Shown here: positions 1 to 64,000 of the stretch, in pieces | How positions within the stretch are numbered: position 1 is the stretch's first letter | Layout: each line of letters begins with the position of its first letter | From: an uncultured SAR86 cluster bacterium | GTDB lineage: Bacteria > Pseudomonadota > Gammaproteobacteria > Magnimaribacterales > D2472 | Reading direction: 5' to 3' | Assembly: GCA_902541365.1 (NCBI GenBank) | Contig: CACBQK010000001.1 | Coordinates: 165,851-229,850 of the forward strand | DNA length: 64,000 nt | Translations under genes and position numbers: made by a program | Notes under the pieces: model-generated | The model's database searches: none | Seen by the model: only the letters and a program-made list of their open reading frames with translations | Told to the model about the DNA's origin: nothing

Positions 1-323
1 CAATAGGATCATTTCAGGCGCTCCAACACAGAGCAGCTGAAATGTTCTGCGAAATTGAATTAACAAAATCAGCTGTTATGGCTGCAATGCAAGGAGCAGA
101 GGAAAATTCAAATGATCTCCAAAGGCTTTCAAGTCTTGCAAAATCAATTGTTGGTGAAACTTCTCATCTTGTAAGCAATGAAGCGGTTCAAATGCACGGC
201 GGTATAGGTGTTACTGATGAGTACGACATAGGTTTTTATCTTAAAAGAGCAAGGGTTGCCGAGACAATTTTGGGGAATTCGACTTTCCATCAGGAAAGAT
301 ATGCTAATCTAACAGGGTTTTAA
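1..323 (+). CDS. acyl-CoA dehydrogenase, C-terminal fragment (5' end outside the window)
   Basis: The frame is open from nt 3 (IGSFQALQHRAAEM...), so the ATG at 42 is internal. GSFQALQH and QMHGGIGVTDEYDIGFYLKRAR are typical ACAD C-terminal domain signatures. Confidence 0.8.
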   Translation, partial: IGSFQALQHRAAEMFCEIELTKSAVMAAMQGAEENSNDLQRLSSLAKSIVGETSHLVSNEAVQMHGGIGVTDEYDIGFYLKRARVAETILGNSTFHQERYANLTGF

Positions 324-341
324 AAGAAAACGGAGGTATCC

Positions 342-1226
342 GTGAGAACAATAAAATCTTTTTTAATTGGAATAATTACATTTATTAATATAGCTATAAT
401 CTTATTTATTGGCTTTGGAACATTAACAGTAATTAACTCTCCAAGAATAATTATTAAATACCGCCCTTTCAAAAGATCTCTTCATAAGTTTTCAAATTTA
501 ATTGGGGATCTTACCGTTAAATCTTTAGCGATCTCTATTCAATTCCTTCATCAAAAAAGATGGGAGTTCATAATTGAAAATGAAGTATCAATGGATGAAT
601 GGTATTTAGCTACTTCAAATCATGCATCATGGGGTGATGTCTTCTGTGTTTTAGCAGCAACAAATTTTAAAGCCCCTTTGTTTAAAATATTTATGAAGAA
701 AGATCTTTGGTGGCTACCGCCAGTATTTCTTGCAAATGTTACTCTTAATATGCCCTTCGTGAATAGACATTCGAAGCAACAATTAGAAAAAAATCCAAAT
801 TTAAGAAAACTTGATTACCAGAATACTATTGCATCATGCAAAAGATTTGAAAGACAGCCAACAACTATATTTAGCTTTGCTGAGGGCACCAGAAATAATC
901 CAAAAAAACATGCTGAGCAAAATTCTCCATATAAAAATTTACTTGCGCCAAAGATAGGTGGTATTGCATTAGGCCTATCTGCTGTTCCTAAAATCGATTA
1001 TCTCTTGGACTTCACAATTGTATATAAATCAAAGAAAAGATCATTTTGGGATTTTTGTATTGGTGATCTATCAGATGTAAAGGTTTTTGTGAAAAAGTTA
1101 AGGATTCCGGAAAGTTTAAAAAGAAGAGATTATCTCAATGATCCTTCTTATAGAACTGAGTTTCGGGATTGGCTTGACAATGTTTGGGTTGAAAAAGACA
1201 AGCTTATAGATTCAGTTAATTTCTAG
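342..1226 (+). CDS. PlsC-family (lysophospholipid/glycerolipid) acyltransferase, membrane anchored
   Basis: GTG start. N-terminal TM helix. HX4D catalytic box (NHASWGDV) and FAEGTR box, both typical of 1-acyl-glycerol-3-phosphate acyltransferase-like enzymes. Confidence 0.7.
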   Translation: MRTIKSFLIGIITFINIAIILFIGFGTLTVINSPRIIIKYRPFKRSLHKFSNLIGDLTVKSLAISIQFLHQKRWEFIIENEVSMDEWYLATSNHASWGDVFCVLAATNFKAPLFKIFMKKDLWWLPPVFLANVTLNMPFVNRHSKQQLEKNPNLRKLDYQNTIASCKRFERQPTTIFSFAEGTRNNPKKHAEQNSPYKNLLAPKIGGIALGLSAVPKIDYLLDFTIVYKSKKRSFWDFCIGDLSDVKVFVKKLRIPESLKRRDYLNDPSYRTEFRDWLDNVWVEKDKLIDSVNF

Positions 1227-1694
1227 GGCTTCCTTCGAAACCAACCATCCATTCTTATCTGCATATAGCCAAGAATCTTCACTTAAAATAACACCACCAA
1301 AAATAACATCTTCTCCAAGAAAGCCTTTATTGTTTTTGTTTGTCTTAGTTGTCGTTGATCCAAGGGCCAAGATGCCTAAATCCATCTGCTTAAGGAGCTC
1401 AACATCTCTCACGTACCCAGCAACAAAAATTCCATTCCATTCATTATCAATAGCTTTTTGAGCAATTTCATCTCCAATCATTGCCACATGTGTTATCAAA
1501 TTTGAGTTAATGACTAGCACTTTTCCCTTACCATTAGTGCCGAGTATTTCCTTCACTTTAGAATTATCATCGTGACAGGTAACAGTTTTAATTTGTCCAA
1601 AAAAGGAGTCTCTATTTCCAAAAGATTTCATTGATTCAAATCCTTGAAAAACTTTTTTTTGATACTTATCTTTGAGATCTGGAGTTGAAAACAT
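1212..1694 (-). CDS. rraA: RraA family protein (RNase E regulator / 4-hydroxy-4-methyl-2-oxoglutarate aldolase fold)
   Basis: 160 aa. The GDEIAQKA...GIFVAGYVRDV...LALG pattern matches the RraA/MenG-like family. The 3' end overlaps the convergent acyltransferase by 15 nt. Confidence 0.7.
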   Translation of the reverse strand: MFSTPDLKDKYQKKVFQGFESMKSFGNRDSFFGQIKTVTCHDDNSKVKEILGTNGKGKVLVINSNLITHVAMIGDEIAQKAIDNEWNGIFVAGYVRDVELLKQMDLGILALGSTTTKTNKNNKGFLGEDVIFGGVILSEDSWLYADKNGWLVSKEALEIN

Positions 1695-1772
1695 TTTTAA
1701 ATTATTACTGTTTTATATTTTCCATGCAAATAAAAAACTGAGTTAAAATAAATTCTAAAAATAGGGAAAAAA

Positions 1773-2927
1773 ATGAAATCACAAATTTGCGAATTATTAA
1801 ATATAGAGTTTCCAATGGTTGCTTTTAGTCATTGTAGAGATGTTGTTGCTGCTGTTTCAAAAGCTGGAGGTATGGGAGTTTTAGGAGCTGTCGGACTTTC
1901 TCCAGAAAAGCTTGAGATTGAACTTAATTGGATAGATGAGCATGTTGATGGCAAACCATACGGTGTGGATGTCCTTGTACCTAATTCTTACATTGGTAAA
2001 GGTGAAAACTTAACTACAGATGATCTTAGAGCCATGATTCCTCAAGAACATAGGGAATTTAGAGCTGATGTTCTAGAAAAACATGATATTGAAGCAAATG
2101 ATTTGAGGTCTGATGCAGGCTCTCAAAGAACCGAGCAAAATTCTAACCAAGTCCTCGGAGCTGGCCTAGATGGAGCCAAAGAAGTGCTTGAAGTTGCTTT
2201 TTCACACCCTATTGGCCTTGTTGCAAATGCCCTTGGAGTCCCACCAAAATGGATGCTTGATATGGGCAAAGAACACAATGTTCCTGTTGCTGCGCTAATT
2301 GGTGCAAAACAACATGCAGTTAAGCAAGTTGAGGCTGGTGTCGACATTATTGTGGTATCAGGCACAGAAGGAGGTGGTCATTGTGGAAGCGTTTCAACAA
2401 TGGTCCTTGTTCCTGAAGTAAGAAGAGCACTAAAACCTTATGGAGATGTTCCAATTCTTGCCGCTGGAGGAATCTGCACTGGAGAACAAATGGCAGGAGT
2501 TATGGCAATGGGTGCTGATGGAGTGTGGTGCGCATCTGTATTTCTTCCAACAACAGAAGCTGAAACATCTGATAATGTTAAAGAAAAAATGATTGCTGCA
2601 TCATCAAGTCACACAGTTAGATCAAAAAGCAGAACTGGGAAGCATTCTAGACAGTTAAAATCTCCATGGGTTGATGCGTGGGAATCAAAAGATGCACCAG
2701 AGCCTCTTCCTATGCCTCTTCAAACTATGGTAAGTGAGCCCGCTCTCAAAAAAGTTGCTGATCAAGCAGCAATTGGTCATGAAGGTGCAAAACAACTTGA
2801 AACCTACTGGGTTGGTCAAGGAATTGGACTGGTAAATGAAACCTTAAGCGCTGGGCAAACTGTTCAAAAGTTTAAAGAGGAATTTGTTGAGTCTTATGAA
2901 AGAGTTAATGGTTTCTTTTCAGACTAA
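1773..2927 (+). CDS. nitronate monooxygenase (NMO / 2-nitropropane dioxygenase family, FMN TIM barrel)
   Basis: The N-terminus ICELLNIEFPMVAFSH, plus GVDIIVVSGTEGGGH and LAAGGI, are characteristic NMO motifs. Confidence 0.75.
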   Translation: MKSQICELLNIEFPMVAFSHCRDVVAAVSKAGGMGVLGAVGLSPEKLEIELNWIDEHVDGKPYGVDVLVPNSYIGKGENLTTDDLRAMIPQEHREFRADVLEKHDIEANDLRSDAGSQRTEQNSNQVLGAGLDGAKEVLEVAFSHPIGLVANALGVPPKWMLDMGKEHNVPVAALIGAKQHAVKQVEAGVDIIVVSGTEGGGHCGSVSTMVLVPEVRRALKPYGDVPILAAGGICTGEQMAGVMAMGADGVWCASVFLPTTEAETSDNVKEKMIAASSSHTVRSKSRTGKHSRQLKSPWVDAWESKDAPEPLPMPLQTMVSEPALKKVADQAAIGHEGAKQLETYWVGQGIGLVNETLSAGQTVQKFKEEFVESYERVNGFFSD

Positions 2928-2948
2928 ATAAATAATTGGATCAGTTAA

Positions 2949-4889
2949 TTGATAGGCATTAAGAGCATATTTAAATATATATTTTATTTGCTGCTTTCAC
3001 TGCTGATAATTCTTTTAGTTCTTCTTTTTTTCAAACTTATAAAGCCTGTTGAGAAAATAAAAATAAATAGGGCCTTATCAGGAGAAGTTAATACCTTAAC
3101 TATAGACGGGCAAGAATTTAGAGACCTAAATAAGAATGGGCAATTAGATATTTATGAAGATCATAGAAATTTACCAGTTGATCGTGCCAATGATCTTTTA
3201 AGAAAAATGACTCTTGAGGAGAAAGTTGGTCAAATGTTTCACCCTCCTTTTATTCTCAAACCAGATTTATTGATGTTCCTTTATGAAATTGCAATAAGAG
3301 GGAATTCATCAACGGAATCACAAATAATTTTTGATCATATTACTCATTTCAATCTTTATGGAAATCCTAGTCCAGTTGAGTTAGCAAAGAAGATAAATTC
3401 TCTTCAAAAAACTGCATCAAAATCAAGATTAGGTATCCCAATAACAATCAGCTCAGATCCTATTCATGAAGTTCCAAAAGGTGGAGGTGTAGCATCTTTT
3501 TCTGTTGATGGTTTCTCAAAGTGGCCATCTCAATTAGGATTTGCTGCAACATCAAACCCAAAAATAATTAGAGAATTCGCAGAAATTGTTAGGGATGAGT
3601 ACTTAGCTGTAGGCATAAGAACAGCTTTACATCCAATGTCAGATCTAGCCACTGAACCAAGATGGGCTAGAAACTTTGGCACCTTTGGGTCAAATGCTGA
3701 GATGTCTTCAAAAATGACCATCGAATACATGAATGGCTTTCAACAAAACGACATAAGCAATAAAAGCGTTTTGACAATGGTGAAACATTTTCCTGGGGGC
3801 GGACCACAAGAAAATGGACTTGATCCGCACCTTTTTAGCGGAAGAAACCAAATCTACCCAGGTGGTAATTTTGAATATCACTTATTACCCTTCAAAGAGG
3901 CAATAAAGAATAATCTCAAAGTTATTATGCCTTATTATGGCATTCCCATTGGTCAAACAGATGAGAATGTTGCTATGGCTTTCAACAGTTATATTCTCAA
4001 AGATCTTCTAAGAGAAGAGCTTAACTATGATGGAGTAATTTGTTCTGATTGGGGGATTATTACTGGAAGACATTGGGGAGTTGATGAGCTTTCAATTGAA
4101 CAAAGATATGAAAAGTCTATTAAAGCTGGAATCGATCAATACGGAGGAGAAAAGGACACAGACTATTTAATAGATCTCGTAAAAGATGGTCAAATTACAG
4201 AAGTCAGAATTGATGAATCTGTAAGAAGAATTCTTTTAAATAAATTTGAATTAGGTCTTTTTGATAACCCTTATGTAAATGAGGAGCTCGTCCAGTATAA
4301 AGTCAATACACAAGATAATATCGAAGCTGGCTTAGAGGCCCAGAGAAAATCGATAGTTCTGCTAGAAAATAATGGGATATTACCCATAAAAAAAGGATCA
4401 AAAATATTTGTCGATGGTTTAAGCGAAGAAGAAGCAAGAGAATTTGGTGAATTAGTAAAGGATCCAGATGATGCCGATGCAGTTATTATGTATATTCACA
4501 CTGTATTTAATGGGAATCAAGAATCTGGATTAAATAGAGCTTTTGATAACTTTCTAAGTACATTGTTTCCGAATGGAGACTTAAATTTTAATAAAGAAAT
4601 AAATAAAAAAATTGAAGCCTATTCAAATGAAAAGAAGCTAATTGTAGTTGTAGATCTTAATAGACCAGCTATTCTTAAAAGTATCAAGGAAAGCTCATCT
4701 GGTTTAATTGGAACTTTTGGTGTTCAAGATCGGATAATTTTTGAGGGACTGTTTGGAGAATTTAATCCGTCAGGTAAATTACCTTTTGAAATACCATCCT
4801 CAATGGAATCAGTACTTAATCAAAAGGAAGACTTACCAGATGACTCTGCAAACCCAACTTATGAATTTGGGTATGGGATTTCTTATTAA
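2949..4889 (+). CDS. glycoside hydrolase family 3 (beta-glucosidase/BglX-like), N-terminal membrane anchor
   Basis: TTG start. Hydrophobic N-terminus, LEEKVGQMF, KHFPGGGP and the nucleophile region GVICSDWG. Two-domain GH3 length (646 aa). Confidence 0.75.
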   Translation: MIGIKSIFKYIFYLLLSLLIILLVLLFFKLIKPVEKIKINRALSGEVNTLTIDGQEFRDLNKNGQLDIYEDHRNLPVDRANDLLRKMTLEEKVGQMFHPPFILKPDLLMFLYEIAIRGNSSTESQIIFDHITHFNLYGNPSPVELAKKINSLQKTASKSRLGIPITISSDPIHEVPKGGGVASFSVDGFSKWPSQLGFAATSNPKIIREFAEIVRDEYLAVGIRTALHPMSDLATEPRWARNFGTFGSNAEMSSKMTIEYMNGFQQNDISNKSVLTMVKHFPGGGPQENGLDPHLFSGRNQIYPGGNFEYHLLPFKEAIKNNLKVIMPYYGIPIGQTDENVAMAFNSYILKDLLREELNYDGVICSDWGIITGRHWGVDELSIEQRYEKSIKAGIDQYGGEKDTDYLIDLVKDGQITEVRIDESVRRILLNKFELGLFDNPYVNEELVQYKVNTQDNIEAGLEAQRKSIVLLENNGILPIKKGSKIFVDGLSEEEAREFGELVKDPDDADAVIMYIHTVFNGNQESGLNRAFDNFLSTLFPNGDLNFNKEINKKIEAYSNEKKLIVVVDLNRPAILKSIKESSSGLIGTFGVQDRIIFEGLFGEFNPSGKLPFEIPSSMESVLNQKEDLPDDSANPTYEFGYGISY

Positions 4890-6145
4890 ATAGAACCTTT
4901 TCTAGGAACAAATTCTAAAACGGTTGCATTTATACAATATCTTGGCAACCCATTTGGGCCATCATCAAAAACATGACCTAGATGAATGTCGGAGGATACA
5001 GATCGAATTTCAGTTCTACGCATGCCGTAACTATTATCAGGTTTTTCATAAACTGAGCCCTCTACTGGTCTTGTAAATGAAAGCCATCCCGATCTTGATA
5101 CGAATCGATCTCTAGTATCAAATAGAGGATCTCCGCTTAGCTTATCTATAAATATGCCATCAGGAGTATTTTTAAAGATTTCATATTCCTTACAAAATCT
5201 TGCATCAGTCCCATTATTAAATGCAACATCATATGCTTCTGTGTCTCCTAATTTGAATTTTCCAAGTATCAAATAGAAATCTTTTCGATCAATATAGCCT
5301 TGATGTGAAAAAACCTCTTTACCATCTTCTAAGAAGATTACAGATGGAGTTGCCCAAGTGGGAGCATTAATTTCTAAGTCATGCAATTGATCCGATGTTC
5401 TATAAGACATCGGAATGCTTCCTTTGTATTCATTAGTTACATCAAGCTTTAATTTCTCACAATAGGGACAATAATTTTGCGAGTCCAGGATCAATATTTG
5501 CTTACCGATAAGCAGATCTTGATTATCTAAAATATCTTTTTCTTTTTCATTGAATACAACACCAGTTGATAAGTCTGGACAATAACCATTAGGATTTTTC
5601 TTTAAATAATCCTGATGGTAGTTTTCAGCTAAATAAAAGTTGTCTAATGGCTCTATAAGGGTAACTACTCTCCCATAACCCGCTTCAAAAAGAAGAGATT
5701 GATACTCATTCAAAATATCTTGAGCAAGTTTTCGTTGAGTTTCATTCGAGAATAGGATCACTGATCTATACTGAGTTCCAATATCATTTCCTTGTCTATT
5801 AAGCTGTGTTGGATCATGGGTTTCAAAGAAATGTTTTAGAATTTCATCAAGTGAAATTGCATTGCTGTTAAAGGTTACTTTTACCACCTCTGCAAAATTA
5901 TTTTCATTATATTTGTTCTTAAGCTGGATGATAGATCTATAATTTGGATTTACTCCATACCCATTCGCATAACCTGAAACTGCATCAATAACTCCATCAA
6001 GGGATTCATATCCCTTTTCAGCGCCCCAAAAACAACCTGAACCAAGATGAATGGTTTGAATATGATTAGTTTTATTTGCATATACAAAAGAGTTTGCAAA
6101 TAGGATAAGTGAGAAAAAAGTAACTAATCTAAGTTTCAGGTTCAT
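4886..6145 (-). CDS. msrAB: secreted methionine sulfoxide reductase fusion MsrA - CPYC thioredoxin/glutaredoxin-like module - MsrB
   Basis: Signal peptide. MsrA active site GSGCFWGAE. Central fold with CPYC and a cis-Pro ATPS. C-terminal MsrB with GWLSF, HLGHVFDDGP and RYCIN. Confidence 0.8.
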   Translation of the reverse strand: MNLKLRLVTFFSLILFANSFVYANKTNHIQTIHLGSGCFWGAEKGYESLDGVIDAVSGYANGYGVNPNYRSIIQLKNKYNENNFAEVVKVTFNSNAISLDEILKHFFETHDPTQLNRQGNDIGTQYRSVILFSNETQRKLAQDILNEYQSLLFEAGYGRVVTLIEPLDNFYLAENYHQDYLKKNPNGYCPDLSTGVVFNEKEKDILDNQDLLIGKQILILDSQNYCPYCEKLKLDVTNEYKGSIPMSYRTSDQLHDLEINAPTWATPSVIFLEDGKEVFSHQGYIDRKDFYLILGKFKLGDTEAYDVAFNNGTDARFCKEYEIFKNTPDGIFIDKLSGDPLFDTRDRFVSRSGWLSFTRPVEGSVYEKPDNSYGMRRTEIRSVSSDIHLGHVFDDGPNGLPRYCINATVLEFVPRKGSI

Positions 6146-6752
6146 ATTTAAAGCCTTTGCTTTTTATAAAAGCAGGTCTAGAAAAAAGATTATCTGTCCA
6201 TCGCTTTATATTTGGCTTAAATGCTTGCTCTATTCCTAGAGCTTCAGCAAGGTTTATTGCATAACTGACACATATATCAGCCAAGGTAAAACGGTTTGAA
6301 CACAAATACTCTCTGTTATCTAGGGTTTTTTCTAAAAGTTTCAACCTTGAAACAAACCATCTGCTATATCCCTCTACTGCAGCGTCAGCAATCCCTGGCT
6401 CTTGGAGTTTATATCTTAGAACAACAGTTTGTGGAAATGTCAGAGTAGCATCAGAATGAAATAACCAATTTAAGTAATTTGGGTAATCATCCTCGTCAGG
6501 CGTAACTTGAAGATCGCTTGGACCATATTTTTCTACTAAGTATTGAGAAATTGCAACAGATTCAGTCATTTTTACAGATCCATCAACCATGAATGGAACA
6601 GTACCAAGTATGTTGGTTTCTAGATATTCTTTCATAAAAACTCTTGGTGGAAATGGCATCATTATCAACTCATAATCTAATCCCATTTCTTCTGCTGTCC
6701 AAATTGGTCTAACTCCTCTTGAATTCTCACAACTATAAATTTTTATTGCCAT
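6129..6752 (-). CDS. glutathione S-transferase
   Basis: 207 aa. N-terminal thioredoxin-like part (GTVPFMVDG...ESVAISQYL) and a helical C-domain (FTLADI). Typical GST layout. Confidence 0.7.
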   Translation of the reverse strand: MAIKIYSCENSRGVRPIWTAEEMGLDYELIMMPFPPRVFMKEYLETNILGTVPFMVDGSVKMTESVAISQYLVEKYGPSDLQVTPDEDDYPNYLNWLFHSDATLTFPQTVVLRYKLQEPGIADAAVEGYSRWFVSRLKLLEKTLDNREYLCSNRFTLADICVSYAINLAEALGIEQAFKPNIKRWTDNLFSRPAFIKSKGFKYEPET

Positions 6753-6807
6753 CTTAATTTCCTTATTTTTACTATTGTTAATATAATATCATCTCCCAAA
6801 TTGCATT

Positions 6808-8466
6808 ATGAAAAATAAGAATTTAGCCCCCATTTTGAAATCAAACATTGATCAAAACTCCTCACAATTTCAAGAAAATAAAGAGGTAATGCTTAATAAA
6901 TTGGAATTTCTAGATGGCCTTCTAGATCAAGTAGAGCTTGGTGGAGGTAAACATCATCACGAAAGATTGGCAAAAAGAGGAAAAATGCCTGTCAGGGAAA
7001 GAGTAATGAAAGTCCTAGATCCTGATACGCCATTTCTTGAGATTAGCCCTTTTGCAGCATATGGCACTGACTATATAGTTGGTGGTGGTTGCGTTAGCGG
7101 AGTTGGAGTTATTGCAGGTGTTGAGTGTGTAGTATTTGCTAATGATCCATCTGTTAAAGCTGGAGCAATGACAGTTTATGTTGGTGAAAAATGGGCGAGA
7201 GCAATTGAGATAGCAAGAGTTAATCAAATTCCATTCATAAGTTTTGTTGAGTCTGCTGGTGGAGATCTGAGTATGGGAACCGGTAGTAAAAGTGGGCAGG
7301 CTCCTATAGCGCCTACACTTCATACAACTCATTTTGCTGCCACGGGAAGATTCTTTTATGAGATGACCGAGCTGTCAAAATTACGTATTCCGGTCATTTC
7401 TGTTGTTTTTGGGTCATCTACTGCTGGCGGTGCATATCAACCAGGAATGTCAGATTACAATATTTTTATAAAAGACCAATCAAAAGTATTCCTTGCTGGA
7501 CCTCCTCTAGTAAAAATGGCCACTGGAGAAGAGTCTGATGATGAAACTCTTGGAGGTGCAAAAATGCATTCAGAAACCTCCGGCTTATCAGACTATCTTG
7601 CTGAGGATGAGATGGATGCACTTAGGATTTGTAGAGAGGTTGTTTCACACCTTAATTGGGAGAAGAAAGGCATTGGTCCAATAAAAGAATCTAAAAGTCC
7701 TAAATATGATCAAGATGATCTTCTAGGATTGATAAGCGAGGATTTGAAGTCTCCCGTTGATATAAGAGAGATTATTTCTAGAGTAACCGACGGTTCACAA
7801 TTTGAGGAATTCAAGCCTCTTTATGGTCAAACTATGATTTGTGGATGGGCTTGTATTCACGGCTATCAAGTTGGTGTGCTAGGTAATAATGGCCCAATTT
7901 ATCCAGAATGTGCTGAAAAGGCAGCTAGCTTCATTCAGTTATGCAACAAAAGAGATATACCGTTGATCTTCTTACAAAATGTAACAGGTTTCTTGGTAGG
8001 TAAGGATTTTGAAAGGCAGGCAATCATTAAAAAAGGTTCGCAAATGATAAATGCTGTATCAAATTCAACAGTTCCTCATATTACCATAATTGTTGGTGCT
8101 TCCTATGGTGCAGGAACTTATGCAATGTCTGGAAGAGCATACAACAATCGTTTTACCTTTTTGTGGCCGACTGCAAAAATTGCTGTGATGGGCCCAGAGC
8201 AAATCGCAGGAGTAATGTCTATAGTCAGGAAAGCAAAAGCAATGAGGACTGGCGAGAAGTTTGATGAAAAAGCAGATGCAGAAATTGTAAAGATGGTTGA
8301 AGACGCTGCAGAGAGAATGTCACATGCTTTAGTAGCAAGCAGTATGCTAACAGATGATGGAATAATTGATCCAAGAGATACCAGAAAGATAATTGCTTTT
8401 TGTTTATCAATTTGTAACAACACTCCAATAGAGGGTGCCAAAGAGTATGGAGTGTTTAGGTTGTAA
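6808..8466 (+). CDS. acyl-CoA carboxylase carboxyltransferase (beta) subunit, methylcrotonyl-/geranyl-CoA carboxylase type
   Basis: 552 aa. RGKMPVRERVMKVLDPDTPFLEISPFA and a duplicated crotonase-like CT fold. Immediately followed by the biotin carboxylase subunit. Confidence 0.85.
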   Translation: MKNKNLAPILKSNIDQNSSQFQENKEVMLNKLEFLDGLLDQVELGGGKHHHERLAKRGKMPVRERVMKVLDPDTPFLEISPFAAYGTDYIVGGGCVSGVGVIAGVECVVFANDPSVKAGAMTVYVGEKWARAIEIARVNQIPFISFVESAGGDLSMGTGSKSGQAPIAPTLHTTHFAATGRFFYEMTELSKLRIPVISVVFGSSTAGGAYQPGMSDYNIFIKDQSKVFLAGPPLVKMATGEESDDETLGGAKMHSETSGLSDYLAEDEMDALRICREVVSHLNWEKKGIGPIKESKSPKYDQDDLLGLISEDLKSPVDIREIISRVTDGSQFEEFKPLYGQTMICGWACIHGYQVGVLGNNGPIYPECAEKAASFIQLCNKRDIPLIFLQNVTGFLVGKDFERQAIIKKGSQMINAVSNSTVPHITIIVGASYGAGTYAMSGRAYNNRFTFLWPTAKIAVMGPEQIAGVMSIVRKAKAMRTGEKFDEKADAEIVKMVEDAAERMSHALVASSMLTDDGIIDPRDTRKIIAFCLSICNNTPIEGAKEYGVFRL

Positions 8467-10388
8467 TGTTTGATTCAATTTTAGTTGCAAATAGAGGAGA
8501 AATTGCATTAAGGATAATGAGAACTGCTCAAGCAATGGGCATCCAAACTATTGCAATTTATGTTGACGCAGATAAGGATGCGCCTCATGTTAGGTTTGCT
8601 GATAAAGCAGTACTTCTTCCAGATGGAGGATATCTTGATATAGATGCAGTTTTAGATGCAGCACAAAAAAGTAATGCTGGCGCTATTCATCCAGGATATG
8701 GTTTCTTATCAGAAAATTCTGAATTCGCTAAAAGAGTCACCAAAGAAAAAATTATTTGGGTTGGCCCCTCTCCTAAAGTCATTTCTGTAATGGGCGATAA
8801 ATTAAAAGCTAAAGAGCTTGCTATAAAAGCTGGCGTTCCCACTCTTCCAATGACCTCAGATGAAAAAGAAGTCAAAAAAATTGGATACCCCCTTCTAATA
8901 AAAGCAGCTGCAGGTGGAGGCGGAAAAGGAATGAGAGTAGTTACTGATAAAAAAGATCTACAGGAGTCGCTTGAAGGTGCGAAAAGAGAGGCTTTATCAG
9001 GTTTTGGAGATGAGAGAGTTTTCATCGAAAGATATGTAGAAAAATCTCGACATATAGAAATCCAAATTCTTGGGGACTCTCACGGCAATGTTATTCATCT
9101 TGGTGAAAGAGAATGCTCAATCCAAAGAAGACATCAAAAAATAATTGAGGAGTCTCCATCTCCGAGAATAACTGATGAGATAAGATTCGCAATGGGTAAT
9201 GCAGCAGTTGATCTTGCAAAAAAAATAAAATACCAGTCTGCAGGAACTGTTGAATTTCTTTTTGATGATAAAAGTTGTGAATTTTGGTTCCTAGAGGTCA
9301 ATACAAGACTGCAAGTTGAGCACCCAGTTACGGAAGAAGTTACTGGAATAGATTTAGTAGCTGAACAAATAAAAATTGCTAGAGGTGAAGAGCTACAGTA
9401 CTCGCAAGAGGACATTGAGTGGACAGGGTCCTCAATAGAGGCTCGTCTGTATGCTGAAAATCCAAATAATGATTTTTTACCTGAAACAGGAAAAATGTTT
9501 GCTTACGAACAAGCTGAAAATGATTTTATGACTAGGTGGGATTCTGGCGTTCATAAAGATTCAGTTATTGGTACTAACTTTGATCCAATGCTTGCAAAAG
9601 TTATTTCCTATGGTGAAACAAGGGAGGATGCTGCAAGAGTTTTAGCTAAATCTTTGGAAGATTCTCATATTGGCGGCGTTATTACTAATAAAGATTTTTT
9701 AATTGCAACACTAAGGTCTGATGAGTTTTTAAAAGGAAATACAACAACAGACTTCATAGAGAGAGTTAAACCACCAAGAGTAAAAAACCTTACTAATGAT
9801 GAGCTGAATCTTGCACTAACAGCTGCAGCCATGTGGAAACAAATGAGAAATAGAATCTCTTCAGATATCGCACCTTATATTCCATCCGGATGGACAAATG
9901 GTAGACTTCCGAATCCTAACATTACATTTGTGCTCGATGGTGAAGAAATATTCGTTGAATATAAGTTGATAAATAAAAATAAATTCCTTGTTTTCAATTC
10001 AGAAGTTGAAGTAGTTAATATTGATGATAAATATATAGATCTAGTTTTTGATGGTGTAAGAGTCAAATCTAGAATTTCTGAGGATGCTGAATTTATATTA
10101 GTTCATATCCCTAGCGGTGATGTATCTTTTGAAGTTAAACCTAGATTTTCAATGCCAGGTCTTGAGGTGCAAGCTGGTGGATTGGTTGCTCCAATGCCGG
10201 GCAAAGTAGTCGATTTAAAAGTAAAAAAAGGATCAAAAGTAAAATCTGGAGAGACTCTAGTAATTCTAGAGGCTATGAAAATGGAACATTCTATAAAGGC
10301 AAGTGAAGATGGAGTTATTGCTGATATTTTTATCAAGGAAAATGATCAGGTCGAGAATGGTGCCGTTTTGATGGTGGTTGATTCTTAA
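8466..10388 (+). CDS. acyl-CoA carboxylase alpha subunit (biotin carboxylase + BCCP domain)
   Basis: Biotin carboxylase N-terminus ILVANRGEIALRI, ATP-grasp KAAAGGGGKGMRVV, and a C-terminal biotinylation motif EAMKMEH. The start overlaps the stop of the beta subunit. Confidence 0.9.
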   Translation: MFDSILVANRGEIALRIMRTAQAMGIQTIAIYVDADKDAPHVRFADKAVLLPDGGYLDIDAVLDAAQKSNAGAIHPGYGFLSENSEFAKRVTKEKIIWVGPSPKVISVMGDKLKAKELAIKAGVPTLPMTSDEKEVKKIGYPLLIKAAAGGGGKGMRVVTDKKDLQESLEGAKREALSGFGDERVFIERYVEKSRHIEIQILGDSHGNVIHLGERECSIQRRHQKIIEESPSPRITDEIRFAMGNAAVDLAKKIKYQSAGTVEFLFDDKSCEFWFLEVNTRLQVEHPVTEEVTGIDLVAEQIKIARGEELQYSQEDIEWTGSSIEARLYAENPNNDFLPETGKMFAYEQAENDFMTRWDSGVHKDSVIGTNFDPMLAKVISYGETREDAARVLAKSLEDSHIGGVITNKDFLIATLRSDEFLKGNTTTDFIERVKPPRVKNLTNDELNLALTAAAMWKQMRNRISSDIAPYIPSGWTNGRLPNPNITFVLDGEEIFVEYKLINKNKFLVFNSEVEVVNIDDKYIDLVFDGVRVKSRISEDAEFILVHIPSGDVSFEVKPRFSMPGLEVQAGGLVAPMPGKVVDLKVKKGSKVKSGETLVILEAMKMEHSIKASEDGVIADIFIKENDQVENGAVLMVVDS

Positions 10389-10390
10389 AA

Positions 10391-12172
10391 GTGGGTTCTG
10401 AAGTAATAAAAATAGCAAATTGCAGTGGTTACTATGGTGACAGATTATCTGCTGCAAAAGAAATGGTTGAAGGAGGTCCGATTGACATCCTAACTGGTGA
10501 TTACTTGGCAGAACTTACAATGACTATTCTTTTTAACCAAAAGCTGAAAAGAGGAGATGATAAAGGATATGTTGGTACATTCCTTAAACAGCTAAAAGAT
10601 GTTGCAAAAACTTGTAAGGAAAAAGAAATAAAGATTGTTACTAATGCTGGAGGCTTAAATCCTAAGTCTATGGCAAATGAAATTCAAATTATTCTAAGTG
10701 AATTAGGTTTAGAGATGCAGGTTGCCTATATCGATGGCGATGATTTAATGCCAAGAATGAGCGATCTTCAAAATAGTGGTGAAGAGTTTATAAATATCGA
10801 TAAAGAAATCTCTCTTAAAGATTCTGGCTACACTACATTGACAGCTAATGCTTATCTTGGTGCATGGGGGATAAAAGAGGCTTTAGATAGAGGGGCTGAA
10901 ATTGTAGTTTGCCCTCGTGTCACAGATGCAGCAGTCGTAATTGGTCCAGCTGCGTGGAAATTTGATTGGAAAAGAGATGATTTTGATCAACTTGCAGGCG
11001 CTCTTGCTGCTGGCCACATTATTGAATGTGGCTGTCAGGCAACAGGAGGCAATTACGCTTTCTTTGAAGAAGTTCCAAGTTTCGAAAATGTTGGTTTCCC
11101 AATTGCTGAAATTCAATCTGATGGTAGTTTCTTTATAACAAAACATCCAGGTACTGGTGGCTTGGTCTCTATGGGAACTGTGACTGCTCAGCTTTTATAT
11201 GAGATTAGTTCACCTGCTTATATTAATCCTGATGTTGTAGCTCATTTTGATACATTAAAAATAGAGGATGTTGATAAAGATAGGGTCTTTGTTTCGGGCT
11301 GCAGAGGTAGCTCCCCTCCTAATAAGCATAAAGCATGTATTAATCTTGCTGGAGGTTATAGAAATGGTATGGATCTAATCTTAACTGGGCTTGATATTGA
11401 AAAAAAAGCTCAAGCATTTACAGATACTCTCTTTAATCTTGTTGGTGGTAGAGAGCAGTTTGATGAAGTACGAACAGATCTTCACAGAACGGATAAAGAA
11501 AATCCAAACTCAAATGAAGAGGCAATGGCAACACTTTCTCTTTCAGTAAAATCAAAGGATCCTGATTTGGTAGGAAGACTTTTTAGCGCAAAAATTGTTG
11601 AACTTTCTCTTGCTAACTATCCAGGCTTTTTTGCTCAAGGCGGTGTAAAGGCTAGCGGTCCTGTAATTGTTTATTGGCCTGCATTAGTAGAAAGTAAGCA
11701 TATTAAAGAAGTGGTTCACTTAAATGATGAGGTGTTCGAGATTACTCCAACAAGCGAGTTAGGACTCGATGATATTTACTATCAAAAAGAACCTGTAGAT
11801 ATTCTCCCCTGCCCTGAGGATGAATTAGAAAAAATAGCTTTTGGAAGGATTTTTGGGACTAGGTCTGGAGACAAAGGCGGATGTGCCAATTTAGGAGTAT
11901 GGGCAAAGACTGATATGGCTTTTTCTTTTCTTAGTTCTTATTTATCCGTTGAGAAGCTAAAAGAACTCCTCCCAGACTTATCTGAATTCAAAATTGAAAG
12001 ATATGATCTTCCAAATATAAAGTCATTAAATTTTTATATTCATGGCATTCTGGAAGATGGAATTTCTTCTAATAATAGAAAAGATGGACAAGCAAAATCA
12101 CTTGGTGAATACTTAAGAGCTAAACATATTGAAGTTCCTAAGATACTAAAAAAAGAAATTAAAAATGGATAA
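10391..12172 (+). CDS. atuA: AtuA-like protein (DUF1446, acyclic terpene utilisation family)
   Basis: GTG start. The N-terminus IKIANCSGYYGDRLSAAKEMVEGGPIDILTGDYLAELTM matches the DUF1446/AtuA signature as I remember it. Located inside a carboxylase/crotonase/ACAD cluster. Confidence 0.65.
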   Translation: MGSEVIKIANCSGYYGDRLSAAKEMVEGGPIDILTGDYLAELTMTILFNQKLKRGDDKGYVGTFLKQLKDVAKTCKEKEIKIVTNAGGLNPKSMANEIQIILSELGLEMQVAYIDGDDLMPRMSDLQNSGEEFINIDKEISLKDSGYTTLTANAYLGAWGIKEALDRGAEIVVCPRVTDAAVVIGPAAWKFDWKRDDFDQLAGALAAGHIIECGCQATGGNYAFFEEVPSFENVGFPIAEIQSDGSFFITKHPGTGGLVSMGTVTAQLLYEISSPAYINPDVVAHFDTLKIEDVDKDRVFVSGCRGSSPPNKHKACINLAGGYRNGMDLILTGLDIEKKAQAFTDTLFNLVGGREQFDEVRTDLHRTDKENPNSNEEAMATLSLSVKSKDPDLVGRLFSAKIVELSLANYPGFFAQGGVKASGPVIVYWPALVESKHIKEVVHLNDEVFEITPTSELGLDDIYYQKEPVDILPCPEDELEKIAFGRIFGTRSGDKGGCANLGVWAKTDMAFSFLSSYLSVEKLKELLPDLSEFKIERYDLPNIKSLNFYIHGILEDGISSNNRKDGQAKSLGEYLRAKHIEVPKILKKEIKNG

Positions 12173-12974
12173 TAAGAATTTATCTTTAGAAGGACTAATC
12201 TTTGAGGCAATTGAATTGTCGGTTGTAAATAATATTATGTGTATTACTCTGAATAGGCCAGAAAAAAAGAACGCCATTAATCCAGTAATGGCTAATGAAA
12301 TTATTTATTCGTTGGCATTTGCTGCCCAGGAAAGAGACATTAGAGTTGTAGTAATAAAAGCAAATGGTGATGTGTTTTGTGCTGGTGGTGATCTTGGTAC
12401 CATGTCGGGTAAATCATCTGAGAGCACCTCGAATGTGCCATCACTCGGGGGTGGAACTGAAGAAATAAGCCTTAGAATAAGAAGTTTGAATAAGCCAGTG
12501 ATTTGTGAAATACAGGGCCCTGTTCTTGCTGGCGCTCTTCTTATGGTTACAAATTCAACTCATGCAATTGCTGTTGAAGAAGCTACTTTTTCTGCACCTG
12601 AGATTAAAAGAGGAATTTGGCCTTTCATGGTTATGGCTGGTCTATTTAGAGTTATGCCTAAAAGACAAGGTCTAGATTTCATTATGAGAGGAAATAAAAT
12701 TAGTTCTCATGATGCAGAAAGATTTGGTCTTGTTAATAAGGTTGTTCATAAAGAGAAACTAAGTGAAGAAGTTAATAAGATTGCTGCCGAGCTTTCAAAA
12801 CTAGCTCCAGGAACAATGAAATTGGGACTTGAAGCATATAACCATCAAGATAAAATGGATTTTGATGAAGCTGTTCCTTTCCTTAAAGAGCAGCTAGAAA
12901 AATGTCTAAAAAGTGATGATGCAAAAGAGGGTATTACAGCATTTTTAGAAAAAAGAGATCCGGACTGGAAATAA
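12165..12974 (+). CDS. enoyl-CoA hydratase/isomerase (crotonase) family
   Basis: 269 aa. Oxyanion-hole region VFCAGGDL and a second helix GPVLAGAL. 8-nt overlap with the atuA-like gene. Confidence 0.8.
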   Translation: MDNKNLSLEGLIFEAIELSVVNNIMCITLNRPEKKNAINPVMANEIIYSLAFAAQERDIRVVVIKANGDVFCAGGDLGTMSGKSSESTSNVPSLGGGTEEISLRIRSLNKPVICEIQGPVLAGALLMVTNSTHAIAVEEATFSAPEIKRGIWPFMVMAGLFRVMPKRQGLDFIMRGNKISSHDAERFGLVNKVVHKEKLSEEVNKIAAELSKLAPGTMKLGLEAYNHQDKMDFDEAVPFLKEQLEKCLKSDDAKEGITAFLEKRDPDWK

Positions 12975-12978
12975 AAAA

Positions 12979-13386
12979 ATGAAAGTATTTAATAAATTAT
13001 CTCCCAATGATGAACAACTTAATGGTTTTGCGGAAGGAGACGTAGAGACTCCAATTGCTATGGTAAATCTCCTTAAATTTAAAGAAAAGGCAGAGTATGA
13101 AGATGGTAGAGATACTAATCTATCTGGTGCTGAGGCATATGCTATTTATGGAGAAAAAGTTCAAGAATGTCTTAAGAAGGTTGGTGCTGAACTTGTTTTC
13201 TCTGGTGTGGTTAGCAGACTAATGCTGGGAGAAGTTGAGGATCTATGGGACTCTGTTGCAATAGCAAGATATCCGAGTAGAAAAGCAATGCTCGAAATGA
13301 TTATGGATCCCTATTATCAAGAGATTGAAAAACACCGATCAGCAGGTCTTGAAGGTCAACTAAATATTGAAACAAAGGACTTCTAA
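12979..13386 (+). CDS. DUF1330 family protein
   Basis: 135 aa. Dimeric alpha-beta barrel-like pattern (IAMVNLLKFKEKAEYE...YG...ARYPSRKAM) resembling DUF1330. Function unknown. Confidence 0.5.
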   Translation: MKVFNKLSPNDEQLNGFAEGDVETPIAMVNLLKFKEKAEYEDGRDTNLSGAEAYAIYGEKVQECLKKVGAELVFSGVVSRLMLGEVEDLWDSVAIARYPSRKAMLEMIMDPYYQEIEKHRSAGLEGQLNIETKDF

Positions 13387-14612
13387 TGGATTTAAATTAT
13401 GGTCCACAATATGAAGATTTTAAAAAAGAGGTTCAATCTTTTTGCAATGAATATAAGGATCTAAGATTTGTCGATAGCTCCCAATCACCTCTTGCATCAG
13501 ATGGAAAAGGGAAACATGGTCCAGAGTTTACAAGAGCTAACTGGCAAAAGTTACTGATTGAAAGAGGATATTTTGCAAGGTCAGTACCAAAAGAATATGG
13601 AGGATATGGTGGCGATCCGGACATTATAAAATCAAGAATAATAGCAACAGAGTTCTCTAAAGCTAAAGTTCCCTCAGGAATGGGTGGACAAGGAATTGAT
13701 ATGCTTGTCCCTACTCTCTTGGAGCTCGGGACAGAAGAGCAAAAACAAAAATATATCATGCCAACCCTTCATGGGGAGATGATTTGGTGCCAAGGCTACT
13801 CTGAGCCCAATGCAGGAAGTGATCTTGCAAGTCTTCAGACAAAAGGAGAGCTCATTGATGATGAGTGGGTCATAAATGGCCAGAAAATCTGGACTAGTAC
13901 TGCCCAATATGCCCAAATGATGTTTTGTCTTGTGAGAACCGAACCTGATGCTCCTAAACATGGCGGTATTAGTTATTTGCTTATTCCAATGGATACACCA
14001 GGAATAGAAATAAGACCTTTAGTTGATATGACTTTAAAAGCTGGATTCAATGAGGTTTTTTTTACAGATGTGAAAGTTCCAGCAACGAATATTGTTGGAA
14101 ATAGAGGTGAAGGTTGGGCTGTTGCAAATGCAACCTTAAGCCATGAGAGAGGTTCTCTTGCTGACCCAAATGCCACAATGAATAGAATCAATATGCTTAT
14201 TGATCTAATGAAAGAAGAGTCAATTGATGGGAAGAAACTTATTGATATTCCAGTCTACAGAGATAAACTAATGGCGCTTCAAGGAAAAGTAGTTGCTTTT
14301 CAATCTCACAGTCTTAGAACTCTATCTTCAAAAATTAATCCTGGGCAAGATGTCAAACTAGGAAAAATGATCCAAAAATTGGTTGGGACTGAATTAAGGC
14401 ATGAACTAGAAGGATTTGCTATCGATATCATGGGAGAAATAGGAACATTATATGAACAAAGTCCCCTTTTAAGAGATGGCGGGAGTTGGCAATTCATATA
14501 CATGTATTTCTTAGGTCTAATAATTGGCGGCGGAACAAGTCAAATTCAAAAAAATATTATCTCTGAAAGAGGTCTTGGAATGCCCCGTGAACCGAAGGTT
14601 AAGGATAATTAA
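13386..14612 (+). CDS. acyl-CoA dehydrogenase
   Basis: 408 aa. WCQGYSEPNAGSDLASL, INGQKIWTS and C-terminal GGTSQIQKNIISERGLG. Confidence 0.85.
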   Translation: MDLNYGPQYEDFKKEVQSFCNEYKDLRFVDSSQSPLASDGKGKHGPEFTRANWQKLLIERGYFARSVPKEYGGYGGDPDIIKSRIIATEFSKAKVPSGMGGQGIDMLVPTLLELGTEEQKQKYIMPTLHGEMIWCQGYSEPNAGSDLASLQTKGELIDDEWVINGQKIWTSTAQYAQMMFCLVRTEPDAPKHGGISYLLIPMDTPGIEIRPLVDMTLKAGFNEVFFTDVKVPATNIVGNRGEGWAVANATLSHERGSLADPNATMNRINMLIDLMKEESIDGKKLIDIPVYRDKLMALQGKVVAFQSHSLRTLSSKINPGQDVKLGKMIQKLVGTELRHELEGFAIDIMGEIGTLYEQSPLLRDGGSWQFIYMYFLGLIIGGGTSQIQKNIISERGLGMPREPKVKDN

Positions 14613-14613
14613 A

Positions 14614-15702
14614 ATGTATTTTGGACTCTCAGAAGATCAAGAATTTTTTCAAGAAAACATAAAGAAATTCTTAGATGACAACGCATCAGTAGATGTTATA
14701 AGGAAGATTGCAACGGACCATCCTGAGCATCAGAAAGATATTCAAGAAGGTCTTGTTTCTCTTGGTATCAATAGCTTGTTAGTACCTGAAGAATACGGTG
14801 GGTTAGGTCTTAATATTCTTTTTGCAGCAGCTGTAAGTCAGGCATTAGGGTCAGGAATTGCGCCTTCTGCATTTATAGGATCATATGTTATGGCTCCAAT
14901 CGCTATTTTGAATGGTGGCTCTGAGGACCAAAAGAAACTTTATCTTCCTGATATGGCCTCTGGAAAAATTAGTTTTGCTGTGGGTTTTTCTGAATTCATT
15001 GGTGCCAGAGAAAATTGTGAGATTATCTTTAAAGATGGCAAATTAAATGGAAGATCAATTTTTGTATTAGATTCTAGAGATGCTTCTCATATTATGGTCG
15101 CTGACAAAGATGGAAAGATTTATATTGCATCTATGAACTCTGAGGGTTTAACTAAAAACCATCTCACTACTGTGGACAAAACTAGATCTTTTTCTGAAGT
15201 AATATTTAATGAAGTTGAAGTTGAATTACTAGAAAAATCTAAAGACACTCTTAATGCTATTCAAAAGTCTATAGATGCTGGAAGAGTAGCTTTAGCAGCA
15301 GATACTGTAGGTGCAGCTCAAGAAATGATAAATAAAGCTGTTGAGTACTCAAAGGAAAGAAAACAATTTGGTAGAGTTATAGGTTCATTTCAAGCCGTTA
15401 AGCATATGTGTGCTGAAATGACTGCGGATCTTGAGCCTTGCTATGCGATGGTTTGGCATGCAGCTCATTGCATAGATGAAGATGAAGAGGATTCAAGATT
15501 TATGTCATGTCATTCTAAAGCTCATACTTCTGAAGTTGGAAAGGTAATTGCAAAAAAAGCCACGGAAGTCCATGGCGGAATGGGGTTTACTGATTTGCTC
15601 GGGCTTCATTATTGGTTCAAGAGAATTGGTGTCAATAGGCAACTTCTTGGTGCTCCAGAGATTGTTAGAGAAGAAGCAGCTAAAATCCAGAAACTTATTT
15701 AA
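14614..15702 (+). CDS. acyl-CoA dehydrogenase (second copy)
   Basis: The ORF track starts at 14524, inside the previous gene. I place the start at ATG 14614 (MYFGLSEDQEFF), 2 nt after the upstream TAA and preceded by AAGGA. FGRVIGSFQAVKH and VHGGMGFTD are ACAD motifs. Confidence 0.8.
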   Translation: MYFGLSEDQEFFQENIKKFLDDNASVDVIRKIATDHPEHQKDIQEGLVSLGINSLLVPEEYGGLGLNILFAAAVSQALGSGIAPSAFIGSYVMAPIAILNGGSEDQKKLYLPDMASGKISFAVGFSEFIGARENCEIIFKDGKLNGRSIFVLDSRDASHIMVADKDGKIYIASMNSEGLTKNHLTTVDKTRSFSEVIFNEVEVELLEKSKDTLNAIQKSIDAGRVALAADTVGAAQEMINKAVEYSKERKQFGRVIGSFQAVKHMCAEMTADLEPCYAMVWHAAHCIDEDEEDSRFMSCHSKAHTSEVGKVIAKKATEVHGGMGFTDLLGLHYWFKRIGVNRQLLGAPEIVREEAAKIQKLI

Positions 15703-15704
15703 AA

Positions 15705-17774
15705 TTGAACAATATAACTAAAAATTTATTTTTATTAGCCTTTTTTGGGATATCTTTATTTGCATCTTCTGAAAAAGTTGATTTTTCAATTTCTGAAAAA
15801 TATCAAGATCTAAGCTCTGAGATTTTCAAGAACATATCCTCACATCACTATACAAGAGAAATTGATAAAGAAAGTTTTAATGATTTGTATATTGATGCCC
15901 TTCTAGAGGAATTAGATGGAAATAAAAATCTATTTTTAAGCTATGAAATAAAATCTTTCAAAAGAAAATCTTCTAATTACAAAAAAAATAGAGAGAATTT
16001 TGATATTAATTTGGCTTATGAAATACTCAACACCTATTTTAATAGGGTAATCGAAATTTCTGAATATCAAATCAAGTTAGCTCAAAAAGATAGCTTTGAT
16101 TTATCTATCGATGAGGGTATTGATATTTTTTATGATGATAATGAATATGCTTCTACTATGCTTGAGTTAAAAGAGAGATGGAGAAAAACAACAAAAAATG
16201 ATTTTATCGTTTCTGTTTTAGCAAAAGATGATGAAGATGAGATTATTTCTAATCTTACAAATAGGTATGAAAGAAGAATTAAAAGAGTCTTGCAAAGAAA
16301 AGATGAAGACATCTTCTTATTGGCAATAAATATAATGACTAGACAGTTTGATCCTCATTCAACATATTTATCTCCTTATAATGCAGAAGATTTTGAAATT
16401 GATATGAGTTTAAAGCTTGGCGGCATAGGTGCATTGCTTTCAAACTCTGCAACAGAGGACTATGCAATAATTGTAAGTCTTGTTCCAGGTGGTCCTGCAG
16501 AAAAAAATGGTGAACTGGAGCCTAATGACAAAATCGTAAAGATCAAACAACAAAATGAAGATATTTTTGAAGATGTAACTGGATGGAGGATTGATGAAGT
16601 TGTGCAAAAAGTTAGAGGGGAGCCTCAGACTTTCGTAACATTGGAGATCATACCAGGAGATGCTGAAGATAACAGTGTTCGTAAAATAGTTGAAATTGAG
16701 AGAGAGATAGTCGAATTAGAAGAGAGAGCAGCAAAATCAAAAATTTATTCCCTTTATAAGAATGGTAGTGAATATAAAATTGGAATTATTGATCTGCCCT
16801 CTTTTTATTTAGATTTTGAAGCTTGGCAAGCCAGGGATCCAAATTATAAAAGTAGTAGCAAGGATGTTAAAAATATTTTGGATGAATTTAAGAAACAATC
16901 AGTTGATGCAGTTTTGGTTGATCTTAGAAATAATTCTGGTGGAGCTCTTACGGAAGCAAATAAACTTACAGGGTTATTTACATCAGCTGGGGCTACGCTT
17001 CAAATCAAAGAATCTAATGGCAATATTATCCCCTGGGGTGATGCAAGAGTAAGGCAAGCTTGGTCAAAACCTATGGCGGTATTAGTTAATAGGTATTCTG
17101 CATCAGCTTCTGAAATATTTGCAGGTGCAATTCAAGATTATCAAAGAGGTCTAGTAATTGGACAGAGAACATTTGGAAAAGGCACAGTCCAAAGATTAGA
17201 TAATTTGTCTGAGGGGCAGTTAAAAATTACAGAGTCAAAGTTTTATAGAGTCAGTGGAGATAGTACTCAAAGCAGAGGCATAGATCCTGATATTGTTCTT
17301 CCATCAACCTGGGATATTGAAACAGTTGGTGAAAGTTCTCTTCCCACTCATTTGCCATGGGATAAAATAAAACCAACAAGATATAGAACCTTTACCGAGG
17401 ACTCAATTGCAATTGAAAAAACTATTGTTGCTTTTGAAGAACGTTTATCTACTGATCCAAATCTAATTTATTTAAAAGATGTTAGGTCACGCTATGATCA
17501 AAATAAAAATAAAATGGAACTATCTCTTAATATAGACGAAAGAAGGTCTGAGCAAGAAGAGAGAAAGCAATGGCTTCTTGAAGTAGAAAATAAAAGAAGG
17601 TCATCTCTTGGCATGGAAATTTTTAAAGATTACGAAAGCATGGATGAATTTAATGATAATTTTGATGCTGAGGATATTGATACAATTAGAGACTATACCT
17701 TGCTTCAAGGTATAGAAATTATTGGTGACTATATTGATTCAGAATCTAATTTTCTAAGCTGGAGAAACACTTAA
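15705..17774 (+). CDS. prc: tail-specific (C-terminal processing) protease, S41 family
   Basis: TTG start, signal peptide, PDZ region (LGGIGALL...GGPAEK) and an S41 catalytic region NRYSASASEIFAGAIQDYQRGLVIGQRTFGKGTVQ. Confidence 0.85.
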   Translation: MNNITKNLFLLAFFGISLFASSEKVDFSISEKYQDLSSEIFKNISSHHYTREIDKESFNDLYIDALLEELDGNKNLFLSYEIKSFKRKSSNYKKNRENFDINLAYEILNTYFNRVIEISEYQIKLAQKDSFDLSIDEGIDIFYDDNEYASTMLELKERWRKTTKNDFIVSVLAKDDEDEIISNLTNRYERRIKRVLQRKDEDIFLLAINIMTRQFDPHSTYLSPYNAEDFEIDMSLKLGGIGALLSNSATEDYAIIVSLVPGGPAEKNGELEPNDKIVKIKQQNEDIFEDVTGWRIDEVVQKVRGEPQTFVTLEIIPGDAEDNSVRKIVEIEREIVELEERAAKSKIYSLYKNGSEYKIGIIDLPSFYLDFEAWQARDPNYKSSSKDVKNILDEFKKQSVDAVLVDLRNNSGGALTEANKLTGLFTSAGATLQIKESNGNIIPWGDARVRQAWSKPMAVLVNRYSASASEIFAGAIQDYQRGLVIGQRTFGKGTVQRLDNLSEGQLKITESKFYRVSGDSTQSRGIDPDIVLPSTWDIETVGESSLPTHLPWDKIKPTRYRTFTEDSIAIEKTIVAFEERLSTDPNLIYLKDVRSRYDQNKNKMELSLNIDERRSEQEERKQWLLEVENKRRSSLGMEIFKDYESMDEFNDNFDAEDIDTIRDYTLLQGIEIIGDYIDSESNFLSWRNT

Positions 17775-18577
17775 TGAAATGTATATCATTTAATATTAAT
17801 AGCGTTCGTGCTCGGCCTCATCAACTCATTCACCTTAGAGATAACCTTGGTCCAGATGTTATAGGCCTTCAAGAAACAAAAGTTGATGATCCTGAATTTC
17901 CCATGGAGGAAATTAATAAAATTGGTTATCACGCAGAGCATTGGGGTGGCAAAGGTCATTATGGTGTTGCGTTACTTAGCAAAGAAAAGCCAATTTTTGT
18001 TCAAAAGGGTTTTCCAGATGATGATGAGGATGAGCAAAAAAGGTTCATACACTGCACTTATAAAATAGGAAAAAAAGAATTTGATATCTTGAATGGTTAT
18101 TTCCCGCAAGGAGAAAATAGAGAGCACCCCACAAAGTTTCCTAAAAAAGTTAAGTATTACAAAGATTTAGAGAAGTACATACAAAATCTTGATAAAGAAA
18201 ATATTATTCTAATGGGTGACTTCAATGTAGCTCCTGAAGATGAGGATATAGGCATTGGTGATGTAAATGCAAAAAGATGGTTAAGAGAGGGAAAATGTGC
18301 TTTTCTTCCTGAAGAGAGAGAAATGTGGTTTAAGATCCTAAACATGGGATTTACTGATAGCTGGAGATCTCAAAATCCTGGAATAAATGATAAATATACT
18401 TGGTTTGATTATAGATCAAGGATGTTTGATCAAGATCCCAAAAGAGGTTTAAGGATTGATCAAATACTCGTATCAGAGTCTCTAAAAAGCTCTATTAAGA
18501 CCACTGGCATGGATTATGATGCTCGTGCCATGGAAAAGCCATCTGATCACTGCCCTATTTGGCTAGAGTTGGCTTAA
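17774..18577 (+). CDS. xthA: exodeoxyribonuclease III
   Basis: 267 aa. SFNINSVRAR, LQETK, MGDFNVAP and C-terminal PSDHCPIW are the EEP/ExoIII catalytic motifs. Confidence 0.9.
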   Translation: MKCISFNINSVRARPHQLIHLRDNLGPDVIGLQETKVDDPEFPMEEINKIGYHAEHWGGKGHYGVALLSKEKPIFVQKGFPDDDEDEQKRFIHCTYKIGKKEFDILNGYFPQGENREHPTKFPKKVKYYKDLEKYIQNLDKENIILMGDFNVAPEDEDIGIGDVNAKRWLREGKCAFLPEEREMWFKILNMGFTDSWRSQNPGINDKYTWFDYRSRMFDQDPKRGLRIDQILVSESLKSSIKTTGMDYDARAMEKPSDHCPIWLELA

Positions 18578-19021
18578 TTAACGCTTTGCTCTGAAAAATC
18601 TTTGAATGATCTCTTTGCATTCACTCTCTAAAATTCCAATCTCATAATGAGTCTTATGATTATGAAATGGCTTATCAAGAAAGTTATCTTGCGAAACTAT
18701 TGATCCTTCTTTTGGTTCCTTAGCTCCGATATAAAGATTATCTATTCTTGAAGCAACAATTGCCTTAGCGCATAAGTGGCATGGCTCGATAGTTGAATAA
18801 ATATCACACCCAATTAATCTATAATTCTGTTCTTTCTTTGATGCCATGTTAATAGCTTCAATTTCAGCATGGGCAAAGACCGAATTTTTTTCTATTGTTC
18901 TATTTTGACCATATCCAATAATTTCATTGTTTTTCACCACAACTGCGCCTATTGGAACTTCATCTTTTTCGAAAGCTATCTTAGCCCTTATTAGAGCTTC
19001 TTTCATAAATAGTTCTTTCAT
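18578..19021 (-). CDS. tadA: tRNA-specific adenosine deaminase
   Basis: 147 aa. Zinc motifs HAEIEAI and PCHLCAKAI. N-terminus MKEALIRAKIAFEKDEVPIGAVVV. Confidence 0.85.
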   Translation of the reverse strand: MKELFMKEALIRAKIAFEKDEVPIGAVVVKNNEIIGYGQNRTIEKNSVFAHAEIEAINMASKKEQNYRLIGCDIYSTIEPCHLCAKAIVASRIDNLYIGAKEPKEGSIVSQDNFLDKPFHNHKTHYEIGILESECKEIIQRFFRAKR

Positions 19022-20410
19022 TTAATTATTTGAACTAGCAAAAAAGCTTTGAAGCTTTTCTAGTATCTTTTTTTGGGAACCCTCAGCAGTTTCCATCTTA
19101 GAAATAAGTTCCTCATAAGCTTTTGCGGCATCTGGCCATGGACCCTCTTCGTTAAACCTTTTATGTATTAATTCTGAAATATTTTTTTCAATCTTGCTAT
19201 CAATCCTGTCAGGGAAATGAAGGTATAAGATTCTTTTAGCGAATTCTCTATATCTATCATCTTTTATTCTGATAGCAATATTATGTTTCGTTTCAAAATC
19301 TTCAGATTTATGAAATTCTTGAAACAATCTTGAATCGTCAGGTGATGGAAATCCTTCATAAACCTGTTGTTCAATAAAGTCCTTTGCAGGATAAAATGGC
19401 TTATCTATATCTGAACAAGCAGCAACTATTCTCTCTTTAAATTCAAAATTCTCTTTTATCTTTTTAGCCCTTGATACAAGCTCATCCTGAGTTAAGTCAA
19501 ATTTGAAATCAAATTTCTCACCATCGGCCACTGCTTGAGACTTATTTATTGCTAATACTTTAAAAGGTGACTCAGCATTCGGTTTTTCAATATAAGAAAT
19601 GAGTTCATGGTATTCAAGCTCAAGGATATCCTCGATTGGATAAGACAGGTCTAAGAAAATTGCTTTATTTGGAGACTCTGGATTCTGACAAATAAATGTT
19701 AGTGGATATATAAACCTGTATCTCGGGCCCCTTTGCACATAACCAAAATAGTTTCTGGTTGAAAGCATTTCTATGAAACTTGCTTTTGTTGCTTGAAGAA
19801 AAAAATCTTCAACTAAATCAGAATGCTCTGAATAAATGTACTTAATAAGATGCACCATGAATTCACAATCTGTAAGAGCATCGTGAGCATCTGATACATC
19901 AATACCAATTTTTGGAAGAATCTGATCAAGTTTTAGTATTGGTAAATCATAATTATTCATATTGAACTTAATAAAGTCAGGATAGAGATAGGAAACTAAC
20001 AAAATTAAGAAATATAAGTCGCTTCTACCATTTCCATTTGTGTTTGTAATATATGGTGGCAATAGATTCCAATAGAACTGTCTTCTATATAGCTCTTCGT
20101 CAAACTGATGACCGTTGTAGGTTATAAAAATCGACTGTTTATCATCACTCCATTTCTCCCAAGTATCATATATATCTTTCATCATTTGATAATGAGATAT
20201 ATTTGAATCTAGACTTGAAACCTTTTTGTGAACTAAATAAGCGCCAGGTTGAGGAACGACCCACGGTAGTGGCCTAGATTCAATATTCTGAGCATCAATT
20301 CTTTCAAAACTCTCATCTGTTAAGATTGAGGCAGATTGAATTATTTGTATAAAATCTTTTTCCCTTAAGCCTGTGGTTTCAGTATCACTAAAAATGAAGT
20401 TTTTTTGCAT
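19022..20410 (-). CDS. sbcB: exodeoxyribonuclease I
   Basis: 462 aa. DnaQ-type ExoI motif FSDTETTG, YNGHQFDEE and AHDALTDC. The C-terminal part aligns by eye with E. coli SbcB (QVYEGF...DDRYREFAKRILYLHFP). Confidence 0.8.
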   Translation of the reverse strand: MQKNFIFSDTETTGLREKDFIQIIQSASILTDESFERIDAQNIESRPLPWVVPQPGAYLVHKKVSSLDSNISHYQMMKDIYDTWEKWSDDKQSIFITYNGHQFDEELYRRQFYWNLLPPYITNTNGNGRSDLYFLILLVSYLYPDFIKFNMNNYDLPILKLDQILPKIGIDVSDAHDALTDCEFMVHLIKYIYSEHSDLVEDFFLQATKASFIEMLSTRNYFGYVQRGPRYRFIYPLTFICQNPESPNKAIFLDLSYPIEDILELEYHELISYIEKPNAESPFKVLAINKSQAVADGEKFDFKFDLTQDELVSRAKKIKENFEFKERIVAACSDIDKPFYPAKDFIEQQVYEGFPSPDDSRLFQEFHKSEDFETKHNIAIRIKDDRYREFAKRILYLHFPDRIDSKIEKNISELIHKRFNEEGPWPDAAKAYEELISKMETAEGSQKKILEKLQSFFASSNN

Positions 20411-20935
20411 CTATGCGTCTATTTCTGAATCTATTAAAACAGCTATAAATAGAGCAGGTTCATTTCCATTATTCCGCCATGCATGATTTGTTCCTCTTTG
20501 AACAACAGTATCAAAAGGTTTAAGGTCTATTTCATCCTCATCGAGCATGAGGGTAACGTCACCTTTTAGTAGAATAATATAATCAATACTGTCTGTCTTA
20601 TGCATTGCTGGATGCTTTGATACATCAACTCTGCAATGAGATGCTTTGATCTTATCAAATGCATCTGCAGCCATTTCATTTAAAATTTCAACTGGAACAC
20701 CTTCTGGAGTGGGGTTAATTTGAAAGTATCTAAATTTCGTTCCTCCCTTTGAAGGTTCAAGCTCTATATCGATATCAGCTTTATCCTCAAAACCCTTTGT
20801 TGTAAAGGGAGTTGATTCAGTATTCCAAATCTCATATAGGCCTCCAACATCTTCACCAATGGATCTGGCTGGCGGCCCTTCATGCATTACAACTGATTTT
20901 CCTTCTGCATTATGTCCTGTAATAATTCTTCTCAT
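20411..20935 (-). CDS. cupin-domain protein
   Basis: 174 aa. Cupin_2-like core HKTDSIDYIILLKGDVTLMLDE...DTVVQRGTNHAWRNNGNEP. Confidence 0.6.
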   Translation of the reverse strand: MRRIITGHNAEGKSVVMHEGPPARSIGEDVGGLYEIWNTESTPFTTKGFEDKADIDIELEPSKGGTKFRYFQINPTPEGVPVEILNEMAADAFDKIKASHCRVDVSKHPAMHKTDSIDYIILLKGDVTLMLDEDEIDLKPFDTVVQRGTNHAWRNNGNEPALFIAVLIDSEIDA

Positions 20936-20939
20936 TTAT

Positions 20940-21629
20940 TTATCCTCCTATCTTTCTTCTATCTAAATAAATATATGGCGAGTAAACTAAATATATAAAA
21001 AATATAGCTACTGGATATAGTATAAACATATGAACCGGTGGTTCGGGCATTAATGAAAGAATATTATCGCCGTATGGTCTTTCATTAAGATACCAATAAT
21101 TTGCTCCCAAAATATAATTAATGCCATACATAATCGCCAACAGGATTGACGAATAGAATATTAGCTTTGGTATATCTTTTAAATACGGTCGTTGACCTAA
21201 GTTAACAATTGAAAAAACTACTGCAAGCAAAATTAATGAGTGGCCATACATAGTTGCAAAATATTCATAGTGAGGGAAAGCAAACTCAGAGTCGGGAGTT
21301 AATATAGACATACCAGCGCCAGCAATTCCCCAAAAATATGCAAAAATGAATAAAGGTCTAAATCCTGTTAAAAGAAAGGCCGCGATTACAATTGCTGAAA
21401 AGTCGCACAGATGCAAAGGCAGATTTTCTAATAGGTTGCCGCCTTTAATTAAAGTTTCAACGTACGTAGATCTAATTTGGTTCTCGACTAGTAAAAAAAC
21501 TAAAAAATATTTAGAAGAATTTTCTAATCCTGGCTTTGCTTGAATTGCTTTAGGAATAAAAATTATTGCTGCTAGACAAATACAAAAACCCAAAAAGTGA
21601 GATATGGATAGTAATTCAAATTCCTGCAT
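20940..21629 (-). CDS. integral membrane protein (YwaF/TIGR02206-like)
   Basis: 229 aa with about 7 hydrophobic segments. The HLCDFSAIV motif resembles the YwaF family. Function unknown. Confidence 0.4.
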   Translation of the reverse strand: MQEFELLSISHFLGFCICLAAIIFIPKAIQAKPGLENSSKYFLVFLLVENQIRSTYVETLIKGGNLLENLPLHLCDFSAIVIAAFLLTGFRPLFIFAYFWGIAGAGMSILTPDSEFAFPHYEYFATMYGHSLILLAVVFSIVNLGQRPYLKDIPKLIFYSSILLAIMYGINYILGANYWYLNERPYGDNILSLMPEPPVHMFILYPVAIFFIYLVYSPYIYLDRRKIGG

Positions 21630-21654
21630 ATAGGTATAATTTAATTGTGAAAAT

Positions 21655-23115
21655 TTATGAAAATCTTAAACTGTTGTCCTCTATTTTCCCATAATTTATT
21701 TCGAAAATATCTTTCAGATAGTTTTGATTATTAATCCATGGTTTTTTATTTCCTTGCTTGACAGCAATGGAGGCTGCTCTTCTGACATAACCTGATGAGA
21801 AATCATCTAGGAATCCTTTTGTTTCCTCTAAGTCATCAGGAGCTATCGGTAGACATTTAGCATAATTATTATCATCCATAAAATTGATTAATCTACATGC
21901 ATATTTGCTTGTAAGGTCTGCTTTAAGAGTCCAAGATGCATTTATATAGCCAAAAGTATTTATAAAATTTGGTATTTGCGTGTACATCATACTTTTGTAA
22001 ATAAAACTCTTAGAAACATCAACTTCATTACCATCAACAAAAATTCTTATACCTCCAAAGTTTTGAAGTTTAATGCCAGTAGCAGTAACAATAATATCAG
22101 CCTCTATTAGTTTTCCTGATTCAAGCTGAACTCCTTTTTCTGAAAATGAATCAATTATTTCTGTCTCGATGGATACTTTATTTTTTTTGATACTCTCAAA
22201 AAAATCGCCATCTGGTGCCAGGCATAGCCTTTGTTCCCATGGGTTATATGAAGGAGTGAAATGTTTTTCAATATCAAAATCTGGTAGTTCTTTTCTCACA
22301 AGTCCTAATATGTAGTCTTTAACTAGTTTTGGGCTCCTTCTTGCCCTTTTGAAGATTCTTCTTTGTCTAAGAATATTTGTAAGCCTAATTATTTTATGAG
22401 CAAGCTTTGGAGAAATATAATTTAGAAGATGTAAGATTTTATATTCACTTGGATAGGACACAATATATGTCGGTGATCTTTGAATCATAGTTACATGATT
22501 AGCTTTTTTTGCAATTTCTGGCACGATAGTAACTGCCGTGGCCCCACTTCCAATGACTGCAACCGTTTTATTCTCATAATCGATTGAGCTATCCCATTCT
22601 TGAGGATGAATAATTTGTCCTGTGAAATCTTCTGAACCTTTAAAAAAAGGCTTATGACCACTTTCATAACTATAATATCCAGCGCACATTTGAATAAACT
22701 TAGTTCTTATTACCTCTAATTTATTCAACTTTTTATTTTTAACATTTAGCTCCCATAACGAATCTTCAGAATTCCAAGAAGCTGATTCAATATGCATGTT
22801 GAATTTGATAATATTTTTAAGACTATTTTCTTCAATAGTTTCATTCAAATAGCCCATAATTGAAGGCCCATCTGCAATAAACTTTTTACTATTCCATGGC
22901 TTGAATGAAAATCCCATAGTGTGCATATCAGTATCAGCTCGAATACCAGGATATTTAAACAAATCCCATGTTCCTCCAAAGTTATCTCTACCTTCAAGAA
23001 CTAAAAAATCTGCTTTGGGACTATACTTTTTTAGATGATAGGCAGCACTAACGCCCGAAATACCTGCTCCAACAACAATCGTATCGTAAATTTTATTTTC
23101 GAGCTGTGTATTCAT
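21655..23115 (-). CDS. type I Baeyer-Villiger / flavin-containing monooxygenase
   Basis: FAD site VGAGISGVSAA, then FGGTW. BVMO fingerprint FxGxxxHxxxW(D) seen as FTGQIIHPQEWD. NADP site VIGSGATAV. Confidence 0.8.
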   Translation of the reverse strand: MNTQLENKIYDTIVVGAGISGVSAAYHLKKYSPKADFLVLEGRDNFGGTWDLFKYPGIRADTDMHTMGFSFKPWNSKKFIADGPSIMGYLNETIEENSLKNIIKFNMHIESASWNSEDSLWELNVKNKKLNKLEVIRTKFIQMCAGYYSYESGHKPFFKGSEDFTGQIIHPQEWDSSIDYENKTVAVIGSGATAVTIVPEIAKKANHVTMIQRSPTYIVSYPSEYKILHLLNYISPKLAHKIIRLTNILRQRRIFKRARRSPKLVKDYILGLVRKELPDFDIEKHFTPSYNPWEQRLCLAPDGDFFESIKKNKVSIETEIIDSFSEKGVQLESGKLIEADIIVTATGIKLQNFGGIRIFVDGNEVDVSKSFIYKSMMYTQIPNFINTFGYINASWTLKADLTSKYACRLINFMDDNNYAKCLPIAPDDLEETKGFLDDFSSGYVRRAASIAVKQGNKKPWINNQNYLKDIFEINYGKIEDNSLRFS

Positions 23116-24326
23116 TAAGTTTTCTTCTTATCAAATATATTCTTAACTTTTTTATCTTTATTTTCTAAAAGTTCTTCATTTATTTTCACTATTTCATCTG
23201 AGTCTGGTTCAGCCTCTAAGCGCGATACAGGAATTGCATTTCTAATCTTCTCTGCACTATCGATAAGACATATTTCTGACTCAGCAAGCGGACCAGAGGT
23301 GTATGCAGATGTTTCCATTCCCTCCTGGACAAAATTAATAAGTTCCGTATCTTCTGCATTCACTTCGCGATTAATTCTCCAATTTAAATATCTTGCTGCT
23401 TTCATCTCCCTTCTTTCATCTGGCAACGCATATGGTATTTCTCTAATTAGAGTTTTGCGAGAGTTGATTGGTATAAACTGCATAAAATCCATCTGATCTG
23501 GATAAATATCAAATGCTAGATTGGGCCACAACCTATAATAAGACCAATGCATTTGCTTATTTTTAGGTAAATGTTTAGATTGTGGTAATAATTTTTTATA
23601 AAGGTCATTGGACAAATTTTTCTTTCTTGTTTTATTAAGATCGCCCCACATTTTATGTATATATCCTCCGTCCTCAGATAATTCAATTCCATAACTATTG
23701 CCTACTAAACCGGATAAACCAGGATGAGCAACGGGTATATGCAAAGCATCAACATAATTATCAGCAACCTGCTTCCAGTTAACATCTCTAGGCCTCATTG
23801 TTACCCTTCCTAAGGGTTTTATATCTTCTAATTTATACAAAGATAGTTCATCTAAATAAGGTTTGAATTGATCTGCTACGCTTGGTGCTGAACTTGGATT
23901 TATCTTCGCAAAAATAAATCCTAAAAAGATTTCCATTTGCACCGGCTTTAAGTTGTGATCCTCTTTATCAAAGTTCTTAAATTGCTCTTCATGAGGGACA
24001 GATTTAAGGTTTCCAGATAGATCATAACTCCATGCATGATAAGGACATCTAATTCTTTTACCGCAATTCCCATCATCCTCTAAAAGCTTTGTTGCCCTGT
24101 GAGAGCAAACATTATGAAAAACATTTATACTATCGTTCTCATTTCTTACAGCCACCAGTCTTTCATTAAAGAAATTGAAAGTAAAATAATCTCCTGAATT
24201 AGGAATATTCGAAGAGTGACATATCAGCTGCCAGTTATTCAGGAATAAGTGTCTTTTTTCAAGCTCAAGAAATGCATCGCTTGTATATGTCCAAGCTGGC
24301 AAAGTTTGATGGCTTTTGGAAATCAT
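23115..24326 (-). CDS. Rieske [2Fe-2S] non-haem iron oxygenase, alpha (catalytic) subunit
   Basis: Rieske ligands CSHRATKL...CPYHAWSY. Mononuclear iron motif DNYVDALHIPVAH. No beta subunit or reductase is adjacent. Confidence 0.8.
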   Translation of the reverse strand: MISKSHQTLPAWTYTSDAFLELEKRHLFLNNWQLICHSSNIPNSGDYFTFNFFNERLVAVRNENDSINVFHNVCSHRATKLLEDDGNCGKRIRCPYHAWSYDLSGNLKSVPHEEQFKNFDKEDHNLKPVQMEIFLGFIFAKINPSSAPSVADQFKPYLDELSLYKLEDIKPLGRVTMRPRDVNWKQVADNYVDALHIPVAHPGLSGLVGNSYGIELSEDGGYIHKMWGDLNKTRKKNLSNDLYKKLLPQSKHLPKNKQMHWSYYRLWPNLAFDIYPDQMDFMQFIPINSRKTLIREIPYALPDERREMKAARYLNWRINREVNAEDTELINFVQEGMETSAYTSGPLAESEICLIDSAEKIRNAIPVSRLEAEPDSDEIVKINEELLENKDKKVKNIFDKKKT

Positions 24327-24366
24327 AGTTCTATATTTTATACCACAAGTAAAAAAGTATATTTAA

Positions 24367-25017
24367 TCAATTCTCCAGTGATTTGAATACTTTAAAAGCA
24401 AATATTGCTCCCAGAATTTGGAAAAATATAAAGCAGGCCGCATCAAGATAAAAAATGCCAGTAAATGTATCAGTAAAAATCCTAGCAAACGTAACGGCAG
24501 GATTTGCAAAAGAAGTTGATGATGTAAACCAATATCCTGCAGAGATATATAACCCAACTGAGGGAGCAACTAAATCGCTATTTAATCTTAAAGTTCCAAG
24601 AATTATCATTAATAAACCAAAAGTAGCTATTGATTCTGATAGAAAGATTTTAATGCCAGACCTGCTATTTTGTGAAAGCTGAAATGCATCTAAATCAAAC
24701 ATTAGGTTTGCCAACATCACTCCGATAAACCCTCCAATAAGCTGAGCAGGGATAAAGTTACATAGCTCAAATAATGAGATATCTTTCCTTAGGAACATGA
24801 CCAAGCTTACGCATGGATTAAAATGAGCTCCAGATATCTTAATAAACGTCCAAATTAGTGCAGTTAGTCCCGCTCCAGTTGCTATTGTATTTGCTAGAAG
24901 TATCATTGATGTCTCATTAGACAAGTTACTTGCCATAATTCCTGATCCAACGACAACCATTACTAGAAAACTGGTACCAATAAGTTCAGAAAGAAATTTG
25001 GAGTTAACAAAACTCAT
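24367..25017 (-). CDS. MIP-family channel (aquaporin/aquaglyceroporin-like)
   Basis: 216 aa with six TM segments. The first box is SGAHFNPCVS (NPC instead of NPA). The second box is FANPAVTFAR. Confidence 0.8.
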   Translation of the reverse strand: MSFVNSKFLSELIGTSFLVMVVVGSGIMASNLSNETSMILLANTIATGAGLTALIWTFIKISGAHFNPCVSLVMFLRKDISLFELCNFIPAQLIGGFIGVMLANLMFDLDAFQLSQNSRSGIKIFLSESIATFGLLMIILGTLRLNSDLVAPSVGLYISAGYWFTSSTSFANPAVTFARIFTDTFTGIFYLDAACFIFFQILGAIFAFKVFKSLEN

Positions 25018-25679
25018 CTAGATTTATAGTCAACTTTAAAAAATAGCATTATTCCTGAGATAGAGCTTACTAAAGCTAAGATAGAAAAGATTTGAAGGAA
25101 AATATTATTTATCTTATCTCTTGTTTGCCAATCCATAATATGAAATCCCCACATTAAGTCCCAGATTCTCCACTGAAGTGATCTTACTGCAGTTATTTCA
25201 CCAGAGAAAACATTTAAATATAAATTAATCTTCTTATCTTTATCATTTAGAGAGGTTACTTTGTATAAAGGAAGATCTCTACCTCTAAACTCTGAGCCTC
25301 TTGAAGATTCTGTAATTTCCTCTAAATCTATTGGCTTGAGTGTTGAAGATGAGCTAACTATTTCAAAAATTTCACTTTTATTTAGCTTGTTAACAGGTGT
25401 ACCAAAAGCATCAAGATACTCGATGCCATTACTTCCCCTCAAAACAAAAATAACTTCATCCAGTCTGTTTATTGCCTTTACATGCTGCACATCAGACCTT
25501 GAGAACTTTACCTCATCAAAATTAATTGGAAAGCTTTCTGTTAATCTGTATTGCTCCCCTCTCACAAGCTCAATCTTATTGAACGCAAAATATATACCTG
25601 AAACAGTCCATAAGAATAATTGAACTGAAATAAAAAAACTCAAGTATTTGTGAGTATTTCTGACTATGTTTCTCATCAC
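25014..25679 (-). CDS. PepSY-type membrane protein
   Basis: 221 aa. N- and C-terminal TM helices flank a soluble domain. The N-terminus RNTHKYLSFFISVQLFLWTVSG resembles PepSY-associated TM proteins. 4-nt overlap with the MIP gene. Confidence 0.4.
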   Translation of the reverse strand: MMRNIVRNTHKYLSFFISVQLFLWTVSGIYFAFNKIELVRGEQYRLTESFPINFDEVKFSRSDVQHVKAINRLDEVIFVLRGSNGIEYLDAFGTPVNKLNKSEIFEIVSSSSTLKPIDLEEITESSRGSEFRGRDLPLYKVTSLNDKDKKINLYLNVFSGEITAVRSLQWRIWDLMWGFHIMDWQTRDKINNIFLQIFSILALVSSISGIMLFFKVDYKSR

Positions 25680-25719
25680 TTAAATTTAAATTGTATTTAG
25701 GATAAAAGTTTATATTATA

Positions 25720-25740
25720 ATATACCCCCTATGGGTATAT
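25720..25740 (+). promoter_or_regulatory. putative CsoR/RcnR-family operator (8-bp inverted arms ATATACCC / GGGTATAT around a 5-nt core)
   Basis: The sequence aTATACCCCCTATGGGTATAt is a G/C-tract palindrome in otherwise AT-rich DNA. It sits directly after a TATAAT (25716-25721) and covers the ATG at 25731 of an operon whose last gene is a CsoR-like repressor. Confidence 0.5.
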
Positions 25741-26330
25741 TTAAGATCTTTTTAGTACTATTTATCTCGTTTGGTCTAGAGGCTAGGCCAATATCGTATT
25801 CAGGTGGCTCTACTTTAATGGCGTTTTCAGACAATATTAAAGACTCGCTCTATTATCATTATTCGCCAACTTACAAATATTCAATTGGTATCGAGGCTAT
25901 CAATAATAAATATTTTGAAAAAGATTTCTCTTATTTAAGATTTACTTATTTATTAAATAGAAAAAATACTGATATTTCCCAAAGGAATCTCTATTTTCAG
26001 TCAGGCATCAATCCTGAACGACTTTCAGAAAATTTTATTGGCATGCATGGAGATTGGGAAACAAGAAGATGGTTTACAGGATTTGGATATAAGAGTGTTC
26101 AAAATAATATCAAGGACTACTCTGATCAATATATTCAAGTCGGATTTGCACCATATTTAGGAGAGTATGGTGATTTGCATACATGGGTTATGCTTAAAAG
26201 TAAAAAAAATTCTCTTCTGGAAGGCAATTCAACTTATCCAGTTTTAAAATTTTTTAAAGGAAACTTTCTCATGGAGTTTGGTTATAATGACAAAACTGAA
26301 TGGGATACTCATATTATGTATAGATTTTAG
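25731..26330 (+). CDS. secreted protein, probable small outer-membrane beta-barrel
   Basis: Signal peptide MGIFKIFLVLFISFGLEA. Alternating amphipathic strands and an aromatic C-terminus ...HIMYRF. No family recognised. Confidence 0.35.
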   Translation: MGIFKIFLVLFISFGLEARPISYSGGSTLMAFSDNIKDSLYYHYSPTYKYSIGIEAINNKYFEKDFSYLRFTYLLNRKNTDISQRNLYFQSGINPERLSENFIGMHGDWETRRWFTGFGYKSVQNNIKDYSDQYIQVGFAPYLGEYGDLHTWVMLKSKKNSLLEGNSTYPVLKFFKGNFLMEFGYNDKTEWDTHIMYRF

Positions 26331-26338
26331 GAGATACT

Positions 26339-26740
26339 ATGAAACGTGAATTATTATTATTTTGTTTAGCGCCAGTATTTTTTTTAACGGCGTCGGCTGA
26401 TGATGGAATGCATAATCATGACAGTCATTTACATCAAAAGCTAGTTGATGGTGAAAATCTTGAGGTAGATCCAGAGAGATATAAGAAATTTCTCAGTGGA
26501 TTAACTGATTCTCAGGTAGCTGTTGTGAGTGTTAAGGGTATGGTCTGTGACTTTTGTGCAAGAGGGATTGAAAAGACTTTCATCAAAGACAAAACTGTAA
26601 AAAAGATAGATGTTGATTTGAATCAAGGGAAAGTTTTAATTGCTTATGAAATGGGCAGAAAAATTGATTTTGAGGAAATAAAAGCAAAAATAGTCATGAA
26701 TGGTCAAAATGCTACCGCAATGAAGGTCTTGAAAATCTAA
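26339..26740 (+). CDS. periplasmic heavy-metal-associated (HMA) domain protein, MerP/CopZ-like
   Basis: Signal peptide, His-rich stretch MHNHDSHLH, and an HMA fold with metal site GMVCDFCARGIE. Confidence 0.75.
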   Translation: MKRELLLFCLAPVFFLTASADDGMHNHDSHLHQKLVDGENLEVDPERYKKFLSGLTDSQVAVVSVKGMVCDFCARGIEKTFIKDKTVKKIDVDLNQGKVLIAYEMGRKIDFEEIKAKIVMNGQNATAMKVLKI

Positions 26741-26748
26741 AATATTAA

Positions 26749-27114
26749 ATGGATGACAAGTCAGCAAATTTTTTATCGCTTTTTGCGTCATCGTCTACAT
26801 TAATATGCTGTGCTCTTCCATCAATGTTTGTTCTGCTTGGGGCTGGCGCAACATTTGCTAGCATTATAACTATCTTTCCATTCTTAATAGTTTTATCGCA
26901 ATACAAAATATGGATAACCTCATTTGCACTAATAATGTTGGCATTTGCAGGATATGTAAATTATAAAACCTATAATATGCCCTGTCCGGCTGATCCTGAG
27001 CTGGGAAGATTGTGTGCAGAATCTAGAAAGAGATCACGCTATATCTATTATTTTTCAGCTGTCTTATTTTTATTAGCAACTATCTTCACTTATGTTATTC
27101 CTAGATTTATCTAA
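26749..27114 (+). CDS. MerT-like small inner-membrane metal transport protein
   Basis: 121 aa with three TM segments. Vicinal cysteines in TM1 (TLICCALP). A second cysteine pair CPADPELGRLC lies in the loop before the last TM, and the C-terminus is YVIPRFI. Size and layout match MerT of Tn501 as I remember it. Confidence 0.55.
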   Translation: MDDKSANFLSLFASSSTLICCALPSMFVLLGAGATFASIITIFPFLIVLSQYKIWITSFALIMLAFAGYVNYKTYNMPCPADPELGRLCAESRKRSRYIYYFSAVLFLLATIFTYVIPRFI

Positions 27115-27374
27115 TGAGTCATCCTAATCATAAGAAACATATCGCAAGTCTCAAAAGAATAGAGGGACAAGTCAGCGGCATCATTAAAATGGTAGAAAGT
27201 GAAAAGTATTGCATTGATATATTGAACCAAGTGAAAGCAGTAAAAAATTCAATTTCATCTGTTGAAAGAAAAATCCTTGAGACCCATTTAAGTGCATGCG
27301 TAAAAAGCTCTCTTGAAGGATCAAAAGACTATGAGAAAAAAGTTAACGAGCTTTTAAAAGTTTTAAAAAGATAA
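27114..27374 (+). CDS. CsoR/RcnR/InrS-family metal-sensing transcriptional repressor (DUF156)
   Basis: 86 aa. LKRIEGQVSGIIKMVESEKYCIDILNQV. Ligand positions C33, H58 and C62 have the same spacing as C36/H61/C65 of M. tuberculosis CsoR. H3 is also present. Confidence 0.85.
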   Translation: MSHPNHKKHIASLKRIEGQVSGIIKMVESEKYCIDILNQVKAVKNSISSVERKILETHLSACVKSSLEGSKDYEKKVNELLKVLKR

Positions 27375-27375
27375 T

Positions 27376-27918
27376 TTAGTAGGAAACTAAAGTCTCAATA
27401 TTATATCCTTGTTCTTTAATTAAATTACTGCCACCAAGTTCTGGCAGATCAATAATACATAAAATTAATATATCCGATTTCTGAACATTGAAATTTTCAG
27501 TAAGAAGTTCTGCACATGCTATTGCAGTTCCGCCAGTAGCAACTAAATCATCAATAATTACGACGCGCTGTCCTTTTTCGATATTTGTATTTTTCTGAAT
27601 TTCTATCGAAGTGCTTCCATATTCAAGATCAAAACTCTTTACATATGTTTCATTGGGTAACTTGCCCGGTTTTCTTGCTAAAACAAATGGAAGTAAAAGG
27701 TCGGTTGAAACGGAACCAGCAAAGATAAATCCCCTACTTTCAATACTTACAATTAAATCTGCATTGAAGCTTTCTGTCATCTTTGTTAATTCTTTGCAGG
27801 TCTTTCTAAATGGTTCAGGTGTTTCAATTAAGCTTGTTATGTCCCTAAACTTTATCCCTGGAATTGGAAAATCTTCTACATCTCGAATATGTTTTTTTAA
27901 GTCTAATTTATCACTCAT
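27376..27918 (-). CDS. apt: adenine phosphoribosyltransferase
   Basis: 180 aa. FPIPGIKFRDIT and the PRPP-binding loop VVIIDDLVATGGTA. Confidence 0.9.
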   Translation of the reverse strand: MSDKLDLKKHIRDVEDFPIPGIKFRDITSLIETPEPFRKTCKELTKMTESFNADLIVSIESRGFIFAGSVSTDLLLPFVLARKPGKLPNETYVKSFDLEYGSTSIEIQKNTNIEKGQRVVIIDDLVATGGTAIACAELLTENFNVQKSDILILCIIDLPELGGSNLIKEQGYNIETLVSY

Positions 27919-27952
27919 TTTTTTCCTCTTTTAAGATATTTTATCAAACATC

Positions 27953-29305
27953 CTAAAAATTAGCGCTTATATCAATTACGATTAAAACAGCAATTGAAAG
28001 TTGAAATAGCAAGCTTAGCCAAAGGATTAATTTAATGAATAGGCTTGGCTGTAATTCTTTTTGAAGTTTATTTGATAGATAAATTGCCCCTATATTCACA
28101 ATGGGTAATCCCATTGCAGCCCAAATACCTGCAATTAATAAAAGAGTTATTGGGTTTGGTAATAAAAAGTAGAAAACTCCTGAAAAAAATGGCACTAAAA
28201 ACGCGATGAGTTTAATTAATATCTTTCTAGTGTTCTCTTTTTCATAAACAAATCCCATTGAAATTAAATAATCAGAAATTGTTCTCGTAAATGCAGCTGT
28301 TCCTGACAAAAGGGTGGAGTAAAGAATGAAAAATGCAAGCACTATAAAAAGCCATTTTGCCCAGTCTCCTAGAACAAGGGAAAACATATTTTGAAGCGCC
28401 CCGATGATATCAACATCCCAAAATGATTGTGTTGCCAAAGATTCCTGAAGTTGGGGCAAAGTATTTAAAACTCCAGCGCCAAGAAAGAAAAAAGGTAGTG
28501 TCCCAATAGTAATAAAAAAGATAGTTACCCAAACATCGGTTTGCATTGTTCGAATCCAATTTTTAGTCTCTTGAATATCCTCAGCATCTCCCTGAGCATA
28601 ACCTTTCTCAAGACACCAATAGGTATAAGCCATTATTTCTCCATAACTTATTCCTGTGAATCCAAAAACTGCCAAAGCTAAAGGCAAATATTCAAAAGGA
28701 AGAGAGAAATTTAGACCTGAAAAAACTTGAGCAGAGTTGAGCTCATAACTGGTTGACTGCATAGAAAAAGCAATAATTAAAGTAATCAGAGAAAATACTA
28801 AAACCATCCCAAGAAGAATATTTTCAAGGATCGAGTAAGAGCCTCTAATTAATATTAGCCAGGTAATTGAGCATGATAAAACAACCCATAACTCAATATT
28901 TATAGAGGGAAATAAATTTGTTCCTGCCTCTGCAACTGCACCAACTAATCCTCCCATACCTATGATTGCAGGCAAAACTCCCAAAAACATAAACCAAACT
29001 AACCAAGAGGTCGTTTTTCCATTTATATTTGTCTTTGGACCTGGAATTTCTGCAAAAGCTTCAAGAAAAGTTTTTTTTGTAACTACAACATATCTGCTTA
29101 TCTCAGCTTGAATAATTGGCTTTGTCCATATACTTAAAAGAAGCCACCATAAAAGAGTAAATCCTGCTGCTGCTCCTAAGAGAGGAGTCATGACTATTGA
29201 ACCACTACCAACAACACTTCCAGTAACTATGGCGCTAGGTCCAACAAATTTTAATCTATCAATTACTTTACGTGGTGCTTTATGTTGAGAAATCTTTTCT
29301 TTCAA
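27953..29305 (-). CDS. Nramp-related membrane transporter (divergent)
   Basis: 450 aa with about 11 TM segments. The N-terminal segment GPSAIVTGSVVGSGSIVMTPLLGAAAGFTLLWWLLLS aligns with Nramp TM1-2, but the DPGN metal motif is replaced by GSGS. Confidence 0.45.
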   Translation of the reverse strand: MKEKISQHKAPRKVIDRLKFVGPSAIVTGSVVGSGSIVMTPLLGAAAGFTLLWWLLLSIWTKPIIQAEISRYVVVTKKTFLEAFAEIPGPKTNINGKTTSWLVWFMFLGVLPAIIGMGGLVGAVAEAGTNLFPSINIELWVVLSCSITWLILIRGSYSILENILLGMVLVFSLITLIIAFSMQSTSYELNSAQVFSGLNFSLPFEYLPLALAVFGFTGISYGEIMAYTYWCLEKGYAQGDAEDIQETKNWIRTMQTDVWVTIFFITIGTLPFFFLGAGVLNTLPQLQESLATQSFWDVDIIGALQNMFSLVLGDWAKWLFIVLAFFILYSTLLSGTAAFTRTISDYLISMGFVYEKENTRKILIKLIAFLVPFFSGVFYFLLPNPITLLLIAGIWAAMGLPIVNIGAIYLSNKLQKELQPSLFIKLILWLSLLFQLSIAVLIVIDISANF

Positions 29306-29333
29306 ATGTATTTAGTGAAAATCTTTTTGAACC

Positions 29334-30326
29334 TTACTCGTTTCCAAAAATAGTATTGTGAGTATTATTCACTCTCACAAAGGTAGTACATTTTGATAAA
29401 TCTTTTAATTTATTTGCCCCAACATAAGTGCATGCTGATCGAATACCGCTCAATATATCTTTAATTGTGTCGTTCGCTTTACCTCTATATTCAACTTCAA
29501 CTGTTTTTCCTTCAGTTCCTCTGTAATCATTATGATTACTATGTTTAGTCATTGCTGATTCAGATGCCATTCCATAAAACTTCATAACGCCATCTTCTAC
29601 TTCACCATCACATTCGTCATGTCCTGCTAACATTCCGCCAATCATTACAAAATCTGCACCTCCAGCAAAAGCTTTTACAATATCGCCAGAACTCGTGCAT
29701 CCACCATCAGCAATTATATGTGCGTTTAGTCCGTGAGCAGCATCCGCACATTCTATAACAGCACTTAGTTGCGGATAACCGATACCAGTCTTAATTCTTG
29801 TTGTACACACCGAACCTGGTCCAATACCAACTTTAACTATGTCTGCTCCTGCTAATATCAATTCCTGTGTCATATCTGCTGTAACTACATTTCCTGCTGC
29901 AATAGTTGCATTGGGACATTTATCTCTAAGCCTCTTTACGGAATCAACAAATTTAATGGTATATCCATTTGCGACATCAAGACCGATAAAGCCTGAGTTA
30001 GCTTTTGATAATTTTGATATATCATCTATACCACCGAACCAACATATGTCTGGTTGACCTGTCTTAAATTCATTGGAATTTTTTTTAAGATGATGTTTTG
30101 CCGGACAAGTTATGAGTTTGTATTTCGATAAAACTTTATGCATTGATGGTGTTCCAACTGTGTCCATATTTGCAGACATAATTGGAATTCCAGTCCACTT
30201 TTTCTTACTCCAAAGGAAGCGATGTGTCCTTTGAAGCCTTACTTCTCCCCTGGAGCTCATCGTAGATCTTTTGGGTCTAATTAAAACATCTGAATAATCA
30301 AGTTTTATATCTTCATTAATTAACAA
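29334..30326 (-). CDS. guaC: GMP reductase
   Basis: TTG start preceded by [21 protein letters not shown], the catalytic loop [11 protein letters not shown], and 330 aa with no CBS insert, which separates it from IMPDH. Confidence 0.85.
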
Positions 30327-30396
30327 AAGTAAATCCTCCTCGACTTATCTACTTTATATTAATAAGCTTATGTTTAAAATAATTAAGTTAATATTT

Positions 30397-31974
30397 TTAT
30401 TCCCACTCAATAGTTGCTGGTGGTTTTCCAGAGATATCATAAACGACCCTACTTACATCCTCTATTTCGTTTACGATCCGTCTTGAAACTTTATCTAAAA
30501 ATTCATGAGGAAGATAAGCCCAGTTTGCAGTCATGAAATCAACTGTCTCCACAGCTCTTAAAGCAATCACTTCGGAGTATCTTCTCTCATCACCAACCAC
30601 TCCAACTGATTTAATTGGTAAAAATACTGCGAATGCTTGGCTGACTGAGTCATACAAATCAGCTTCTCTAAGCTCTTCTATAAAAATGGAATCCGCTTCT
30701 TGAAGAATCTTTATCTTCTTTTCATTTACTTCTCCAAGAATCCTCACGCCTAAACCAGGGCCTGGAAATGGATGTCTATTTAAAATTATCTCAGGCAAAT
30801 CAAGTTGGGAACCCAATCTCCTGACTTCATCTTTAAATAGATCTCTCAAAGGTTCAACGAGCTTGAGCTTCATCTCCTCAGGCAAGCCTCCAACATTGTG
30901 ATGAGACTTAATAACTCTGGCTTCCTTTGATTCAGATTCTGAAGACTCTATTACATCTGGATAAATTGTTCCTTGAGCTAAAAAATCTATGTTCTCAAGC
31001 TTAGCAGCCTCAGCATCAAAAACATCGATGAAAGTTCTACCGATAATTTTTCTTTTCTGTTCTGGGTCTTCTATGCCCTTCAAATGTCTTAAAAATATCT
31101 TTTGTGCATCAACTTTAAAAAGATTTAGATCCATTTCATTTTTGAATGTTTGAACTACCTCCTCTGCTTCATTTTTTCTTAATAGTCCGTTATCAACAAA
31201 AACGCACACAAGATTTTCTCCTATTGCTTTTGATAAAAGCGCTGCTGTTACAGAAGAATCAACTCCTCCAGATAATCCAAGTAGTACTTTTTCTCCATTT
31301 GTTATATCTTTGATTTCTTTAATCCTGCTAGAAATTAGATCATCAAGCTTCCAGTCTGGTTTACATGAGCAAATTTCAAAGATGAAGTTATCTAAAATTA
31401 GCTTGCCACCTTTTGTATGAGTCACTTCTGGATGGAACTGAAGTGCATAAATAGGTTTTGAAGAATGTTCCATTGTAGCTATTGGAGCCGATTCTGTGGA
31501 AGCAATTAATTTAAAATCGTTTGGTAAAGTTTCTACTTTATCTCCATGACTCATCCAGACATCAATTGCTTCAGATGAAGATCCGGTAAATAGTTTTGAG
31601 TTATCTTCAATATTTAGGACAGAGAATCCAAATTCTTTTTTTTCAGAAGTTGTAACTTGGCCTCCCATTTGCTCAGCTAAAGTCTGCATCCCGTAACAAA
31701 TACCAAGAATGGGAACCTGCAAGTCAAAAACTATCTTTGGTGCTCTTGGTGTATGAGTGTCAGTGACAGATTCTGGCCCGCCTGATAAGATTATTCCCTT
31801 TGGATTAATATCCTCTATTTTCTTAATATCCACATCCCAAGGAAGAATTTCAGAATAGACATCTGATTCTCTTATTCTTCTTGCAATTAATTGAGTATAT
31901 TGAGAGCCAAAATCTAAAACGAGAATAGTATCAATATTTTTACTTTTTATGTCGAGCTTTGATTGGACTGACAT
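30397..31974 (-). CDS. guaA: GMP synthase (glutamine-hydrolysing)
   Basis: 525 aa. GATase domain (ICYGMQ, HPE), ATP-PPase P-loop SGGVDSS, and C-terminus KPPATIEWE. Confidence 0.95.
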
Positions 31975-31982
31975 TTTAAAAC

Positions 31983-33443
31983 TTAACTTCTTTGATAGTT
32001 TGGTGCTTCTTTAGTGATTTGAACATCATGCACATGGCTTTCAGTCATTCCAGCATTTGTAATTTCAACGAACCTGCTATTTTCTTTCATTTCTTGAATA
32101 TTTTTACAACCAACATAGCCCATACTTTGTCTAAGACCTCCAATCAGTTGGTTAATAACATTGATAGCCCATCCTTTATAAGGAACTCTGCCCTCAACGC
32201 CTTCAGGTACAAGTTTTTCAGCATCAATATCTTCCTGAAAGTATCTGTTGCTATCATCTCTTTTAGACATTGCTCCCAAGGACCCCATTCCTCTGTAAGT
32301 CTTGAAGCTTCTTCCTTGATAGAGCTCAAATTCTCCAGGTGCTTCTTCAGTTCCTGCAAAAATACTTCCAAGCATTACGCTGTCAGCCCCTGCTGCAATT
32401 GCTTTGGCTATGTCTCCTGAATAGCGCATACCGCCATCCGCTATTAGCGGCACCTTTCCTTTTACTTTTTCATATATTGTCAATATTGCAGAAATTTGTG
32501 GAACTCCAATGCCAGCAATAATTCTTGTTGTACATATTGATCCAGGACCCATACCAATCTTTATGCCATCTGCACCAGCTTCTATTAACGCCTCTGCTCC
32601 TTCTGGGGTAGCAACATTTCCAGCAATGACATCTTTAGTTGGAAATTCTTTTTTAATCATTTTTACTGTCTCTATTACACTTTTAGTATGGCCATGCGCA
32701 CTATCAACAACAAACAAATCAACTCCTGAATCAGCTAAAGACTTAGCTCTATCAAAAGTTTCAGCTCCTGTTCCTATTGCGGCTCCAACTCTTAGCTGAC
32801 CTGCATCATCCTTAGTAGCATTTGGATGCTTTTCAGACTTTTCAATATCTTTCATTGTTACTAAACCGGTTAACTTTTCTGCCTTATCTAAGACAAGAAC
32901 TTTTTCAATTCTGTTTTCATACATCATTTTCTTAACTACCTCTTGTGAGGTGCCTTCAAGAACCGTAATTAATTTTTCACGAGGTGTCATAATCGATTCA
33001 ACCAGATCATCCATATTGTCTGCATATCTAAAATCTCTACTGGTTACTATTCCTTTTACCACTCCATCATCAACCACAGGCATACCAGATATATTTAACT
33101 CTCCTGTGAGTTGTTTTAATTGGCCAATTGTTTGTTTAGAGCTTATTGTGGTTGGATCACGAACAACTCCACTTTCATATTTTTTTACATTCCTGACAGC
33201 ATTTGATTGCTCTTGGATCGAACAATTTTTGTGCAGAATTCCCATACCTCCTGCTTCTGCGAGGGCAATTGCCATTCTATATTCTGTAACTGTATCCATT
33301 GCAGCAGATAACAACGGCAAATTAATATCAATATTTTTAGTGAGAGACGTCTTTACAGATGCTTGACTTGGAAGAAAGTCGCAATAGGATGGAACAAGAA
33401 GTACATCATCGAAAGTGAGTGCTTTGGCTTTTACTTTGTCCAT
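31983..33443 (-). CDS. guaB: IMP dehydrogenase
   Basis: [11 protein letters not shown], a CBS pair, and the catalytic loop [12 protein letters not shown] place the start at ATG 33443 ([13 protein letters not shown]), not the track start at 33458. Confidence 0.95.
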
Positions 33444-33499
33444 GCAGAAGTATAACAAAAGATTTTTAAGAAAAAAATAATTCAGACCTTAAACAAGGG

Positions 33500-33838
33500 C
33501 TAATTTAATAACAAGTCAGTCTTTGCCGCACAAATAAAATCATTTTTATGAAGGCCATTGATTTTATGAGACCACCATTTAACTGTAACCTTTCCCCACT
33601 CTAAAATAATTAATGGGTGATGGTCTTCAACATCAGCAAGCGCAGCAACTTGATTGGAGAACTCAACTGCTTTTTCATAATTATCAAATGTAAAAATCTT
33701 TTCTAAATAATCAAACCCATCATTCATGATTATCCAATTATCTAGCGTTTTTATTAGTTCGTCAGATTCCTCCTTGGTGACTTTTGGTGAATCGATAGCA
33801 CATGCTTCACATTTTTGACTTGTGAGATCTGATGACAT
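33500..33838 (-). CDS. phhB: pterin-4-alpha-carbinolamine dehydratase
   Basis: 112 aa. DHHPLIILEWGKVTVKWWSH is the PCD/DCoH signature. Confidence 0.8.
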   Translation of the reverse strand: MSSDLTSQKCEACAIDSPKVTKEESDELIKTLDNWIIMNDGFDYLEKIFTFDNYEKAVEFSNQVAALADVEDHHPLIILEWGKVTVKWWSHKINGLHKNDFICAAKTDLLLN

Positions 33839-35229
33839 TATGACTTAATACCACCCTTCGTTAATTTTGAAGGATCTAAGAGTTTTTTAAGCCGAGAAAC
33901 TGAAATACCTGTTTCTTCGTGAGCTACATCAATAACAGGTCTGGATTCTTTATAAGCTCTTTTAGCGATTTCTGCTGCCTTCTGATAACCGATGACCGGA
34001 TTCAAAGCAGTGACCAAGATTGGATTTCTTGAGAGTGATTCCTCAATCTTTTTATGATTCACCTTGAAGGTCTTTATAGCTTTTTTAGCAAGAACATTCA
34101 TACTACCAGCAAGGATATTTACACTTTTCAAGTTGCAATAAGCAATTACTGGTAACATCACATTAAGTTGGAAGTTTCCCGATTGAGCTGCAACTGTTAT
34201 AGAAACATCATTACCAATAACATCTGCTGCGGCCATTGCTACGGCCTCAGGAATTACAGGATTTACTTTTCCAGGCATTATGCTGCTTCCCGGTTGAAGA
34301 GCCTTAAGCTCAATTTCCGAGATTCCAGATAAGGGTCCACTATTCATCCATCTAAGGTCATTAGATATTTTTAAAAGGATTGTTGCTAAATTTTTAAGTT
34401 CTCCGGATAGCTGGACAGATAAATCTTGTGCACTTAAGTTTCTAAAAAAATCTTTGCTTGGCTTAGTTTTAAATCCAGTGAGTTTTGAAAGTTCCTTAGC
34501 AAATTCTTTTGAAAATCTTCTGTGTGCATTTATTCCTGATCCAACTGCAGTTCCTCCCTGAGGAAGAAATAAAAGCTTCTCAAGAACAACTGCTATTGAT
34601 TCTCTAGAGCATTTAAGTTGAGTATTCCAAGCATTTAATTCATCAGACATATCAACTGGCATGGCATCCATAAGATGTGTTCTGCCCGTCTTTGTAATTC
34701 CTTTCACTGATTCAGCTTTTTTCTCTAAAGTTTCAATGAGTAAATTTAATGCTGGCATTAATTTCTTTGTTGCGTCGAAGTAATAGGCCAGATTCATGAC
34801 AGTTGGAATTACATCGTTAGAGCTCTGGCTCATATTTACATCATCATTTGGATGAATCTTAACTTTAGAGGTTTTGTAGCAAAGATTTGCTATTACCTCA
34901 TTTGCATTCATGTTTGTACTTGTTCCAGACCCAGTTTGAAAAACATCAATTGGAAACTCTTTTCCATGTTTATTAGTCCAAACCTCTTTTGCAGCTCTTG
35001 AAATAACTTTTTGTTTTTTTGCTTCTAATAGCTTCAGATTTTTATTTGCTCTTGCTGCAGCATCTTTTACAAAGCCAAGCATTGCTATAAAGGTATTCGT
35101 GAAAGGGAAGTTCATTGAGATGCCGCTAATTGGGAAATTATCTATTGCTCTTTGAGTCTGTGCTCCCCATAGAGCATTTCTTGGCACCCTTACTTTTCCA
35201 AGGCTATCTTCTTCTATTCTAAATTTCAT
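33838..35229 (-). CDS. fumC: class II fumarate hydratase
   Basis: 463 aa. N-terminus EEDSLGKVRVPRNALWGAQTQRAIDNF and the lyase signature GSSIMPGKVNP. Confidence 0.85.
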   Translation of the reverse strand: MKFRIEEDSLGKVRVPRNALWGAQTQRAIDNFPISGISMNFPFTNTFIAMLGFVKDAAARANKNLKLLEAKKQKVISRAAKEVWTNKHGKEFPIDVFQTGSGTSTNMNANEVIANLCYKTSKVKIHPNDDVNMSQSSNDVIPTVMNLAYYFDATKKLMPALNLLIETLEKKAESVKGITKTGRTHLMDAMPVDMSDELNAWNTQLKCSRESIAVVLEKLLFLPQGGTAVGSGINAHRRFSKEFAKELSKLTGFKTKPSKDFFRNLSAQDLSVQLSGELKNLATILLKISNDLRWMNSGPLSGISEIELKALQPGSSIMPGKVNPVIPEAVAMAAADVIGNDVSITVAAQSGNFQLNVMLPVIAYCNLKSVNILAGSMNVLAKKAIKTFKVNHKKIEESLSRNPILVTALNPVIGYQKAAEIAKRAYKESRPVIDVAHEETGISVSRLKKLLDPSKLTKGGIKS

Positions 35230-35288
35230 AATTACCTCGTTTTTATGTAAACTATTTTACACCTATAAAGTTAAAGGAGATAGAACAT

Positions 35289-36098
35289 ATGGGAAAAGTA
35301 ACTCCATTAAAAATTGATGTTAATGACGGTAGACTGCCTTTGAAAGATAAAGGCCTAGACATGAAAGATTTTTCATCTGTAGCCGAGTTAAGAAGAGATC
35401 AGCTTGAAAAGCTTGCTGCGGGTTTCAGAATGTTTGCACATTTTGGTTTTAACGAGGGTGTTGCAGGTCATATTACTTATAGAGATCCTGAATTCCCTGA
35501 TCATTTCTGGGTAAATCCTCTTGGTGTTCATTTCTCACAAATTTCGGTCTCAGATCTAATACTGGTAAATCATGATGGTGAAGTTGTACAAGGTGATAAA
35601 GCAGTCAATGTTGCCGCCTTTGCAATTCACTCAAGATTACATAAAGCAAGACCTGACGTTAATGCTGCAGCTCATTCTCATTCTATTTATGGAAGAACTT
35701 TTTCAACCCTAGGAAAATTATTAGATCCTATTTCTCAGGACGCTTGTGCTTTTTATGAAACTCAAGCTATTTATAAAGATTTTTCTGGTGTTGTTGAAGA
35801 AGTTGATGAAGGAGACCTAATTGCTGAAGCATTAGGAGATAAAAAAGTTATTATCCTTCAAAACCATGGAATTTTAACAACTGGTCCATCTGTCGATATA
35901 GCGCTATGGTTTTACACATCTATGGAGCGTTGCTGCCAAGCTCAATTGATGGCTGATGCTGCTGGTGAGATACAATTAATTCCTCATGATACAGCAATCA
36001 AAACAAGATCATTTATAGCTAATGACGTGGCTGCATGGGCAAGTTTTCAGCCTGCTTTTGATATGATCTGTAAAAAAGAGCCCGATTTATTCGACTAA
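35289..36098 (+). CDS. class II aldolase/adducin-family protein
   Basis: 269 aa. GVAGHITYRD, the zinc-ligand region AAAHSHS, and LQNHGILT. Confidence 0.7.
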   Translation: MGKVTPLKIDVNDGRLPLKDKGLDMKDFSSVAELRRDQLEKLAAGFRMFAHFGFNEGVAGHITYRDPEFPDHFWVNPLGVHFSQISVSDLILVNHDGEVVQGDKAVNVAAFAIHSRLHKARPDVNAAAHSHSIYGRTFSTLGKLLDPISQDACAFYETQAIYKDFSGVVEEVDEGDLIAEALGDKKVIILQNHGILTTGPSVDIALWFYTSMERCCQAQLMADAAGEIQLIPHDTAIKTRSFIANDVAAWASFQPAFDMICKKEPDLFD

Positions 36099-37514
36099 AG
36101 CACCAATTACTGCTTTCGTTTCTAAACATTCTTCTAGGCCATGTGTGCCATGCTCTCTTCCATTACCAGAAGAGCCATAACCACCAAAGGGTGCTGATCT
36201 AACTCTAGCTCCTTTATTGATAGTAACTTGACCGGCTCTTATTTTTGAAGCAACTTCTACTGCATGAGCCTGCTCACCTTGAACATATCCAGCAAGTCCA
36301 TACGGAGTATCATTTGCTATCTCGATAGCTTCTTCTTCAGTTTCATATTTAATTAAACACAAAACTGGACCAAAAATTTCTTCTCTAGCAATAGTCATAT
36401 CATTCGTTACATCAGAAAATATAGTTGGTTTGACATAATAGCCACTTTCACAACCATCTGGAAGACCAACGCCACCGGCAGATAGTGTTGCTCCTTCATC
36501 AATGCCAATCTGTATCATCCTTTGAACTTTTTCATATTGAGTCTTATTAGAAATTGGTCCCATTTTTGTATCGGCATCAAAAGGATCTCCAACCTTCATA
36601 GCATTAGCAGTATTAGCAGCAACTTCAACTGCTTTGTCATAGTTTTTAGATGACACTAGCATCCTTGTAGGTGCATTACATGATTGTCCTGTATTTAAGA
36701 AACACGAGGAGACTCCTGCGGATACGGCTTTATCAATATCCGCATCATCAAGAATTATATTTGCTGACTTTCCACCCAACTCCTGAGCTACTCTTTTCAC
36801 TGTTGGAGCTGAAGCTTGAGCAACAGCAACGCCTGCCCTTGTTGATCCAGTAAAATGCATCATATCAATATCTTTATGTTCAGACATTGAGGCACCAACA
36901 ACTGGACCCATACCGTTGACTAAATTAAAGATTCCAGCAGGAACACCAGCATCGTGAATAATTTCTGCAAGAATTATTCCGCAGAAAGGTGTTATTTCGC
37001 TTGGTTTTAGGACCATTGTACATCCAGCAGCTATGCCTGATGCTACTTTTGTACACATTTGATTCATTGGCCAATTCCATGGAGTGATCATTCCAACAAC
37101 ACCAACAGGCTCTTTTCGAACAAGATAGCCATCTTTTTCATACTCAAAATCATAGTGTTTAAGAACATTAAGAGTGTCTTTAAAATGTGTAAGGCCAGAA
37201 GCAACCTGAGCAACCTGAGATAGCCATATAGGAGCACCCATTTCCTTAGATATTGTCTCAGCTAACTCTTCAGATCTTTTTTCGTATTCTGAAATTATAC
37301 TTTCTAAGATTTGGACTCTTTCTTCTTTAGTTGAAAAACTAAAATCACTAAAAGCTGCTTTAGCAGCCGCCACAGCGTCATCAACGTCTTCAAAGTTTCC
37401 TGCAGTTATTACTCCAAGAACAGAATCATCTGACGGATTCATGACTTCAATTGTTTCAGTTGAATGAGAGTCGACCCACTCTCCATTTATGTACATTTGT
37501 AATTTTTCTAACAT
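36087..37514 (-). CDS. NAD(P)-dependent aldehyde dehydrogenase
   Basis: 475 aa. ITPWNWP, FTGSTRAG, ELGGKSA, catalytic Cys region NTGQSCNAP, and EEIFGPV. The 3' end overlaps the convergent aldolase gene by 12 nt. Confidence 0.9.
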   Translation of the reverse strand: MLEKLQMYINGEWVDSHSTETIEVMNPSDDSVLGVITAGNFEDVDDAVAAAKAAFSDFSFSTKEERVQILESIISEYEKRSEELAETISKEMGAPIWLSQVAQVASGLTHFKDTLNVLKHYDFEYEKDGYLVRKEPVGVVGMITPWNWPMNQMCTKVASGIAAGCTMVLKPSEITPFCGIILAEIIHDAGVPAGIFNLVNGMGPVVGASMSEHKDIDMMHFTGSTRAGVAVAQASAPTVKRVAQELGGKSANIILDDADIDKAVSAGVSSCFLNTGQSCNAPTRMLVSSKNYDKAVEVAANTANAMKVGDPFDADTKMGPISNKTQYEKVQRMIQIGIDEGATLSAGGVGLPDGCESGYYVKPTIFSDVTNDMTIAREEIFGPVLCLIKYETEEEAIEIANDTPYGLAGYVQGEQAHAVEVASKIRAGQVTINKGARVRSAPFGGYGSSGNGREHGTHGLEECLETKAVIGALVE

Positions 37515-37578
37515 AAGTACCTCTTTAAATCTTCGAAAGATTATAACCTATAACTGTTTTTTATTTTATAAATAAATA

Positions 37579-38571
37579 CTAATGATATTTTAGATTTTCT
37601 AAAATACTCTTTCTTAGTCTTGACCTAGATATTTCTATATCCTGATTTTGCGAGTTTGATGAATTGATCCTTAAATCTTGGCCTATTTCTGACCTTTGAA
37701 TAAAACCTTTATCTAAATAACTATTGATTTGCTTTGTATATCTTTCTGGGCATTTAAAATTTGCTGGATAAATTGTTGTTACTTGCTTTCCTGATGAAAT
37801 TGATTCAGAGATCATCATTGCGCTGTCTTCAGTTACATATATACATTCGCTCATTGAGAAAAGTTTCTTCAGATCAGCATTTTTTCCACCTGCATGGAAC
37901 CAAATTGAATCACAACATAGATTGCTAAGGTTATTTCTAAGAGTTATCTCATGATCCTTATTTGATCTTCTTGATGTTACGCAAATGATTTCTTTATCTA
38001 GTTTATTAGTAAGATTATTTAAGGATTGTATAATATGATTTATATCATTCTTTGAGTAGAAATATCCCATACCCTCTCCTCCAAATAAGAAAAGAATCTT
38101 ATCAGAACTTATATCATTGTTAATGCAATTTTTTGGAGAGTACCTATTTGGTGTTATTTCATAAACAATGTTGTTTGATGCATCAGAATATTTCTCAGCC
38201 GTAAGGTGTGCATTAAATAACTCAGAACTAATTCCCCTAGGAGATCCTAACTGTATATTAGGTATTCCATATAGTTTTGATAAAGCGGCATTAATAGGAA
38301 AAGTATTTCCCCCAGCAGCAACAAGGAAATCAAATCCCTCAACATTAATTTTATCGAAGAATCTAAGAATCCATTTTGACTTTTTTTTCGACAGGTTATT
38401 ACATAATTTTCTTCCTATGATCTTAAAAAGAGACCTAAGTACTTTTACTTTCCATTTCATCTCTACAATTGAAAATTCCATTTCAATTTCTTCACTAAGG
38501 AGCATGCAAATACCAATTGATTGATTAAAGTGCCCAGGAACAGAATCGCTAATTATTAATGCTTTTTTCAT
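37579..38571 (-). CDS. ELM1/DUF1022-family protein (GT-B-like, function unknown in bacteria). Candidate glycosyltransferase.
   Basis: I place the start at ATG 38571 (MKKALIISDSVPGHFNQSIG). SRRS and VTEDSAMMISESISSGKQV match the ELM1 family pattern (xxSDGxxGHxNQxxG ... SRRTP ... VTxDSxSMxSEAxxTGKPV) as I remember it. Confidence 0.55.
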   Translation of the reverse strand: MKKALIISDSVPGHFNQSIGICMLLSEEIEMEFSIVEMKWKVKVLRSLFKIIGRKLCNNLSKKKSKWILRFFDKINVEGFDFLVAAGGNTFPINAALSKLYGIPNIQLGSPRGISSELFNAHLTAEKYSDASNNIVYEITPNRYSPKNCINNDISSDKILFLFGGEGMGYFYSKNDINHIIQSLNNLTNKLDKEIICVTSRRSNKDHEITLRNNLSNLCCDSIWFHAGGKNADLKKLFSMSECIYVTEDSAMMISESISSGKQVTTIYPANFKCPERYTKQINSYLDKGFIQRSEIGQDLRINSSNSQNQDIEISRSRLRKSILENLKYH

Positions 38572-39322
38572 AAGAAAGTATGTATTTATTAAAAAAAATA
38601 TCATTTTTCATTTTTTTCTCAACTTCACCTATATGATGTTCTTCATCAACACCAGTCATTACTTCATGTGTCAAAAAAGATCCTATTTTTATATCATTAT
38701 CAAGAAATCGCATCATATCTATTGATTCTATGATTTCATGCTTAGATGGTTTTAATTGAGAAAATTTCTCTAGTCCATTTGTCTTAAAAGCAATCATCCC
38801 GAGCTGCCTAAATCCAGATTTTCCATTAGCTGGTATGGCCGTTCTACTGAAATTAATAATATCTTTATCATTATTAATAATCGCTTTAACAATATTCGTA
38901 TCAATTAAGTCTTCATTTTCTATTGGATGAATTAAATTAATTACATCGTTATTTGATTCAGTAATTTCTTTTATTAATTGATCTATGGTTTCTGGATTAA
39001 TTTGTGGCTCATCTCCTTGAAGCAGAAGTACATTGTCATATAATTGACCATCGCTCTTAAGAATATCTAAAACTTCACATGCCCTTTCAGTTGCTCTCTC
39101 ATGCTTATCTGAAGTCATGATTGCTTTAAATCCTAGTTGATTTGATAACTCTATAATTTCTTTGTCTGGAGTTGCAAGAATAAGTTTATCTACATTCTTA
39201 CAGAGCAGAGCTCTATAATAACAATGCGCAATCATTGGAATACCAAGTATCATCTTAAGTGGTTTATTTGGGAATCTAGAAGAAGCTAATCTAGCTGGAA
39301 TTACAGCAAGAGTCCTAGTCAT
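38549..39322 (-). CDS. KdsB/NeuA-type cytidylyltransferase (CMP-2-keto-3-deoxy-sugar-acid synthetase family)
   Basis: 257 aa. N-terminus LAVIPARLASSRFPNKPLKMILGIPMIAHCY and LLLQGDEP are typical of the CTP_transf_3 family. Confidence 0.75.
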   Translation of the reverse strand: MTRTLAVIPARLASSRFPNKPLKMILGIPMIAHCYYRALLCKNVDKLILATPDKEIIELSNQLGFKAIMTSDKHERATERACEVLDILKSDGQLYDNVLLLQGDEPQINPETIDQLIKEITESNNDVINLIHPIENEDLIDTNIVKAIINNDKDIINFSRTAIPANGKSGFRQLGMIAFKTNGLEKFSQLKPSKHEIIESIDMMRFLDNDIKIGSFLTHEVMTGVDEEHHIGEVEKKMKNDIFFNKYILSYEKSINN

Positions 39323-40061
39323 CTTTAAACGGTTTTCTAGCAGTAGTTTCGAGCATCCTAAAATCGACAGAAAATGCTATCAACTCGTAACCATCAGAAA
39401 CTTTTTGGTTAAAACTTTCAATATTTGGCTCAACCACATGAATACCCTTACTTACATTGTGTTTTTCTGCCGCTTTGAGGATTTTCTTTTCCATATCAAT
39501 AAACTCAATTGTCTCAAACTTTCCTGGACTCCCTATCGAAGCAGATAGATCATATGGTCCTAAGAAGTATCCTGAAATATCACTAGCAAAGATTTCATCA
39601 ATATTTTCTACTGCTTCTTTTGATTCAATATTTACAAAGAGCTCTATATCACGGGAAGTAGACTTAATGTATTCCATCTTCATTTCTTCATCACCATATC
39701 CTTGAGCTCTGTAAAGACCCATTCCCCTTTTACCTTCTGGAGGATAAGAAGAATATGCAATAGCTTTTTTTACATCTGTAACGTTATTAACCATTGGAAC
39801 AATAACTCCTCTTGCTCCGAAATCTAAAACTTTTTTTATTTCAGCTTCATTGTTAGATGAAACTCTAACAAAAGGCTTTACACCTTTTAGATCGATAACT
39901 CTAATAAGTTTTTCTGCCTGTGATAATGTGATGGGTGTATGTTCCAAATCAATTGTAATCCACTCATAGCCAGAGTTACATAAAATCTCTGCAATGGCTT
40001 CACTATATATTGTTAACCAAGTCCCAATAGATGGTTTTTTCATATTATTTATTATTTTCAT
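39315..40061 (-). CDS. HpcH/HpaI-family class II (pyruvate-dependent) aldolase
   Basis: 248 aa TIM barrel. GTWLTIYSEAIAEILCNSGYEWITIDLEH, FVRVSSN, VIVPMV. Length and motifs match HpaI/HpcH-type aldolases. Confidence 0.7.
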   Translation of the reverse strand: MKIINNMKKPSIGTWLTIYSEAIAEILCNSGYEWITIDLEHTPITLSQAEKLIRVIDLKGVKPFVRVSSNNEAEIKKVLDFGARGVIVPMVNNVTDVKKAIAYSSYPPEGKRGMGLYRAQGYGDEEMKMEYIKSTSRDIELFVNIESKEAVENIDEIFASDISGYFLGPYDLSASIGSPGKFETIEFIDMEKKILKAAEKHNVSKGIHVVEPNIESFNQKVSDGYELIAFSVDFRMLETTARKPFKDD

Positions 40062-40962
40062 CTAGTCCTTCTATTGCTGCAAGTCCCATTGCAATAACTC
40101 CTTCTTCAGTCATGCTTCCTAGATGAGAGGTTGCAAAGAAGTTTTTTAGGTTCAATAGTGGAGAATCAAATGCTGGCTCAACCTCAAAAACATCAAATGC
40201 TGCAAAAGCTTTTTCATTATTTTTCAAAAAATTAAATAAATGCTCCTCATTTACTATGCCCCCTCTGGAAGTATTAATTATTTTTAAATCTTTCTTTGAG
40301 ATTTCAAAAAGTTTTTTATCTATAAAGCCTTTTGAGGAATCAGTTAAAGGCAAATGAATACTTACAATATCTGCATCTGCAAAAATTTCTTCAGCAGTGC
40401 TTTGAATAACTTCTTTTCTTTCTATTTGCTGAATGTCGAATCCAAGTATCTTACATTTATATGGCTTAAGAAAATCTGCTAAATGGTTTCCTATATTCCC
40501 AAAACCTAAGATACCAATAGTTTTATTTGTTAATTCTTGGCCTCTTGCTTGGCTCCAAATCCCATCTTTTATATTTGTCATGCTTAAATGTACTCTCCTT
40601 AAAGACATTAAAATGAGTAACATTGCCAGTTCTGCAACAGGCACCTTGTTAACTCCTGGTCGAAAACTAAGCCTAATATTTTTCTTATTTAATTCATCTA
40701 GATTGATGTTGTTTAATCCTACGCCATACTTACTGATAACCTCTAGATTAGGGAGATTATCTAATATTGTTGAATCAAATTTTTCTAGGCCAACAATAAC
40801 TTTATTGGCACCTTTTAAAAAATCTATTAAAGACTGACCGCTAAGTGATTTTCCTTCAGTGTTTAAAGTGACTTTCTCATATCTATTTCTAAGCTCGTCT
40901 ACTAATGTTTTATTTTTTGAGAAAGATCTAGATGTGACAGCTACTTCATCTTTTTTATTCAT
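40045..40962 (-). CDS. D-isomer-specific 2-hydroxyacid dehydrogenase (PGDH/GyaR-like)
   Basis: 305 aa. NAD site GILGFGNIGNHLA, HLPLT, SRGGIVNE and the catalytic His region FFATSHLGS. Confidence 0.8.
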   Translation of the reverse strand: MNKKDEVAVTSRSFSKNKTLVDELRNRYEKVTLNTEGKSLSGQSLIDFLKGANKVIVGLEKFDSTILDNLPNLEVISKYGVGLNNINLDELNKKNIRLSFRPGVNKVPVAELAMLLILMSLRRVHLSMTNIKDGIWSQARGQELTNKTIGILGFGNIGNHLADFLKPYKCKILGFDIQQIERKEVIQSTAEEIFADADIVSIHLPLTDSSKGFIDKKLFEISKKDLKIINTSRGGIVNEEHLFNFLKNNEKAFAAFDVFEVEPAFDSPLLNLKNFFATSHLGSMTEEGVIAMGLAAIEGLDENNK

Positions 40963-41699
40963 AAGCAGTTGTTGTTTGCTATTACATCCACTTTAAATTG
41001 ATCATCACGATAAGGCTTATATGAATAACTTCCACCTGCTGCTTTTATAATACAAAGTCCAGCAGCTATATCCCATAAGTAAATGCCCTTTTCTTGATAT
41101 TGATCAAACTGTCCAGATGCAACGAATGCACAAGACATTGCGGCTGATCCAATCATTCTAACTTTTTTCCACCTTACCAACTCAGTAGAGAGTTCTATCA
41201 TAAAATCTTCATCAAATTTACCTCTTGCAGGAAATCCTGTAGCAAGAGTTGCATTAGATTGGTTATCTATTGATGAGACATTTATCTCAAGCCCATTAAG
41301 CTTAGCACTTGAATTTATAGTTCCTTCATAAAGAGCATTTTGATTAAAATCATTTATAACGCCTAAAACAATTTCATCTTCATAAATTAAGGCAATTGAA
41401 ATGCAGCACATTGGAAAATTCCTTGAATAATTAGAGGTCCCATCTAAAGGGTCAACCACCCAAAAGCTTTTTCCTAAATCTTTATTAGCTCCTGACTCTT
41501 CAGCAAGAATTGGGAATTTAGAATTGGCTGTTAGAAACTCTTTTATTATTTTTTCTGATTCTACATCTGCCTTTAGTTTTACATCTCTTCCTTCATTCGA
41601 AAGAATTTTGTTAACATTTTCTCTTTCATTTATAAGTAATTTACTAGCTCCGATAGAAGCTTTTTTTGCATTTTCTAACTCTTTTTCAATATCAATCAT
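40959..41699 (-). CDS. inositol-monophosphatase-fold sugar phosphatase
   Basis: I place the start at ATG 41699 (MIDIEKELENAKKA), overlapping the upstream TGA by 8 nt. Metal motifs ILAEESG, WVVDPLDGTSNY and WDIAAG. Confidence 0.75.
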   Translation of the reverse strand: MIDIEKELENAKKASIGASKLLINERENVNKILSNEGRDVKLKADVESEKIIKEFLTANSKFPILAEESGANKDLGKSFWVVDPLDGTSNYSRNFPMCCISIALIYEDEIVLGVINDFNQNALYEGTINSSAKLNGLEINVSSIDNQSNATLATGFPARGKFDEDFMIELSTELVRWKKVRMIGSAAMSCAFVASGQFDQYQEKGIYLWDIAAGLCIIKAAGGSYSYKPYRDDQFKVDVIANNNCL

Positions 41700-42282
41700 C
41701 TTTAAAGTAAGCTCTAAAAAAAGATCCAACCAAGCCACAAATAACCATATGCAAATCTTCCGCTGGACCATATTCACCGACTTTAGTAGGAACATGAATA
41801 TTGAGATTAACTAATTTAGACAGTTTTCCTCCATCAAAAGCAGATAGTCCAACTGTTTGGATATTATTACTATTAGCCCAATCTACTGCCTTGATAATAT
41901 TAGGTGAATTTCCGGATGCTGAAATCGATACGAGAACATCGCCACTTTTTGCTTGTGTTTGTAGTTGTTGTAAAAAAATATTTTCATAACCGTCATCATT
42001 TCCAATTGCAGTTATGACTGCTTGATTGTCACATAAACTTATAGCTCTAAAAGGTTTTTCAAATTGCCTACTTCCTAATGAAATATCATTTACAAAATGA
42101 CTTGCAGTTGATGCACTTCCTCCATTACCAATAAAATAAATTGTCTTATCATTCTCTCGAGTTTGTAAAATTAACTCAATAAATTTACTGATATTCTCAA
42201 TTGAGAGCTCATCTATAAGGATTTTTAAATAAGAAAAGTAATTCTCTGAAAACTTTCTTGAAGATGAGGCATCATTAATCAT
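41692..42282 (-). CDS. SIS-domain sugar-phosphate isomerase (GmhA-like)
   Basis: 196 aa. IYFIGNGGSASTASHFVNDI and VSISASGNSPN match the phosphoheptose-isomerase-type SIS domain. Confidence 0.75.
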   Translation of the reverse strand: MINDASSSRKFSENYFSYLKILIDELSIENISKFIELILQTRENDKTIYFIGNGGSASTASHFVNDISLGSRQFEKPFRAISLCDNQAVITAIGNDDGYENIFLQQLQTQAKSGDVLVSISASGNSPNIIKAVDWANSNNIQTVGLSAFDGGKLSKLVNLNIHVPTKVGEYGPAEDLHMVICGLVGSFFRAYFKDD

Positions 42283-43300
42283 TTTTATAATACTTTTCTT
42301 TCCATTCTGGATCAGATTTATAAATCTTTTCTATTAAATCCATAATTTCAATAGCTTGCTTAATAGAACCATTAACTATGTTATCAAAGTTTCTAATTGC
42401 ATCGGTAAAACTTGCTACTTCTAAATCCCATGATACATCTTCATCAAACTTAAAGACCTCTTCATTAGGATCTCCCTTATCATTATCTGGATCAGATGAA
42501 ATAATCTTTAAAGTTTCATTTCCATAGCTTTTTGAGCTTGTGAGAAGACCTCCTAAAACAAGAGATCCTCTTTCTAGAGTAATTTCAAGCTTAAAAGTAT
42601 GTCTCCATTGAGTTGCTGAGGAGTGTAATTGAGCTACAACACCATTATTGTTTTCCATCAAAACAAAGGCATTATCCTCAACATCATAGTTCCAATATGA
42701 GTTTTTTATAATTGAAAAGATTTTATTAAATCTACCCGCAAAATAATTCATAAGATCTAACATGTGAATACCTTGATCCAATAGAATCCCACCACCAGAT
42801 TTCTCTCGTTCTGTTCTCCAATCAGTTTGATTAAAGCTTATCATCTTAGATTTTCCATAAATCCCTTTCATATTTATTATCTTCCCGAGCTCATAACGAT
42901 CTATTATTTGTTTTGCTTTTATTATTGAGGAGTGAAATCTATGATTAAACCCATACATAAGTTTTAGATTTGAGTCTTTCATAAAGTTCTCAATTGGCTT
43001 TAGCTCCCTGAGACTTTTTGCAGGAGGTTTTTCACAAAAAACATGCATTCCTCTTTTTAAACCCATTAAGGTAGCTTCAGCAGCAAAATTGTTTGGTAGA
43101 CTTATAAAGAGTACATCTATTGTCTTATCATCAATAAGATCCTTGAAATCAGAGTAGCATTTTAATCCTTCAAATTTGCTCTCTTCACCAAAGCTTATGT
43201 CAGAGAGAGCAGTAACTTTGAAGCCGGGTATTTTCTTAATTGCAGAGTGTCTTCTTTTGCCAACTACTCCATATCCAACGATACCAACTTTATATATCAT
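42275..43300 (-). CDS. Gfo/Idh/MocA-family NAD(P) sugar oxidoreductase
   Basis: 341 aa. Rossmann N-terminus KVGIVGYGVVGKR and the EKP motif (HVFCEKPPA). Confidence 0.75.
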   Translation of the reverse strand: MIYKVGIVGYGVVGKRRHSAIKKIPGFKVTALSDISFGEESKFEGLKCYSDFKDLIDDKTIDVLFISLPNNFAAEATLMGLKRGMHVFCEKPPAKSLRELKPIENFMKDSNLKLMYGFNHRFHSSIIKAKQIIDRYELGKIINMKGIYGKSKMISFNQTDWRTEREKSGGGILLDQGIHMLDLMNYFAGRFNKIFSIIKNSYWNYDVEDNAFVLMENNNGVVAQLHSSATQWRHTFKLEITLERGSLVLGGLLTSSKSYGNETLKIISSDPDNDKGDPNEEVFKFDEDVSWDLEVASFTDAIRNFDNIVNGSIKQAIEIMDLIEKIYKSDPEWKEKYYKND

Positions 43301-44445
43301 TAAGAGTTCTGATAAGTAACTCTGTAAATAACATTTGCCCCATCATCAGATATAAGAATTGACCCATCACTTTTTTGAAAAACAGATGCAGGTCTTCCTA
43401 AAACTTTTTCCTGGCCATTACTTTTTTGTAACCAGCCTGTTATAAAATCTTTGTGATATAGCAACTCTCCATTTTCATCAAAATGAACAGCTATTACCTT
43501 ATAGCCAACTTTCCTTGATCGGTTCCATGATCCATGAAGTGTCATAAATAAAGTATTCTTATATCTTGCTGGAAAATGATCTCCATCATAAAAAGATAAT
43601 CCTGTAGGAGCTACATGAGCACCAAGCTCAAGAATAGGATCAATAAATTCCTCAACATTGTCTGGTATTTTTTTTGAATAATCTGGATCTAGCACATCCA
43701 TTGAATGTTTATATGGATACCCATAAAAAGAATCATCGTTTATTACAACATTTAACTCACATGATGGCATATCATCGCCCATCCAATCTCGACCGTTATC
43801 ACCAAAATAGAGATTATTGGTTTGAGGGTGCCAATCAAACCCAACTGTATTCCTGACGCCTCTGGCTACATATTCCCATTCACCATCATTCAATCTCATA
43901 ATCGAGGCATATCTCTTATCAAAGTTATACTTTTCTTCAAGTGAAGGGTTACAAATATTACATGGTGCACCAACGGGAACATAGAGTTTATTATCTGGAC
44001 CAAAATCAATCCATTTCCAACCATGCCATGTATCAGAAGGTAAATTATTAGTAACCAAAACTTTTTCTGGCATTTGTTCTGAACTTAAAAGAGCTTCATC
44101 AATATTTGGGATTTTCCAAATAGAGCTCACCTCTGAAAAATAAAGATCACCATCGTGGTAGGTAACACCAGTTGAATTAGATAGTCCTTTGGCTATAACT
44201 CTAATATCTTTGTTGCTATCAATTACACTTATAGTGCCCGCATTCCTTGATCCAACAAATATATTGCCAGACTCACTCTCAGCAATTTGTCTTGGAGTAT
44301 CTATATTGTCCACAAATATTTCTATTGAAAAGCCTTTTTCAATCTTGAGATTCTTGATGAGTTTTGAAGAATCAGAAGAAACATTTGAAGAAAAAGATAT
44401 AATTATCAATAGGGATAAAAAAAACATACAATTTAACTTTTTCAT
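43300..44445 (-). CDS. secreted PQQ-dependent (sorbosone/soluble glucose dehydrogenase-like) beta-propeller sugar dehydrogenase
   Basis: I place the start at ATG 44445 (MKKLNCMFFLSLLIIISFSSNVSS, a signal peptide). The track ORF runs to 44628, inside the divergent gene. GAPCNIC, RGVRNTVGFDWHP and NGRDWMGDD resemble the GSDH/sorbosone dehydrogenase family. Confidence 0.65.
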   Translation of the reverse strand: MKKLNCMFFLSLLIIISFSSNVSSDSSKLIKNLKIEKGFSIEIFVDNIDTPRQIAESESGNIFVGSRNAGTISVIDSNKDIRVIAKGLSNSTGVTYHDGDLYFSEVSSIWKIPNIDEALLSSEQMPEKVLVTNNLPSDTWHGWKWIDFGPDNKLYVPVGAPCNICNPSLEEKYNFDKRYASIMRLNDGEWEYVARGVRNTVGFDWHPQTNNLYFGDNGRDWMGDDMPSCELNVVINDDSFYGYPYKHSMDVLDPDYSKKIPDNVEEFIDPILELGAHVAPTGLSFYDGDHFPARYKNTLFMTLHGSWNRSRKVGYKVIAVHFDENGELLYHKDFITGWLQKSNGQEKVLGRPASVFQKSDGSILISDDGANVIYRVTYQNS

Positions 44446-45715
44446 GATTAAGATTATACCAGTAGCCCTTTTCTTTTTGAGCTTTTTTGCATCCTTAGTT
44501 TCTAATGCATGGCTTAGGATCTTTGCAAGGAAAAATAATTTTCTTATAGACAGACCTGATAAATACAGAAAGTTCCATAAAGATCCGACGCCACTGACTG
44601 GAGGAATTGGCATTACTTTTGGTATCATTTTCAGTGGAATATTTCTTTTCTTTTTAACTGATACAAGTTATACCTCAGAGGTTTCTGTAAATAACTTTTT
44701 AGGACAAGATCAAAATGAATCCCATTTAATTCAAATTAATGAAGAAAAGGGAATAGTGATTGAAAGAGTTAATGATGATAGTTTCTCAATCACTCTTCCA
44801 GATGGTAATAAAAGCATCTATAAAATTTCTGATAGCGGTGAATCTATACTGTTATCAACAAGCAATAGCTCAAAAGATTTAATAATTTCTAATTTTAGCT
44901 TTGGACTTGCATTATTCACGATCCTACTCCAGTTTTTGATGACATTTGATGATCTTCGTGGCTTAAAAGCACTAACAAGACTTTTAATACAAGCTGGCTG
45001 TACTACTGGTTTAATATTTTTTAGTGGTGTTTATCTAGAAAGCTTAGGTAATTTATTTGGTTTTGGAGAAATATATCTTGGGCTTTGGGGCATACCATTT
45101 ACTGTTTTTTGCATTGTTGGCATGGTCAATGCTTTTAATATGATTGATGGACTAAATGGTCTCTGTGCAAGTTTGTGCTTGGTTTGTTTTATGGCAATTA
45201 TCTATATGATTAATGCCGATACTGTTCCAAGCTTATTTCCATTGATTTTACCTGTAGGAGCTATAACGGGTTTTCTAATGTATAACCTTGGAGTTTTAGG
45301 TAATCAAAGAACAGTTTTTCTGGGCGATAATGGTTCAAACGCATTAGGTTTTATGTGTGCTTGGATTCTTGTTTACTTTAGCTCTGTCGAAAATTCTAAC
45401 TTTGCACCTGTTACTGCATTGTGGTTTGTTGCCATTCCCTTCTTCGATGCAGTTGGTGTTATGGTGTCCAGAGCTATAAAAGGAATAATGCCACTAAGAC
45501 CGGGAAGAGATCATCTTCACCATAAATTATTAGATATGGGGTTATCTTCTAATACTATTTATGTTGTTTTAATTTTAATATCTACCTCATTTGCAGCTAT
45601 TGGATATATCTTCAATTATAGTTTTCCTGAGAGTCAAAGTATTTCGTTTTATACCTTTATAGCTGTCTGGTTATGTTATTATTTTTTAATAAGGTTTATT
45701 CCAAAAAATGTTTAG
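44444..45715 (+). CDS. WecA/MraY-family polyprenyl-phosphate sugar-1-phosphate transferase (GT4 initiating enzyme) with an inserted hydrophilic segment
   Basis: I place the start at ATG 44444 (MIKIIPVALFF...RIFARKNNFLIDRPDKYRKFHKDPTPLTGGIGI), which aligns with the E. coli WecA N-terminus. FDDLRG, NAFNMIDGLNGL and FLGDNGSN are family motifs. The track start at 44189 is antisense to the dehydrogenase gene. Confidence 0.8.
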   Translation: MIKIIPVALFFLSFFASLVSNAWLRIFARKNNFLIDRPDKYRKFHKDPTPLTGGIGITFGIIFSGIFLFFLTDTSYTSEVSVNNFLGQDQNESHLIQINEEKGIVIERVNDDSFSITLPDGNKSIYKISDSGESILLSTSNSSKDLIISNFSFGLALFTILLQFLMTFDDLRGLKALTRLLIQAGCTTGLIFFSGVYLESLGNLFGFGEIYLGLWGIPFTVFCIVGMVNAFNMIDGLNGLCASLCLVCFMAIIYMINADTVPSLFPLILPVGAITGFLMYNLGVLGNQRTVFLGDNGSNALGFMCAWILVYFSSVENSNFAPVTALWFVAIPFFDAVGVMVSRAIKGIMPLRPGRDHLHHKLLDMGLSSNTIYVVLILISTSFAAIGYIFNYSFPESQSISFYTFIAVWLCYYFLIRFIPKNV

Positions 45716-46136
45716 TTTTTTTAAGAAAAAAGAGAAAGGAGAAGAAAAAGCTCCTAAGAATCTAAAATTAATTGCACTTTGTTTGGCTTTTGAAGTTGCA
45801 AATGCAGATAATGACATTGATGTTAGAGAAAGAGATCTAATTTTAGAAAAGATTAAAGAATCTATAGACCTAAGTATTCTAACTGAAAAAGAAATTTTTG
45901 AAGTTATTCAAGAAGAAAGTGAGAAAAGAGTCTCATTTTACGACATCATTAACGATATCAATCAAAACTTGGATAAAAAAGAGAAGATTGATGTTTTAAA
46001 GATGCTTTGGGAAATAGCCTATGCTGACAAAGTATTGGATGTTGATGAAGAGAGAATAATAAGAAGATCTGCAGAAATGCTAGGTATTAAACCATCAATA
46101 GTACTTCAAACAAAAGAAGAATTTAAAAATCAATAG
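45708..46136 (+). CDS. TerB-like (tellurite-resistance TerB / DjlA-N type) domain protein
   Basis: 142 aa. Two amphipathic repeats with acidic motifs (ANADNDIDVRERDLI ... AYADKVLDVDEERIIRRSAEMLGI), as in the TerB family. 8-nt overlap with the WecA-like gene. Confidence 0.55.
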   Translation: MFSFFKKKEKGEEKAPKNLKLIALCLAFEVANADNDIDVRERDLILEKIKESIDLSILTEKEIFEVIQEESEKRVSFYDIINDINQNLDKKEKIDVLKMLWEIAYADKVLDVDEERIIRRSAEMLGIKPSIVLQTKEEFKNQ

Positions 46137-48000
46137 TAGCTGAATTTTTTTTTGATATTCTTAGTGCCTCATCTCTGGAGCACTTGAAATTTATATCTTT
46201 TACAAACTCTTCAAAAGAATCGTCGCCAATATAGTTTGTAGTTTCGTATAAAAGTATGCATTTTTCTTCATTATCAATTATTGGAGAGGATAATATTTCA
46301 TTCACTAATTCTTGCATGCTTAAATCAAGATAATCTATTCTAAGATCTTTTTTTTCATCAATATGAAGAATACTTTTATCAGTTTTAGGATTATATTTAT
46401 TCCAAATAATATCATTTGAGGATTTGCCAGGCACGCCATTTTTAGCAAACTCAGTCCAAAAATTCATCATATTCTTTGAAACAAAACGCCTAGAAGGAGA
46501 TCGAGGATATATAATCCAAGCAAATTCTTCTGCAAGGCTGAAATCTCCACTTATCATTGGTATTTCTAATGCATGAGCAGATCCAATAATCTTTCCAAAA
46601 TCTCCAATAAAAAAATCTCTTAAATTATCCCAATCATATCTATAGGCATATAAATCTTCATTGCCTGCATCAAACATATTCTCAAGCGGCTCTTGAACTC
46701 CTCTAAGTTGCCATCCTTTTGATCTAATTTCATTATAGAATTGATATTTATCTTCATCTTTAATTTCAACTTTGGGTATACCAATACCCCTAGAAAGAAA
46801 AGATTGATTAGTTTCTATGAAATATTTTGAAAATCCAAGCCACAGCTTTATTTCATCTTTGTTTGATCCAGCAATTGTTGGAACCTTATTTAAATATTCT
46901 TTTGAGCGAAGGGATTCTTTAAGGCCAATTTCAGGAATTACTAAACCATCATTAGTAAGCAAAGGAGTCTCAAAAGTATCGCCATAAAGATTTACCAGCT
47001 CTTGAGCATTTGTCTCATAAAGAATTTTTCTAATATCCTCTTTATTAGAATCTAATTGAAATTTATTTGCCTCATCTAGATCGTCAGCTAACTTTTTATT
47101 AACAATTATTTTATTTAACACAGTCCAACTATCAGATACGCCCTCCTCATTAAAGTTTTCGGACTTGTAGGCATCTTGTAATGATGAAGATTTTGTATAG
47201 CCTGATTGCGAAATTGCTTTATGGAATAAACCTTTCGCTTGTTTAGCAACTAAAAGCGATAATACATTATGTCCACCAGCAGACTCACCAAAAATAGTAA
47301 TATTATTAGGATCACCTCCAAAAGAAGCTATATTCTCATTGACCCATCTAAGTGCTAGCACTATATCTAGGATCCCAAAATTGGAGGTCTTATCTATGCC
47401 TGAATGAAAGTCTTGAATTGCTGGATGAGTAAAAAAGCCAAGTGGTCCCAAACGATAATTTGGTGAAACAACGATAACATCTTTCCTTTTTACCAGTTCT
47501 GAGAAATTATAAAAATCTTTATGTCCTGAAGTATTACCTCCTCCATGTATCCAAAACATAACTGGCAAATTATCTCTACCTCCATGAGGTGCTCTTATAT
47601 CAAGATATAAGCAGTCCTCCGTTCCAGCTTGATTTATTTCTTGAATTTGGCCACCAACTTCTTGATGACAAAAATTATTTTCTTTCGGATTAATATGAAA
47701 ATCTTTAGCAACAAAAGCTACTGGTGCCTTCCATCTTAAATTTCCTAAAGGAGGAAGTGCAAATGGAATATCCTCCCAATACAGAATTCCTTCTGTTCTT
47801 TGAGAAAGAACCTTCCCAGATGAAGTCTGAACAAAATCTCCCTTGAAGGTTTTAGCTCCAATGTAGTTAAAACTATCACCTTTATCTTGGTAATAATCAT
47901 AAGTTGACGGATTAGTAATTTCTTCAGGGACACCTACAACAGTTCCACAAAATATAACTATAAAAAGTTTAAAAGATTTTATATTTCTCAATAAGCTCAT
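46123..48000 (-). CDS. type-B carboxylesterase/lipase, secreted
   Basis: 625 aa with a signal peptide. EDCLYLDI, WIHGGG, and the nucleophile elbow FGESAGG. Confidence 0.8.
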   Translation of the reverse strand: MSLLRNIKSFKLFIVIFCGTVVGVPEEITNPSTYDYYQDKGDSFNYIGAKTFKGDFVQTSSGKVLSQRTEGILYWEDIPFALPPLGNLRWKAPVAFVAKDFHINPKENNFCHQEVGGQIQEINQAGTEDCLYLDIRAPHGGRDNLPVMFWIHGGGNTSGHKDFYNFSELVKRKDVIVVSPNYRLGPLGFFTHPAIQDFHSGIDKTSNFGILDIVLALRWVNENIASFGGDPNNITIFGESAGGHNVLSLLVAKQAKGLFHKAISQSGYTKSSSLQDAYKSENFNEEGVSDSWTVLNKIIVNKKLADDLDEANKFQLDSNKEDIRKILYETNAQELVNLYGDTFETPLLTNDGLVIPEIGLKESLRSKEYLNKVPTIAGSNKDEIKLWLGFSKYFIETNQSFLSRGIGIPKVEIKDEDKYQFYNEIRSKGWQLRGVQEPLENMFDAGNEDLYAYRYDWDNLRDFFIGDFGKIIGSAHALEIPMISGDFSLAEEFAWIIYPRSPSRRFVSKNMMNFWTEFAKNGVPGKSSNDIIWNKYNPKTDKSILHIDEKKDLRIDYLDLSMQELVNEILSSPIIDNEEKCILLYETTNYIGDDSFEEFVKDINFKCSRDEALRISKKNSATIDF

Positions 48001-49462
48001 ATCGTTCTAAAAAAGGATTTCTTAAAGCTCTTACTTTGTTGCCAATAAGTGCTAATTCGAACGAATCATTATAATTGTTCCACGAGAAATCTCCAAAACT
48101 TGGATCACCAGTTTTAGAAAAGTTTGTCCATGGTAATTGGAAATTATCAGAAATTTCTTGAGATTCTTTTGGACCCCAGGTTGAATAAGGTTTTTTTGAG
48201 TGCACGCCAAATACATATGGAAGTTCTGAAGCATGAAAACATCCTAATTTTCCTCTAATGATTTCGCTTTGTGTCGAAAATAAATATCCAAAGGAATTTC
48301 CTGCCTTTTTTTGAAGAATGTTGTGTGTTGGTATACCAAAACAGATATCAGTGAGTATTGCTGAATATATATCACCTAACTCACTAATTTTAAGATATTC
48401 ACTGTAGGCAGATATTAGTTCTGGTAATTTACTGGATTCAAACATTTTTGATAACCTTCTAGTTATATATCCTTCATCATTTTTACCTATTCTTGGATGG
48501 AAAGCACTCCAAAGCTTGTATTCATCTAAAGTTGTACCAGCAATTAAATGAGTACTTGAAGATGAATATGTTTCTAAGTAATCATCCATAATAAATTTAT
48601 TATCTATAACTGGTAGAAAGCCAACTTCAGGGAAAATCCATCTCTTTCCATCGCTTAATGCTGAGTGTTTTAATTTCTTAGCTGTTTTAGTTATCAACTC
48701 CCAGTGACATGATCTTAAATCAGAAATTTTATGACCATCATTTTCAAATTGTCCAATGAATAGTTCAGCCCATAAATTTGCTTTTTCTTTTGTAGCTATC
48801 GCATCAAGACCTCCGCTCTGACAAATTGCTTTTTGGAATAGATTATTATCTCCTGCTGCAATTTGAAGATTGCAACTCCAAGAACCTGCAGACTCACCAA
48901 AAATAGTAATATTGTTTGGATCTCCTCCAAAAGAAGAAATATTATCTTTTACCCATCGCAGTGCATTCCTTTGATCTATCAATCCCTCGTTTCCAGATGA
49001 ATCGATTTGTCCCTCTGTAACTTCATCAAGTCTCATAAAGCCAAGAGGGCCTAATCTATAATTTATAGATACGACAACTATTCCTCTTTTTGCTAAATGC
49101 TTTAAGTCATACATGATACTGCTTGAGCCGCCAGTTACTAGAGCACCACCATGTATCCAGATCATTACTGGTTTTTTAGCTTCAATATCATTTGTGCAAA
49201 TATTTAAAGTTAAACAATCTTCGGATTGTTTTGATAAAGAATTATCCTGAAAAAAACTCATACCCGATTGACTTTGATCAACAGATCTTGTCTGAGGTGC
49301 TGAATATCCCTTTTCTGTAACCTTGAGATTTAACTCTTTCTCAATAAGAAAAGATGCACCCCACCTTTGCTCATACTCTGCATATGGTATACCAAAAAAA
49401 TGGTGGCAGTTGTCTTGAAGCACTCCTTCAAATTGACCAGCCTTACATTGAATCAAACTCAT
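47969..49462 (-). CDS. type-B carboxylesterase/lipase, no signal peptide
   Basis: I place the start at ATG 49462 (MSLIQCKAGQFEG). The track start at 49561 would run through the tRNA gene. EDCLTLNI, WIHGGA, FGESAGS. The stop overlaps the start of the downstream paralogue by 32 nt. Confidence 0.8.
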   Translation of the reverse strand: MSLIQCKAGQFEGVLQDNCHHFFGIPYAEYEQRWGASFLIEKELNLKVTEKGYSAPQTRSVDQSQSGMSFFQDNSLSKQSEDCLTLNICTNDIEAKKPVMIWIHGGALVTGGSSSIMYDLKHLAKRGIVVVSINYRLGPLGFMRLDEVTEGQIDSSGNEGLIDQRNALRWVKDNISSFGGDPNNITIFGESAGSWSCNLQIAAGDNNLFQKAICQSGGLDAIATKEKANLWAELFIGQFENDGHKISDLRSCHWELITKTAKKLKHSALSDGKRWIFPEVGFLPVIDNKFIMDDYLETYSSSSTHLIAGTTLDEYKLWSAFHPRIGKNDEGYITRRLSKMFESSKLPELISAYSEYLKISELGDIYSAILTDICFGIPTHNILQKKAGNSFGYLFSTQSEIIRGKLGCFHASELPYVFGVHSKKPYSTWGPKESQEISDNFQLPWTNFSKTGDPSFGDFSWNNYNDSFELALIGNKVRALRNPFLERYELIEKYKIF

Positions 49463-49530
49463 TATTTTCCTTAAGTTTAATATTATATAACAATAGATAA
49501 ATACTAAAGTTGTGAAATATAATGTGACTT

Positions 49531-49607
49531 CGGGATGTAGCGCAGCCTGGTAGCGCACCACACTGGGGGTGTGGTGGTCGTCGGTTCAAATCCGGCCATC
49601 CCGACCA
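49531..49607 (+). tRNA. tRNA-Pro (anticodon GGG), CCA encoded
   Basis: Hand-folded cloverleaf, 77 nt. Acceptor CGGGATG/CATCCCG, D stem GCGC/GCGC, anticodon stem CCACA/TGTGG with loop CTGGGGG, T arm GTCGG-TTCAAAT-CCGGC, and A-CCA tail. Confidence 0.9.
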
Positions 49608-49612
49608 AAATA

Positions 49613-49888
49613 TTAATTTATACTTTTTTTAATTTTGTTAGAAGGTTTAAATTTAATTTTTTTTCTTGCTTTGATTTCAAATTTTTGAAGTGTTTTAGGA
49701 TTTCTTCCAATTCTTTTTGGTGTATCCTCGAAAGAAAAAGTACCGAAGTTGGCTAAATTAATATCTAATTTATGATTATCAATAACAAATTGAAAAAAAT
49801 TATTTACAAAAAAAAGGCTATCTTTTTGAGATAGCCTTAGTTTCTTAGATATGTTTGTTGCTAAGTCTTTCTTAGTAACGGAACTCAA
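49613..49888 (-). CDS. HU/IHF-family DNA-binding protein
   Basis: 91 aa, TTG start. KKDLATNISKKL...FGTFSFEDTPKRIGRNPKTLQKFEIKARKKIKFKPS is the HU/IHF beta-arm signature (GFGxF...R.GRNP.T). Confidence 0.8.
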   Translation of the reverse strand: MSSVTKKDLATNISKKLRLSQKDSLFFVNNFFQFVIDNHKLDINLANFGTFSFEDTPKRIGRNPKTLQKFEIKARKKIKFKPSNKIKKSIN

Positions 49889-51598
49889 TTATGTGCTAGT
49901 TCCTGTACCAGTTCCAGTTCCTGTACCAGTTCCAGTTCCAGTTCCAGTTCCAGTTCCAGTTCCAGTTCCTGTACTTGTACCTGTTCCAGTAGCTGGATCA
50001 TCATCGATACCACCTACATCATTTATAGTTACTGTTATGTCCTGAGTTGCAGAATTTCCTGAAGCATCTTCAGCTGTTACCGTGGCTGTATAAACACTCT
50101 TAGTTTCAAAATCAGGTGCTGTAACAAAGGATAATACTCCTGCTGATGTTATCTGAAGCTCTGTTCCTGAAACACCACTAAAGAAGCATCTAGCAGGATA
50201 ATCAAGATCACATTGAACATCACTAATTGTTACTGTTCCTACTGATGTTTGATTTTCGTCAGCGCTAAATGATGCAGATGAAGTGAATGTAGGAGCAACA
50301 GTATCGCTTACAGTTATAGTTCTTGTAGCTGTTCCAGCGTTACCTGAAGCATCAGTTGCAGTGTATGTAAGTGTATAAGAACCCTCTACATTTACGTTAA
50401 CTGAACCAGTTGTTACCACAGAAACTGATCCCAGTGAGTTACCTCCAGCATCTTGATCTTCTGCTGTAGCACCAAGATCATAATGAGAACCCTCTCCAAC
50501 TCTTACTAATTCTTCAACATTTCTTTGATCTGGATTAACAGTTACAACAGGAGCGATTGTATCTGTGACAGAGATTGTTCTCGAAGCTGTTCCTGCATTG
50601 CCAGAGGCATCAGTTGCAGTATAGGTTAGAGTATAGGTTCCTAGTGTTGTAACATCAACACTACCAGTTGTAACAACTGCTACTGATCCAAGGGAGTTAC
50701 CATTTGCATCAAAGTCTTCGGCTGTAGCTCCTAAATCAAAATGCTGACCTTGACCGGCAGCAACAAGTTCTTCAACATTTCTTTGACCAGGATTAATAGT
50801 AACTACTGGAGTAATAGTATCTTGGACGATTACAGTTCTCACTGCAGTTCCGGTATTACCAGATGAATCAGTTGATGAATATGTGATTGTGTAAGTTGCG
50901 GCAACTAATGTATCAACAGTTCCTGAAACAACAACACTGACTGCACCTGACAGATCAGAAGCTGTTGCACCTAACTCAGTGTAAGTTCCCCCTCTTTCTA
51001 AAGTAACATCTGAACCATTTAATGTAACTACGGGAGCGGTAGTATCAACAACGTTTACCGTTCTTGTTGCAGTGCTCGTATTACCTGCGTCATCAGTTGC
51101 AGAATAAGTGATGGTATAAGTTCCTACAGTACTTGTATCCACACTTCCAGTTGATGTTACAGTTTCGCCACCATCAGAAGTTGCTCCTGCATCAACATAG
51201 CTTGATCCAAGCTCTACTACTGCTGGATTATCACCATTAATAGTTATAACGGGAAAGACTGTATCTGGTGGAGTTGAATCGTCATCATTAACGACATCAT
51301 CAAGTAAAACAGCTCCAGTTAATATTAATAACTGCTCGATTATGGAAAGCTCCATCAATATGGCTGCTCTTGAGCCTCCCTGAGAGGTACCGTTAGGAGA
51401 ATCTCCCTCCTCCATTTCCTGCAATTCATTTTGCAAAAATAGCTGTCTTTCAATAAGCTCAGACTGTGAATAGCTTTGAAGTCTTGTAGTAATTTCTCTT
51501 ACTTCATCATTTGTGATCTCTATGGTTTCTTGGGCATATGTGCTAGAAACGAATGCAAGAGTTAAAAATAAAAATGGTATAGTTAAAAATTTGTTCAT
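49889..51598 (-). CDS. secreted surface/adhesin-like protein: coiled N-region, four Ig-like (DUF5011-type) repeats, one cadherin-like repeat, and a C-terminal Gly-Thr repeat tail
   Basis: Signal peptide ...VSSTYA/Q. The repeated module is D-T-x-(A/T)-P-V-(V/I)-T-(L/I/V)-N...LGATA.D...G(T/S)YT(I/L)TY(S/T)ATD.(S/A)GN...R(T)(V/I).V.D. Then FSADENQ...FETKSVYTATVTAEDASGNSATQDITVTINDV. Ends in (GT)n-ST. Strong SD (GGAG) upstream. Confidence 0.75.
   Translation of the reverse strand: MNKFLTIPFLFLTLAFVSSTYAQETIEITNDEVREITTRLQSYSQSELIERQLFLQNELQEMEEGDSPNGTSQGGSRAAILMELSIIEQLLILTGAVLLDDVVNDDDSTPPDTVFPVITINGDNPAVVELGSSYVDAGATSDGGETVTSTGSVDTSTVGTYTITYSATDDAGNTSTATRTVNVVDTTAPVVTLNGSDVTLERGGTYTELGATASDLSGAVSVVVSGTVDTLVAATYTITYSSTDSSGNTGTAVRTVIVQDTITPVVTINPGQRNVEELVAAGQGQHFDLGATAEDFDANGNSLGSVAVVTTGSVDVTTLGTYTLTYTATDASGNAGTASRTISVTDTIAPVVTVNPDQRNVEELVRVGEGSHYDLGATAEDQDAGGNSLGSVSVVTTGSVNVNVEGSYTLTYTATDASGNAGTATRTITVSDTVAPTFTSSASFSADENQTSVGTVTISDVQCDLDYPARCFFSGVSGTELQITSAGVLSFVTAPDFETKSVYTATVTAEDASGNSATQDITVTINDVGGIDDDPATGTGTSTGTGTGTGTGTGTGTGTGTGTGTGTST
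49898..49993 (-). repeat. hexanucleotide tandem repeat (AGTTCC/TGTACC units, about 16 units, including a perfect 7x AGTTCC run at 49928-49969) encoding the Gly-Thr tail
   Basis: Read directly from the sequence. The units stay in frame (6 nt = Gly-Thr). Confidence 0.9.
50303..50818 (-). repeat. tandem 258-bp (86-aa) duplication inside the surface-protein gene (Ig-like repeats 3 and 4)
   Basis: aa 261-346 and 347-432 are near-identical in pattern (T-I-x-PVVT(I/V)NP.QRNVEELV..G.G.H.DLGATAED.DA.GNSLGSV.VVTTGSV.V...G.YTLTYTATDASGNAGTA.RTI.V.D). The DNA copies have diverged at many third positions. Confidence 0.8.
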
Positions 51599-51815
51599 CA
51601 GTTACTCCTCTAAACACCGATTATGCACAAAATACCCAAATATGGCAATAAATCTTACTTTTTTTAGGCAACATATTTAGCTAAAAAAGTATTTGCCTAA
51701 GGTCCTCAAAATTGTGCTAATTTAAATGAAATTACTTGTTAATATTATACCCTTTATGTATGAAATATGTAAAAAAAAAATACACAAATTCTTTTTTACC
51801 TCAATTTCAAACTAG

Positions 51816-53753
51816 TTAATCATTTATTTTCCTAAATCTCACTACCAGGTCATGTAAGTTATTCCTTCTAACAAGTTTTTGTCCAGGATCCTTAGTTAAT
51901 GGTCTCCAACTATAATTAATAAGATCTCCAAATATTGGGATATTAAAATAAATTCCTTTATCAAATGAGCCTTCGCCAAATTGTTCACTTGAAACATCTG
52001 TGGATGTCGCAAAAAAGCCCAAAACTATTCCATTTTTGAATCTTCTAGAGAGATCTAAAGTGGATCCAACATCTCCTGCTAAATACTCACCATATGAAAT
52101 TTTTGCATCAAACGGAATAACGCCATAATTTCTATAATAAAAATTTACATGAGCAGTTGTATTACTATAATCAAGCAGTCCAAAATTAAGTTCATAATCT
52201 CTCTTCCTAGCATTAAATGCCTCAAACCCAATGGCATAATTTCTTTGATTCTCAAACCATAAATACTCAAAGCCTGCACCTACAAACATTTCTTCTAGAA
52301 TACCTGCCGTAAACATCAAGTGATGATTCTTTCTTGGCGTAAGAAAATAATCAAATTGAGCTCGACCAATAACAATATTGTCATCAAAATTATTTAAATA
52401 CTTTTTAACATCTGATCTAACCTGTGCAGGATATGTGTCCTCTGGAGGAATAAAGAGATCATCGAAATTACTCCATAGCGTGTACTTAAGGTTTGATGAA
52501 TAAGTCAAGCTGTCACTAAAAATATACTCATTATCATTTTCTAAGAGAATTGCGCCCTTCAAAAAACCCTCTCGAGCAGCCAAAAAAGGTCTAATCGCCA
52601 GCCTCGTTGATTGATTCCAGCCCCTAACATCTCCCCTTTTAAAGATAACTTTTGCTCCATCCTCAAAAGATTGATCAAAATTCTCAACAGCCTTAAGATT
52701 AACAATCTCATAATTTGTAATTACTTCCTCTTCAATATTATTTTCTGCTTTTGCAGTCATTATTATCTCTTCAATAATATCTAATGAGGGATGGCTAAAT
52801 TGAGTAACTTGGATACCTATCTTTCTATCTTTTTCAACGATCTGCTTAACTCCAATATCATTATTTTGGAGCGTATTCATAAAATTTATATATTTATTTT
52901 CAGTTCTATTTGAATCACTTAAAGTTTTATACTGATGCTTTGAAAAATCTTTTTCTGAATTCTTGTAAGAAAACTTCAAAGAAAAATAATTTCCTCTTTC
53001 AAAAGATAGACCAACAAGGAAATTATTTGAAATACTATAGTCCAACCCAAGACTAAATCCGTCTCTTGAATCGTCAAAACCTATTTTACCAGGGGTATTT
53101 ACAGGATCTCTCTCAAATTTTAATAGCAGATTGTCTCCTAACAAATAAGATAGACCAAAAAGGACCGTAGCCTCTTCATTTGAAAAATATTTTTCGATAT
53201 CTAGGCTCCCTCCAACTCCCAGATCTGGTGATCTGTTTTTAAAGCTATCATCGAAGTAGATTAAAGGATTTTTTAAATCTCTCTTTCCATTTAACTCACC
53301 CCATCCAAGGCCAAAATGAATATCCAAATTATTAATTCCATATGAGGCAATAACATACTCAGAACTGTAATATCCAGTGCCTGCTAGATCATTTATTCCA
53401 ATTGCAACTGCTGGAAAAATTCCCTCTTCTTTCAACCTAATTTTAAAATTAAAACCTTTGTCTTTATAATCTTGATACTCAAAACCTGGATAAGGCATTC
53501 CTTGTATGTTCATATAAAAAACAGATGCCTCTAACCAATTATATGGTGATGCTGTAAAAGTTGCTTTCTGATCAGGTTCGCCATCATAAAGCGTAAAACC
53601 ATATGAGCCCTCATTATAAAATCTTGCTGATGGTATATTTATCAAACCAACTGAGCCGTGATTATTAAATGTATTGGTGTTAAAACTATCTCCATTAATT
53701 TGAAGTGATATAAGTAGAAATACCCAAGCAAAGAGTTTTGAGCAGTCTAACAT
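51816..53753 (-). CDS. yjbH: YjbH/GfcD-family outer-membrane exopolysaccharide protein
   Basis: 645 aa with a signal peptide. GSVGLINIPSARFYNEGSYGF...YNWLEASVFY...FNFKIRLKEEGIFPAVAIGINDLAGTGYYSSEYVIAS aligns by eye with the E. coli YjbH N-terminal region. Confidence 0.75.
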   Translation of the reverse strand: MLDCSKLFAWVFLLISLQINGDSFNTNTFNNHGSVGLINIPSARFYNEGSYGFTLYDGEPDQKATFTASPYNWLEASVFYMNIQGMPYPGFEYQDYKDKGFNFKIRLKEEGIFPAVAIGINDLAGTGYYSSEYVIASYGINNLDIHFGLGWGELNGKRDLKNPLIYFDDSFKNRSPDLGVGGSLDIEKYFSNEEATVLFGLSYLLGDNLLLKFERDPVNTPGKIGFDDSRDGFSLGLDYSISNNFLVGLSFERGNYFSLKFSYKNSEKDFSKHQYKTLSDSNRTENKYINFMNTLQNNDIGVKQIVEKDRKIGIQVTQFSHPSLDIIEEIIMTAKAENNIEEEVITNYEIVNLKAVENFDQSFEDGAKVIFKRGDVRGWNQSTRLAIRPFLAAREGFLKGAILLENDNEYIFSDSLTYSSNLKYTLWSNFDDLFIPPEDTYPAQVRSDVKKYLNNFDDNIVIGRAQFDYFLTPRKNHHLMFTAGILEEMFVGAGFEYLWFENQRNYAIGFEAFNARKRDYELNFGLLDYSNTTAHVNFYYRNYGVIPFDAKISYGEYLAGDVGSTLDLSRRFKNGIVLGFFATSTDVSSEQFGEGSFDKGIYFNIPIFGDLINYSWRPLTKDPGQKLVRRNNLHDLVVRFRKIND

Positions 53754-53759
53754 TTTAGT

Positions 53760-55514
53760 TTAATCTTTAAGAACTGAGATCGAAGCCAGAGAAACACCTA
53801 TATTCCCAAGTATGGAAGCATATGCCTGTGCACTTTGTGTAAAGAAAAATGAGTTATTCATTTTTCTTGGAACATAAATAACAGAGCCTGGGTAGATCTT
53901 AAAGTCAGCACCTTGATTCATAAAAATGTTTCTCTTTACTTTAAATGAAGTCCCATCAGGACTTAGAATATAAACGTTCTTCTTGTCAGCAAATGAATTA
54001 AATCCACCTTTAGCGTCAATATAAAAGTCATATTTCTCATTTTCTGCATATCGGATCGTCCCAGTAGTTGAAACTTCACCAAAAACATAAACTTGATTAG
54101 TAATTTCTGGAATGGTTATAACGTCTCCGTCTTGCAAAATAATATCTATTTCAGGATTATTTCTGAGTTTTTCTATATCAAATTCTGCATTAACTCTTCC
54201 TGATGCTTCTGTATTTTTTAATTCGTTTAACATAAAACTAAAAAAACCGGTAGTATCCTCAGAAGCAGTCAGTCCTGCACTTTGTGTTATCAATGAAGAC
54301 ATCAAAGAGCTATAAACATCATCGATAATTTCTTGATTGATTTCTTTAGTTTTTTGATTTTCGAGCACTCCTGCAAATGGATATGCATTTTTTGTGTAGC
54401 CGCCAGCTCTATTTAGAAGTTCAAGTATACCATCGCCTTCCTGGAGAGTATAAACACCAGGATTTGAAACTGAGCCTTTTATTTCCACTGTCCTAAATGG
54501 ATATCTTCTAATAAAGAATTTATCATTATCCTTGACTGATATAGATGTAAATTGCTCTATATCCTTTATAAGTTTAATAACTATACTTCCATCTTGAACC
54601 CTTTCTCGTTTTATATCTTTTAAGTCTGCTTCAGAAGTTAACCCATTTGCAAAAAAAACTAAATCTGAAAAATTTTCATCATTTTTTAGCTCATAAATAC
54701 CTGGCCTTTTAACAGCCCCTGTAACAGAAGCAATATTGATAGAAGGACTTACAAATACCAAATCACCGGATCTAAGTCTAGAACCAAAACTTGGTTTGCC
54801 GTAAATAAATGTATCATATAGATCAACAACTTCCACAACTTCACCATCTCTTAAAAGCTTAATTTCTCTAAATGATCCAAATTCAGATGGTCCTCCCGAA
54901 ACGCTAAGGGCATGGAAAATATTAGAATTTCCATTCAGAGAGTATGGTCCTGGACTGAAAACATTACCAGCAACAACAACTTGTATATCTCTAACATTTA
55001 CGAGAGTAACAAATGCCTCTACTCCAATATATGAATCCTTAACCTTTTTTTTGATAAGTGATGATGCATCAGCAAGACTTAATCCTGAAATAAATACTTT
55101 ACCAAGTTCTGAAATACTAATTGATCCGTCACGCTCAACTTTCAATTTCTCAATTAGTGAGCGTTGTCCAATTAACTGTATTTCTACAACGTCTCCAAAA
55201 TCTAAAATATACTTTCCATCAAAATTTGGTTCATTTATAGGCATTAAAGTAGTTTGCATCAATTTGAAGACTTCAGTTCCAAAACGAAACACCTCATCTT
55301 CTTCTTCAATATCTTCTTCCTTAGGTATAAATGTAGATTCTCTTCTGTACTGAATCTCTTCATCGGACCTTTTCTTTTCAACCTGATCTAGAAGATCATT
55401 TCTGACATCCTCAGGTAAACTTTCTAAAAATTCTTGATCAAAGTCCTGGGAAAAAGAAAAAATTGGAAAAAACGCAATAATTAATATGAACTTTCTGAAA
55501 ATCTTATACATCAT
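53760..55514 (-). CDS. polysaccharide export protein (Wza/Poly_export + SLBB repeats)
   Basis: 584 aa with a signal peptide. Poly_export-like core YILDFGDVVEIQLIG and several SLBB-like repeats (V.V.G.V..PG.Y.L). Confidence 0.7.
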   Translation of the reverse strand: MMYKIFRKFILIIAFFPIFSFSQDFDQEFLESLPEDVRNDLLDQVEKKRSDEEIQYRRESTFIPKEEDIEEEDEVFRFGTEVFKLMQTTLMPINEPNFDGKYILDFGDVVEIQLIGQRSLIEKLKVERDGSISISELGKVFISGLSLADASSLIKKKVKDSYIGVEAFVTLVNVRDIQVVVAGNVFSPGPYSLNGNSNIFHALSVSGGPSEFGSFREIKLLRDGEVVEVVDLYDTFIYGKPSFGSRLRSGDLVFVSPSINIASVTGAVKRPGIYELKNDENFSDLVFFANGLTSEADLKDIKRERVQDGSIVIKLIKDIEQFTSISVKDNDKFFIRRYPFRTVEIKGSVSNPGVYTLQEGDGILELLNRAGGYTKNAYPFAGVLENQKTKEINQEIIDDVYSSLMSSLITQSAGLTASEDTTGFFSFMLNELKNTEASGRVNAEFDIEKLRNNPEIDIILQDGDVITIPEITNQVYVFGEVSTTGTIRYAENEKYDFYIDAKGGFNSFADKKNVYILSPDGTSFKVKRNIFMNQGADFKIYPGSVIYVPRKMNNSFFFTQSAQAYASILGNIGVSLASISVLKD

Positions 55515-55521
55515 TTTATGC

Positions 55522-57435
55522 TTAGTATCCTGGTACCTCTATTCCTCCAATTTCTAGAGTTGATTTTACTATATATTTTATTTTTTTATCTATTTCATGA
55601 TCCTCTAGGGTCTTTTTTTCTGACTGGAAAACAAAACGAAAAGCTACTTTGATGTTTGAGCTTTTATTATCTTTATAAAAATCAAATGAAAAAACTTCTT
55701 TTAATTCTTCAAAATCCAAGTTTTCAATAAACTCTTCTAATTCAACTATCTTAGATTCTTCTTTAAGAAGGAAAGAGATATCTCTATTCATTAAAGGAAA
55801 CTCAGATATTTTCTTATAAGTTCTTATAGGATCGCCTAGCTTCATCTTATCTAAAATTTTTTCATTAGTATTTACTCTGAGATTATTGAGCTCATATTCA
55901 AAAAAGAAAATCTTGTCTTTAAATTTTGCTTCAATTCTATCTCTATCAATCTCTAGTATTTTATCCGATACATCATCATGAAAAATCTCGTTTAGAATAT
56001 TTTTAAAATAAGGTTTATCAATCTTTTTATTAAATTCCTTGAAGTTCTTCCCCTCTCTTCCAGCAACGATAATCCCTAGCATTCTTTTTTCGACTATCTC
56101 TGAGCTTGTTTTTTCATAAATATTAGAAAATTCAAATAGTTTTATTGACTCTTTTTGCCTTCTCAAATTATAGTCAAGATTAATTAGTAATGACTCTAAA
56201 AGACTTGTTCTTAATGATTTTTTATTTGAGTCTAGGGGATTACTTACTTGGATGCAGCTTTCTGATGTTGAAAAAGAAAAAGGTTGGTTGATAACCTCAG
56301 AAAAGCCATTTCTTACAAAAAAGCTTTCTAAAACTTCTTCTTTTGAAATTTCTTTTTCTTTTTCTTGATGGCTTAGAATAAATTTCTTTTGCGGTATATT
56401 GTCGTATCCAATTACTCTTGCAAGTTCTTCTGCAATATCATTATTTGAAACAATATCATTTCTGTAGCTTGGAACTTTAATTGTTTTGTTGACTGAAAAG
56501 CCTAGCTTATTGAGAGTTGAATCAAACAAATCTTCTCCAATACTCATTCCCAAGATTCCTTCAATCTTATTAATATTTTTATTAATTTCTAGATTTTTGA
56601 ATTCCTGAAGATTATAGGAGTTCATTCCAATATCTTTAATTTCAGCATGATCATCAATAATTTGAATAAACTGCCTTAAAATCTTTTCATGACAATTTGG
56701 ATCAACACCTCTTTCAAATCTATATGATGCATCAGAGTTCAAATTATATTTCGTTGCTTTTCCAAGGATTGCTTCAGGGACAAAATATGCACATTCGATT
56801 AAAACCTTTTTTGTTTCTTTTGAACAGGATGAGCTTACTCCACCCATTATTCCTGATAAGTTTACTATTTCTCCATCACTCTTAAACACAAGATCGCCAC
56901 CTTCAATCTCAATGTCTTGATTAATGACAGTTTTAAAAATTTCTTTTTTATTTGATTTTTCAAGAGTAATGCCACTAGATACGGAATTATAGTCATAACA
57001 ATGGGTTGGCTGCCCTTCTCTATAGAGTAAGAAATTTGATACATCTGTAAAGAGATTTTTTTTATTTATGTTTAAATCTAAGAAATATGATTCAAGATAA
57101 TCTTTATAAAAAGGCTTTATGTTATCTATTTCTAGGTACAAAAAAGAAATATATGGGCATTCATGCTTTGCATTATTTTTAAAATTAAAGTTAAAGTTAT
57201 TAATTGGGCTATCAAAGGTTTTAGTTAACTTTTTCCTATCAAAGAAAACACCTAAGTCTCTTGAGAGGCCACTTAAAGATAAAGCATCACCTCGATTTGG
57301 AGTAAATTCAATATCAATAAAATTATTGCTTATCTCATTTTCATGACCTAATTGGATTAAGCATTCCGAAAAATCATCAATGGTTATTTTATCTTTAAAA
57401 TATTCTTGTAAATGTGGATAAAAAATTTTCATCAA
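55522..57435 (-). CDS. pheT: phenylalanine--tRNA ligase beta subunit, short form (no OB-fold tRNA_bind domain)
   Basis: 637 aa. The B1 N-terminus runs straight into IDIEFTPNRGDALSLSGLSRDLG. B3_4 region (DVSNFLLYREGQPTHCYD), B5, and a C-terminal FDX-ACB domain (FPLMNRDISFLL...). The start overlaps the pheS stop. Confidence 0.85.
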   Translation of the reverse strand: MMKIFYPHLQEYFKDKITIDDFSECLIQLGHENEISNNFIDIEFTPNRGDALSLSGLSRDLGVFFDRKKLTKTFDSPINNFNFNFKNNAKHECPYISFLYLEIDNIKPFYKDYLESYFLDLNINKKNLFTDVSNFLLYREGQPTHCYDYNSVSSGITLEKSNKKEIFKTVINQDIEIEGGDLVFKSDGEIVNLSGIMGGVSSSCSKETKKVLIECAYFVPEAILGKATKYNLNSDASYRFERGVDPNCHEKILRQFIQIIDDHAEIKDIGMNSYNLQEFKNLEINKNINKIEGILGMSIGEDLFDSTLNKLGFSVNKTIKVPSYRNDIVSNNDIAEELARVIGYDNIPQKKFILSHQEKEKEISKEEVLESFFVRNGFSEVINQPFSFSTSESCIQVSNPLDSNKKSLRTSLLESLLINLDYNLRRQKESIKLFEFSNIYEKTSSEIVEKRMLGIIVAGREGKNFKEFNKKIDKPYFKNILNEIFHDDVSDKILEIDRDRIEAKFKDKIFFFEYELNNLRVNTNEKILDKMKLGDPIRTYKKISEFPLMNRDISFLLKEESKIVELEEFIENLDFEELKEVFSFDFYKDNKSSNIKVAFRFVFQSEKKTLEDHEIDKKIKYIVKSTLEIGGIEVPGY

Positions 57436-58154
57436 AACTGAATAAGGAAATCTAGATTACTTTTATAGAAATCTCTAATATCACTTACTCCATATTTAAG
57501 CATTGCAATTCTTTCAACACCCAAGCCAAATGCAAAACCTGAAAAAATATTTGAATCAATATCGCAATTCTCAAGAACAACTGGATTTACAATCCCGCAA
57601 CCAAGAATCTCAAGCCAATCTCCTGAATCAGATAAAATATCAACTTCTGCAGATGGTTCTGTAAAAGGGAAGTATGATGGCCTAAATCTAATAGAAATAT
57701 CATCGCCAAATATTTCTGTCACTATATTTAATATAAGATCTTTTAACTCTCCAAAACTCACATTCTTACAAATGTGGATTCCCTCTATTTGATGGAACAT
57801 AGGCAAATGAGTTGAATCATCATCTTTTCGATATACTTTCCCAGCAGAAATAAAAGAAAATGGTGGTTTTCTAGTTTTCATTGCTCTGATCTGGACTGGA
57901 GATGTATGAGTTCTTAATAAATGATTTTTGCTATTTACATAGAATGTATCATGCATTTGCCTAGCAGGATGAGTTTTTTTAATATTCAAAAGGTCAAAAT
58001 TATATTCTTCTGTTTCTATTTCTGGTCCATCAATTATTTCAAAACCCAATCCAGATAAGAATACTGAAATTGAATCTTTGATTTGATTTATAGGATGGAG
58101 TGAGCCCAATTCACTCAAGATACTTGGCTCAAAGATATTATCTTTTGGAGGCAT
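57432..58154 (-). CDS. pheS: phenylalanine--tRNA ligase alpha subunit, short form (catalytic core only)
   Basis: 240 aa. THPARQMHDTFYV, FRPSYFPFTEPSAEVDI and GFAFGLGVERIAML are the class II motifs. An in-frame TAG lies 2 codons upstream of the ATG, so no N-terminal coiled coil can be encoded here. Confidence 0.85.
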   Translation of the reverse strand: MPPKDNIFEPSILSELGSLHPINQIKDSISVFLSGLGFEIIDGPEIETEEYNFDLLNIKKTHPARQMHDTFYVNSKNHLLRTHTSPVQIRAMKTRKPPFSFISAGKVYRKDDDSTHLPMFHQIEGIHICKNVSFGELKDLILNIVTEIFGDDISIRFRPSYFPFTEPSAEVDILSDSGDWLEILGCGIVNPVVLENCDIDSNIFSGFAFGLGVERIAMLKYGVSDIRDFYKSNLDFLIQF

Positions 58155-58163
58155 TATCTAAGA

Positions 58164-58511
58164 TTATTTAGAACTAGTAATTAATATTTTTTCAAAAACT
58201 TCTTTATCATTGGTTGCAAGCTCAGATAAAATTTTTCTATTTAATTTAATATCATTTCTTTTTAAATTTGCAATAAAGCGTGAATATGAAGTTCCTTGTT
58301 CTGAAACGGCAGCATTTATTCTTGCAATCCATAAATTTCTAAAACTTCTCTTTTTATTCTTTCTGTCTCTAAATGCATACTGAAGAGCCTTTATACGTGA
58401 CTGCTTAGCAGTTTTATAAAGTCTGCTTCTTGCACCATAATGACCTTTTGTTGATTTAAGTATCTTTTGGTGCTTTTTTCTAGCTGTATTTGATTTTGTA
58501 ACTCTTGGCAT
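58164..58511 (-). CDS. rplT: 50S ribosomal protein L20
   Basis: 115 aa. [37 protein letters not shown]...LWIARINAA aligns along its length with E. coli L20. Confidence 0.95.
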
Positions 58512-58512
58512 A

Positions 58513-58710
58513 TCAATTAATTAATTTTTCGGCAACTTTCAGAGTTGTTCCCTTTAACTTATTTAATCCTCTGTTGTGTCTTTTTCTCTTTGTAGGCTGT
58601 TTAGATAAAATATGATTCCTTCCGGCACTCCTGCTTTTTACAGAAGAACCTGTCCTCTTAAATCGCTTTGAAGCACCAGAATGTTTTTTTAATTTATAAC
58701 CCATAAACAA
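58513..58710 (-). CDS. rpmI: 50S ribosomal protein L35
   Basis: 65 aa, basic. [16 protein letters not shown]...[13 protein letters not shown] matches L35. The true start may be the second Met (58704). Confidence 0.9.
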
Positions 58711-58714
58711 TTCA

Positions 58715-59239
58715 TTAGTTTTGTTTAAGAGGAGAAAGGACCATTAACAACTGTCTTCCCTCAAGTGATGGTTCTTGGTCAACTTGAGCAATTTCTGAAA
58801 GATCCTCTTTAATTCTGTTTAATAGATCTAATCCTAAATTACTGTTTAATATCTCTCTACCTCTAAAACGGACGCTAATTTTAGTCTTATTTTTATCAAG
58901 AATAAAGCTTTTAATCTTTTTAAGTTTTATATTGTAATCTCCTGTGTCTGTTGAGGGTCTAAATTTTATTTCTTTTAACACTGTTTTTTTAGATTTAGAC
59001 TTTGAGGAAGAGACGTTTTTTTTCTTAGAAAATAAATGTTTTCCATAATCCATTAATTTGCAAACAACTGGACTTGAATCTAGAGAGGATACTTGTACTA
59101 AATCTAATGACGCTTTTCTCGCTGTGTCTAGCGCCTCTTCAATTGAAACAATACCTTTCTTATCTCCATTTTGATCAATAAGCATGAGTTCAGATGCTCT
59201 TATTCTCTCATTAATAGGTGCGGTAATATTTTTTTTCAA
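58715..59239 (-). CDS. infC: translation initiation factor IF-3
   Basis: [43 protein letters not shown]...[21 protein letters not shown]...[10 protein letters not shown] aligns with E. coli IF3. The track start is TTG. An in-frame ATT lies 15 nt upstream (59254). Confidence 0.9.
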
Positions 59240-59333
59240 TTTTGAATTTCTAATTGCGCAGGATAAATACTCAAATCTATAGGTATCATGAACAATGATT
59301 TTAATTGAAAAATTCTTATAATCAAGGAATTAT

Positions 59334-59930
59334 TCATGGTTGCAAAAAGCTTTCTCTCCACAGATTATCATGGAGGATAAATAATTCTCTTTTGTTAAGA
59401 CGATTCTTTTCACCAGTCCAAAATTCAAAAGAGTAAGGAATAAAATCATACCCTCCCCAATATTCAGGTCTTTTATCTAAGTTACCTTTATTAAGTGAAT
59501 TATTATAATTTTTTTTTACAAGATCATATGAGGATATTTCTTCAGACTGTTTTGAAGAAATTGCTAGTGCATTCTTTTCAGTTGACCTACTTTTAAAATG
59601 ATTATCTGAAAACATTTCATCTGATTTTTCTATATCTGCTTTTATTCTAATTTGGAGATTTATTTTGTTCCAATAGAAAAGCGCTGAGATTTGCTTATGT
59701 TTTTCAAATTCAATTGCTTTTGGAGAATTATAATTAGTGAAAAAAGTCCATCTATTTGAATCAATATATTTTAGATTTACAAATCTTGAATTAACCGTTT
59801 TTGATGAACTGCAGTATGATGAAATTGCTACAGATTCAACATGACTCTGATCTACATTAATTGCTTCTTTGTAATACTTGTAGAACTTAAGATATGGTTT
59901 ATCTTTAAGCTTTTTTAGAATCTTAATCAT
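59334..59930 (-). CDS. pdxH: pyridoxamine 5'-phosphate oxidase
   Basis: 198 aa. FFTNYNSPKAIEF, LQIRIKADIEK, HFKSRS, PEYWGGYDFIPYSFEFWTGEKNRLNKRELF match the PdxH pattern. Confidence 0.8.
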   Translation of the reverse strand: MIKILKKLKDKPYLKFYKYYKEAINVDQSHVESVAISSYCSSSKTVNSRFVNLKYIDSNRWTFFTNYNSPKAIEFEKHKQISALFYWNKINLQIRIKADIEKSDEMFSDNHFKSRSTEKNALAISSKQSEEISSYDLVKKNYNNSLNKGNLDKRPEYWGGYDFIPYSFEFWTGEKNRLNKRELFILHDNLWRESFLQP

Positions 59931-59931
59931 A

Positions 59932-60633
59932 CTATCTATTTCTTAAAATCCTTAATAGATTTCCGATACTATATTTAGGATTTCTATCGAAATAGTGAGA
60001 AAGGAATGTGATCCTAGAATGTTCAGAATCTGAGCTTAGCGGATAGTTGCAATGAAAAGTTGTTCTTCCAAGAAAAACTAAAGGTTTAAAATCAAGGAAG
60101 TTAAAATTTATATTCTTTTTTCTGCTACTTAAGAAGTTTAAACCTTTTTCATTTGAGAAAATCTTAAAATAAATTTTTTGAAAAATATTAATTATCTCAG
60201 AAGTTGTATCACTCTTTATTTTTGGGAATGCAATGAGAGAACCATCATGATTTACATTAGAAGGAATTAGAATTGGGAAAACAATTGTGAAAATGTGAGA
60301 ATCGAAATGACCTCTGTATGCTTCAGATGACTTCCCAGGTAGAACATGTCTTGAAATCTTGTATTGATTGTCTATAGACCCCTTAAAGTTTAGTTGTTTT
60401 TTAGCATAAGAAAATAAAACTGGCTCAAGATTATTTTTTAAATCAAGAGTCTCTTCAAGAAGTGCATGAGATTTTGAGCTCTCTAGATAAGTTTTTTCTA
60501 TTAATTCTTTATTTGCAAGATCTATGATTTGATCAAAGTTGTTGAGCTTCTTTATTGATGGAAGAAAACTATATCCATTTTTATCAAGTTCATCGATAAA
60601 ATTTAAGTAGTTAAAATCTGAAAAGTAATCCAT
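59932..60633 (-). CDS. hypothetical protein, possible Fe(II)/2-oxoglutarate-dependent oxygenase fold
   Basis: 233 aa. Candidate facial triad YRGHFDSH ... TTFHCN, followed by SRITFLSHYF (an Arg for the 2OG carboxylate). The assignment rests on short motifs only. Confidence 0.35.
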   Translation of the reverse strand: MDYFSDFNYLNFIDELDKNGYSFLPSIKKLNNFDQIIDLANKELIEKTYLESSKSHALLEETLDLKNNLEPVLFSYAKKQLNFKGSIDNQYKISRHVLPGKSSEAYRGHFDSHIFTIVFPILIPSNVNHDGSLIAFPKIKSDTTSEIINIFQKIYFKIFSNEKGLNFLSSRKKNINFNFLDFKPLVFLGRTTFHCNYPLSSDSEHSRITFLSHYFDRNPKYSIGNLLRILRNR

Positions 60634-60649
60634 TATTGTTTAGCAAGTT

Positions 60650-61222
60650 TCATAAAATTTTATAAAAATAAAGTGAATTATTTACTATTTTCTCTACCTT
60701 TGCATTAATTTTAATATAAAAATTTATTGCCTTTACATTGCTACTTCTTACACTCCAACCCAATGAGGTGATATTTTCTTTTTTAAGCTCTGCAAAAGCA
60801 TGATTCAATAAAATTTCTGATGCGCCTTTTGATTTATTATGTGAAGAATCAACAAGGATATTAGTAAGTCTTACTTGATGCTTAGAATCAAAGTTTTTAT
60901 TAATAACATTCCTAATCAAATCAAAAGATTTTAGTAAAATGAATTGAGGATTCCTAAAAATAACAACTAAAAGTGAAAGAAAGTTTGATTTTATAAAAAT
61001 ATTTCTTGCCGCATTTGAATTTTCTCCAATCATTACGGCTCCAAATATTTCATTATCAACTTCAATAACATATGAAAACCTATTACCAAATAAAAGATTT
61101 TTATAGAAGTTCTCAAGCATTTTTTTAGGAAACTTACTTGTAAAAAGATATTTTGGGTACGTTTTTATATGCATCTCTGCACATTTTGAACAGTCATTCT
61201 CAGTTAACTCTCTTATAATCAT
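60650..61222 (-). CDS. GNAT-family N-acetyltransferase
   Basis: 190 aa. Motif-A-like region LVDSSHNKSKGASEILLNHAF and C-terminal NVKAINFYIKINAK. Confidence 0.5.
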   Translation of the reverse strand: MIIRELTENDCSKCAEMHIKTYPKYLFTSKFPKKMLENFYKNLLFGNRFSYVIEVDNEIFGAVMIGENSNAARNIFIKSNFLSLLVVIFRNPQFILLKSFDLIRNVINKNFDSKHQVRLTNILVDSSHNKSKGASEILLNHAFAELKKENITSLGWSVRSSNVKAINFYIKINAKVEKIVNNSLYFYKIL

Positions 61223-61223
61223 C

Positions 61224-62243
61224 TCATCTACTTATTTCGTCCATTTTTAGAAGTTTTTTAAAGCTAAATATGTTGTCCAACAACCCTATTATCATGCCAA
61301 ATGAATAACTCAAATGCATTATTAAGATTGAAAAAGTAACATAATGCGCTTTAATTCTTTCATTCTTCGATGAAATAGCAAATGCTAATGCCAGAACAGA
61401 TAATAAATATGAAGCCACAAAAATACTTGTAACTAAAAGAATCTTGAATATTAACATTCCTAAGAAGAATCCAAAGAAAACTGATAGGAAAAATATTATT
61501 AATACTAGGTGTCTTAAGGATGGAGTTCTTTTATGTTTCTTAATTACAAATATCTTCCAAAATCCATATTGCAAATATTGCATAAAAAGATCTTTAAAAC
61601 TTGATCTAGGTAAATACGAACTCTTTATTTCTTTGCTTTGAAAGATTTTGCCTTTTTTCATTCTGATTCTCATACATAACTCGTCATCTTGATTTCTAAC
61701 TAATTCCTCATCAAATCCTCCAATTTCTATTAAATAATCTTTTTTCCAACAACCAAGATAAACTGTATCTACGTATCCAGAATAATTAGTATTTCTAGAT
61801 TTAGCTCCCCCTGCAACAAATTTGCTTTGAAATGCAGATGCAATAGCGCTTTGGATTTTATTCTCATTTATCTTTGCAGCCCAGGGCCCTCCAACACAGT
61901 TTGCATTGCTCTCTAATAAGACCTTTATGCAGTTCTCTATGTAAAACTGATCATATTCTGTGTGAATATCCATCCTAACTATGATCTCATTCGAGGAAAT
62001 TTTAATACCTTCGTTAAGTGCCGACGAAACAATTCCCATAGGATTATCTATGATAATAATATTTGAATGTTTCTTTGAAACCTCTAAAAGTTTCTCTTTT
62101 GTTCCATCATTGCTATTGCCATCAGCAATAATAAATTCACATTCATCAAAAATAGATTGGTTTAACAGTTGATTAATAAACGAATCAATATAATCTACTT
62201 CATTTTTACAGGGCGAAATTATTGAGGCCTTATATTGATTCAT
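61224..62243 (-). CDS. family 2 glycosyltransferase with C-terminal transmembrane segments
   Basis: 339 aa. ASIISPCKNEVDYI, IIADGNSNDGT, the DxD-like RNQDDEL, then three hydrophobic helices. Confidence 0.75.
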   Translation of the reverse strand: MNQYKASIISPCKNEVDYIDSFINQLLNQSIFDECEFIIADGNSNDGTKEKLLEVSKKHSNIIIIDNPMGIVSSALNEGIKISSNEIIVRMDIHTEYDQFYIENCIKVLLESNANCVGGPWAAKINENKIQSAIASAFQSKFVAGGAKSRNTNYSGYVDTVYLGCWKKDYLIEIGGFDEELVRNQDDELCMRIRMKKGKIFQSKEIKSSYLPRSSFKDLFMQYLQYGFWKIFVIKKHKRTPSLRHLVLIIFFLSVFFGFFLGMLIFKILLVTSIFVASYLLSVLALAFAISSKNERIKAHYVTFSILIMHLSYSFGMIIGLLDNIFSFKKLLKMDEISR

Positions 62244-62247
62244 GTTG

Positions 62248-63075
62248 TTATATAAAACTAGACTTATTTTTCAAGTCCAGTGAAATAGATTTATTTTCCA
62301 TATAATGACTTATTACGGCAAGATCCAAGAATTTATTGGACTCAGCTGCCATTAGTGCAAATGTGGAATTATAAATAATAATTTTTCTTGCTGACATCAA
62401 AGTCCATAAGTCTGAATCAAAACTTTCAGAAACTATAAAATAATCCAAGTCAAAAGAGTCAAAGAGCTCTTTACAAAAACTTTCAGCAAAATCTTTATCA
62501 TCTGTAATAATTTTTATCTTATTAATGGAGCAATCTCGATCAAGAGCAGTCTCTATAGCTTTCTTATACCAGTCTATAGTTGGAAGTGGCATATTTGTTT
62601 TGATGCTTTTTGAATTATAAGCATCTAAATAATCGCCGCCCCTTAAATGCATCACAAGCTTATCTTTTTTTGGCATGTAACTTTTATCTAAAAATATTTT
62701 AGAATTAAAATGACAATGAAAAGGTTCAAATCTTGATGATTGAAAGTAGCCAAAGAATATCTTTGGTTTGAAAATTGATTCCATTTTGAAGTTAGTTGTG
62801 TCAAATAATGTAAATAAAGATTTACTTAAAGTCTTCATTAAAATTAGGTCATTCAAAAAAATAAATAAATACATTAAAAAAATAAAGAAGTTGCATTTTT
62901 TTTCTTCTGGTAAATTTAATAATGGTTTTTTTATAGTATGTCCTAAAATTGATTGCAATTTTTGGTTATAAAAAATTTCAGAAATAAAAAAATCTTCTCC
63001 ATATTTTTTATGTAAAAAATTTAATTGATAAAAATTATTACCCGCGCCTCCCATTGTGAAAAGAAGTGGCTTCAT
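62248..63075 (-). CDS. GT11-like (alpha-1,2-fucosyltransferase family) glycosyltransferase
   Basis: 275 aa. [10 protein letters not shown] (cf. GGLGNQMFQY), [15 protein letters not shown] and [11 protein letters not shown] follow the order of the GT11 motifs. Confidence 0.55.
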
Positions 63076-63620
63076 TCAAATTTTTTATTAATTTTTCGAA
63101 GTTCTGAATCTGCTTTTGTAGGTGTAAGATCCCACCATTTTGAATCGTTTATTAAATCTATTTTTTCCTTATTAAATCTATATTTGATAAGTTTTGCAGG
63201 AACGCCTCCAACTATTGAAAAAGAATCAACGTCTTTTGTAACAACAGCATTTGCACCAACTACCGCTCCGTTTCCCACCTTTACTCCTCTCAAAATAACT
63301 GCTCCTGCTCCAATCCAAACATCTTTACCAATCACACATTCTCCTTTTAGCAAATCAGGTTTATTAATTTTTATCCTCATAGATGTAGAAATTGCTCTGT
63401 AGTCATGCTCTCCTAGACCAATCTTTACATCTGGACCTATTGAAGAATAGTTTCCAACAGAAGAATTGGAGATTATTACTCTTTTTGCTACATAAATGTA
63501 ATCACCAAGTTTCGATGATTTATCAATAGTTGATGAAATTGAAATAAATGTATCTTTACCTAGATTTGCTCTTGGGTGAAATATTTTTGTTATAAAATTT
63601 CTTATAAATCTATTAATCAT
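63072..63620 (-). CDS. hexapeptide-repeat (LbH) O-acetyltransferase
   Basis: 182 aa. Left-handed beta-helix repeats [35 protein letters not shown]. Confidence 0.8.
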
Positions 63621-64000
63621 TTTTAAGTTTGTTATAGGAAATCTTCATTGAATCCAAGGCATCATACCAATAATCGTCTATTGCATAGATATCCTTATTA
63701 TAAAGACAAGCAAGCATAATCACATGTGAGAAATTGGAAATAATTATATCATTGTCCTTTAAATCATCTTCTAAGGATTTTTTAGAAACTAAAAATATAT
63801 TTTTATTTATATTTCCTTTGCTTGAGGGGTGTTCTCTAAAAGTAATATTACTTTTATTATTTTCAAGATGAGGATAGATTTTTTTTAATAACAATTCATC
63901 TGTAGGGCCGCCTTGCCCTATAACAAGGATTTTTTTATTATTCAAATTGAACAAATCAGAGTAAAGCATCTTTCTTGGAGTCCTATATTCAGCCTTAAGT
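63613..64000 (-). CDS. hypothetical protein of the glycan locus, probably the C-terminal part of a longer ORF running off the window
   Basis: The frame stays open upstream of the ATG at 63969 to the window edge (...[15 protein letters not shown]). [14 protein letters not shown] suggests a Rossmann/GT-B-like half-domain. No family recognised. Confidence 0.3.

Follow-up and report, generated by a model that had tools for sequence, protein, structure and literature searches.

A SAR86 operon as a candidate pathway for a CMP-activated sugar acid other than Kdo

The canonical synthesis of CMP-Kdo relies on KdsD, KdsA, KdsC and KdsB, and its capsule copy on KpsF and KpsU. An eight-gene locus of an uncultured SAR86 cluster bacterium, which ends in genes for a KdsB-like cytidylyltransferase and an ELM1/DUF1022 protein, raises the question of which activated sugar it may produce. 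The initial annotation proposed that the operon follows the same four-step logic (isomerisation, aldol condensation, dephosphorylation and CMP-activation) with unrelated folds at the aldolase and phosphatase steps and two extra redox enzymes, yielding a sugar acid distinct from Kdo.

Layout of the operon and its flanks

Eight minus-strand ORFs occupy positions 37579-44445 of the window, which is the whole 64,000-nucleotide stretch of DNA analysed here (Table 1). Their coordinates match the earlier ones exactly, given starts at 44445, 41699 and 38571, which are backed by homologue lengths. The chaining of stop and start codons was confirmed: all seven junctions overlap (by 1, 8, 8, 4, 17, 8 and 23 nt), versus 14 of the 42 pairs of same-strand neighbours in the rest of the window, and the operon is therefore packed more tightly than its background. 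Overlapping genes are common in this genome, and the coding density of the window is about 97%. Profile searches matched the eight expected domains (GSDH, GFO_IDH_MocA, SIS_2, Inositol_P, 2-Hacid_dh, HpcH_HpaI, CTP_transf_3 and Mito_fiss_Elm1). No flippase, polymerase or ligase genes were found inside the operon.

Table 1. Features of the operon and its flanking genes, with Pfam matches (scores in bits)
Feature	Coordinates	Strand	Pfam match
GSDH (soluble glucose/sorbosone dehydrogenase, TrAA12) type	43300..44445	-	PF07995 (41; weak, above the cut-off of 25)
Gfo/Idh/MocA NAD(P) oxidoreductase (GFO)	42275..43300	-	PF01408/PF22725/PF02894
SIS_2 sugar-phosphate isomerase, GmhA-like	41692..42282	-	PF13580 (69)
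IMPase-fold phosphatase	40959..41699	-	PF00459 (154)
D-isomer-specific 2-hydroxyacid dehydrogenase	40045..40962	-	PF02826 (153), PF00389 (61)
HpcH/HpaI class II (metal-dependent) 2-oxoacid aldolase	39315..40061	-	PF03328 (113)
CTP_transf_3 cytidylyltransferase, KdsB-sister subfamily	38549..39322	-	PF02348 (131)
ELM1/DUF1022 (KdoT-family) GT-B glycosyltransferase (putative)	37579..38571	-	PF06258, Mito_fiss_Elm1 (83)
WecA/MraY-family polyprenyl-phosphate sugar-phosphate transferase	44444..45715	+	PF00953 (99)
TerB-domain protein	45708..46136	+	PF05099 (88)
Aldehyde dehydrogenase (downstream of operon)	36087-37514

The head-to-head WecA-type gene described earlier is real, and its ATG (44444-44446) overlaps the one that starts the operon (44445-44443), both lying in a CATG. 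Its product, which stays under the TIGR02380 cut-off (215 versus 326 bits), is likely to initiate the lipid-linked glycan. In other SAR86 loci, this position is held by a Bac_transf (PglC-type) enzyme and a Polysacc_synt_2 dehydratase. The TerB gene adjoins the initiating transferase in L002, L004, L007, L009, L011 and L028.

A KdsB-sister cytidylyltransferase and a KdoT-family protein

The cytidylyltransferase shows 30% identity to E. coli KdsB and 34% to KpsU, its best PDB match (1GQ9, 121 bits). It passes NF003952, the NCBI KdsB subfamily model (219.5, cut-off 193), but misses TIGR00466 (142.7, cut-off 155.2). Its motifs HERATER, RQLGMI and ESIDMMR stand where nine KdsB from six phyla (EcKdsB, KpsU and those of Aquifex, Fusobacterium, Cupriavidus, Neisseria, Parabacteroides, Sinorhizobium and Streptomyces) carry SGT-R, xHxGxY and LEQLR, the latter two in 9/9 cases. 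RQxGxI together with ESxDMxR is the signature of a sister subfamily of at least 7,984 clusters, with the Q variant in 106 of the 150 best 50%-cluster representatives, and with ES.D..R in 118/118 and LEQLR in 0/118 of the top profile matches. Both changes are located in the C-terminal domain, which in KdsB binds Kdo (PMC3149649). The description as a KdsB-type enzyme stands for the CTP_transf_3 family, but its motifs place the protein in the sister subfamily and not among orthodox KdsB, since RQxGxI and ESxDMxR replace xHxGxY and LEQLR. Its similarity to NeuA and PseF is also remote (E about 1e-5 to 1e-11), and it would probably make the CMP-activated donor.

In the case of the ELM1/DUF1022 protein, the statement that the family has no assigned bacterial function is outdated, as its A. 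baumannii member KdoT (A1S_2903) is a proven CMP-Kdo transferase, which requires the arginine R180 of its SRRT motif, modelled beside the donor carboxylate (JBC 2025, PMC12856342). The corresponding Ser-Arg-Arg region of the SAR86 protein comprises T199, S200, R201 and R202, which are invariant in 27 homologues (for the KdoT motif, PMC12856342). Its AF2 model (pLDDT 92, pTM 0.89) has GT-B enzymes as top Foldseek matches, and the predicted fold is GT-B. Both proteins, likened by family, fold and motif, have about 330 aa, PF06258 as sole Pfam match, and a Ser-Arg-Arg-(Thr/Ser) starting the C-terminal domain of a GT-B fold (PMC12856342, PMC10936431); a tblastn of plasmid records for this comparison gave no match. 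However, KdoT is encoded in a LOS core locus and adds ordinary CMP-Kdo onto Kdo2-lipid IVA, whereas the SAR86 gene is translationally coupled to that of a non-canonical cytidylyltransferase and sits beside a polyprenyl-phosphate initiating transferase. The KdoT family, the invariant motif and the GT-B model make this protein, as first suggested, a likely candidate for the transferase of the CMP-sugar acid.

These likenesses raise the possibility that the sugar is Kdo after all: the cytidylyltransferase would be the CMP-Kdo synthetase of SAR86 and of its whole subfamily, the ELM1 protein a KdoT that supplies the LPS inner core with one more Kdo, and the aldolase, dehydrogenase and phosphatase a non-orthologous route, for example from arabinose 5-phosphate to D-arabinose and, with pyruvate, to Kdo. 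Kdo aldolase activity (Kdo to D-arabinose and pyruvate) is known from classical enzymology. The NF003952 match, the KdsB label that public sources give to the subfamily, and the presence of the core genes at a fixed site in all well-flanked SAR86-type loci agree with such a route, as do the absence of kdsA, kdsC and kdsD from the 64-kb window and the use of CMP-Kdo by the sole characterised ELM1-family enzyme (PMC12856342). On the other hand, other residues throughout the subfamily take the place of the H and LEQLR motifs that KdsB retains from Aquifex to E. coli, TIGR00466 is missed, and the constant dehydrogenase would have no role in making Kdo. Cassettes outside SAR86 lie in variable O-antigen/capsule-type clusters that also encode sulfotransferases, methyltransferases and radical-SAM enzymes, and no lpx/waa genes stand alongside. 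Moreover, the subfamily includes a Zambryskibacteria (CPR) MAG, from a group that is not known to have LPS. Taken together, we regard a Kdo route as unlikely.

Constant and variable partners of the cytidylyltransferase

The full eight-gene order repeats in L028, a 681-kb SAR86-type contig with an ELM1 identity of only 43%, and SAR86 synteny is held at a single chromosomal site down to an aldolase identity of 52%. The aldolase, dehydrogenase, IMPase, cytidylyltransferase and ELM1 genes occur together in 9/9 well-flanked SAR86-type metagenome loci, yet some SAR86 loci have no ELM1 gene. All six non-SAR86 loci examined singly, which lie within Wzy/Wzx/GT clusters, carry a 2-hydroxyacid dehydrogenase and an HpcH-type gene (in L023 a weak PK/HpcH-like match only), often with GFO and SIS_2, SDR and DHQS, and a phosphatase. 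Fourteen further well-flanked non-SAR86 loci contain the aldolase in 10 cases, the dehydrogenase in 10, and one or both in all 14; no aldolase was found within 8 kb in the other four. The aldolase gene usually directly adjoins that of the cytidylyltransferase, and the cassette proteins are orthologous between lineages (29-51% identity). These recurrent neighbours in SAR86 and in unrelated lineages therefore define a core of aldolase, dehydrogenase, phosphatase and cytidylyltransferase. The expected synteny holds insofar as the eight-gene order recurs, but this layout is one among several variants.

HpcH/HpaI class II aldolases add pyruvate, and some of them hydroxypyruvate, to aldehydes to give 4-hydroxy-2-oxo acids. 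The SAR86 aldolase, whose H41, R66, E146 and D171 align with H49, R74, E153 and D179 of YfaU, shares fold and catalytic residues with YfaU/RhmA, HpaI, GarL and SwHKA (hydroxy-ketoacid aldolase). These are catabolic enzymes or have been characterised as biocatalysts, and neither a nucleotide-sugar role for them nor any HpcH aldolase tied to a CMP-sugar pathway was found in the literature searched. Unlike YfaU/RhmA, HpaI and GarL, the SAR86 protein misses all the equivalog cut-offs (122-146 bits against the HpaI, GarL and RhmA models, cut-offs 369-441) and clusters with aldolases from glycan gene clusters, matching full-length cassette aldolases of other lineages with 150-182 bits (best PDB match, 111 bits). 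It is proposed to form the C-C bond.

Few partners accompany the cytidylyltransferase as constantly as the D-2-hydroxyacid dehydrogenase, which was initially treated as an extra but equals the aldolase in this respect. Among PDB entries, the dehydrogenase best matches short phosphoglycerate dehydrogenases and, after these, glyoxylate/hydroxypyruvate reductases, and it scores 194 against TIGR01327 (cut-off 454). Aligned to human PHGDH, it lacks the VRS Arg and has Lys for the GR Arg, residues that we take to be phosphate-binding. The IMPase-fold phosphatase, with its metal-site motifs DPLDGT and WDIAAG, is taken to be the dephosphorylating enzyme. A phosphatase step, as the initial annotation proposed, is supported, and non-homologous enzymes would fill it: an IMPase in SAR86 and mostly a HAD hydrolase elsewhere (8/14 loci; IMPase, 1/14).

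A catabolic origin has also to be considered, in which the redox enzymes and the aldolase would form a non-phosphorylative sugar-acid pathway (periplasmic sugar dehydrogenase, GFO, 2-ketoacid reductase, aldolase and the downstream aldehyde dehydrogenase), the cytidylyltransferase and ELM1 being unrelated passengers. The GSDH, GFO and HpcH families are found in oxidative sugar catabolism, and relatives carry JGI annotations as RhmA or GarL aldolases. However, the operon contains no dehydratase, lactonase, transporter or regulator genes, the aldehyde dehydrogenase gene is set apart from it in a conserved flank, the seven overlaps include the aldolase-cytidylyltransferase-ELM1 junctions, and the aldolase-cytidylyltransferase-dehydrogenase linkage repeats in unrelated lineages within glycan-assembly clusters, all of which make a catabolic role very improbable.

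The three remaining genes are variable. The GSDH-type protein is a predicted secreted six-bladed propeller with a signal-like N-terminus (MKKLNCMFFLSLLIIISFSSNVSS) and weak PDB matches. Its gene comes first in each SAR86-type locus whose flank is long enough, none was seen in the non-SAR86 cassettes examined, and it is an add-on confined to SAR86-type loci among those examined. The GFO oxidoreductase, which among PDB entries best matches inositol 2-dehydrogenase, levoglucosan dehydrogenase and glycoside 3-dehydrogenases, shares 48-51% identity with its orthologues in the cassettes of unrelated lineages, is encoded in 8/9 well-flanked SAR86-type loci versus 2/14 non-SAR86 ones, and is proposed as an accessory redox step. 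The SIS protein shares 44-48% identity with its L022 and L025 orthologues. Its role as a KdsD counterpart was rejected, as it best matches phosphoheptose isomerases and GmhA models (NCBIfam, 104-106 bits, below their cut-offs). Its gene is an optional, dispensable accessory, present in 3/9 well-flanked SAR86-type loci and absent from L029, an 88%-identical relative; isomerisation is therefore no conserved step.

If the GFO and SIS proteins were instead central, an oxidative route could be drawn, where the SIS protein isomerises a ketose phosphate, the GFO oxidises C1 and the 2-hydroxyacid dehydrogenase C2, followed by dephosphorylation to a 2-keto-aldonic (3-hydroxy) ulosonic acid, with the aldolase relegated to supply, salvage or retro-aldol epimerisation. 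Each of the four enzymes would perform a family-typical reaction in linear order, no cassette proteins are better conserved between lineages than GFO and SIS (44-51% identity), and in L026 the dehydrogenase and HAD genes have a neighbour of the 6-phosphogluconolactonase/NagB family. Such a route is nevertheless doubtful, given the patchy occurrence of both genes, which several SAR86 loci lack altogether, and the far greater constancy of the aldolase.

A proposed route to the sugar acid

Our favoured reading, held with moderate confidence, is that the cassette yields, in CMP-activated form, a 2-keto (ulosonic-type) sugar acid other than Kdo, most likely a new one, and that the operon is its SAR86 form. 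The altered sugar-domain motifs of the cytidylyltransferase and the systematic linkage of an HpcH aldolase in many lineages make a product distinct from both Kdo and the NeuB-type nonulosonic acids probable, in agreement with the initial proposal. From the enzyme families we infer that the dehydrogenase and phosphatase would supply one of the reactants, starting from a metabolite that is phosphorylated or a 2-hydroxy acid, most neatly by turning 3-phosphoglycerate or D-glycerate into hydroxypyruvate; the loss of the presumed PHGDH phosphate-binding residues weakens the 3-phosphoglycerate version. Alternatively, the phosphatase may strip a terminal phosphate after the condensation, like KdsC. 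The aldolase would then condense a 2-oxo acid (pyruvate or hydroxypyruvate) with an aldehyde or aldose to a 4-hydroxy-2-oxo sugar acid, which the cytidylyltransferase would link to CMP. Finally, the ELM1/KdoT-like GT-B enzyme would move the sugar acid onto a lipid-linked acceptor, which would be either the LPS core or a glycan that the divergent WecA-type enzyme begins. The GFO, the GmhA-like isomerase and, elsewhere, an SDR and a DHQ-synthase-like enzyme would be lineage-variable modules for tailoring or substrate supply. Of the four-step logic, the aldolase, phosphatase and CMP-activation steps are kept as a proposal, while isomerisation is variable. Against this scheme count the KdsB name given by NF003952, the loci without aldolase or ELM1, the lack of flippase, polymerase and ligase genes in the operon, and the always-present dehydrogenase, which a simple pyruvate plus aldose scheme leaves without an explained role.

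The proposed route shares with the CMP-Kdo pathway the building, dephosphorylation and CTP-activation of a 2-keto sugar acid by a CTP_transf_3 enzyme, but has a class II HpcH aldolase instead of a KdsA/DAHP-synthase-type PEP-dependent synthase, an IMPase-fold instead of a HAD phosphatase, a GmhA-like and optional isomerase, an obligatory 2-hydroxyacid dehydrogenase with no Kdo counterpart, and a cytidylyltransferase without the conserved H and LEQLR. With the NeuB/PseI/LegI pathways (NeuA/PseF/LegF) it shares cassettes in variable surface-glycan loci and the endpoint, a CMP-activated alpha-keto acid sugar for dedicated transferases, but the operon has no NeuB-type synthase, aminotransferase or acetyltransferase. 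The operon of SAR86, an abundant marine bacterium, is one version of a widespread, uncharacterised cassette.

Operon architecture and its slot in SAR86 genomes

The eight minus-strand genes had been described in the initial annotation as a single operon, a reading borne out by their ORFs, which overlap at all seven junctions (by 1, 8, 8, 4, 17, 8 and 23 nt in the ORF listing, with starts taken at 44445, 41699 and 38571, consistent with the lengths of the homologues). Among the other same-strand neighbour pairs of the window, which is ~97% coding, 14 of 42 overlap, and the rate of the operon lies above this background, though overlaps are frequent there. All the domain families that had been expected were matched by Pfam, namely GSDH (41 bits), GFO_IDH_MocA, SIS_2, Inositol_P, 2-Hacid_dh, HpcH_HpaI, CTP_transf_3 and Mito_fiss_Elm1 (83 bits). 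The divergent gene belongs to the WecA/MraY-family transferases. The start codons of the divergent gene and of the first operon gene overlap in the window and lie 1 nt apart in L002, another SAR86-type locus (Table), so that the promoter and ribosome-binding site of each gene must be located inside the coding sequence of the other. A promoter and terminator scan gave a number of sites not above chance expectation.

The window aldolase is 98% identical to that of a SAR86 single-cell genome, the sole locus obtained from the genome-collection scan, and homologues of 52-62% identity sit in the same slot of the chromosome on further SAR86-type contigs. This slot is flanked by TerB and the initiating transferase on one side, and by aldehyde dehydrogenase, class II aldolase/adducin, fumarase and IMPDH genes on the other. 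Across the slot loci compared, GSDH, Inositol_P, 2-Hacid_dh, HpcH and CTP_transf_3 are constant. The GFO and SIS_2 pair occurs in the window and in the SAR86-type loci L009, L011 and L028; L002 has GFO, SDR, a DHQ-synthase-like gene and a second IMPase as its accessory set, and L004-L008 possess none of these accessory genes. The initiating enzyme also varies, being either of the WecA type or of the PglC type together with a Polysacc_synt_2 dehydratase. In the metagenome scan, the nine well-flanked SAR86-type loci all contain the aldolase, dehydrogenase, IMPase, cytidylyltransferase and ELM1 genes, with GFO in eight and SIS in three of them. The complete eight-gene block is one of several layouts: the identical order recurs in L028 (a 681-kb contig, ELM1 identity 43%), but the commonest SAR86 order in the sample is a seven-gene layout that lacks SIS, and the ELM1 gene is missing from L009-L012. 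The cytidylyltransferase of L029, a further SAR86-type locus without SIS, is 88% identical to that of the window.

Elsewhere in the window, the proteins encoded at 49889-55514 may constitute an export route for the glycan, whilst the low-GC run looks like a second glycan-modification cluster, possibly a hypervariable one. The gene content of the Atu/Liu-like cluster suggests the degradation of acyclic terpenes or branched acids.

Coordinates and gene content of the operon, of neighbouring features and of homologous loci (L002 and L029, SAR86-type; L022-L027, outside SAR86)
Locus	Positions	Feature
Window	6808-15702	Atu/Liu-like cluster: carboxyltransferase, biotin carboxylase, AtuA, enoyl-CoA hydratase, DUF1330, two acyl-CoA dehydrogenases
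Window	37579-44445 (-)	Operon: GSDH, GFO, SIS, IMPase, dehydrogenase, aldolase, cytidylyltransferase, ELM1
Window	44443-44446	CATG in which the operon's first ATG overlaps that of the divergent WecA-type gene
Window	44444-45715 (+)	Divergent WecA/MraY-family initiating transferase
Window	45708-46136 (+)	TerB gene
Window	46123-49561	Two tandem overlapping COesterase (carboxylesterase) genes beside TerB; same position in other SAR86 loci
Window	49889-51598	Surface protein (four Ig-like repeats); this and the next two genes are 5-10 kb away from the operon
Window	51816-53753	YjbH-family outer-membrane exopolysaccharide protein
Window	53760-55514	Wza-like polysaccharide export protein (Poly_export+SLBB)
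Window	59932-63969	Low-GC (28-29%) run of small minus-strand genes, including GT2 glycosyltransferase, GNAT and hexapeptide acyltransferase
Window	59932-60633; 62248-63075; 63613-63969	Three ORFs of the low-GC run without a Pfam match
L002	4379-4381	1 nt between the divergent initiating gene and the first operon gene
L002	5535-12237	GFO, SDR and DHQ-synthase-like module
L022		Deltaproteobacteria MAG: contiguous GFO-SIS_2-2-Hacid_dh-Inositol_P-HpcH; the cytidylyltransferase is 6 kb away within a single long glycan cluster
L023		2-Hacid_dh-SDR-CTP_transf_3-ATP-sulfurylase, then a PK/HpcH-like gene (weak HpcH match only)
L023	1554-2063; 10780-11844	Sulfation genes
L024	1-20927	HpcH, CTP_transf_3 and 2-Hacid_dh within ~3.4 kb, HAD gene near; second CTP_transf_3
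L025		HpcH-CTP-2-Hacid_dh-GFO-SIS_2-SDR-DHQS
L025	6374-8116	580-aa protein directly upstream of the aldolase, no recorded Pfam match
L025	10881-14380	GFO, SDR and DHQ-synthase-like module
L025	16011-17057	Sulfation gene
L026		HpcH-CTP-2-Hacid_dh-epimerase, Glucosamine_iso-family gene, then HAD
L026	7336-8337	Sulfation gene
L027		HpcH-CTP-GFO, then IMPase and 2-Hacid_dh
L029	2835-4632	GFO directly followed by IMPase, no SIS

A distinct cytidylyltransferase subfamily

The cytidylyltransferase had been regarded as a KdsB-type enzyme, a label that its sequence supports only in part. The protein passes PF02348 (CTP_transf_3; 131.5 bits, cut-off 22.6) and the subfamily model NF003952 (219.5, cut-off 193), but misses the TIGR00466 equivalog (142.7, cut-off 155.2) as well as NF003948 (160, cut-off 281) and NF009905 (221, cut-off 255), and it is 30% identical to KdsB of E. 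coli and 34% to KpsU. Alignment with the KdsB references of E. coli, Fusobacterium, Cupriavidus, Neisseria, Parabacteroides, Sinorhizobium and Streptomyces and with KpsU, together with a separate check of Aquifex, revealed that H-SGT-R, xHxGxY and LEQLR are kept in all nine (six phyla, the characterised Aquifex enzyme included). At those positions, the cytidylyltransferases of the SAR86 operons, that of the window included, show HER(A)T-R, RQLGMI and ES(I/V)DMMR, so that the window protein lacks both xHxGxY and LEQLR. The replaced motifs fall in the C-terminal domain, which in KdsB is the Kdo-binding one (PMC3149649). Judged by conservation and not by structure, this replacement sets the enzyme apart, and the window protein would not be an orthodox KdsB.

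The same variant is widespread. Among the 150 best 50%-identity cluster representatives, 106 have Q where KdsB has the His of xHxGxY, and most have D-M instead of the E-Q of LEQLR. With a profile built from 37 members, 7,984 or more clusters at 90% identity were found with E below 1e-30, from a candidate list full at 8,000; ES.D..R is present in 118 of the 118 best matches listed, and LEQLR in none of them. At the level of sequence, the variant motifs thus mark a very large and distinct cytidylyltransferase subfamily, whose labelling as KdsB in databases is probably a large-scale mis-annotation. Its members occur in MAGs of Deltaproteobacteria, Omnitrophota and Zambryskibacteria, the last being a CPR lineage, and CPR bacteria are not known to possess LPS. 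The presence of a member in a CPR bacterium, the replaced KdsB motifs and the variable glycan-cluster contexts of the cassettes all argue against the possibility that the genes provide an aldolase-based route to Kdo itself, feeding LPS. KdsA (DAHP_synth_1), KdsC (HAD) and KdsD (SIS+CBS) were found neither in the operon nor among the scanned ORFs of the window. In tblastn searches of plasmid records, the cytidylyltransferase retrieved ordinary kdsB/kpsU only (up to 36% identity) and the ELM1 protein had no match, while the gene contexts of the Streptomyces and Aestuarium matches offered nothing informative.

The partner enzymes and the KdoT-family protein

The aldolase (PF03328, 112.8 bits) preserves the catalytic His and Arg and the metal-binding Glu and Asp of YfaU and HpaI, its H41, R66, E146 and D171 aligning with H49, R74, E153 and D179 of YfaU. 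It reaches only 122-146 bits against equivalog cut-offs of 369-441 for HpaI, GarL and RhmA, which places it outside the aromatic-catabolic enzymes, as the pathway first suggested would need. Compared with the window aldolase, the full-length aldolases of the cassettes reach 150-182 bits, and its best PDB match 111 bits. The dehydrogenase is most similar to short phosphoglycerate dehydrogenases and next to glyoxylate/hydroxypyruvate reductases, and the catalytic Arg-Glu-His triad is preserved. A true SerA role was considered and seems unlikely: the protein misses TIGR01327 (194, cut-off 454), and the phosphate-binding arginines of human PHGDH, R54 (the VRS Arg), R75 and R135, are aligned with a gap or G, with K and with Q, so that the enzyme is probably not a true 3-phosphoglycerate dehydrogenase. 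The IMPase contains the DPLDGT and WDxAAG motifs, and the GFO protein resembles inositol 2-dehydrogenase and glycoside 3-dehydrogenases. The SIS protein, previously cast as the KdsD-like isomerase of a Kdo-style route, does not fit that part, since it is GmhA-like and present in a minority of the SAR86-type loci; GmhA is its closest family, even though TIGR00441 (103.7, cut-off 209) and NF010546 (106, cut-off 276) are both missed.

The ELM1 protein (PF06258, 83.1 bits, gathering score 27) carries the motif TSRRS, whose T199, S200, R201 and R202 are invariant in the 27 SAR86-type homologues, most of them with SRRT. Its AlphaFold model (AF2, pLDDT 92) adopts a GT-B fold of two Rossmann domains with the motif just after the first strand of the C-terminal one, and the top Foldseek matches in the PDB are all GT-B proteins: UDP-GlcNAc 2-epimerases, GT1 glycosyltransferases, MurG, heptosyltransferase II and polysialyltransferase. 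The initial annotation held that ELM1/DUF1022 proteins have no assigned bacterial function, a view now outdated. A. baumannii A1S_2903 was implicated in 2024 in the third core Kdo addition (PMC10936431), and in December 2025 it was proven in vitro to be a CMP-Kdo transferase, KdoT, with an invariant SRRT in which R180 is required for activity and is modelled beside the donor carboxylate; a Rickettsia homologue gives partial complementation of the mutant (PMC12856342). The window protein is thus a KdoT-family GT-B enzyme, and its family membership, SRR residues and modelled fold support the earlier proposal that it may transfer the CMP-activated product.

The cassette beyond SAR86 and the proposed route

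The contexts of six distant members of the cytidylyltransferase subfamily, examined one by one (L022-L027, Table), contain orthologues of the window proteins with identities of 48-51% (GFO), 44-48% (SIS), 37-41% (aldolase), 29-47% (dehydrogenase), 37-42% (cytidylyltransferase) and 36-41% (IMPase). The surrounding genes encode, among others, Wzy, Wzx, Wzz, glycosyltransferases, sulfotransferases, methyltransferases and radical-SAM enzymes. In 14 further non-SAR86 metagenome loci, each flanked by 3 kb or more on either side, the aldolase is found in 10, the dehydrogenase in 10 and at least one of the two in all 14, together with a HAD hydrolase of the L024/L026 type in eight and an IMPase in one. 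These counts and the six contexts define the recurrent unit as an aldolase, a 2-hydroxyacid dehydrogenase, a phosphatase and the cytidylyltransferase, a cassette that gene content and homology show to be conserved across phyla. Unrelated folds appear to serve the phosphatase step, with IMPase in nine of nine SAR86-type loci and HAD in eight of the 14 others. An oxidative route in which SIS, GFO, dehydrogenase and phosphatase would yield a 2-keto-aldonic acid, leaving the aldolase peripheral, is hard to reconcile with the dispensability of GFO and SIS, and a catabolic pathway is poorly suited to the gene content and the glycan-cluster contexts. A phosphonate pathway (2-Hacid_dh, aldolase and cytidylyltransferase) was also rejected, as there is no PEP mutase and phosphonate cytidylyltransferases and aldolases belong to other families.

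Several features accompany the cassette. The GFO, SDR and DHQ-synthase-like (sugar-phosphate-cyclase-type) module recurs with it in SAR86 and unrelated lineages (L002, L025 and two further loci, L093 and L099), and its DHQS-like protein is 43% identical between L002 and L025. In several loci outside SAR86 (L023, L025 and L026), the cassette is accompanied by genes for sulfate activation (ATP sulfurylase, APS kinase) or for sulfotransferases, a hint at sulfation of the sugar acid or of its glycan there. The 580-aa protein of L025 looks FkbH-like by eye, with a HAD-type DxDxT (FDCDNTLWKG) and a C-terminal acyltransferase-like part; FkbH enzymes act on glycerate-derived units. The cassette genes of L024, on a 127-kb contig, sit among many very small ORFs without Pfam matches, and the contig could belong to a large phage or virus, or else to an unusual genome. 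Large unidentified proteins beside non-SAR86 cassettes showed no homology to one another or to ELM1.

A full-text literature search found no paper linking an HpcH aldolase to a CMP-sugar pathway; a JBC 2026 paper on threonate and a SugarBase preprint proved unrelated. A related block beside the capsule genes of Campylobacter coli 76339 (BN865_07090-07150: aldolase, PGDH-like, epimerase, cyclase, HAD and sialyltransferase-like) is listed in a comparative-genomics table without functional assignment (PMC3928612). By gene annotation it resembles the L026-type cassette, and it offers a cultured organism in which a related block could be tested.

In the proposed route, C-C bond formation by the aldolase would yield a 4-hydroxy-2-oxo sugar acid; the phosphatase would act before or after this step to remove a phosphate, the cytidylyltransferase would produce the CMP donor and the ELM1 enzyme would transfer the activated acid. 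GFO, SIS, SDR and the DHQS-like enzyme seem to be variable modules that serve in supply or tailoring, and the homologies of the SIS and DHQS-like proteins point to sedoheptulose 7-phosphate. Pyruvate needs no dedicated supply, and the recurrence of the dehydrogenase therefore suggests an aldol donor other than pyruvate, or else a 2-hydroxy acid as the source of one partner. The simplest proposal, albeit a rather doubtful one, is that D-glycerate or 3-phosphoglycerate is converted into hydroxypyruvate, which would give a 3-hydroxy, Ko-like acid as donor or, through its tautomer tartronate semialdehyde as acceptor, a diacid. It seems possible, with slightly less than even confidence, that the cassette represents a third general bacterial route to CMP-ulosonic acids besides those of KdsA (Kdo) and NeuB (nonulosonic acids), where an HpcH class II aldolase joins an aldehyde or aldose to pyruvate, or to hydroxypyruvate supplied by the dehydrogenase, and a KdsB-sister enzyme activates an undescribed acidic sugar (for example 3-hydroxy Ko-like, a diacid or of higher carbon number), present in many phyla, including CPR, and a fixed surface feature of SAR86.

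The cassette would be a variant within a known process, CMP-ulosonic-acid biosynthesis, and its significance lies in how widespread it is, in its conserved SAR86 location and in the likely mislabelling, on a large scale, of the subfamily as KdsB. If the route is correct, public databases would misname thousands of proteins as 'KdsB / CMP-Kdo synthetase', the ELM1/KdoT family would be tied to donors beyond CMP-Kdo, and a gap in bacterial sugar chemistry, a CMP-activated acid sugar built by an aldolase, could be explored with four soluble enzymes of small size. Finally, SAR86, one of the most abundant bacterial groups of the ocean, would possess a conserved surface determinant relevant to phage recognition and grazing.

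Follow-up and report, generated by a model that had tools for sequence, protein, structure and literature searches.

A probable naturally minimised phenylalanyl-tRNA synthetase, reduced stepwise, in SAR86 bacteria

No other class II synthetase is as elaborate as phenylalanyl-tRNA synthetase (PheRS), whose accessory domains tend to be regarded as fixed in the bacterial enzyme. In Thermus thermophilus PheRS, removal of the alpha-subunit coiled coil reportedly abolished aminoacylation, and the B2 domain of the beta subunit is not known to touch tRNA in the complex. In the Mycobacterium tuberculosis complex, most tRNA contacts come from two regions, the helical domain at the alpha N-terminus and the anticodon domain at the C-terminus; G19/U20 and C56/G57 are bound by the coiled coil, and G34 is contacted by a conserved arginine at the beta C-terminus (PMC8136816). 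On this evidence, the original prediction went too far in counting B2 as a recognised tRNA-contact module. The coiled coil has also been called critical for tRNA interaction (PMC7948948). Mitochondrial PheRS, which is composed of a catalytic module and B8, is fully active (PMC3275996). Literature searches found neither a published description of SAR86 PheRS nor an open-access report of a coiled-coil deletion experiment. The PheRS pair encoded in the 64-kb window (the whole stretch of DNA analysed here) lacks both the coiled coil and B2, as had been predicted and as Pfam, NCBIfam, alignment and a positive control agree.

Operon layout and domain content

The genes lie on the minus strand in the order infC, rpmI, rplT, pheS (240 aa), and pheT (636 aa), with the following features:

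58715..59239, minus strand: infC (IF-3), with Pfam IF3_N and IF3_C; opens the conserved infC-rpmI-rplT-pheS-pheT block
58513..58710, minus strand: rpmI (ribosomal protein L35), an ORF; related loci carry Ribosomal_L35p in identical order
58164..58511, minus strand: rplT (ribosomal protein L20, 115 aa), Pfam Ribosomal_L20, E 2.9e-41; adjoins pheS
58155..58163, minus strand: rplT-pheS spacer of 9 nt, tcttagata; its TAG is in frame with pheS, two codons 5' of the ATG (58154)
57432..58154, minus strand: pheS, 240 aa, reduced to the class II catalytic core (ORF, Pfam, NCBIfam, PDB match, alignment)
57435..58112, minus strand: tRNA-synt_2d core of PheS, residues 15-240, Pfam PF01409, E 2.6e-93
55522..57432, minus strand: pheT, 636 aa, encoding a beta subunit that lacks the B2 OB-fold (ORF, Pfam, NCBIfam, alignment, AlphaFold2, Foldseek)
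57235..57432, minus strand: contiguous B1 of PheT, residues 1-66 (alignment; weak Pfam PhetRS_B1 match)
56644..57087, minus strand: B3/4 editing domain of PheT, Pfam PF03483, E 4.8e-38
56404..56577, minus strand: B5 domain of PheT, Pfam PF03484, E 1.5e-12
55978..56367, minus strand: catalytic-like module (B6/B7) of PheT, Pfam PF17759, positions 13-155 of 214 only
55561..55806, minus strand: B8 ferredoxin-fold anticodon-binding domain (FDX-ACB) of PheT, Pfam PF03147, E 1.4e-16

The in-frame TAG upstream of pheS and the rplT stop codon (TAA, 58166-58164) only 9 nt away had been taken to make a longer PheS N-terminus impossible at this locus, and the sequence bears out both the observation and its consequence. 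Read-through of the rplT stop into pheS as a source of an N-terminal extension was considered and rejected; rplT and pheS are in frame here, but two stops intervene, and the spacers of relatives range from -4 to 16 nt without a conserved frame. The pheM leader peptide ORF and attenuator are likewise absent between rplT and pheS, because a 9-nt spacer leaves no space for them, whereas the corresponding E. coli gap was verified to be 450 nt long and to contain pheM; the spacer excludes a pheM-type leader, as predicted. No Rfam element was found in the operon. The missing leader is unconnected with the domain truncation, because the group-2 SAR86 loci described below and the full-length control also have spacers of 6-7 nt. 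The predicted PheT length of 637 aa holds for the listed TTG start at 57435, but 636 aa from the ATG at 57432 is the better value, since this start gives the N-terminus MKI as in all homologues and a one-base overlap with the pheS TGA.

PheS starts about 60 residues ahead of THPAR (residues 61-65), as originally described, and lacks the equivalent of E. coli residues 1 to about 86 in the alignment; the reference lengths of 327 aa (PheS) and 795 aa (PheT) for E. coli were verified. Pfam did not match Phe_tRNA-synt_N (PF02912) in PheS of the window or of locus L031, although identical settings detected it in group-2 SAR86 PheS and in the full-length control. The protein scored 297 bits on the NCBIfam model TIGR00468 (pheS), above the equivalog cut-off of 237.45, over model positions 66-322 of 324, and it matched the NCBIfam "PheS-related mystery ligase SrmL" weakly. 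The best PDB match for PheS was 6P8T (E 8e-88, chain residues 104-329). Across 12 aligned sequences, 141 PheS positions were invariant, among them class II motif 2 (R158-P-S-x-F-P-F-T-x-P-S-x-E) and motif 3 (G206-x-A-F-G-x-G-x-x-R), both unchanged as far as E. coli. An AlphaFold2 model from a shallow 12-sequence alignment reached a pLDDT of 69 and adds nothing beyond the sequence matches; residues 1-19 were modelled with low confidence, which is consistent with a leftover linker.

The absence of the OB-fold insert from PheT, also part of the original prediction, is confirmed by a single clean in-frame gap relative to E. coli PheT (residues 32-150, 119 residues). The deletion junction lies between PheT residues 31 and 32, near nt 57339/57340, where GHE continues straight into NEISNNFIDIEFTPNRGD. 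No tRNA_bind (PF01588) match was obtained by Pfam in PheT of the window, L031, L039, or L079, and with identical settings the full-length control L038 gave E 2.1e-18; this control pair yields both of the missing domains. Across the junction, B1 was modelled with high confidence (AlphaFold2 pLDDT 93-95 for residues 1-40 and 83-93 for residues 41-66). The whole PheT model has a pLDDT of 87.3, and Foldseek matched it best to beta chains of bacterial PheRS (E 7e-47). Because B2 is missing, PheT scored 367.1 bits on TIGR00472 (pheT_bact; NCBIfam, model positions 155-788 of 798), below the equivalog cut-off of 402.65; in practice, curated pheT models under-score SAR86-type PheT. Of the editing-site residues, the equivalents of E. 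coli N254, H265, G318, E334, and A356 are conserved, and T354 is replaced by Ser. The catalytic-like module is 29 residues shorter, with E. coli residues 630-658 missing from the alignment. The B8 motifs FP..RDIS and FDFY align to PDB beta chains, with RD-x-S and FD-x-Y kept. Neither the window PheT nor the two most divergent sequences examined from group-1 SAR86 have a basic residue where the conserved C-terminal Arg would lie or close to it, and other group-1 members have a Lys two residues beyond that position. Anticodon recognition may be altered, given this absence.

Distribution in SAR86 and order of the losses

The short forms are common to the clade, as a check proposed with the original prediction revealed: equal lengths recur in 32 SAR86 genomes and more than 100 metagenome proteins. 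The best 120 relatives of PheS (237-248 aa, 72-99% identity) and of PheT (631-648 aa, 45-99% identity) came from ENA, JGI, NCBI, and Tara sources. The exact PheS sequence occurs in NCBI on a 230-kb contig, and its 90% cluster holds 28 members from several sources that are flagged as complete genes. Group-1 SAR86 comprises 32 genome loci with a PheS of 238-241 aa, including the complete 1.0-Mb genome CP097968.1, and a complete PheT of 632-646 aa is present in 29 of them. Where upstream sequence is retained (39 SAR86 loci, including 31 of the 32 in group 1), rplT lies within 16 nt of pheS, so there is no missing N-terminal exon of PheS. Judging from the invariant PheS positions and the conserved editing residues and B8 motifs, both genes appear to be under purifying selection.

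A second group of SAR86 loci (group 2, e.g., L039, L079, and L046) encodes a PF02912-containing PheS of 323-327 aa and a PheT of 666-673 aa without tRNA_bind. The boundaries of the B2 deletion are identical in the two groups. The coiled coil and B2 had been thought to be lost together, but this did not hold, as group 2 has the B2 deletion and a full-length PheS. The losses were sequential, with B2 going first, because group 2 combines the identical B2 deletion with a full-length alpha subunit. The proposed series would have started with a precise single excision of the B2 OB-fold from B1 in an ancestor common to both SAR86 groups. The alpha-subunit coiled coil would have been lost later, in the main SAR86 clade, and a 29-residue trim of the catalytic-like module would have followed, which among the aligned sequences affects the window PheT and L003. 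Genome streamlining would be the setting of this reduction.

SAR86 offers a natural stepwise deletion series, from the full-length enzyme found elsewhere to forms without B2, then without the coiled coil, and then with a trimmed catalytic-like module. This series sits in free-living, very abundant marine bacteria and tests how much of PheRS is dispensable. The series shows that a free-living bacterium can do without B2 and suggests the same for the clamp on the tRNA elbow. The group-1 and group-2 enzymes form a tractable pair for the contribution of the coiled coil to tRNA binding, specificity, and editing.

Proposed mode of action and alternative explanations

The pair is most probably a working, naturally minimised PheRS of bacterial type that was reduced stepwise and does without the tRNA-elbow clamp; we infer that it is active, assembles as (alpha-beta)2, binds tRNA in the mode described here, and serves as the sole PheRS. 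A minimised (alpha-beta)2 enzyme was one of the readings offered originally, and the conserved motifs and clade-wide distribution favour it. The alpha catalytic core would still activate Phe and charge tRNA-Phe, B8 would still read the GAA anticodon, and B3/4 would still proofread. The tRNA would be held at its two ends alone, with the D-loop/T-loop elbow unclamped, as in monomeric mitochondrial PheRS. Activity without the coiled coil is not self-evident, because the coiled coil binds tRNA (PMC8136816, PMC7948948) and in view of the deletion effect reported for T. thermophilus.

Some public SAR86 assemblies are rich in frameshifts that yield false short ORFs, and the short genes could in principle derive from such a frameshift, from misassembly, or from a wrongly called start codon. 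This origin is extremely improbable, since 32 independent genomes and the metagenome proteins show the same lengths and junctions, rplT adjoins pheS at all loci with upstream sequence, an in-frame stop precedes pheS, and the B2 gap is clean and in frame; the comparison with sister genomes, another check attached to the original prediction, thus ended in favour of genuine short genes. Almost as hard to sustain is the view that a complete second PheRS does the charging and that the reduced pair survives as a relic or serves some other purpose. Paralogues that resemble PheS but differ in function do exist, SrmL being an example. However, the pair occupies the canonical infC-rpmI-rplT-pheS-pheT position, PheS exceeds the pheS equivalog cut-off (297 versus 237 bits), and the catalytic and editing residues are invariant through a deep clade. 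No group-1 SAR86 assembly occurs twice among the 80 best genome loci, and two PheRS would be unlikely in streamlined genomes of roughly 1-1.2 Mb, a size taken from the single complete genome and the longest contig retrieved.

Many bacteria have stand-alone tRNA_bind proteins, and it is conceivable, though improbable here, that a separate protein supplies the elbow clamp, and perhaps the OB-fold, either from a split coiled-coil gene or as a Trbp111/CsaA-like tRNA_bind protein. Such complementation in trans, also raised originally, is favoured by the coiled coil's contact with the tRNA elbow, which is considered important (PMC8136816, PMC7948948), and by the extent of the negative searches, which cover about 0.45 Mb around the operon and a word-indexed protein database. 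Within that group-1 SAR86 DNA (the window, plus about 12 kb surrounding the operon in each of 32 genomes), HMMs found no stand-alone coiled-coil or B2 ORF better than E 0.75, whereas positive controls for the N-terminal domain and B2 gave 1e-26 to 1e-53. A search of the 5.8 billion indexed proteins for a stand-alone coiled coil, with the nearest coiled-coil sequence as the query, returned only group-2 PheS fragments (62-94% identical). Two such candidates were inspected and proved to be frameshift debris from noisy assemblies in which neighbouring genes are also split; short database ORFs annotated as "PheS N-terminal domain" can be debris of this kind. The searches lend no support to missing pieces supplied in trans, and mitochondrial PheRS works without any such partner (PMC3275996).

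It is somewhat less improbable, although still unlikely, that loss of the elbow clamp was coupled to a re-wired recognition of tRNA-Phe, through a new geometry and identity set or through an unrecognised partner that replaces the coiled coil. Replacement of the conserved Arg in the changed B8 C-terminus would be a hint that G34 is read differently. If so, one of the ocean's most abundant heterotrophs would carry a functionally distinct subtype of bacterial PheRS. A search of the window and 36 SAR86 loci for a tRNA-Phe gene, meant for comparing elbow and identity nucleotides, found only tRNA-Pro, tRNA-Cys, and tRNA-Leu.

Comparison with known PheRS types

Canonical bacterial PheRS (E. coli 3PCO, Acinetobacter baumannii 6P8T, and T. 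thermophilus 1PYS/2IY5) shares with the SAR86 enzyme the two-gene operon after rplT, the alpha core (E 8e-88 to 6P8T), the catalytic and editing residues, and the beta-subunit order of B1, B3/4, B5, catalytic-like module, and B8. The SAR86 enzyme differs in lacking the alpha coiled coil, the beta B2, 29 catalytic-like residues, and the pheM leader, and the window PheT has no basic residue at the conserved C-terminal Arg position. The group-2 enzyme comes from the same bacterial order as that of group 1 and resembles it in its operon, B2 deletion boundaries, and short rplT-pheS spacer (7 nt), but has kept the coiled coil, an untrimmed catalytic-like module, and the Arg at the C-terminus; it is the evolutionary intermediate.

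Other lineages with a short PheS were sought among the 150 best cluster representatives, and six short candidates were checked. Five were fragments: three have cluster members of 335-340 aa, and the other two lie on contigs shorter than 1.4 kb and have GTG starts; P0320 was the sole genuine short PheS. In an insect-type endosymbiont (L082; 11% GC, UGA = Trp), a PheS of 249 aa starts at the rplT stop and has lost the coiled coil. Its PheT has 792 aa and apparently retains the B2 region according to an N-terminal alignment, with tRNA_bind and B3_4 Pfam matches unrecorded. The coiled-coil loss in this organism is independent of that in SAR86, because it is an obligate symbiont and not free-living plankton.

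The beta subunit of archaeal and eukaryotic cytosolic PheRS (3L4G) has a contiguous B1 without an OB-fold, as does SAR86 PheT. The Pfam PhetRS_B1 model derives from beta subunits of this type, and the weak match of SAR86 PheT to it reflects the equally contiguous B1. Unlike SAR86 PheRS, however, these enzymes have a beta subunit without B8 and an alpha subunit with three DNA-binding-fold domains, and the Foldseek match of 3L4G to SAR86 PheT is far weaker than that of bacterial chains (5.6e-21 versus 7e-47). Human mitochondrial PheRS (3CMQ, 3TUP) likewise lacks the coiled coil and B2 and is a precedent for charging without an elbow clamp. It is not a close relative, as the match of SAR86 PheS to it is limited to residues 108-240, and it is a monomeric fusion without an editing domain, catalytic-like module, or beta subunit, whereas both subunits and the editing domain are still present in the SAR86 enzyme.

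Operon structure and domain content

The pheST genes form the end of a five-gene run, infC to pheT, on the minus strand (window 55522-59239). The G+C content of the pheST region is about 30%.

58715-59239, minus strand: infC, 174 aa
58513-58710, minus strand: rpmI, 65 aa
58164-58511, minus strand: rplT, 115 aa
57432-58154, minus strand: pheS, 240 aa
55522-57435, minus strand: pheT, 637 aa as called by the ORF finder (TTG start)
55966-55971, junction after PheT residue 488: trim of the catalytic-like module (E. coli residues 630-658), from the alignment

Nine bases (tcttagata) lie between the rplT stop (TAA) and the pheS ATG, and the TAG within them is in frame with pheS; therefore, as originally predicted, a longer PheS than 240 aa cannot be encoded at this locus. 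The ORF finder started pheT at TTG 57435, whereas the alternative ATG at 57432 gives a protein of 636 aa beginning MKI. Because every homologue likewise begins MKI, 636 aa is the better length, and the predicted 637 aa holds for the short form but not for the exact number.

A Wza-like polysaccharide export gene (Poly_export and SLBB) begins 8 nt after pheT and is followed by a YjbH-family gene (51816-55514); the gene after pheT is ihfA in E. coli and a Bac_DNA_binding gene in L083, a SAR86 locus of group 2 (see below). Upstream of infC, at the place of thrS in E. coli, lies a pyridoxamine 5'-phosphate oxidase-like gene (59334-59930), which is also present in L083 and in L084, another group-2 locus. 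Up to about 18.6 kb the plus strand carries most of the large ORFs; beyond it, to 64 kb, the minus strand does. The change (about 18500-19100) coincides with the maximum of the cumulative GC skew and is a convergence point, which could be a replication terminus or no more than a switch of strand.

The only Pfam match in PheS was the class II core (residues 15-240, E 2.6e-93), and PheT matched B3_4, B5, the catalytic-like module, the ferredoxin-fold anticodon domain and, weakly, B1. Neither Phe_tRNA-synt_N nor tRNA_bind was found by Pfam in the two proteins, whereas the full-length pair of L038 (329 and 808 aa), used as a control, gave both (E 2.8e-20 and 2.1e-18). PheS covered positions 66-322 of the 324 in the NCBIfam pheS model (297 bits, exceeding the cut-off). 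PheT covered positions 155-788 of the 798 in TIGR00472, the bacterial pheT model, with 367 bits, under the 402.65 cut-off; it would thus go unnamed by equivalog-based annotation from this model alone. Matched to solved structures, PheS residue 14 falls on residue 104 in A. baumannii PheS, and PheT residues 34-35 fall on residues 152-153 in the beta chains of A. baumannii and E. coli.

The E. coli genes used in the alignment have the expected lengths (PheS 327 aa, PheT 795 aa). In the alignment, E. coli PheS residues ~1-86 have no counterpart; PheS starts about five residues ahead of the D-x-x-L-P linker, which precedes the catalytic domain. PheT has one clean gap of 119 residues (E. coli 32-150), a second in the catalytic-like module (E. 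coli 630-658), three gaps of 5-7 residues, and a 13-residue insert (residues 523-535; 55828-55866) in the linker before B8, modelled with low confidence. The AlphaFold2 model of PheT is confident (mean pLDDT 87.3) and has a compact B1 (pLDDT 93-95 for residues 1-40, 83-93 for residues 41-66); among known structures it matches bacterial PheRS beta chains best (E 7e-47). The predicted absence of the PheS coiled coil and the PheT B2 OB-fold is thus confirmed by Pfam with its control, NCBIfam and the alignment.

Distribution and order of the domain losses

In a collection of 5.8 billion proteins, the 120 best PheS relatives were 237-248 aa long (72-99% identity) and the 120 best PheT relatives 631-648 aa (45-99% identity); both sets came from ENA, JGI, NCBI and Tara. 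In NCBI, a 230-kb contig carries an identical PheS sequence. Scanning one genome per species gave 80 loci, and nearly all of the 32 closest (group 1) were titled SAR86 cluster, including SAR86B, SCGC AAA076-P13 and TMED112-A1, a complete genome of 1.0 Mb. The 32 loci encode PheS of 238-241 aa, PheT is 632-646 aa in the 29 with complete pheT, and the distance from rplT end to pheS start is -4 to 16 nt in the 31 with upstream sequence. The truncations are therefore clade-wide, and such equal lengths in the 32 loci and among the best relatives of each protein reject an assembly or frameshift artefact. Apart from the group-2 loci described next, the remaining loci (Rickettsiales, Aquificae and other Proteobacteria) encode PheS of 329-398 aa and, where pheT is complete, PheT of 790-871 aa.

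Eight more SAR86-type loci (group 2: L039, L040, L043, L046, L054, L060, L062 and L079) encode a PheS that has a Phe_tRNA-synt_N domain and is 323-327 aa long; their PheT is 666-673 aa in the five with complete pheT, and tRNA_bind was absent from both group-2 PheT scanned with Pfam. Group-2 PheT aligns from residue 1, and its B2 gap begins and ends where that of group 1 does (G-x-E joined to x-E-I/V/L). The joint loss proposed earlier is thus not borne out. The losses were sequential; on the simplest history, B2 was excised once in a common ancestor of SAR86, and the main clade lost the coiled coil afterwards. More restricted still is the 29-residue trim of the catalytic-like module, which is present in the window and the group-1 locus L003 and absent from L031 and L032 of the same group.

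Rfam found no element in the operon, and the 9-nt spacer, against 450 nt holding pheM in E. coli, excludes a pheM-type leader, as predicted. Since spacers of 6-7 nt also occur in group 2 and the full-length control, the compact junction is not linked to truncation and is common to these small genomes in general.

In a search of 1.84 billion cluster representatives with PheS, about a dozen of the best 150 were short, and six of these were checked. Three were fragments whose clusters also hold members of 335-340 aa, and two were fragments with GTG starts on contigs shorter than 1.4 kb. The sixth, P0320 (249 aa), is genuine; it lies on a 4.2-kb contig (L082) with the gene order rpmI-rplT-pheS-pheT:

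L082, 798-1547: pheS, 249 aa, start overlapping the rplT stop
L082, 1551-3929: pheT, 792 aa

The 11% G+C and the reading of UGA as Trp mark L082 as an extreme endosymbiont, in which the PheS coiled coil was lost independently. Literature searches found no paper on PheRS reduction in SAR86.

Supply of the lost domains by separate proteins

The lost domains might instead be supplied in trans. HMMs of the coiled coil and of B2, made from full-length relatives (positive controls 1e-26 to 1e-53), gave a best E of 0.75 in six frames of the window and the 32 group-1 loci (417,348 translated residues), so the search for stand-alone coiled-coil or tRNA_bind ORFs found none within these loci. They are a small part of the genome, and the result is absence of evidence rather than proof. 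With the group-2 coiled coil as query, all hits in the protein collection were short proteins with 62-94% identity to group 2. The two inspected, both short Phe_tRNA-synt_N proteins (L083:5001-5357 and L084:5001-5354), are frameshift fragments of group-2 pheS, not stand-alone proteins, because they lie at the pheS locus and neighbouring genes are split too. The pheT of the MAG L002 (L002:6700-8700) is likewise broken, in a noisy assembly.

Retained function and comparison with known enzymes

Among 12 group-1 sequences, 141 PheS positions are invariant, and the residues of motifs 2 and 3 are unchanged as far as E. coli in the alignment. E. coli PheT N254, H265, G318, E334, T354 and A356 define the editing site; the equivalents of all but T354, which is Ser, are conserved, and proofreading is probably retained. 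B8 keeps the motifs FP..RD-x-S and FD-x-Y, whose counterparts in the M. tuberculosis complex are the Asp/Ser and Asp/aromatic residues reading A35/A36 and G34; in that complex a C-terminal Arg also hydrogen-bonds to G34 (PMC8136816). At the position of this Arg, E. coli and group-2 PheT have a conserved ..LR(D/K). The window PheT ends ..IEVPGY (55522-55560) and L031 and L032 end ..IEGL, the last few positions being ..(P/E)-G-x without a basic residue; many other group-1 PheT have Lys two residues past it. This difference is an observation only, as HMMER left the last strand unaligned.

The best reading of these sequences is a minimised, working bacterial-type PheRS, which stepwise domain loss during genome streamlining would have produced. 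The original prediction thus stands in its observations, with minor corrections, and in part in its interpretation: the minimised enzyme is upheld, but neither the joint loss nor the role given to B2 is. The PheS coiled coil contacts tRNA G19/U20 and C56/G57 (PMC8136816), is ordered only with tRNA bound (PMC8599791) and has been called critical for the interaction with tRNA (PMC7948948). B2, an EMAP II-like OB-fold, lies peripherally on the beta subunit (PMC3275996; PMC8136816), and most of the reported tRNA contacts involve the N-terminal domain of alpha and the C-terminal domain of beta (PMC8136816); calling B2 a recognised tRNA-contact module is therefore an overstatement. The monomeric mitochondrial PheRS, which has the catalytic module and B8 only, is fully active (PMC3275996), and thus provides a precedent for charging without the elbow clamp and without B2.
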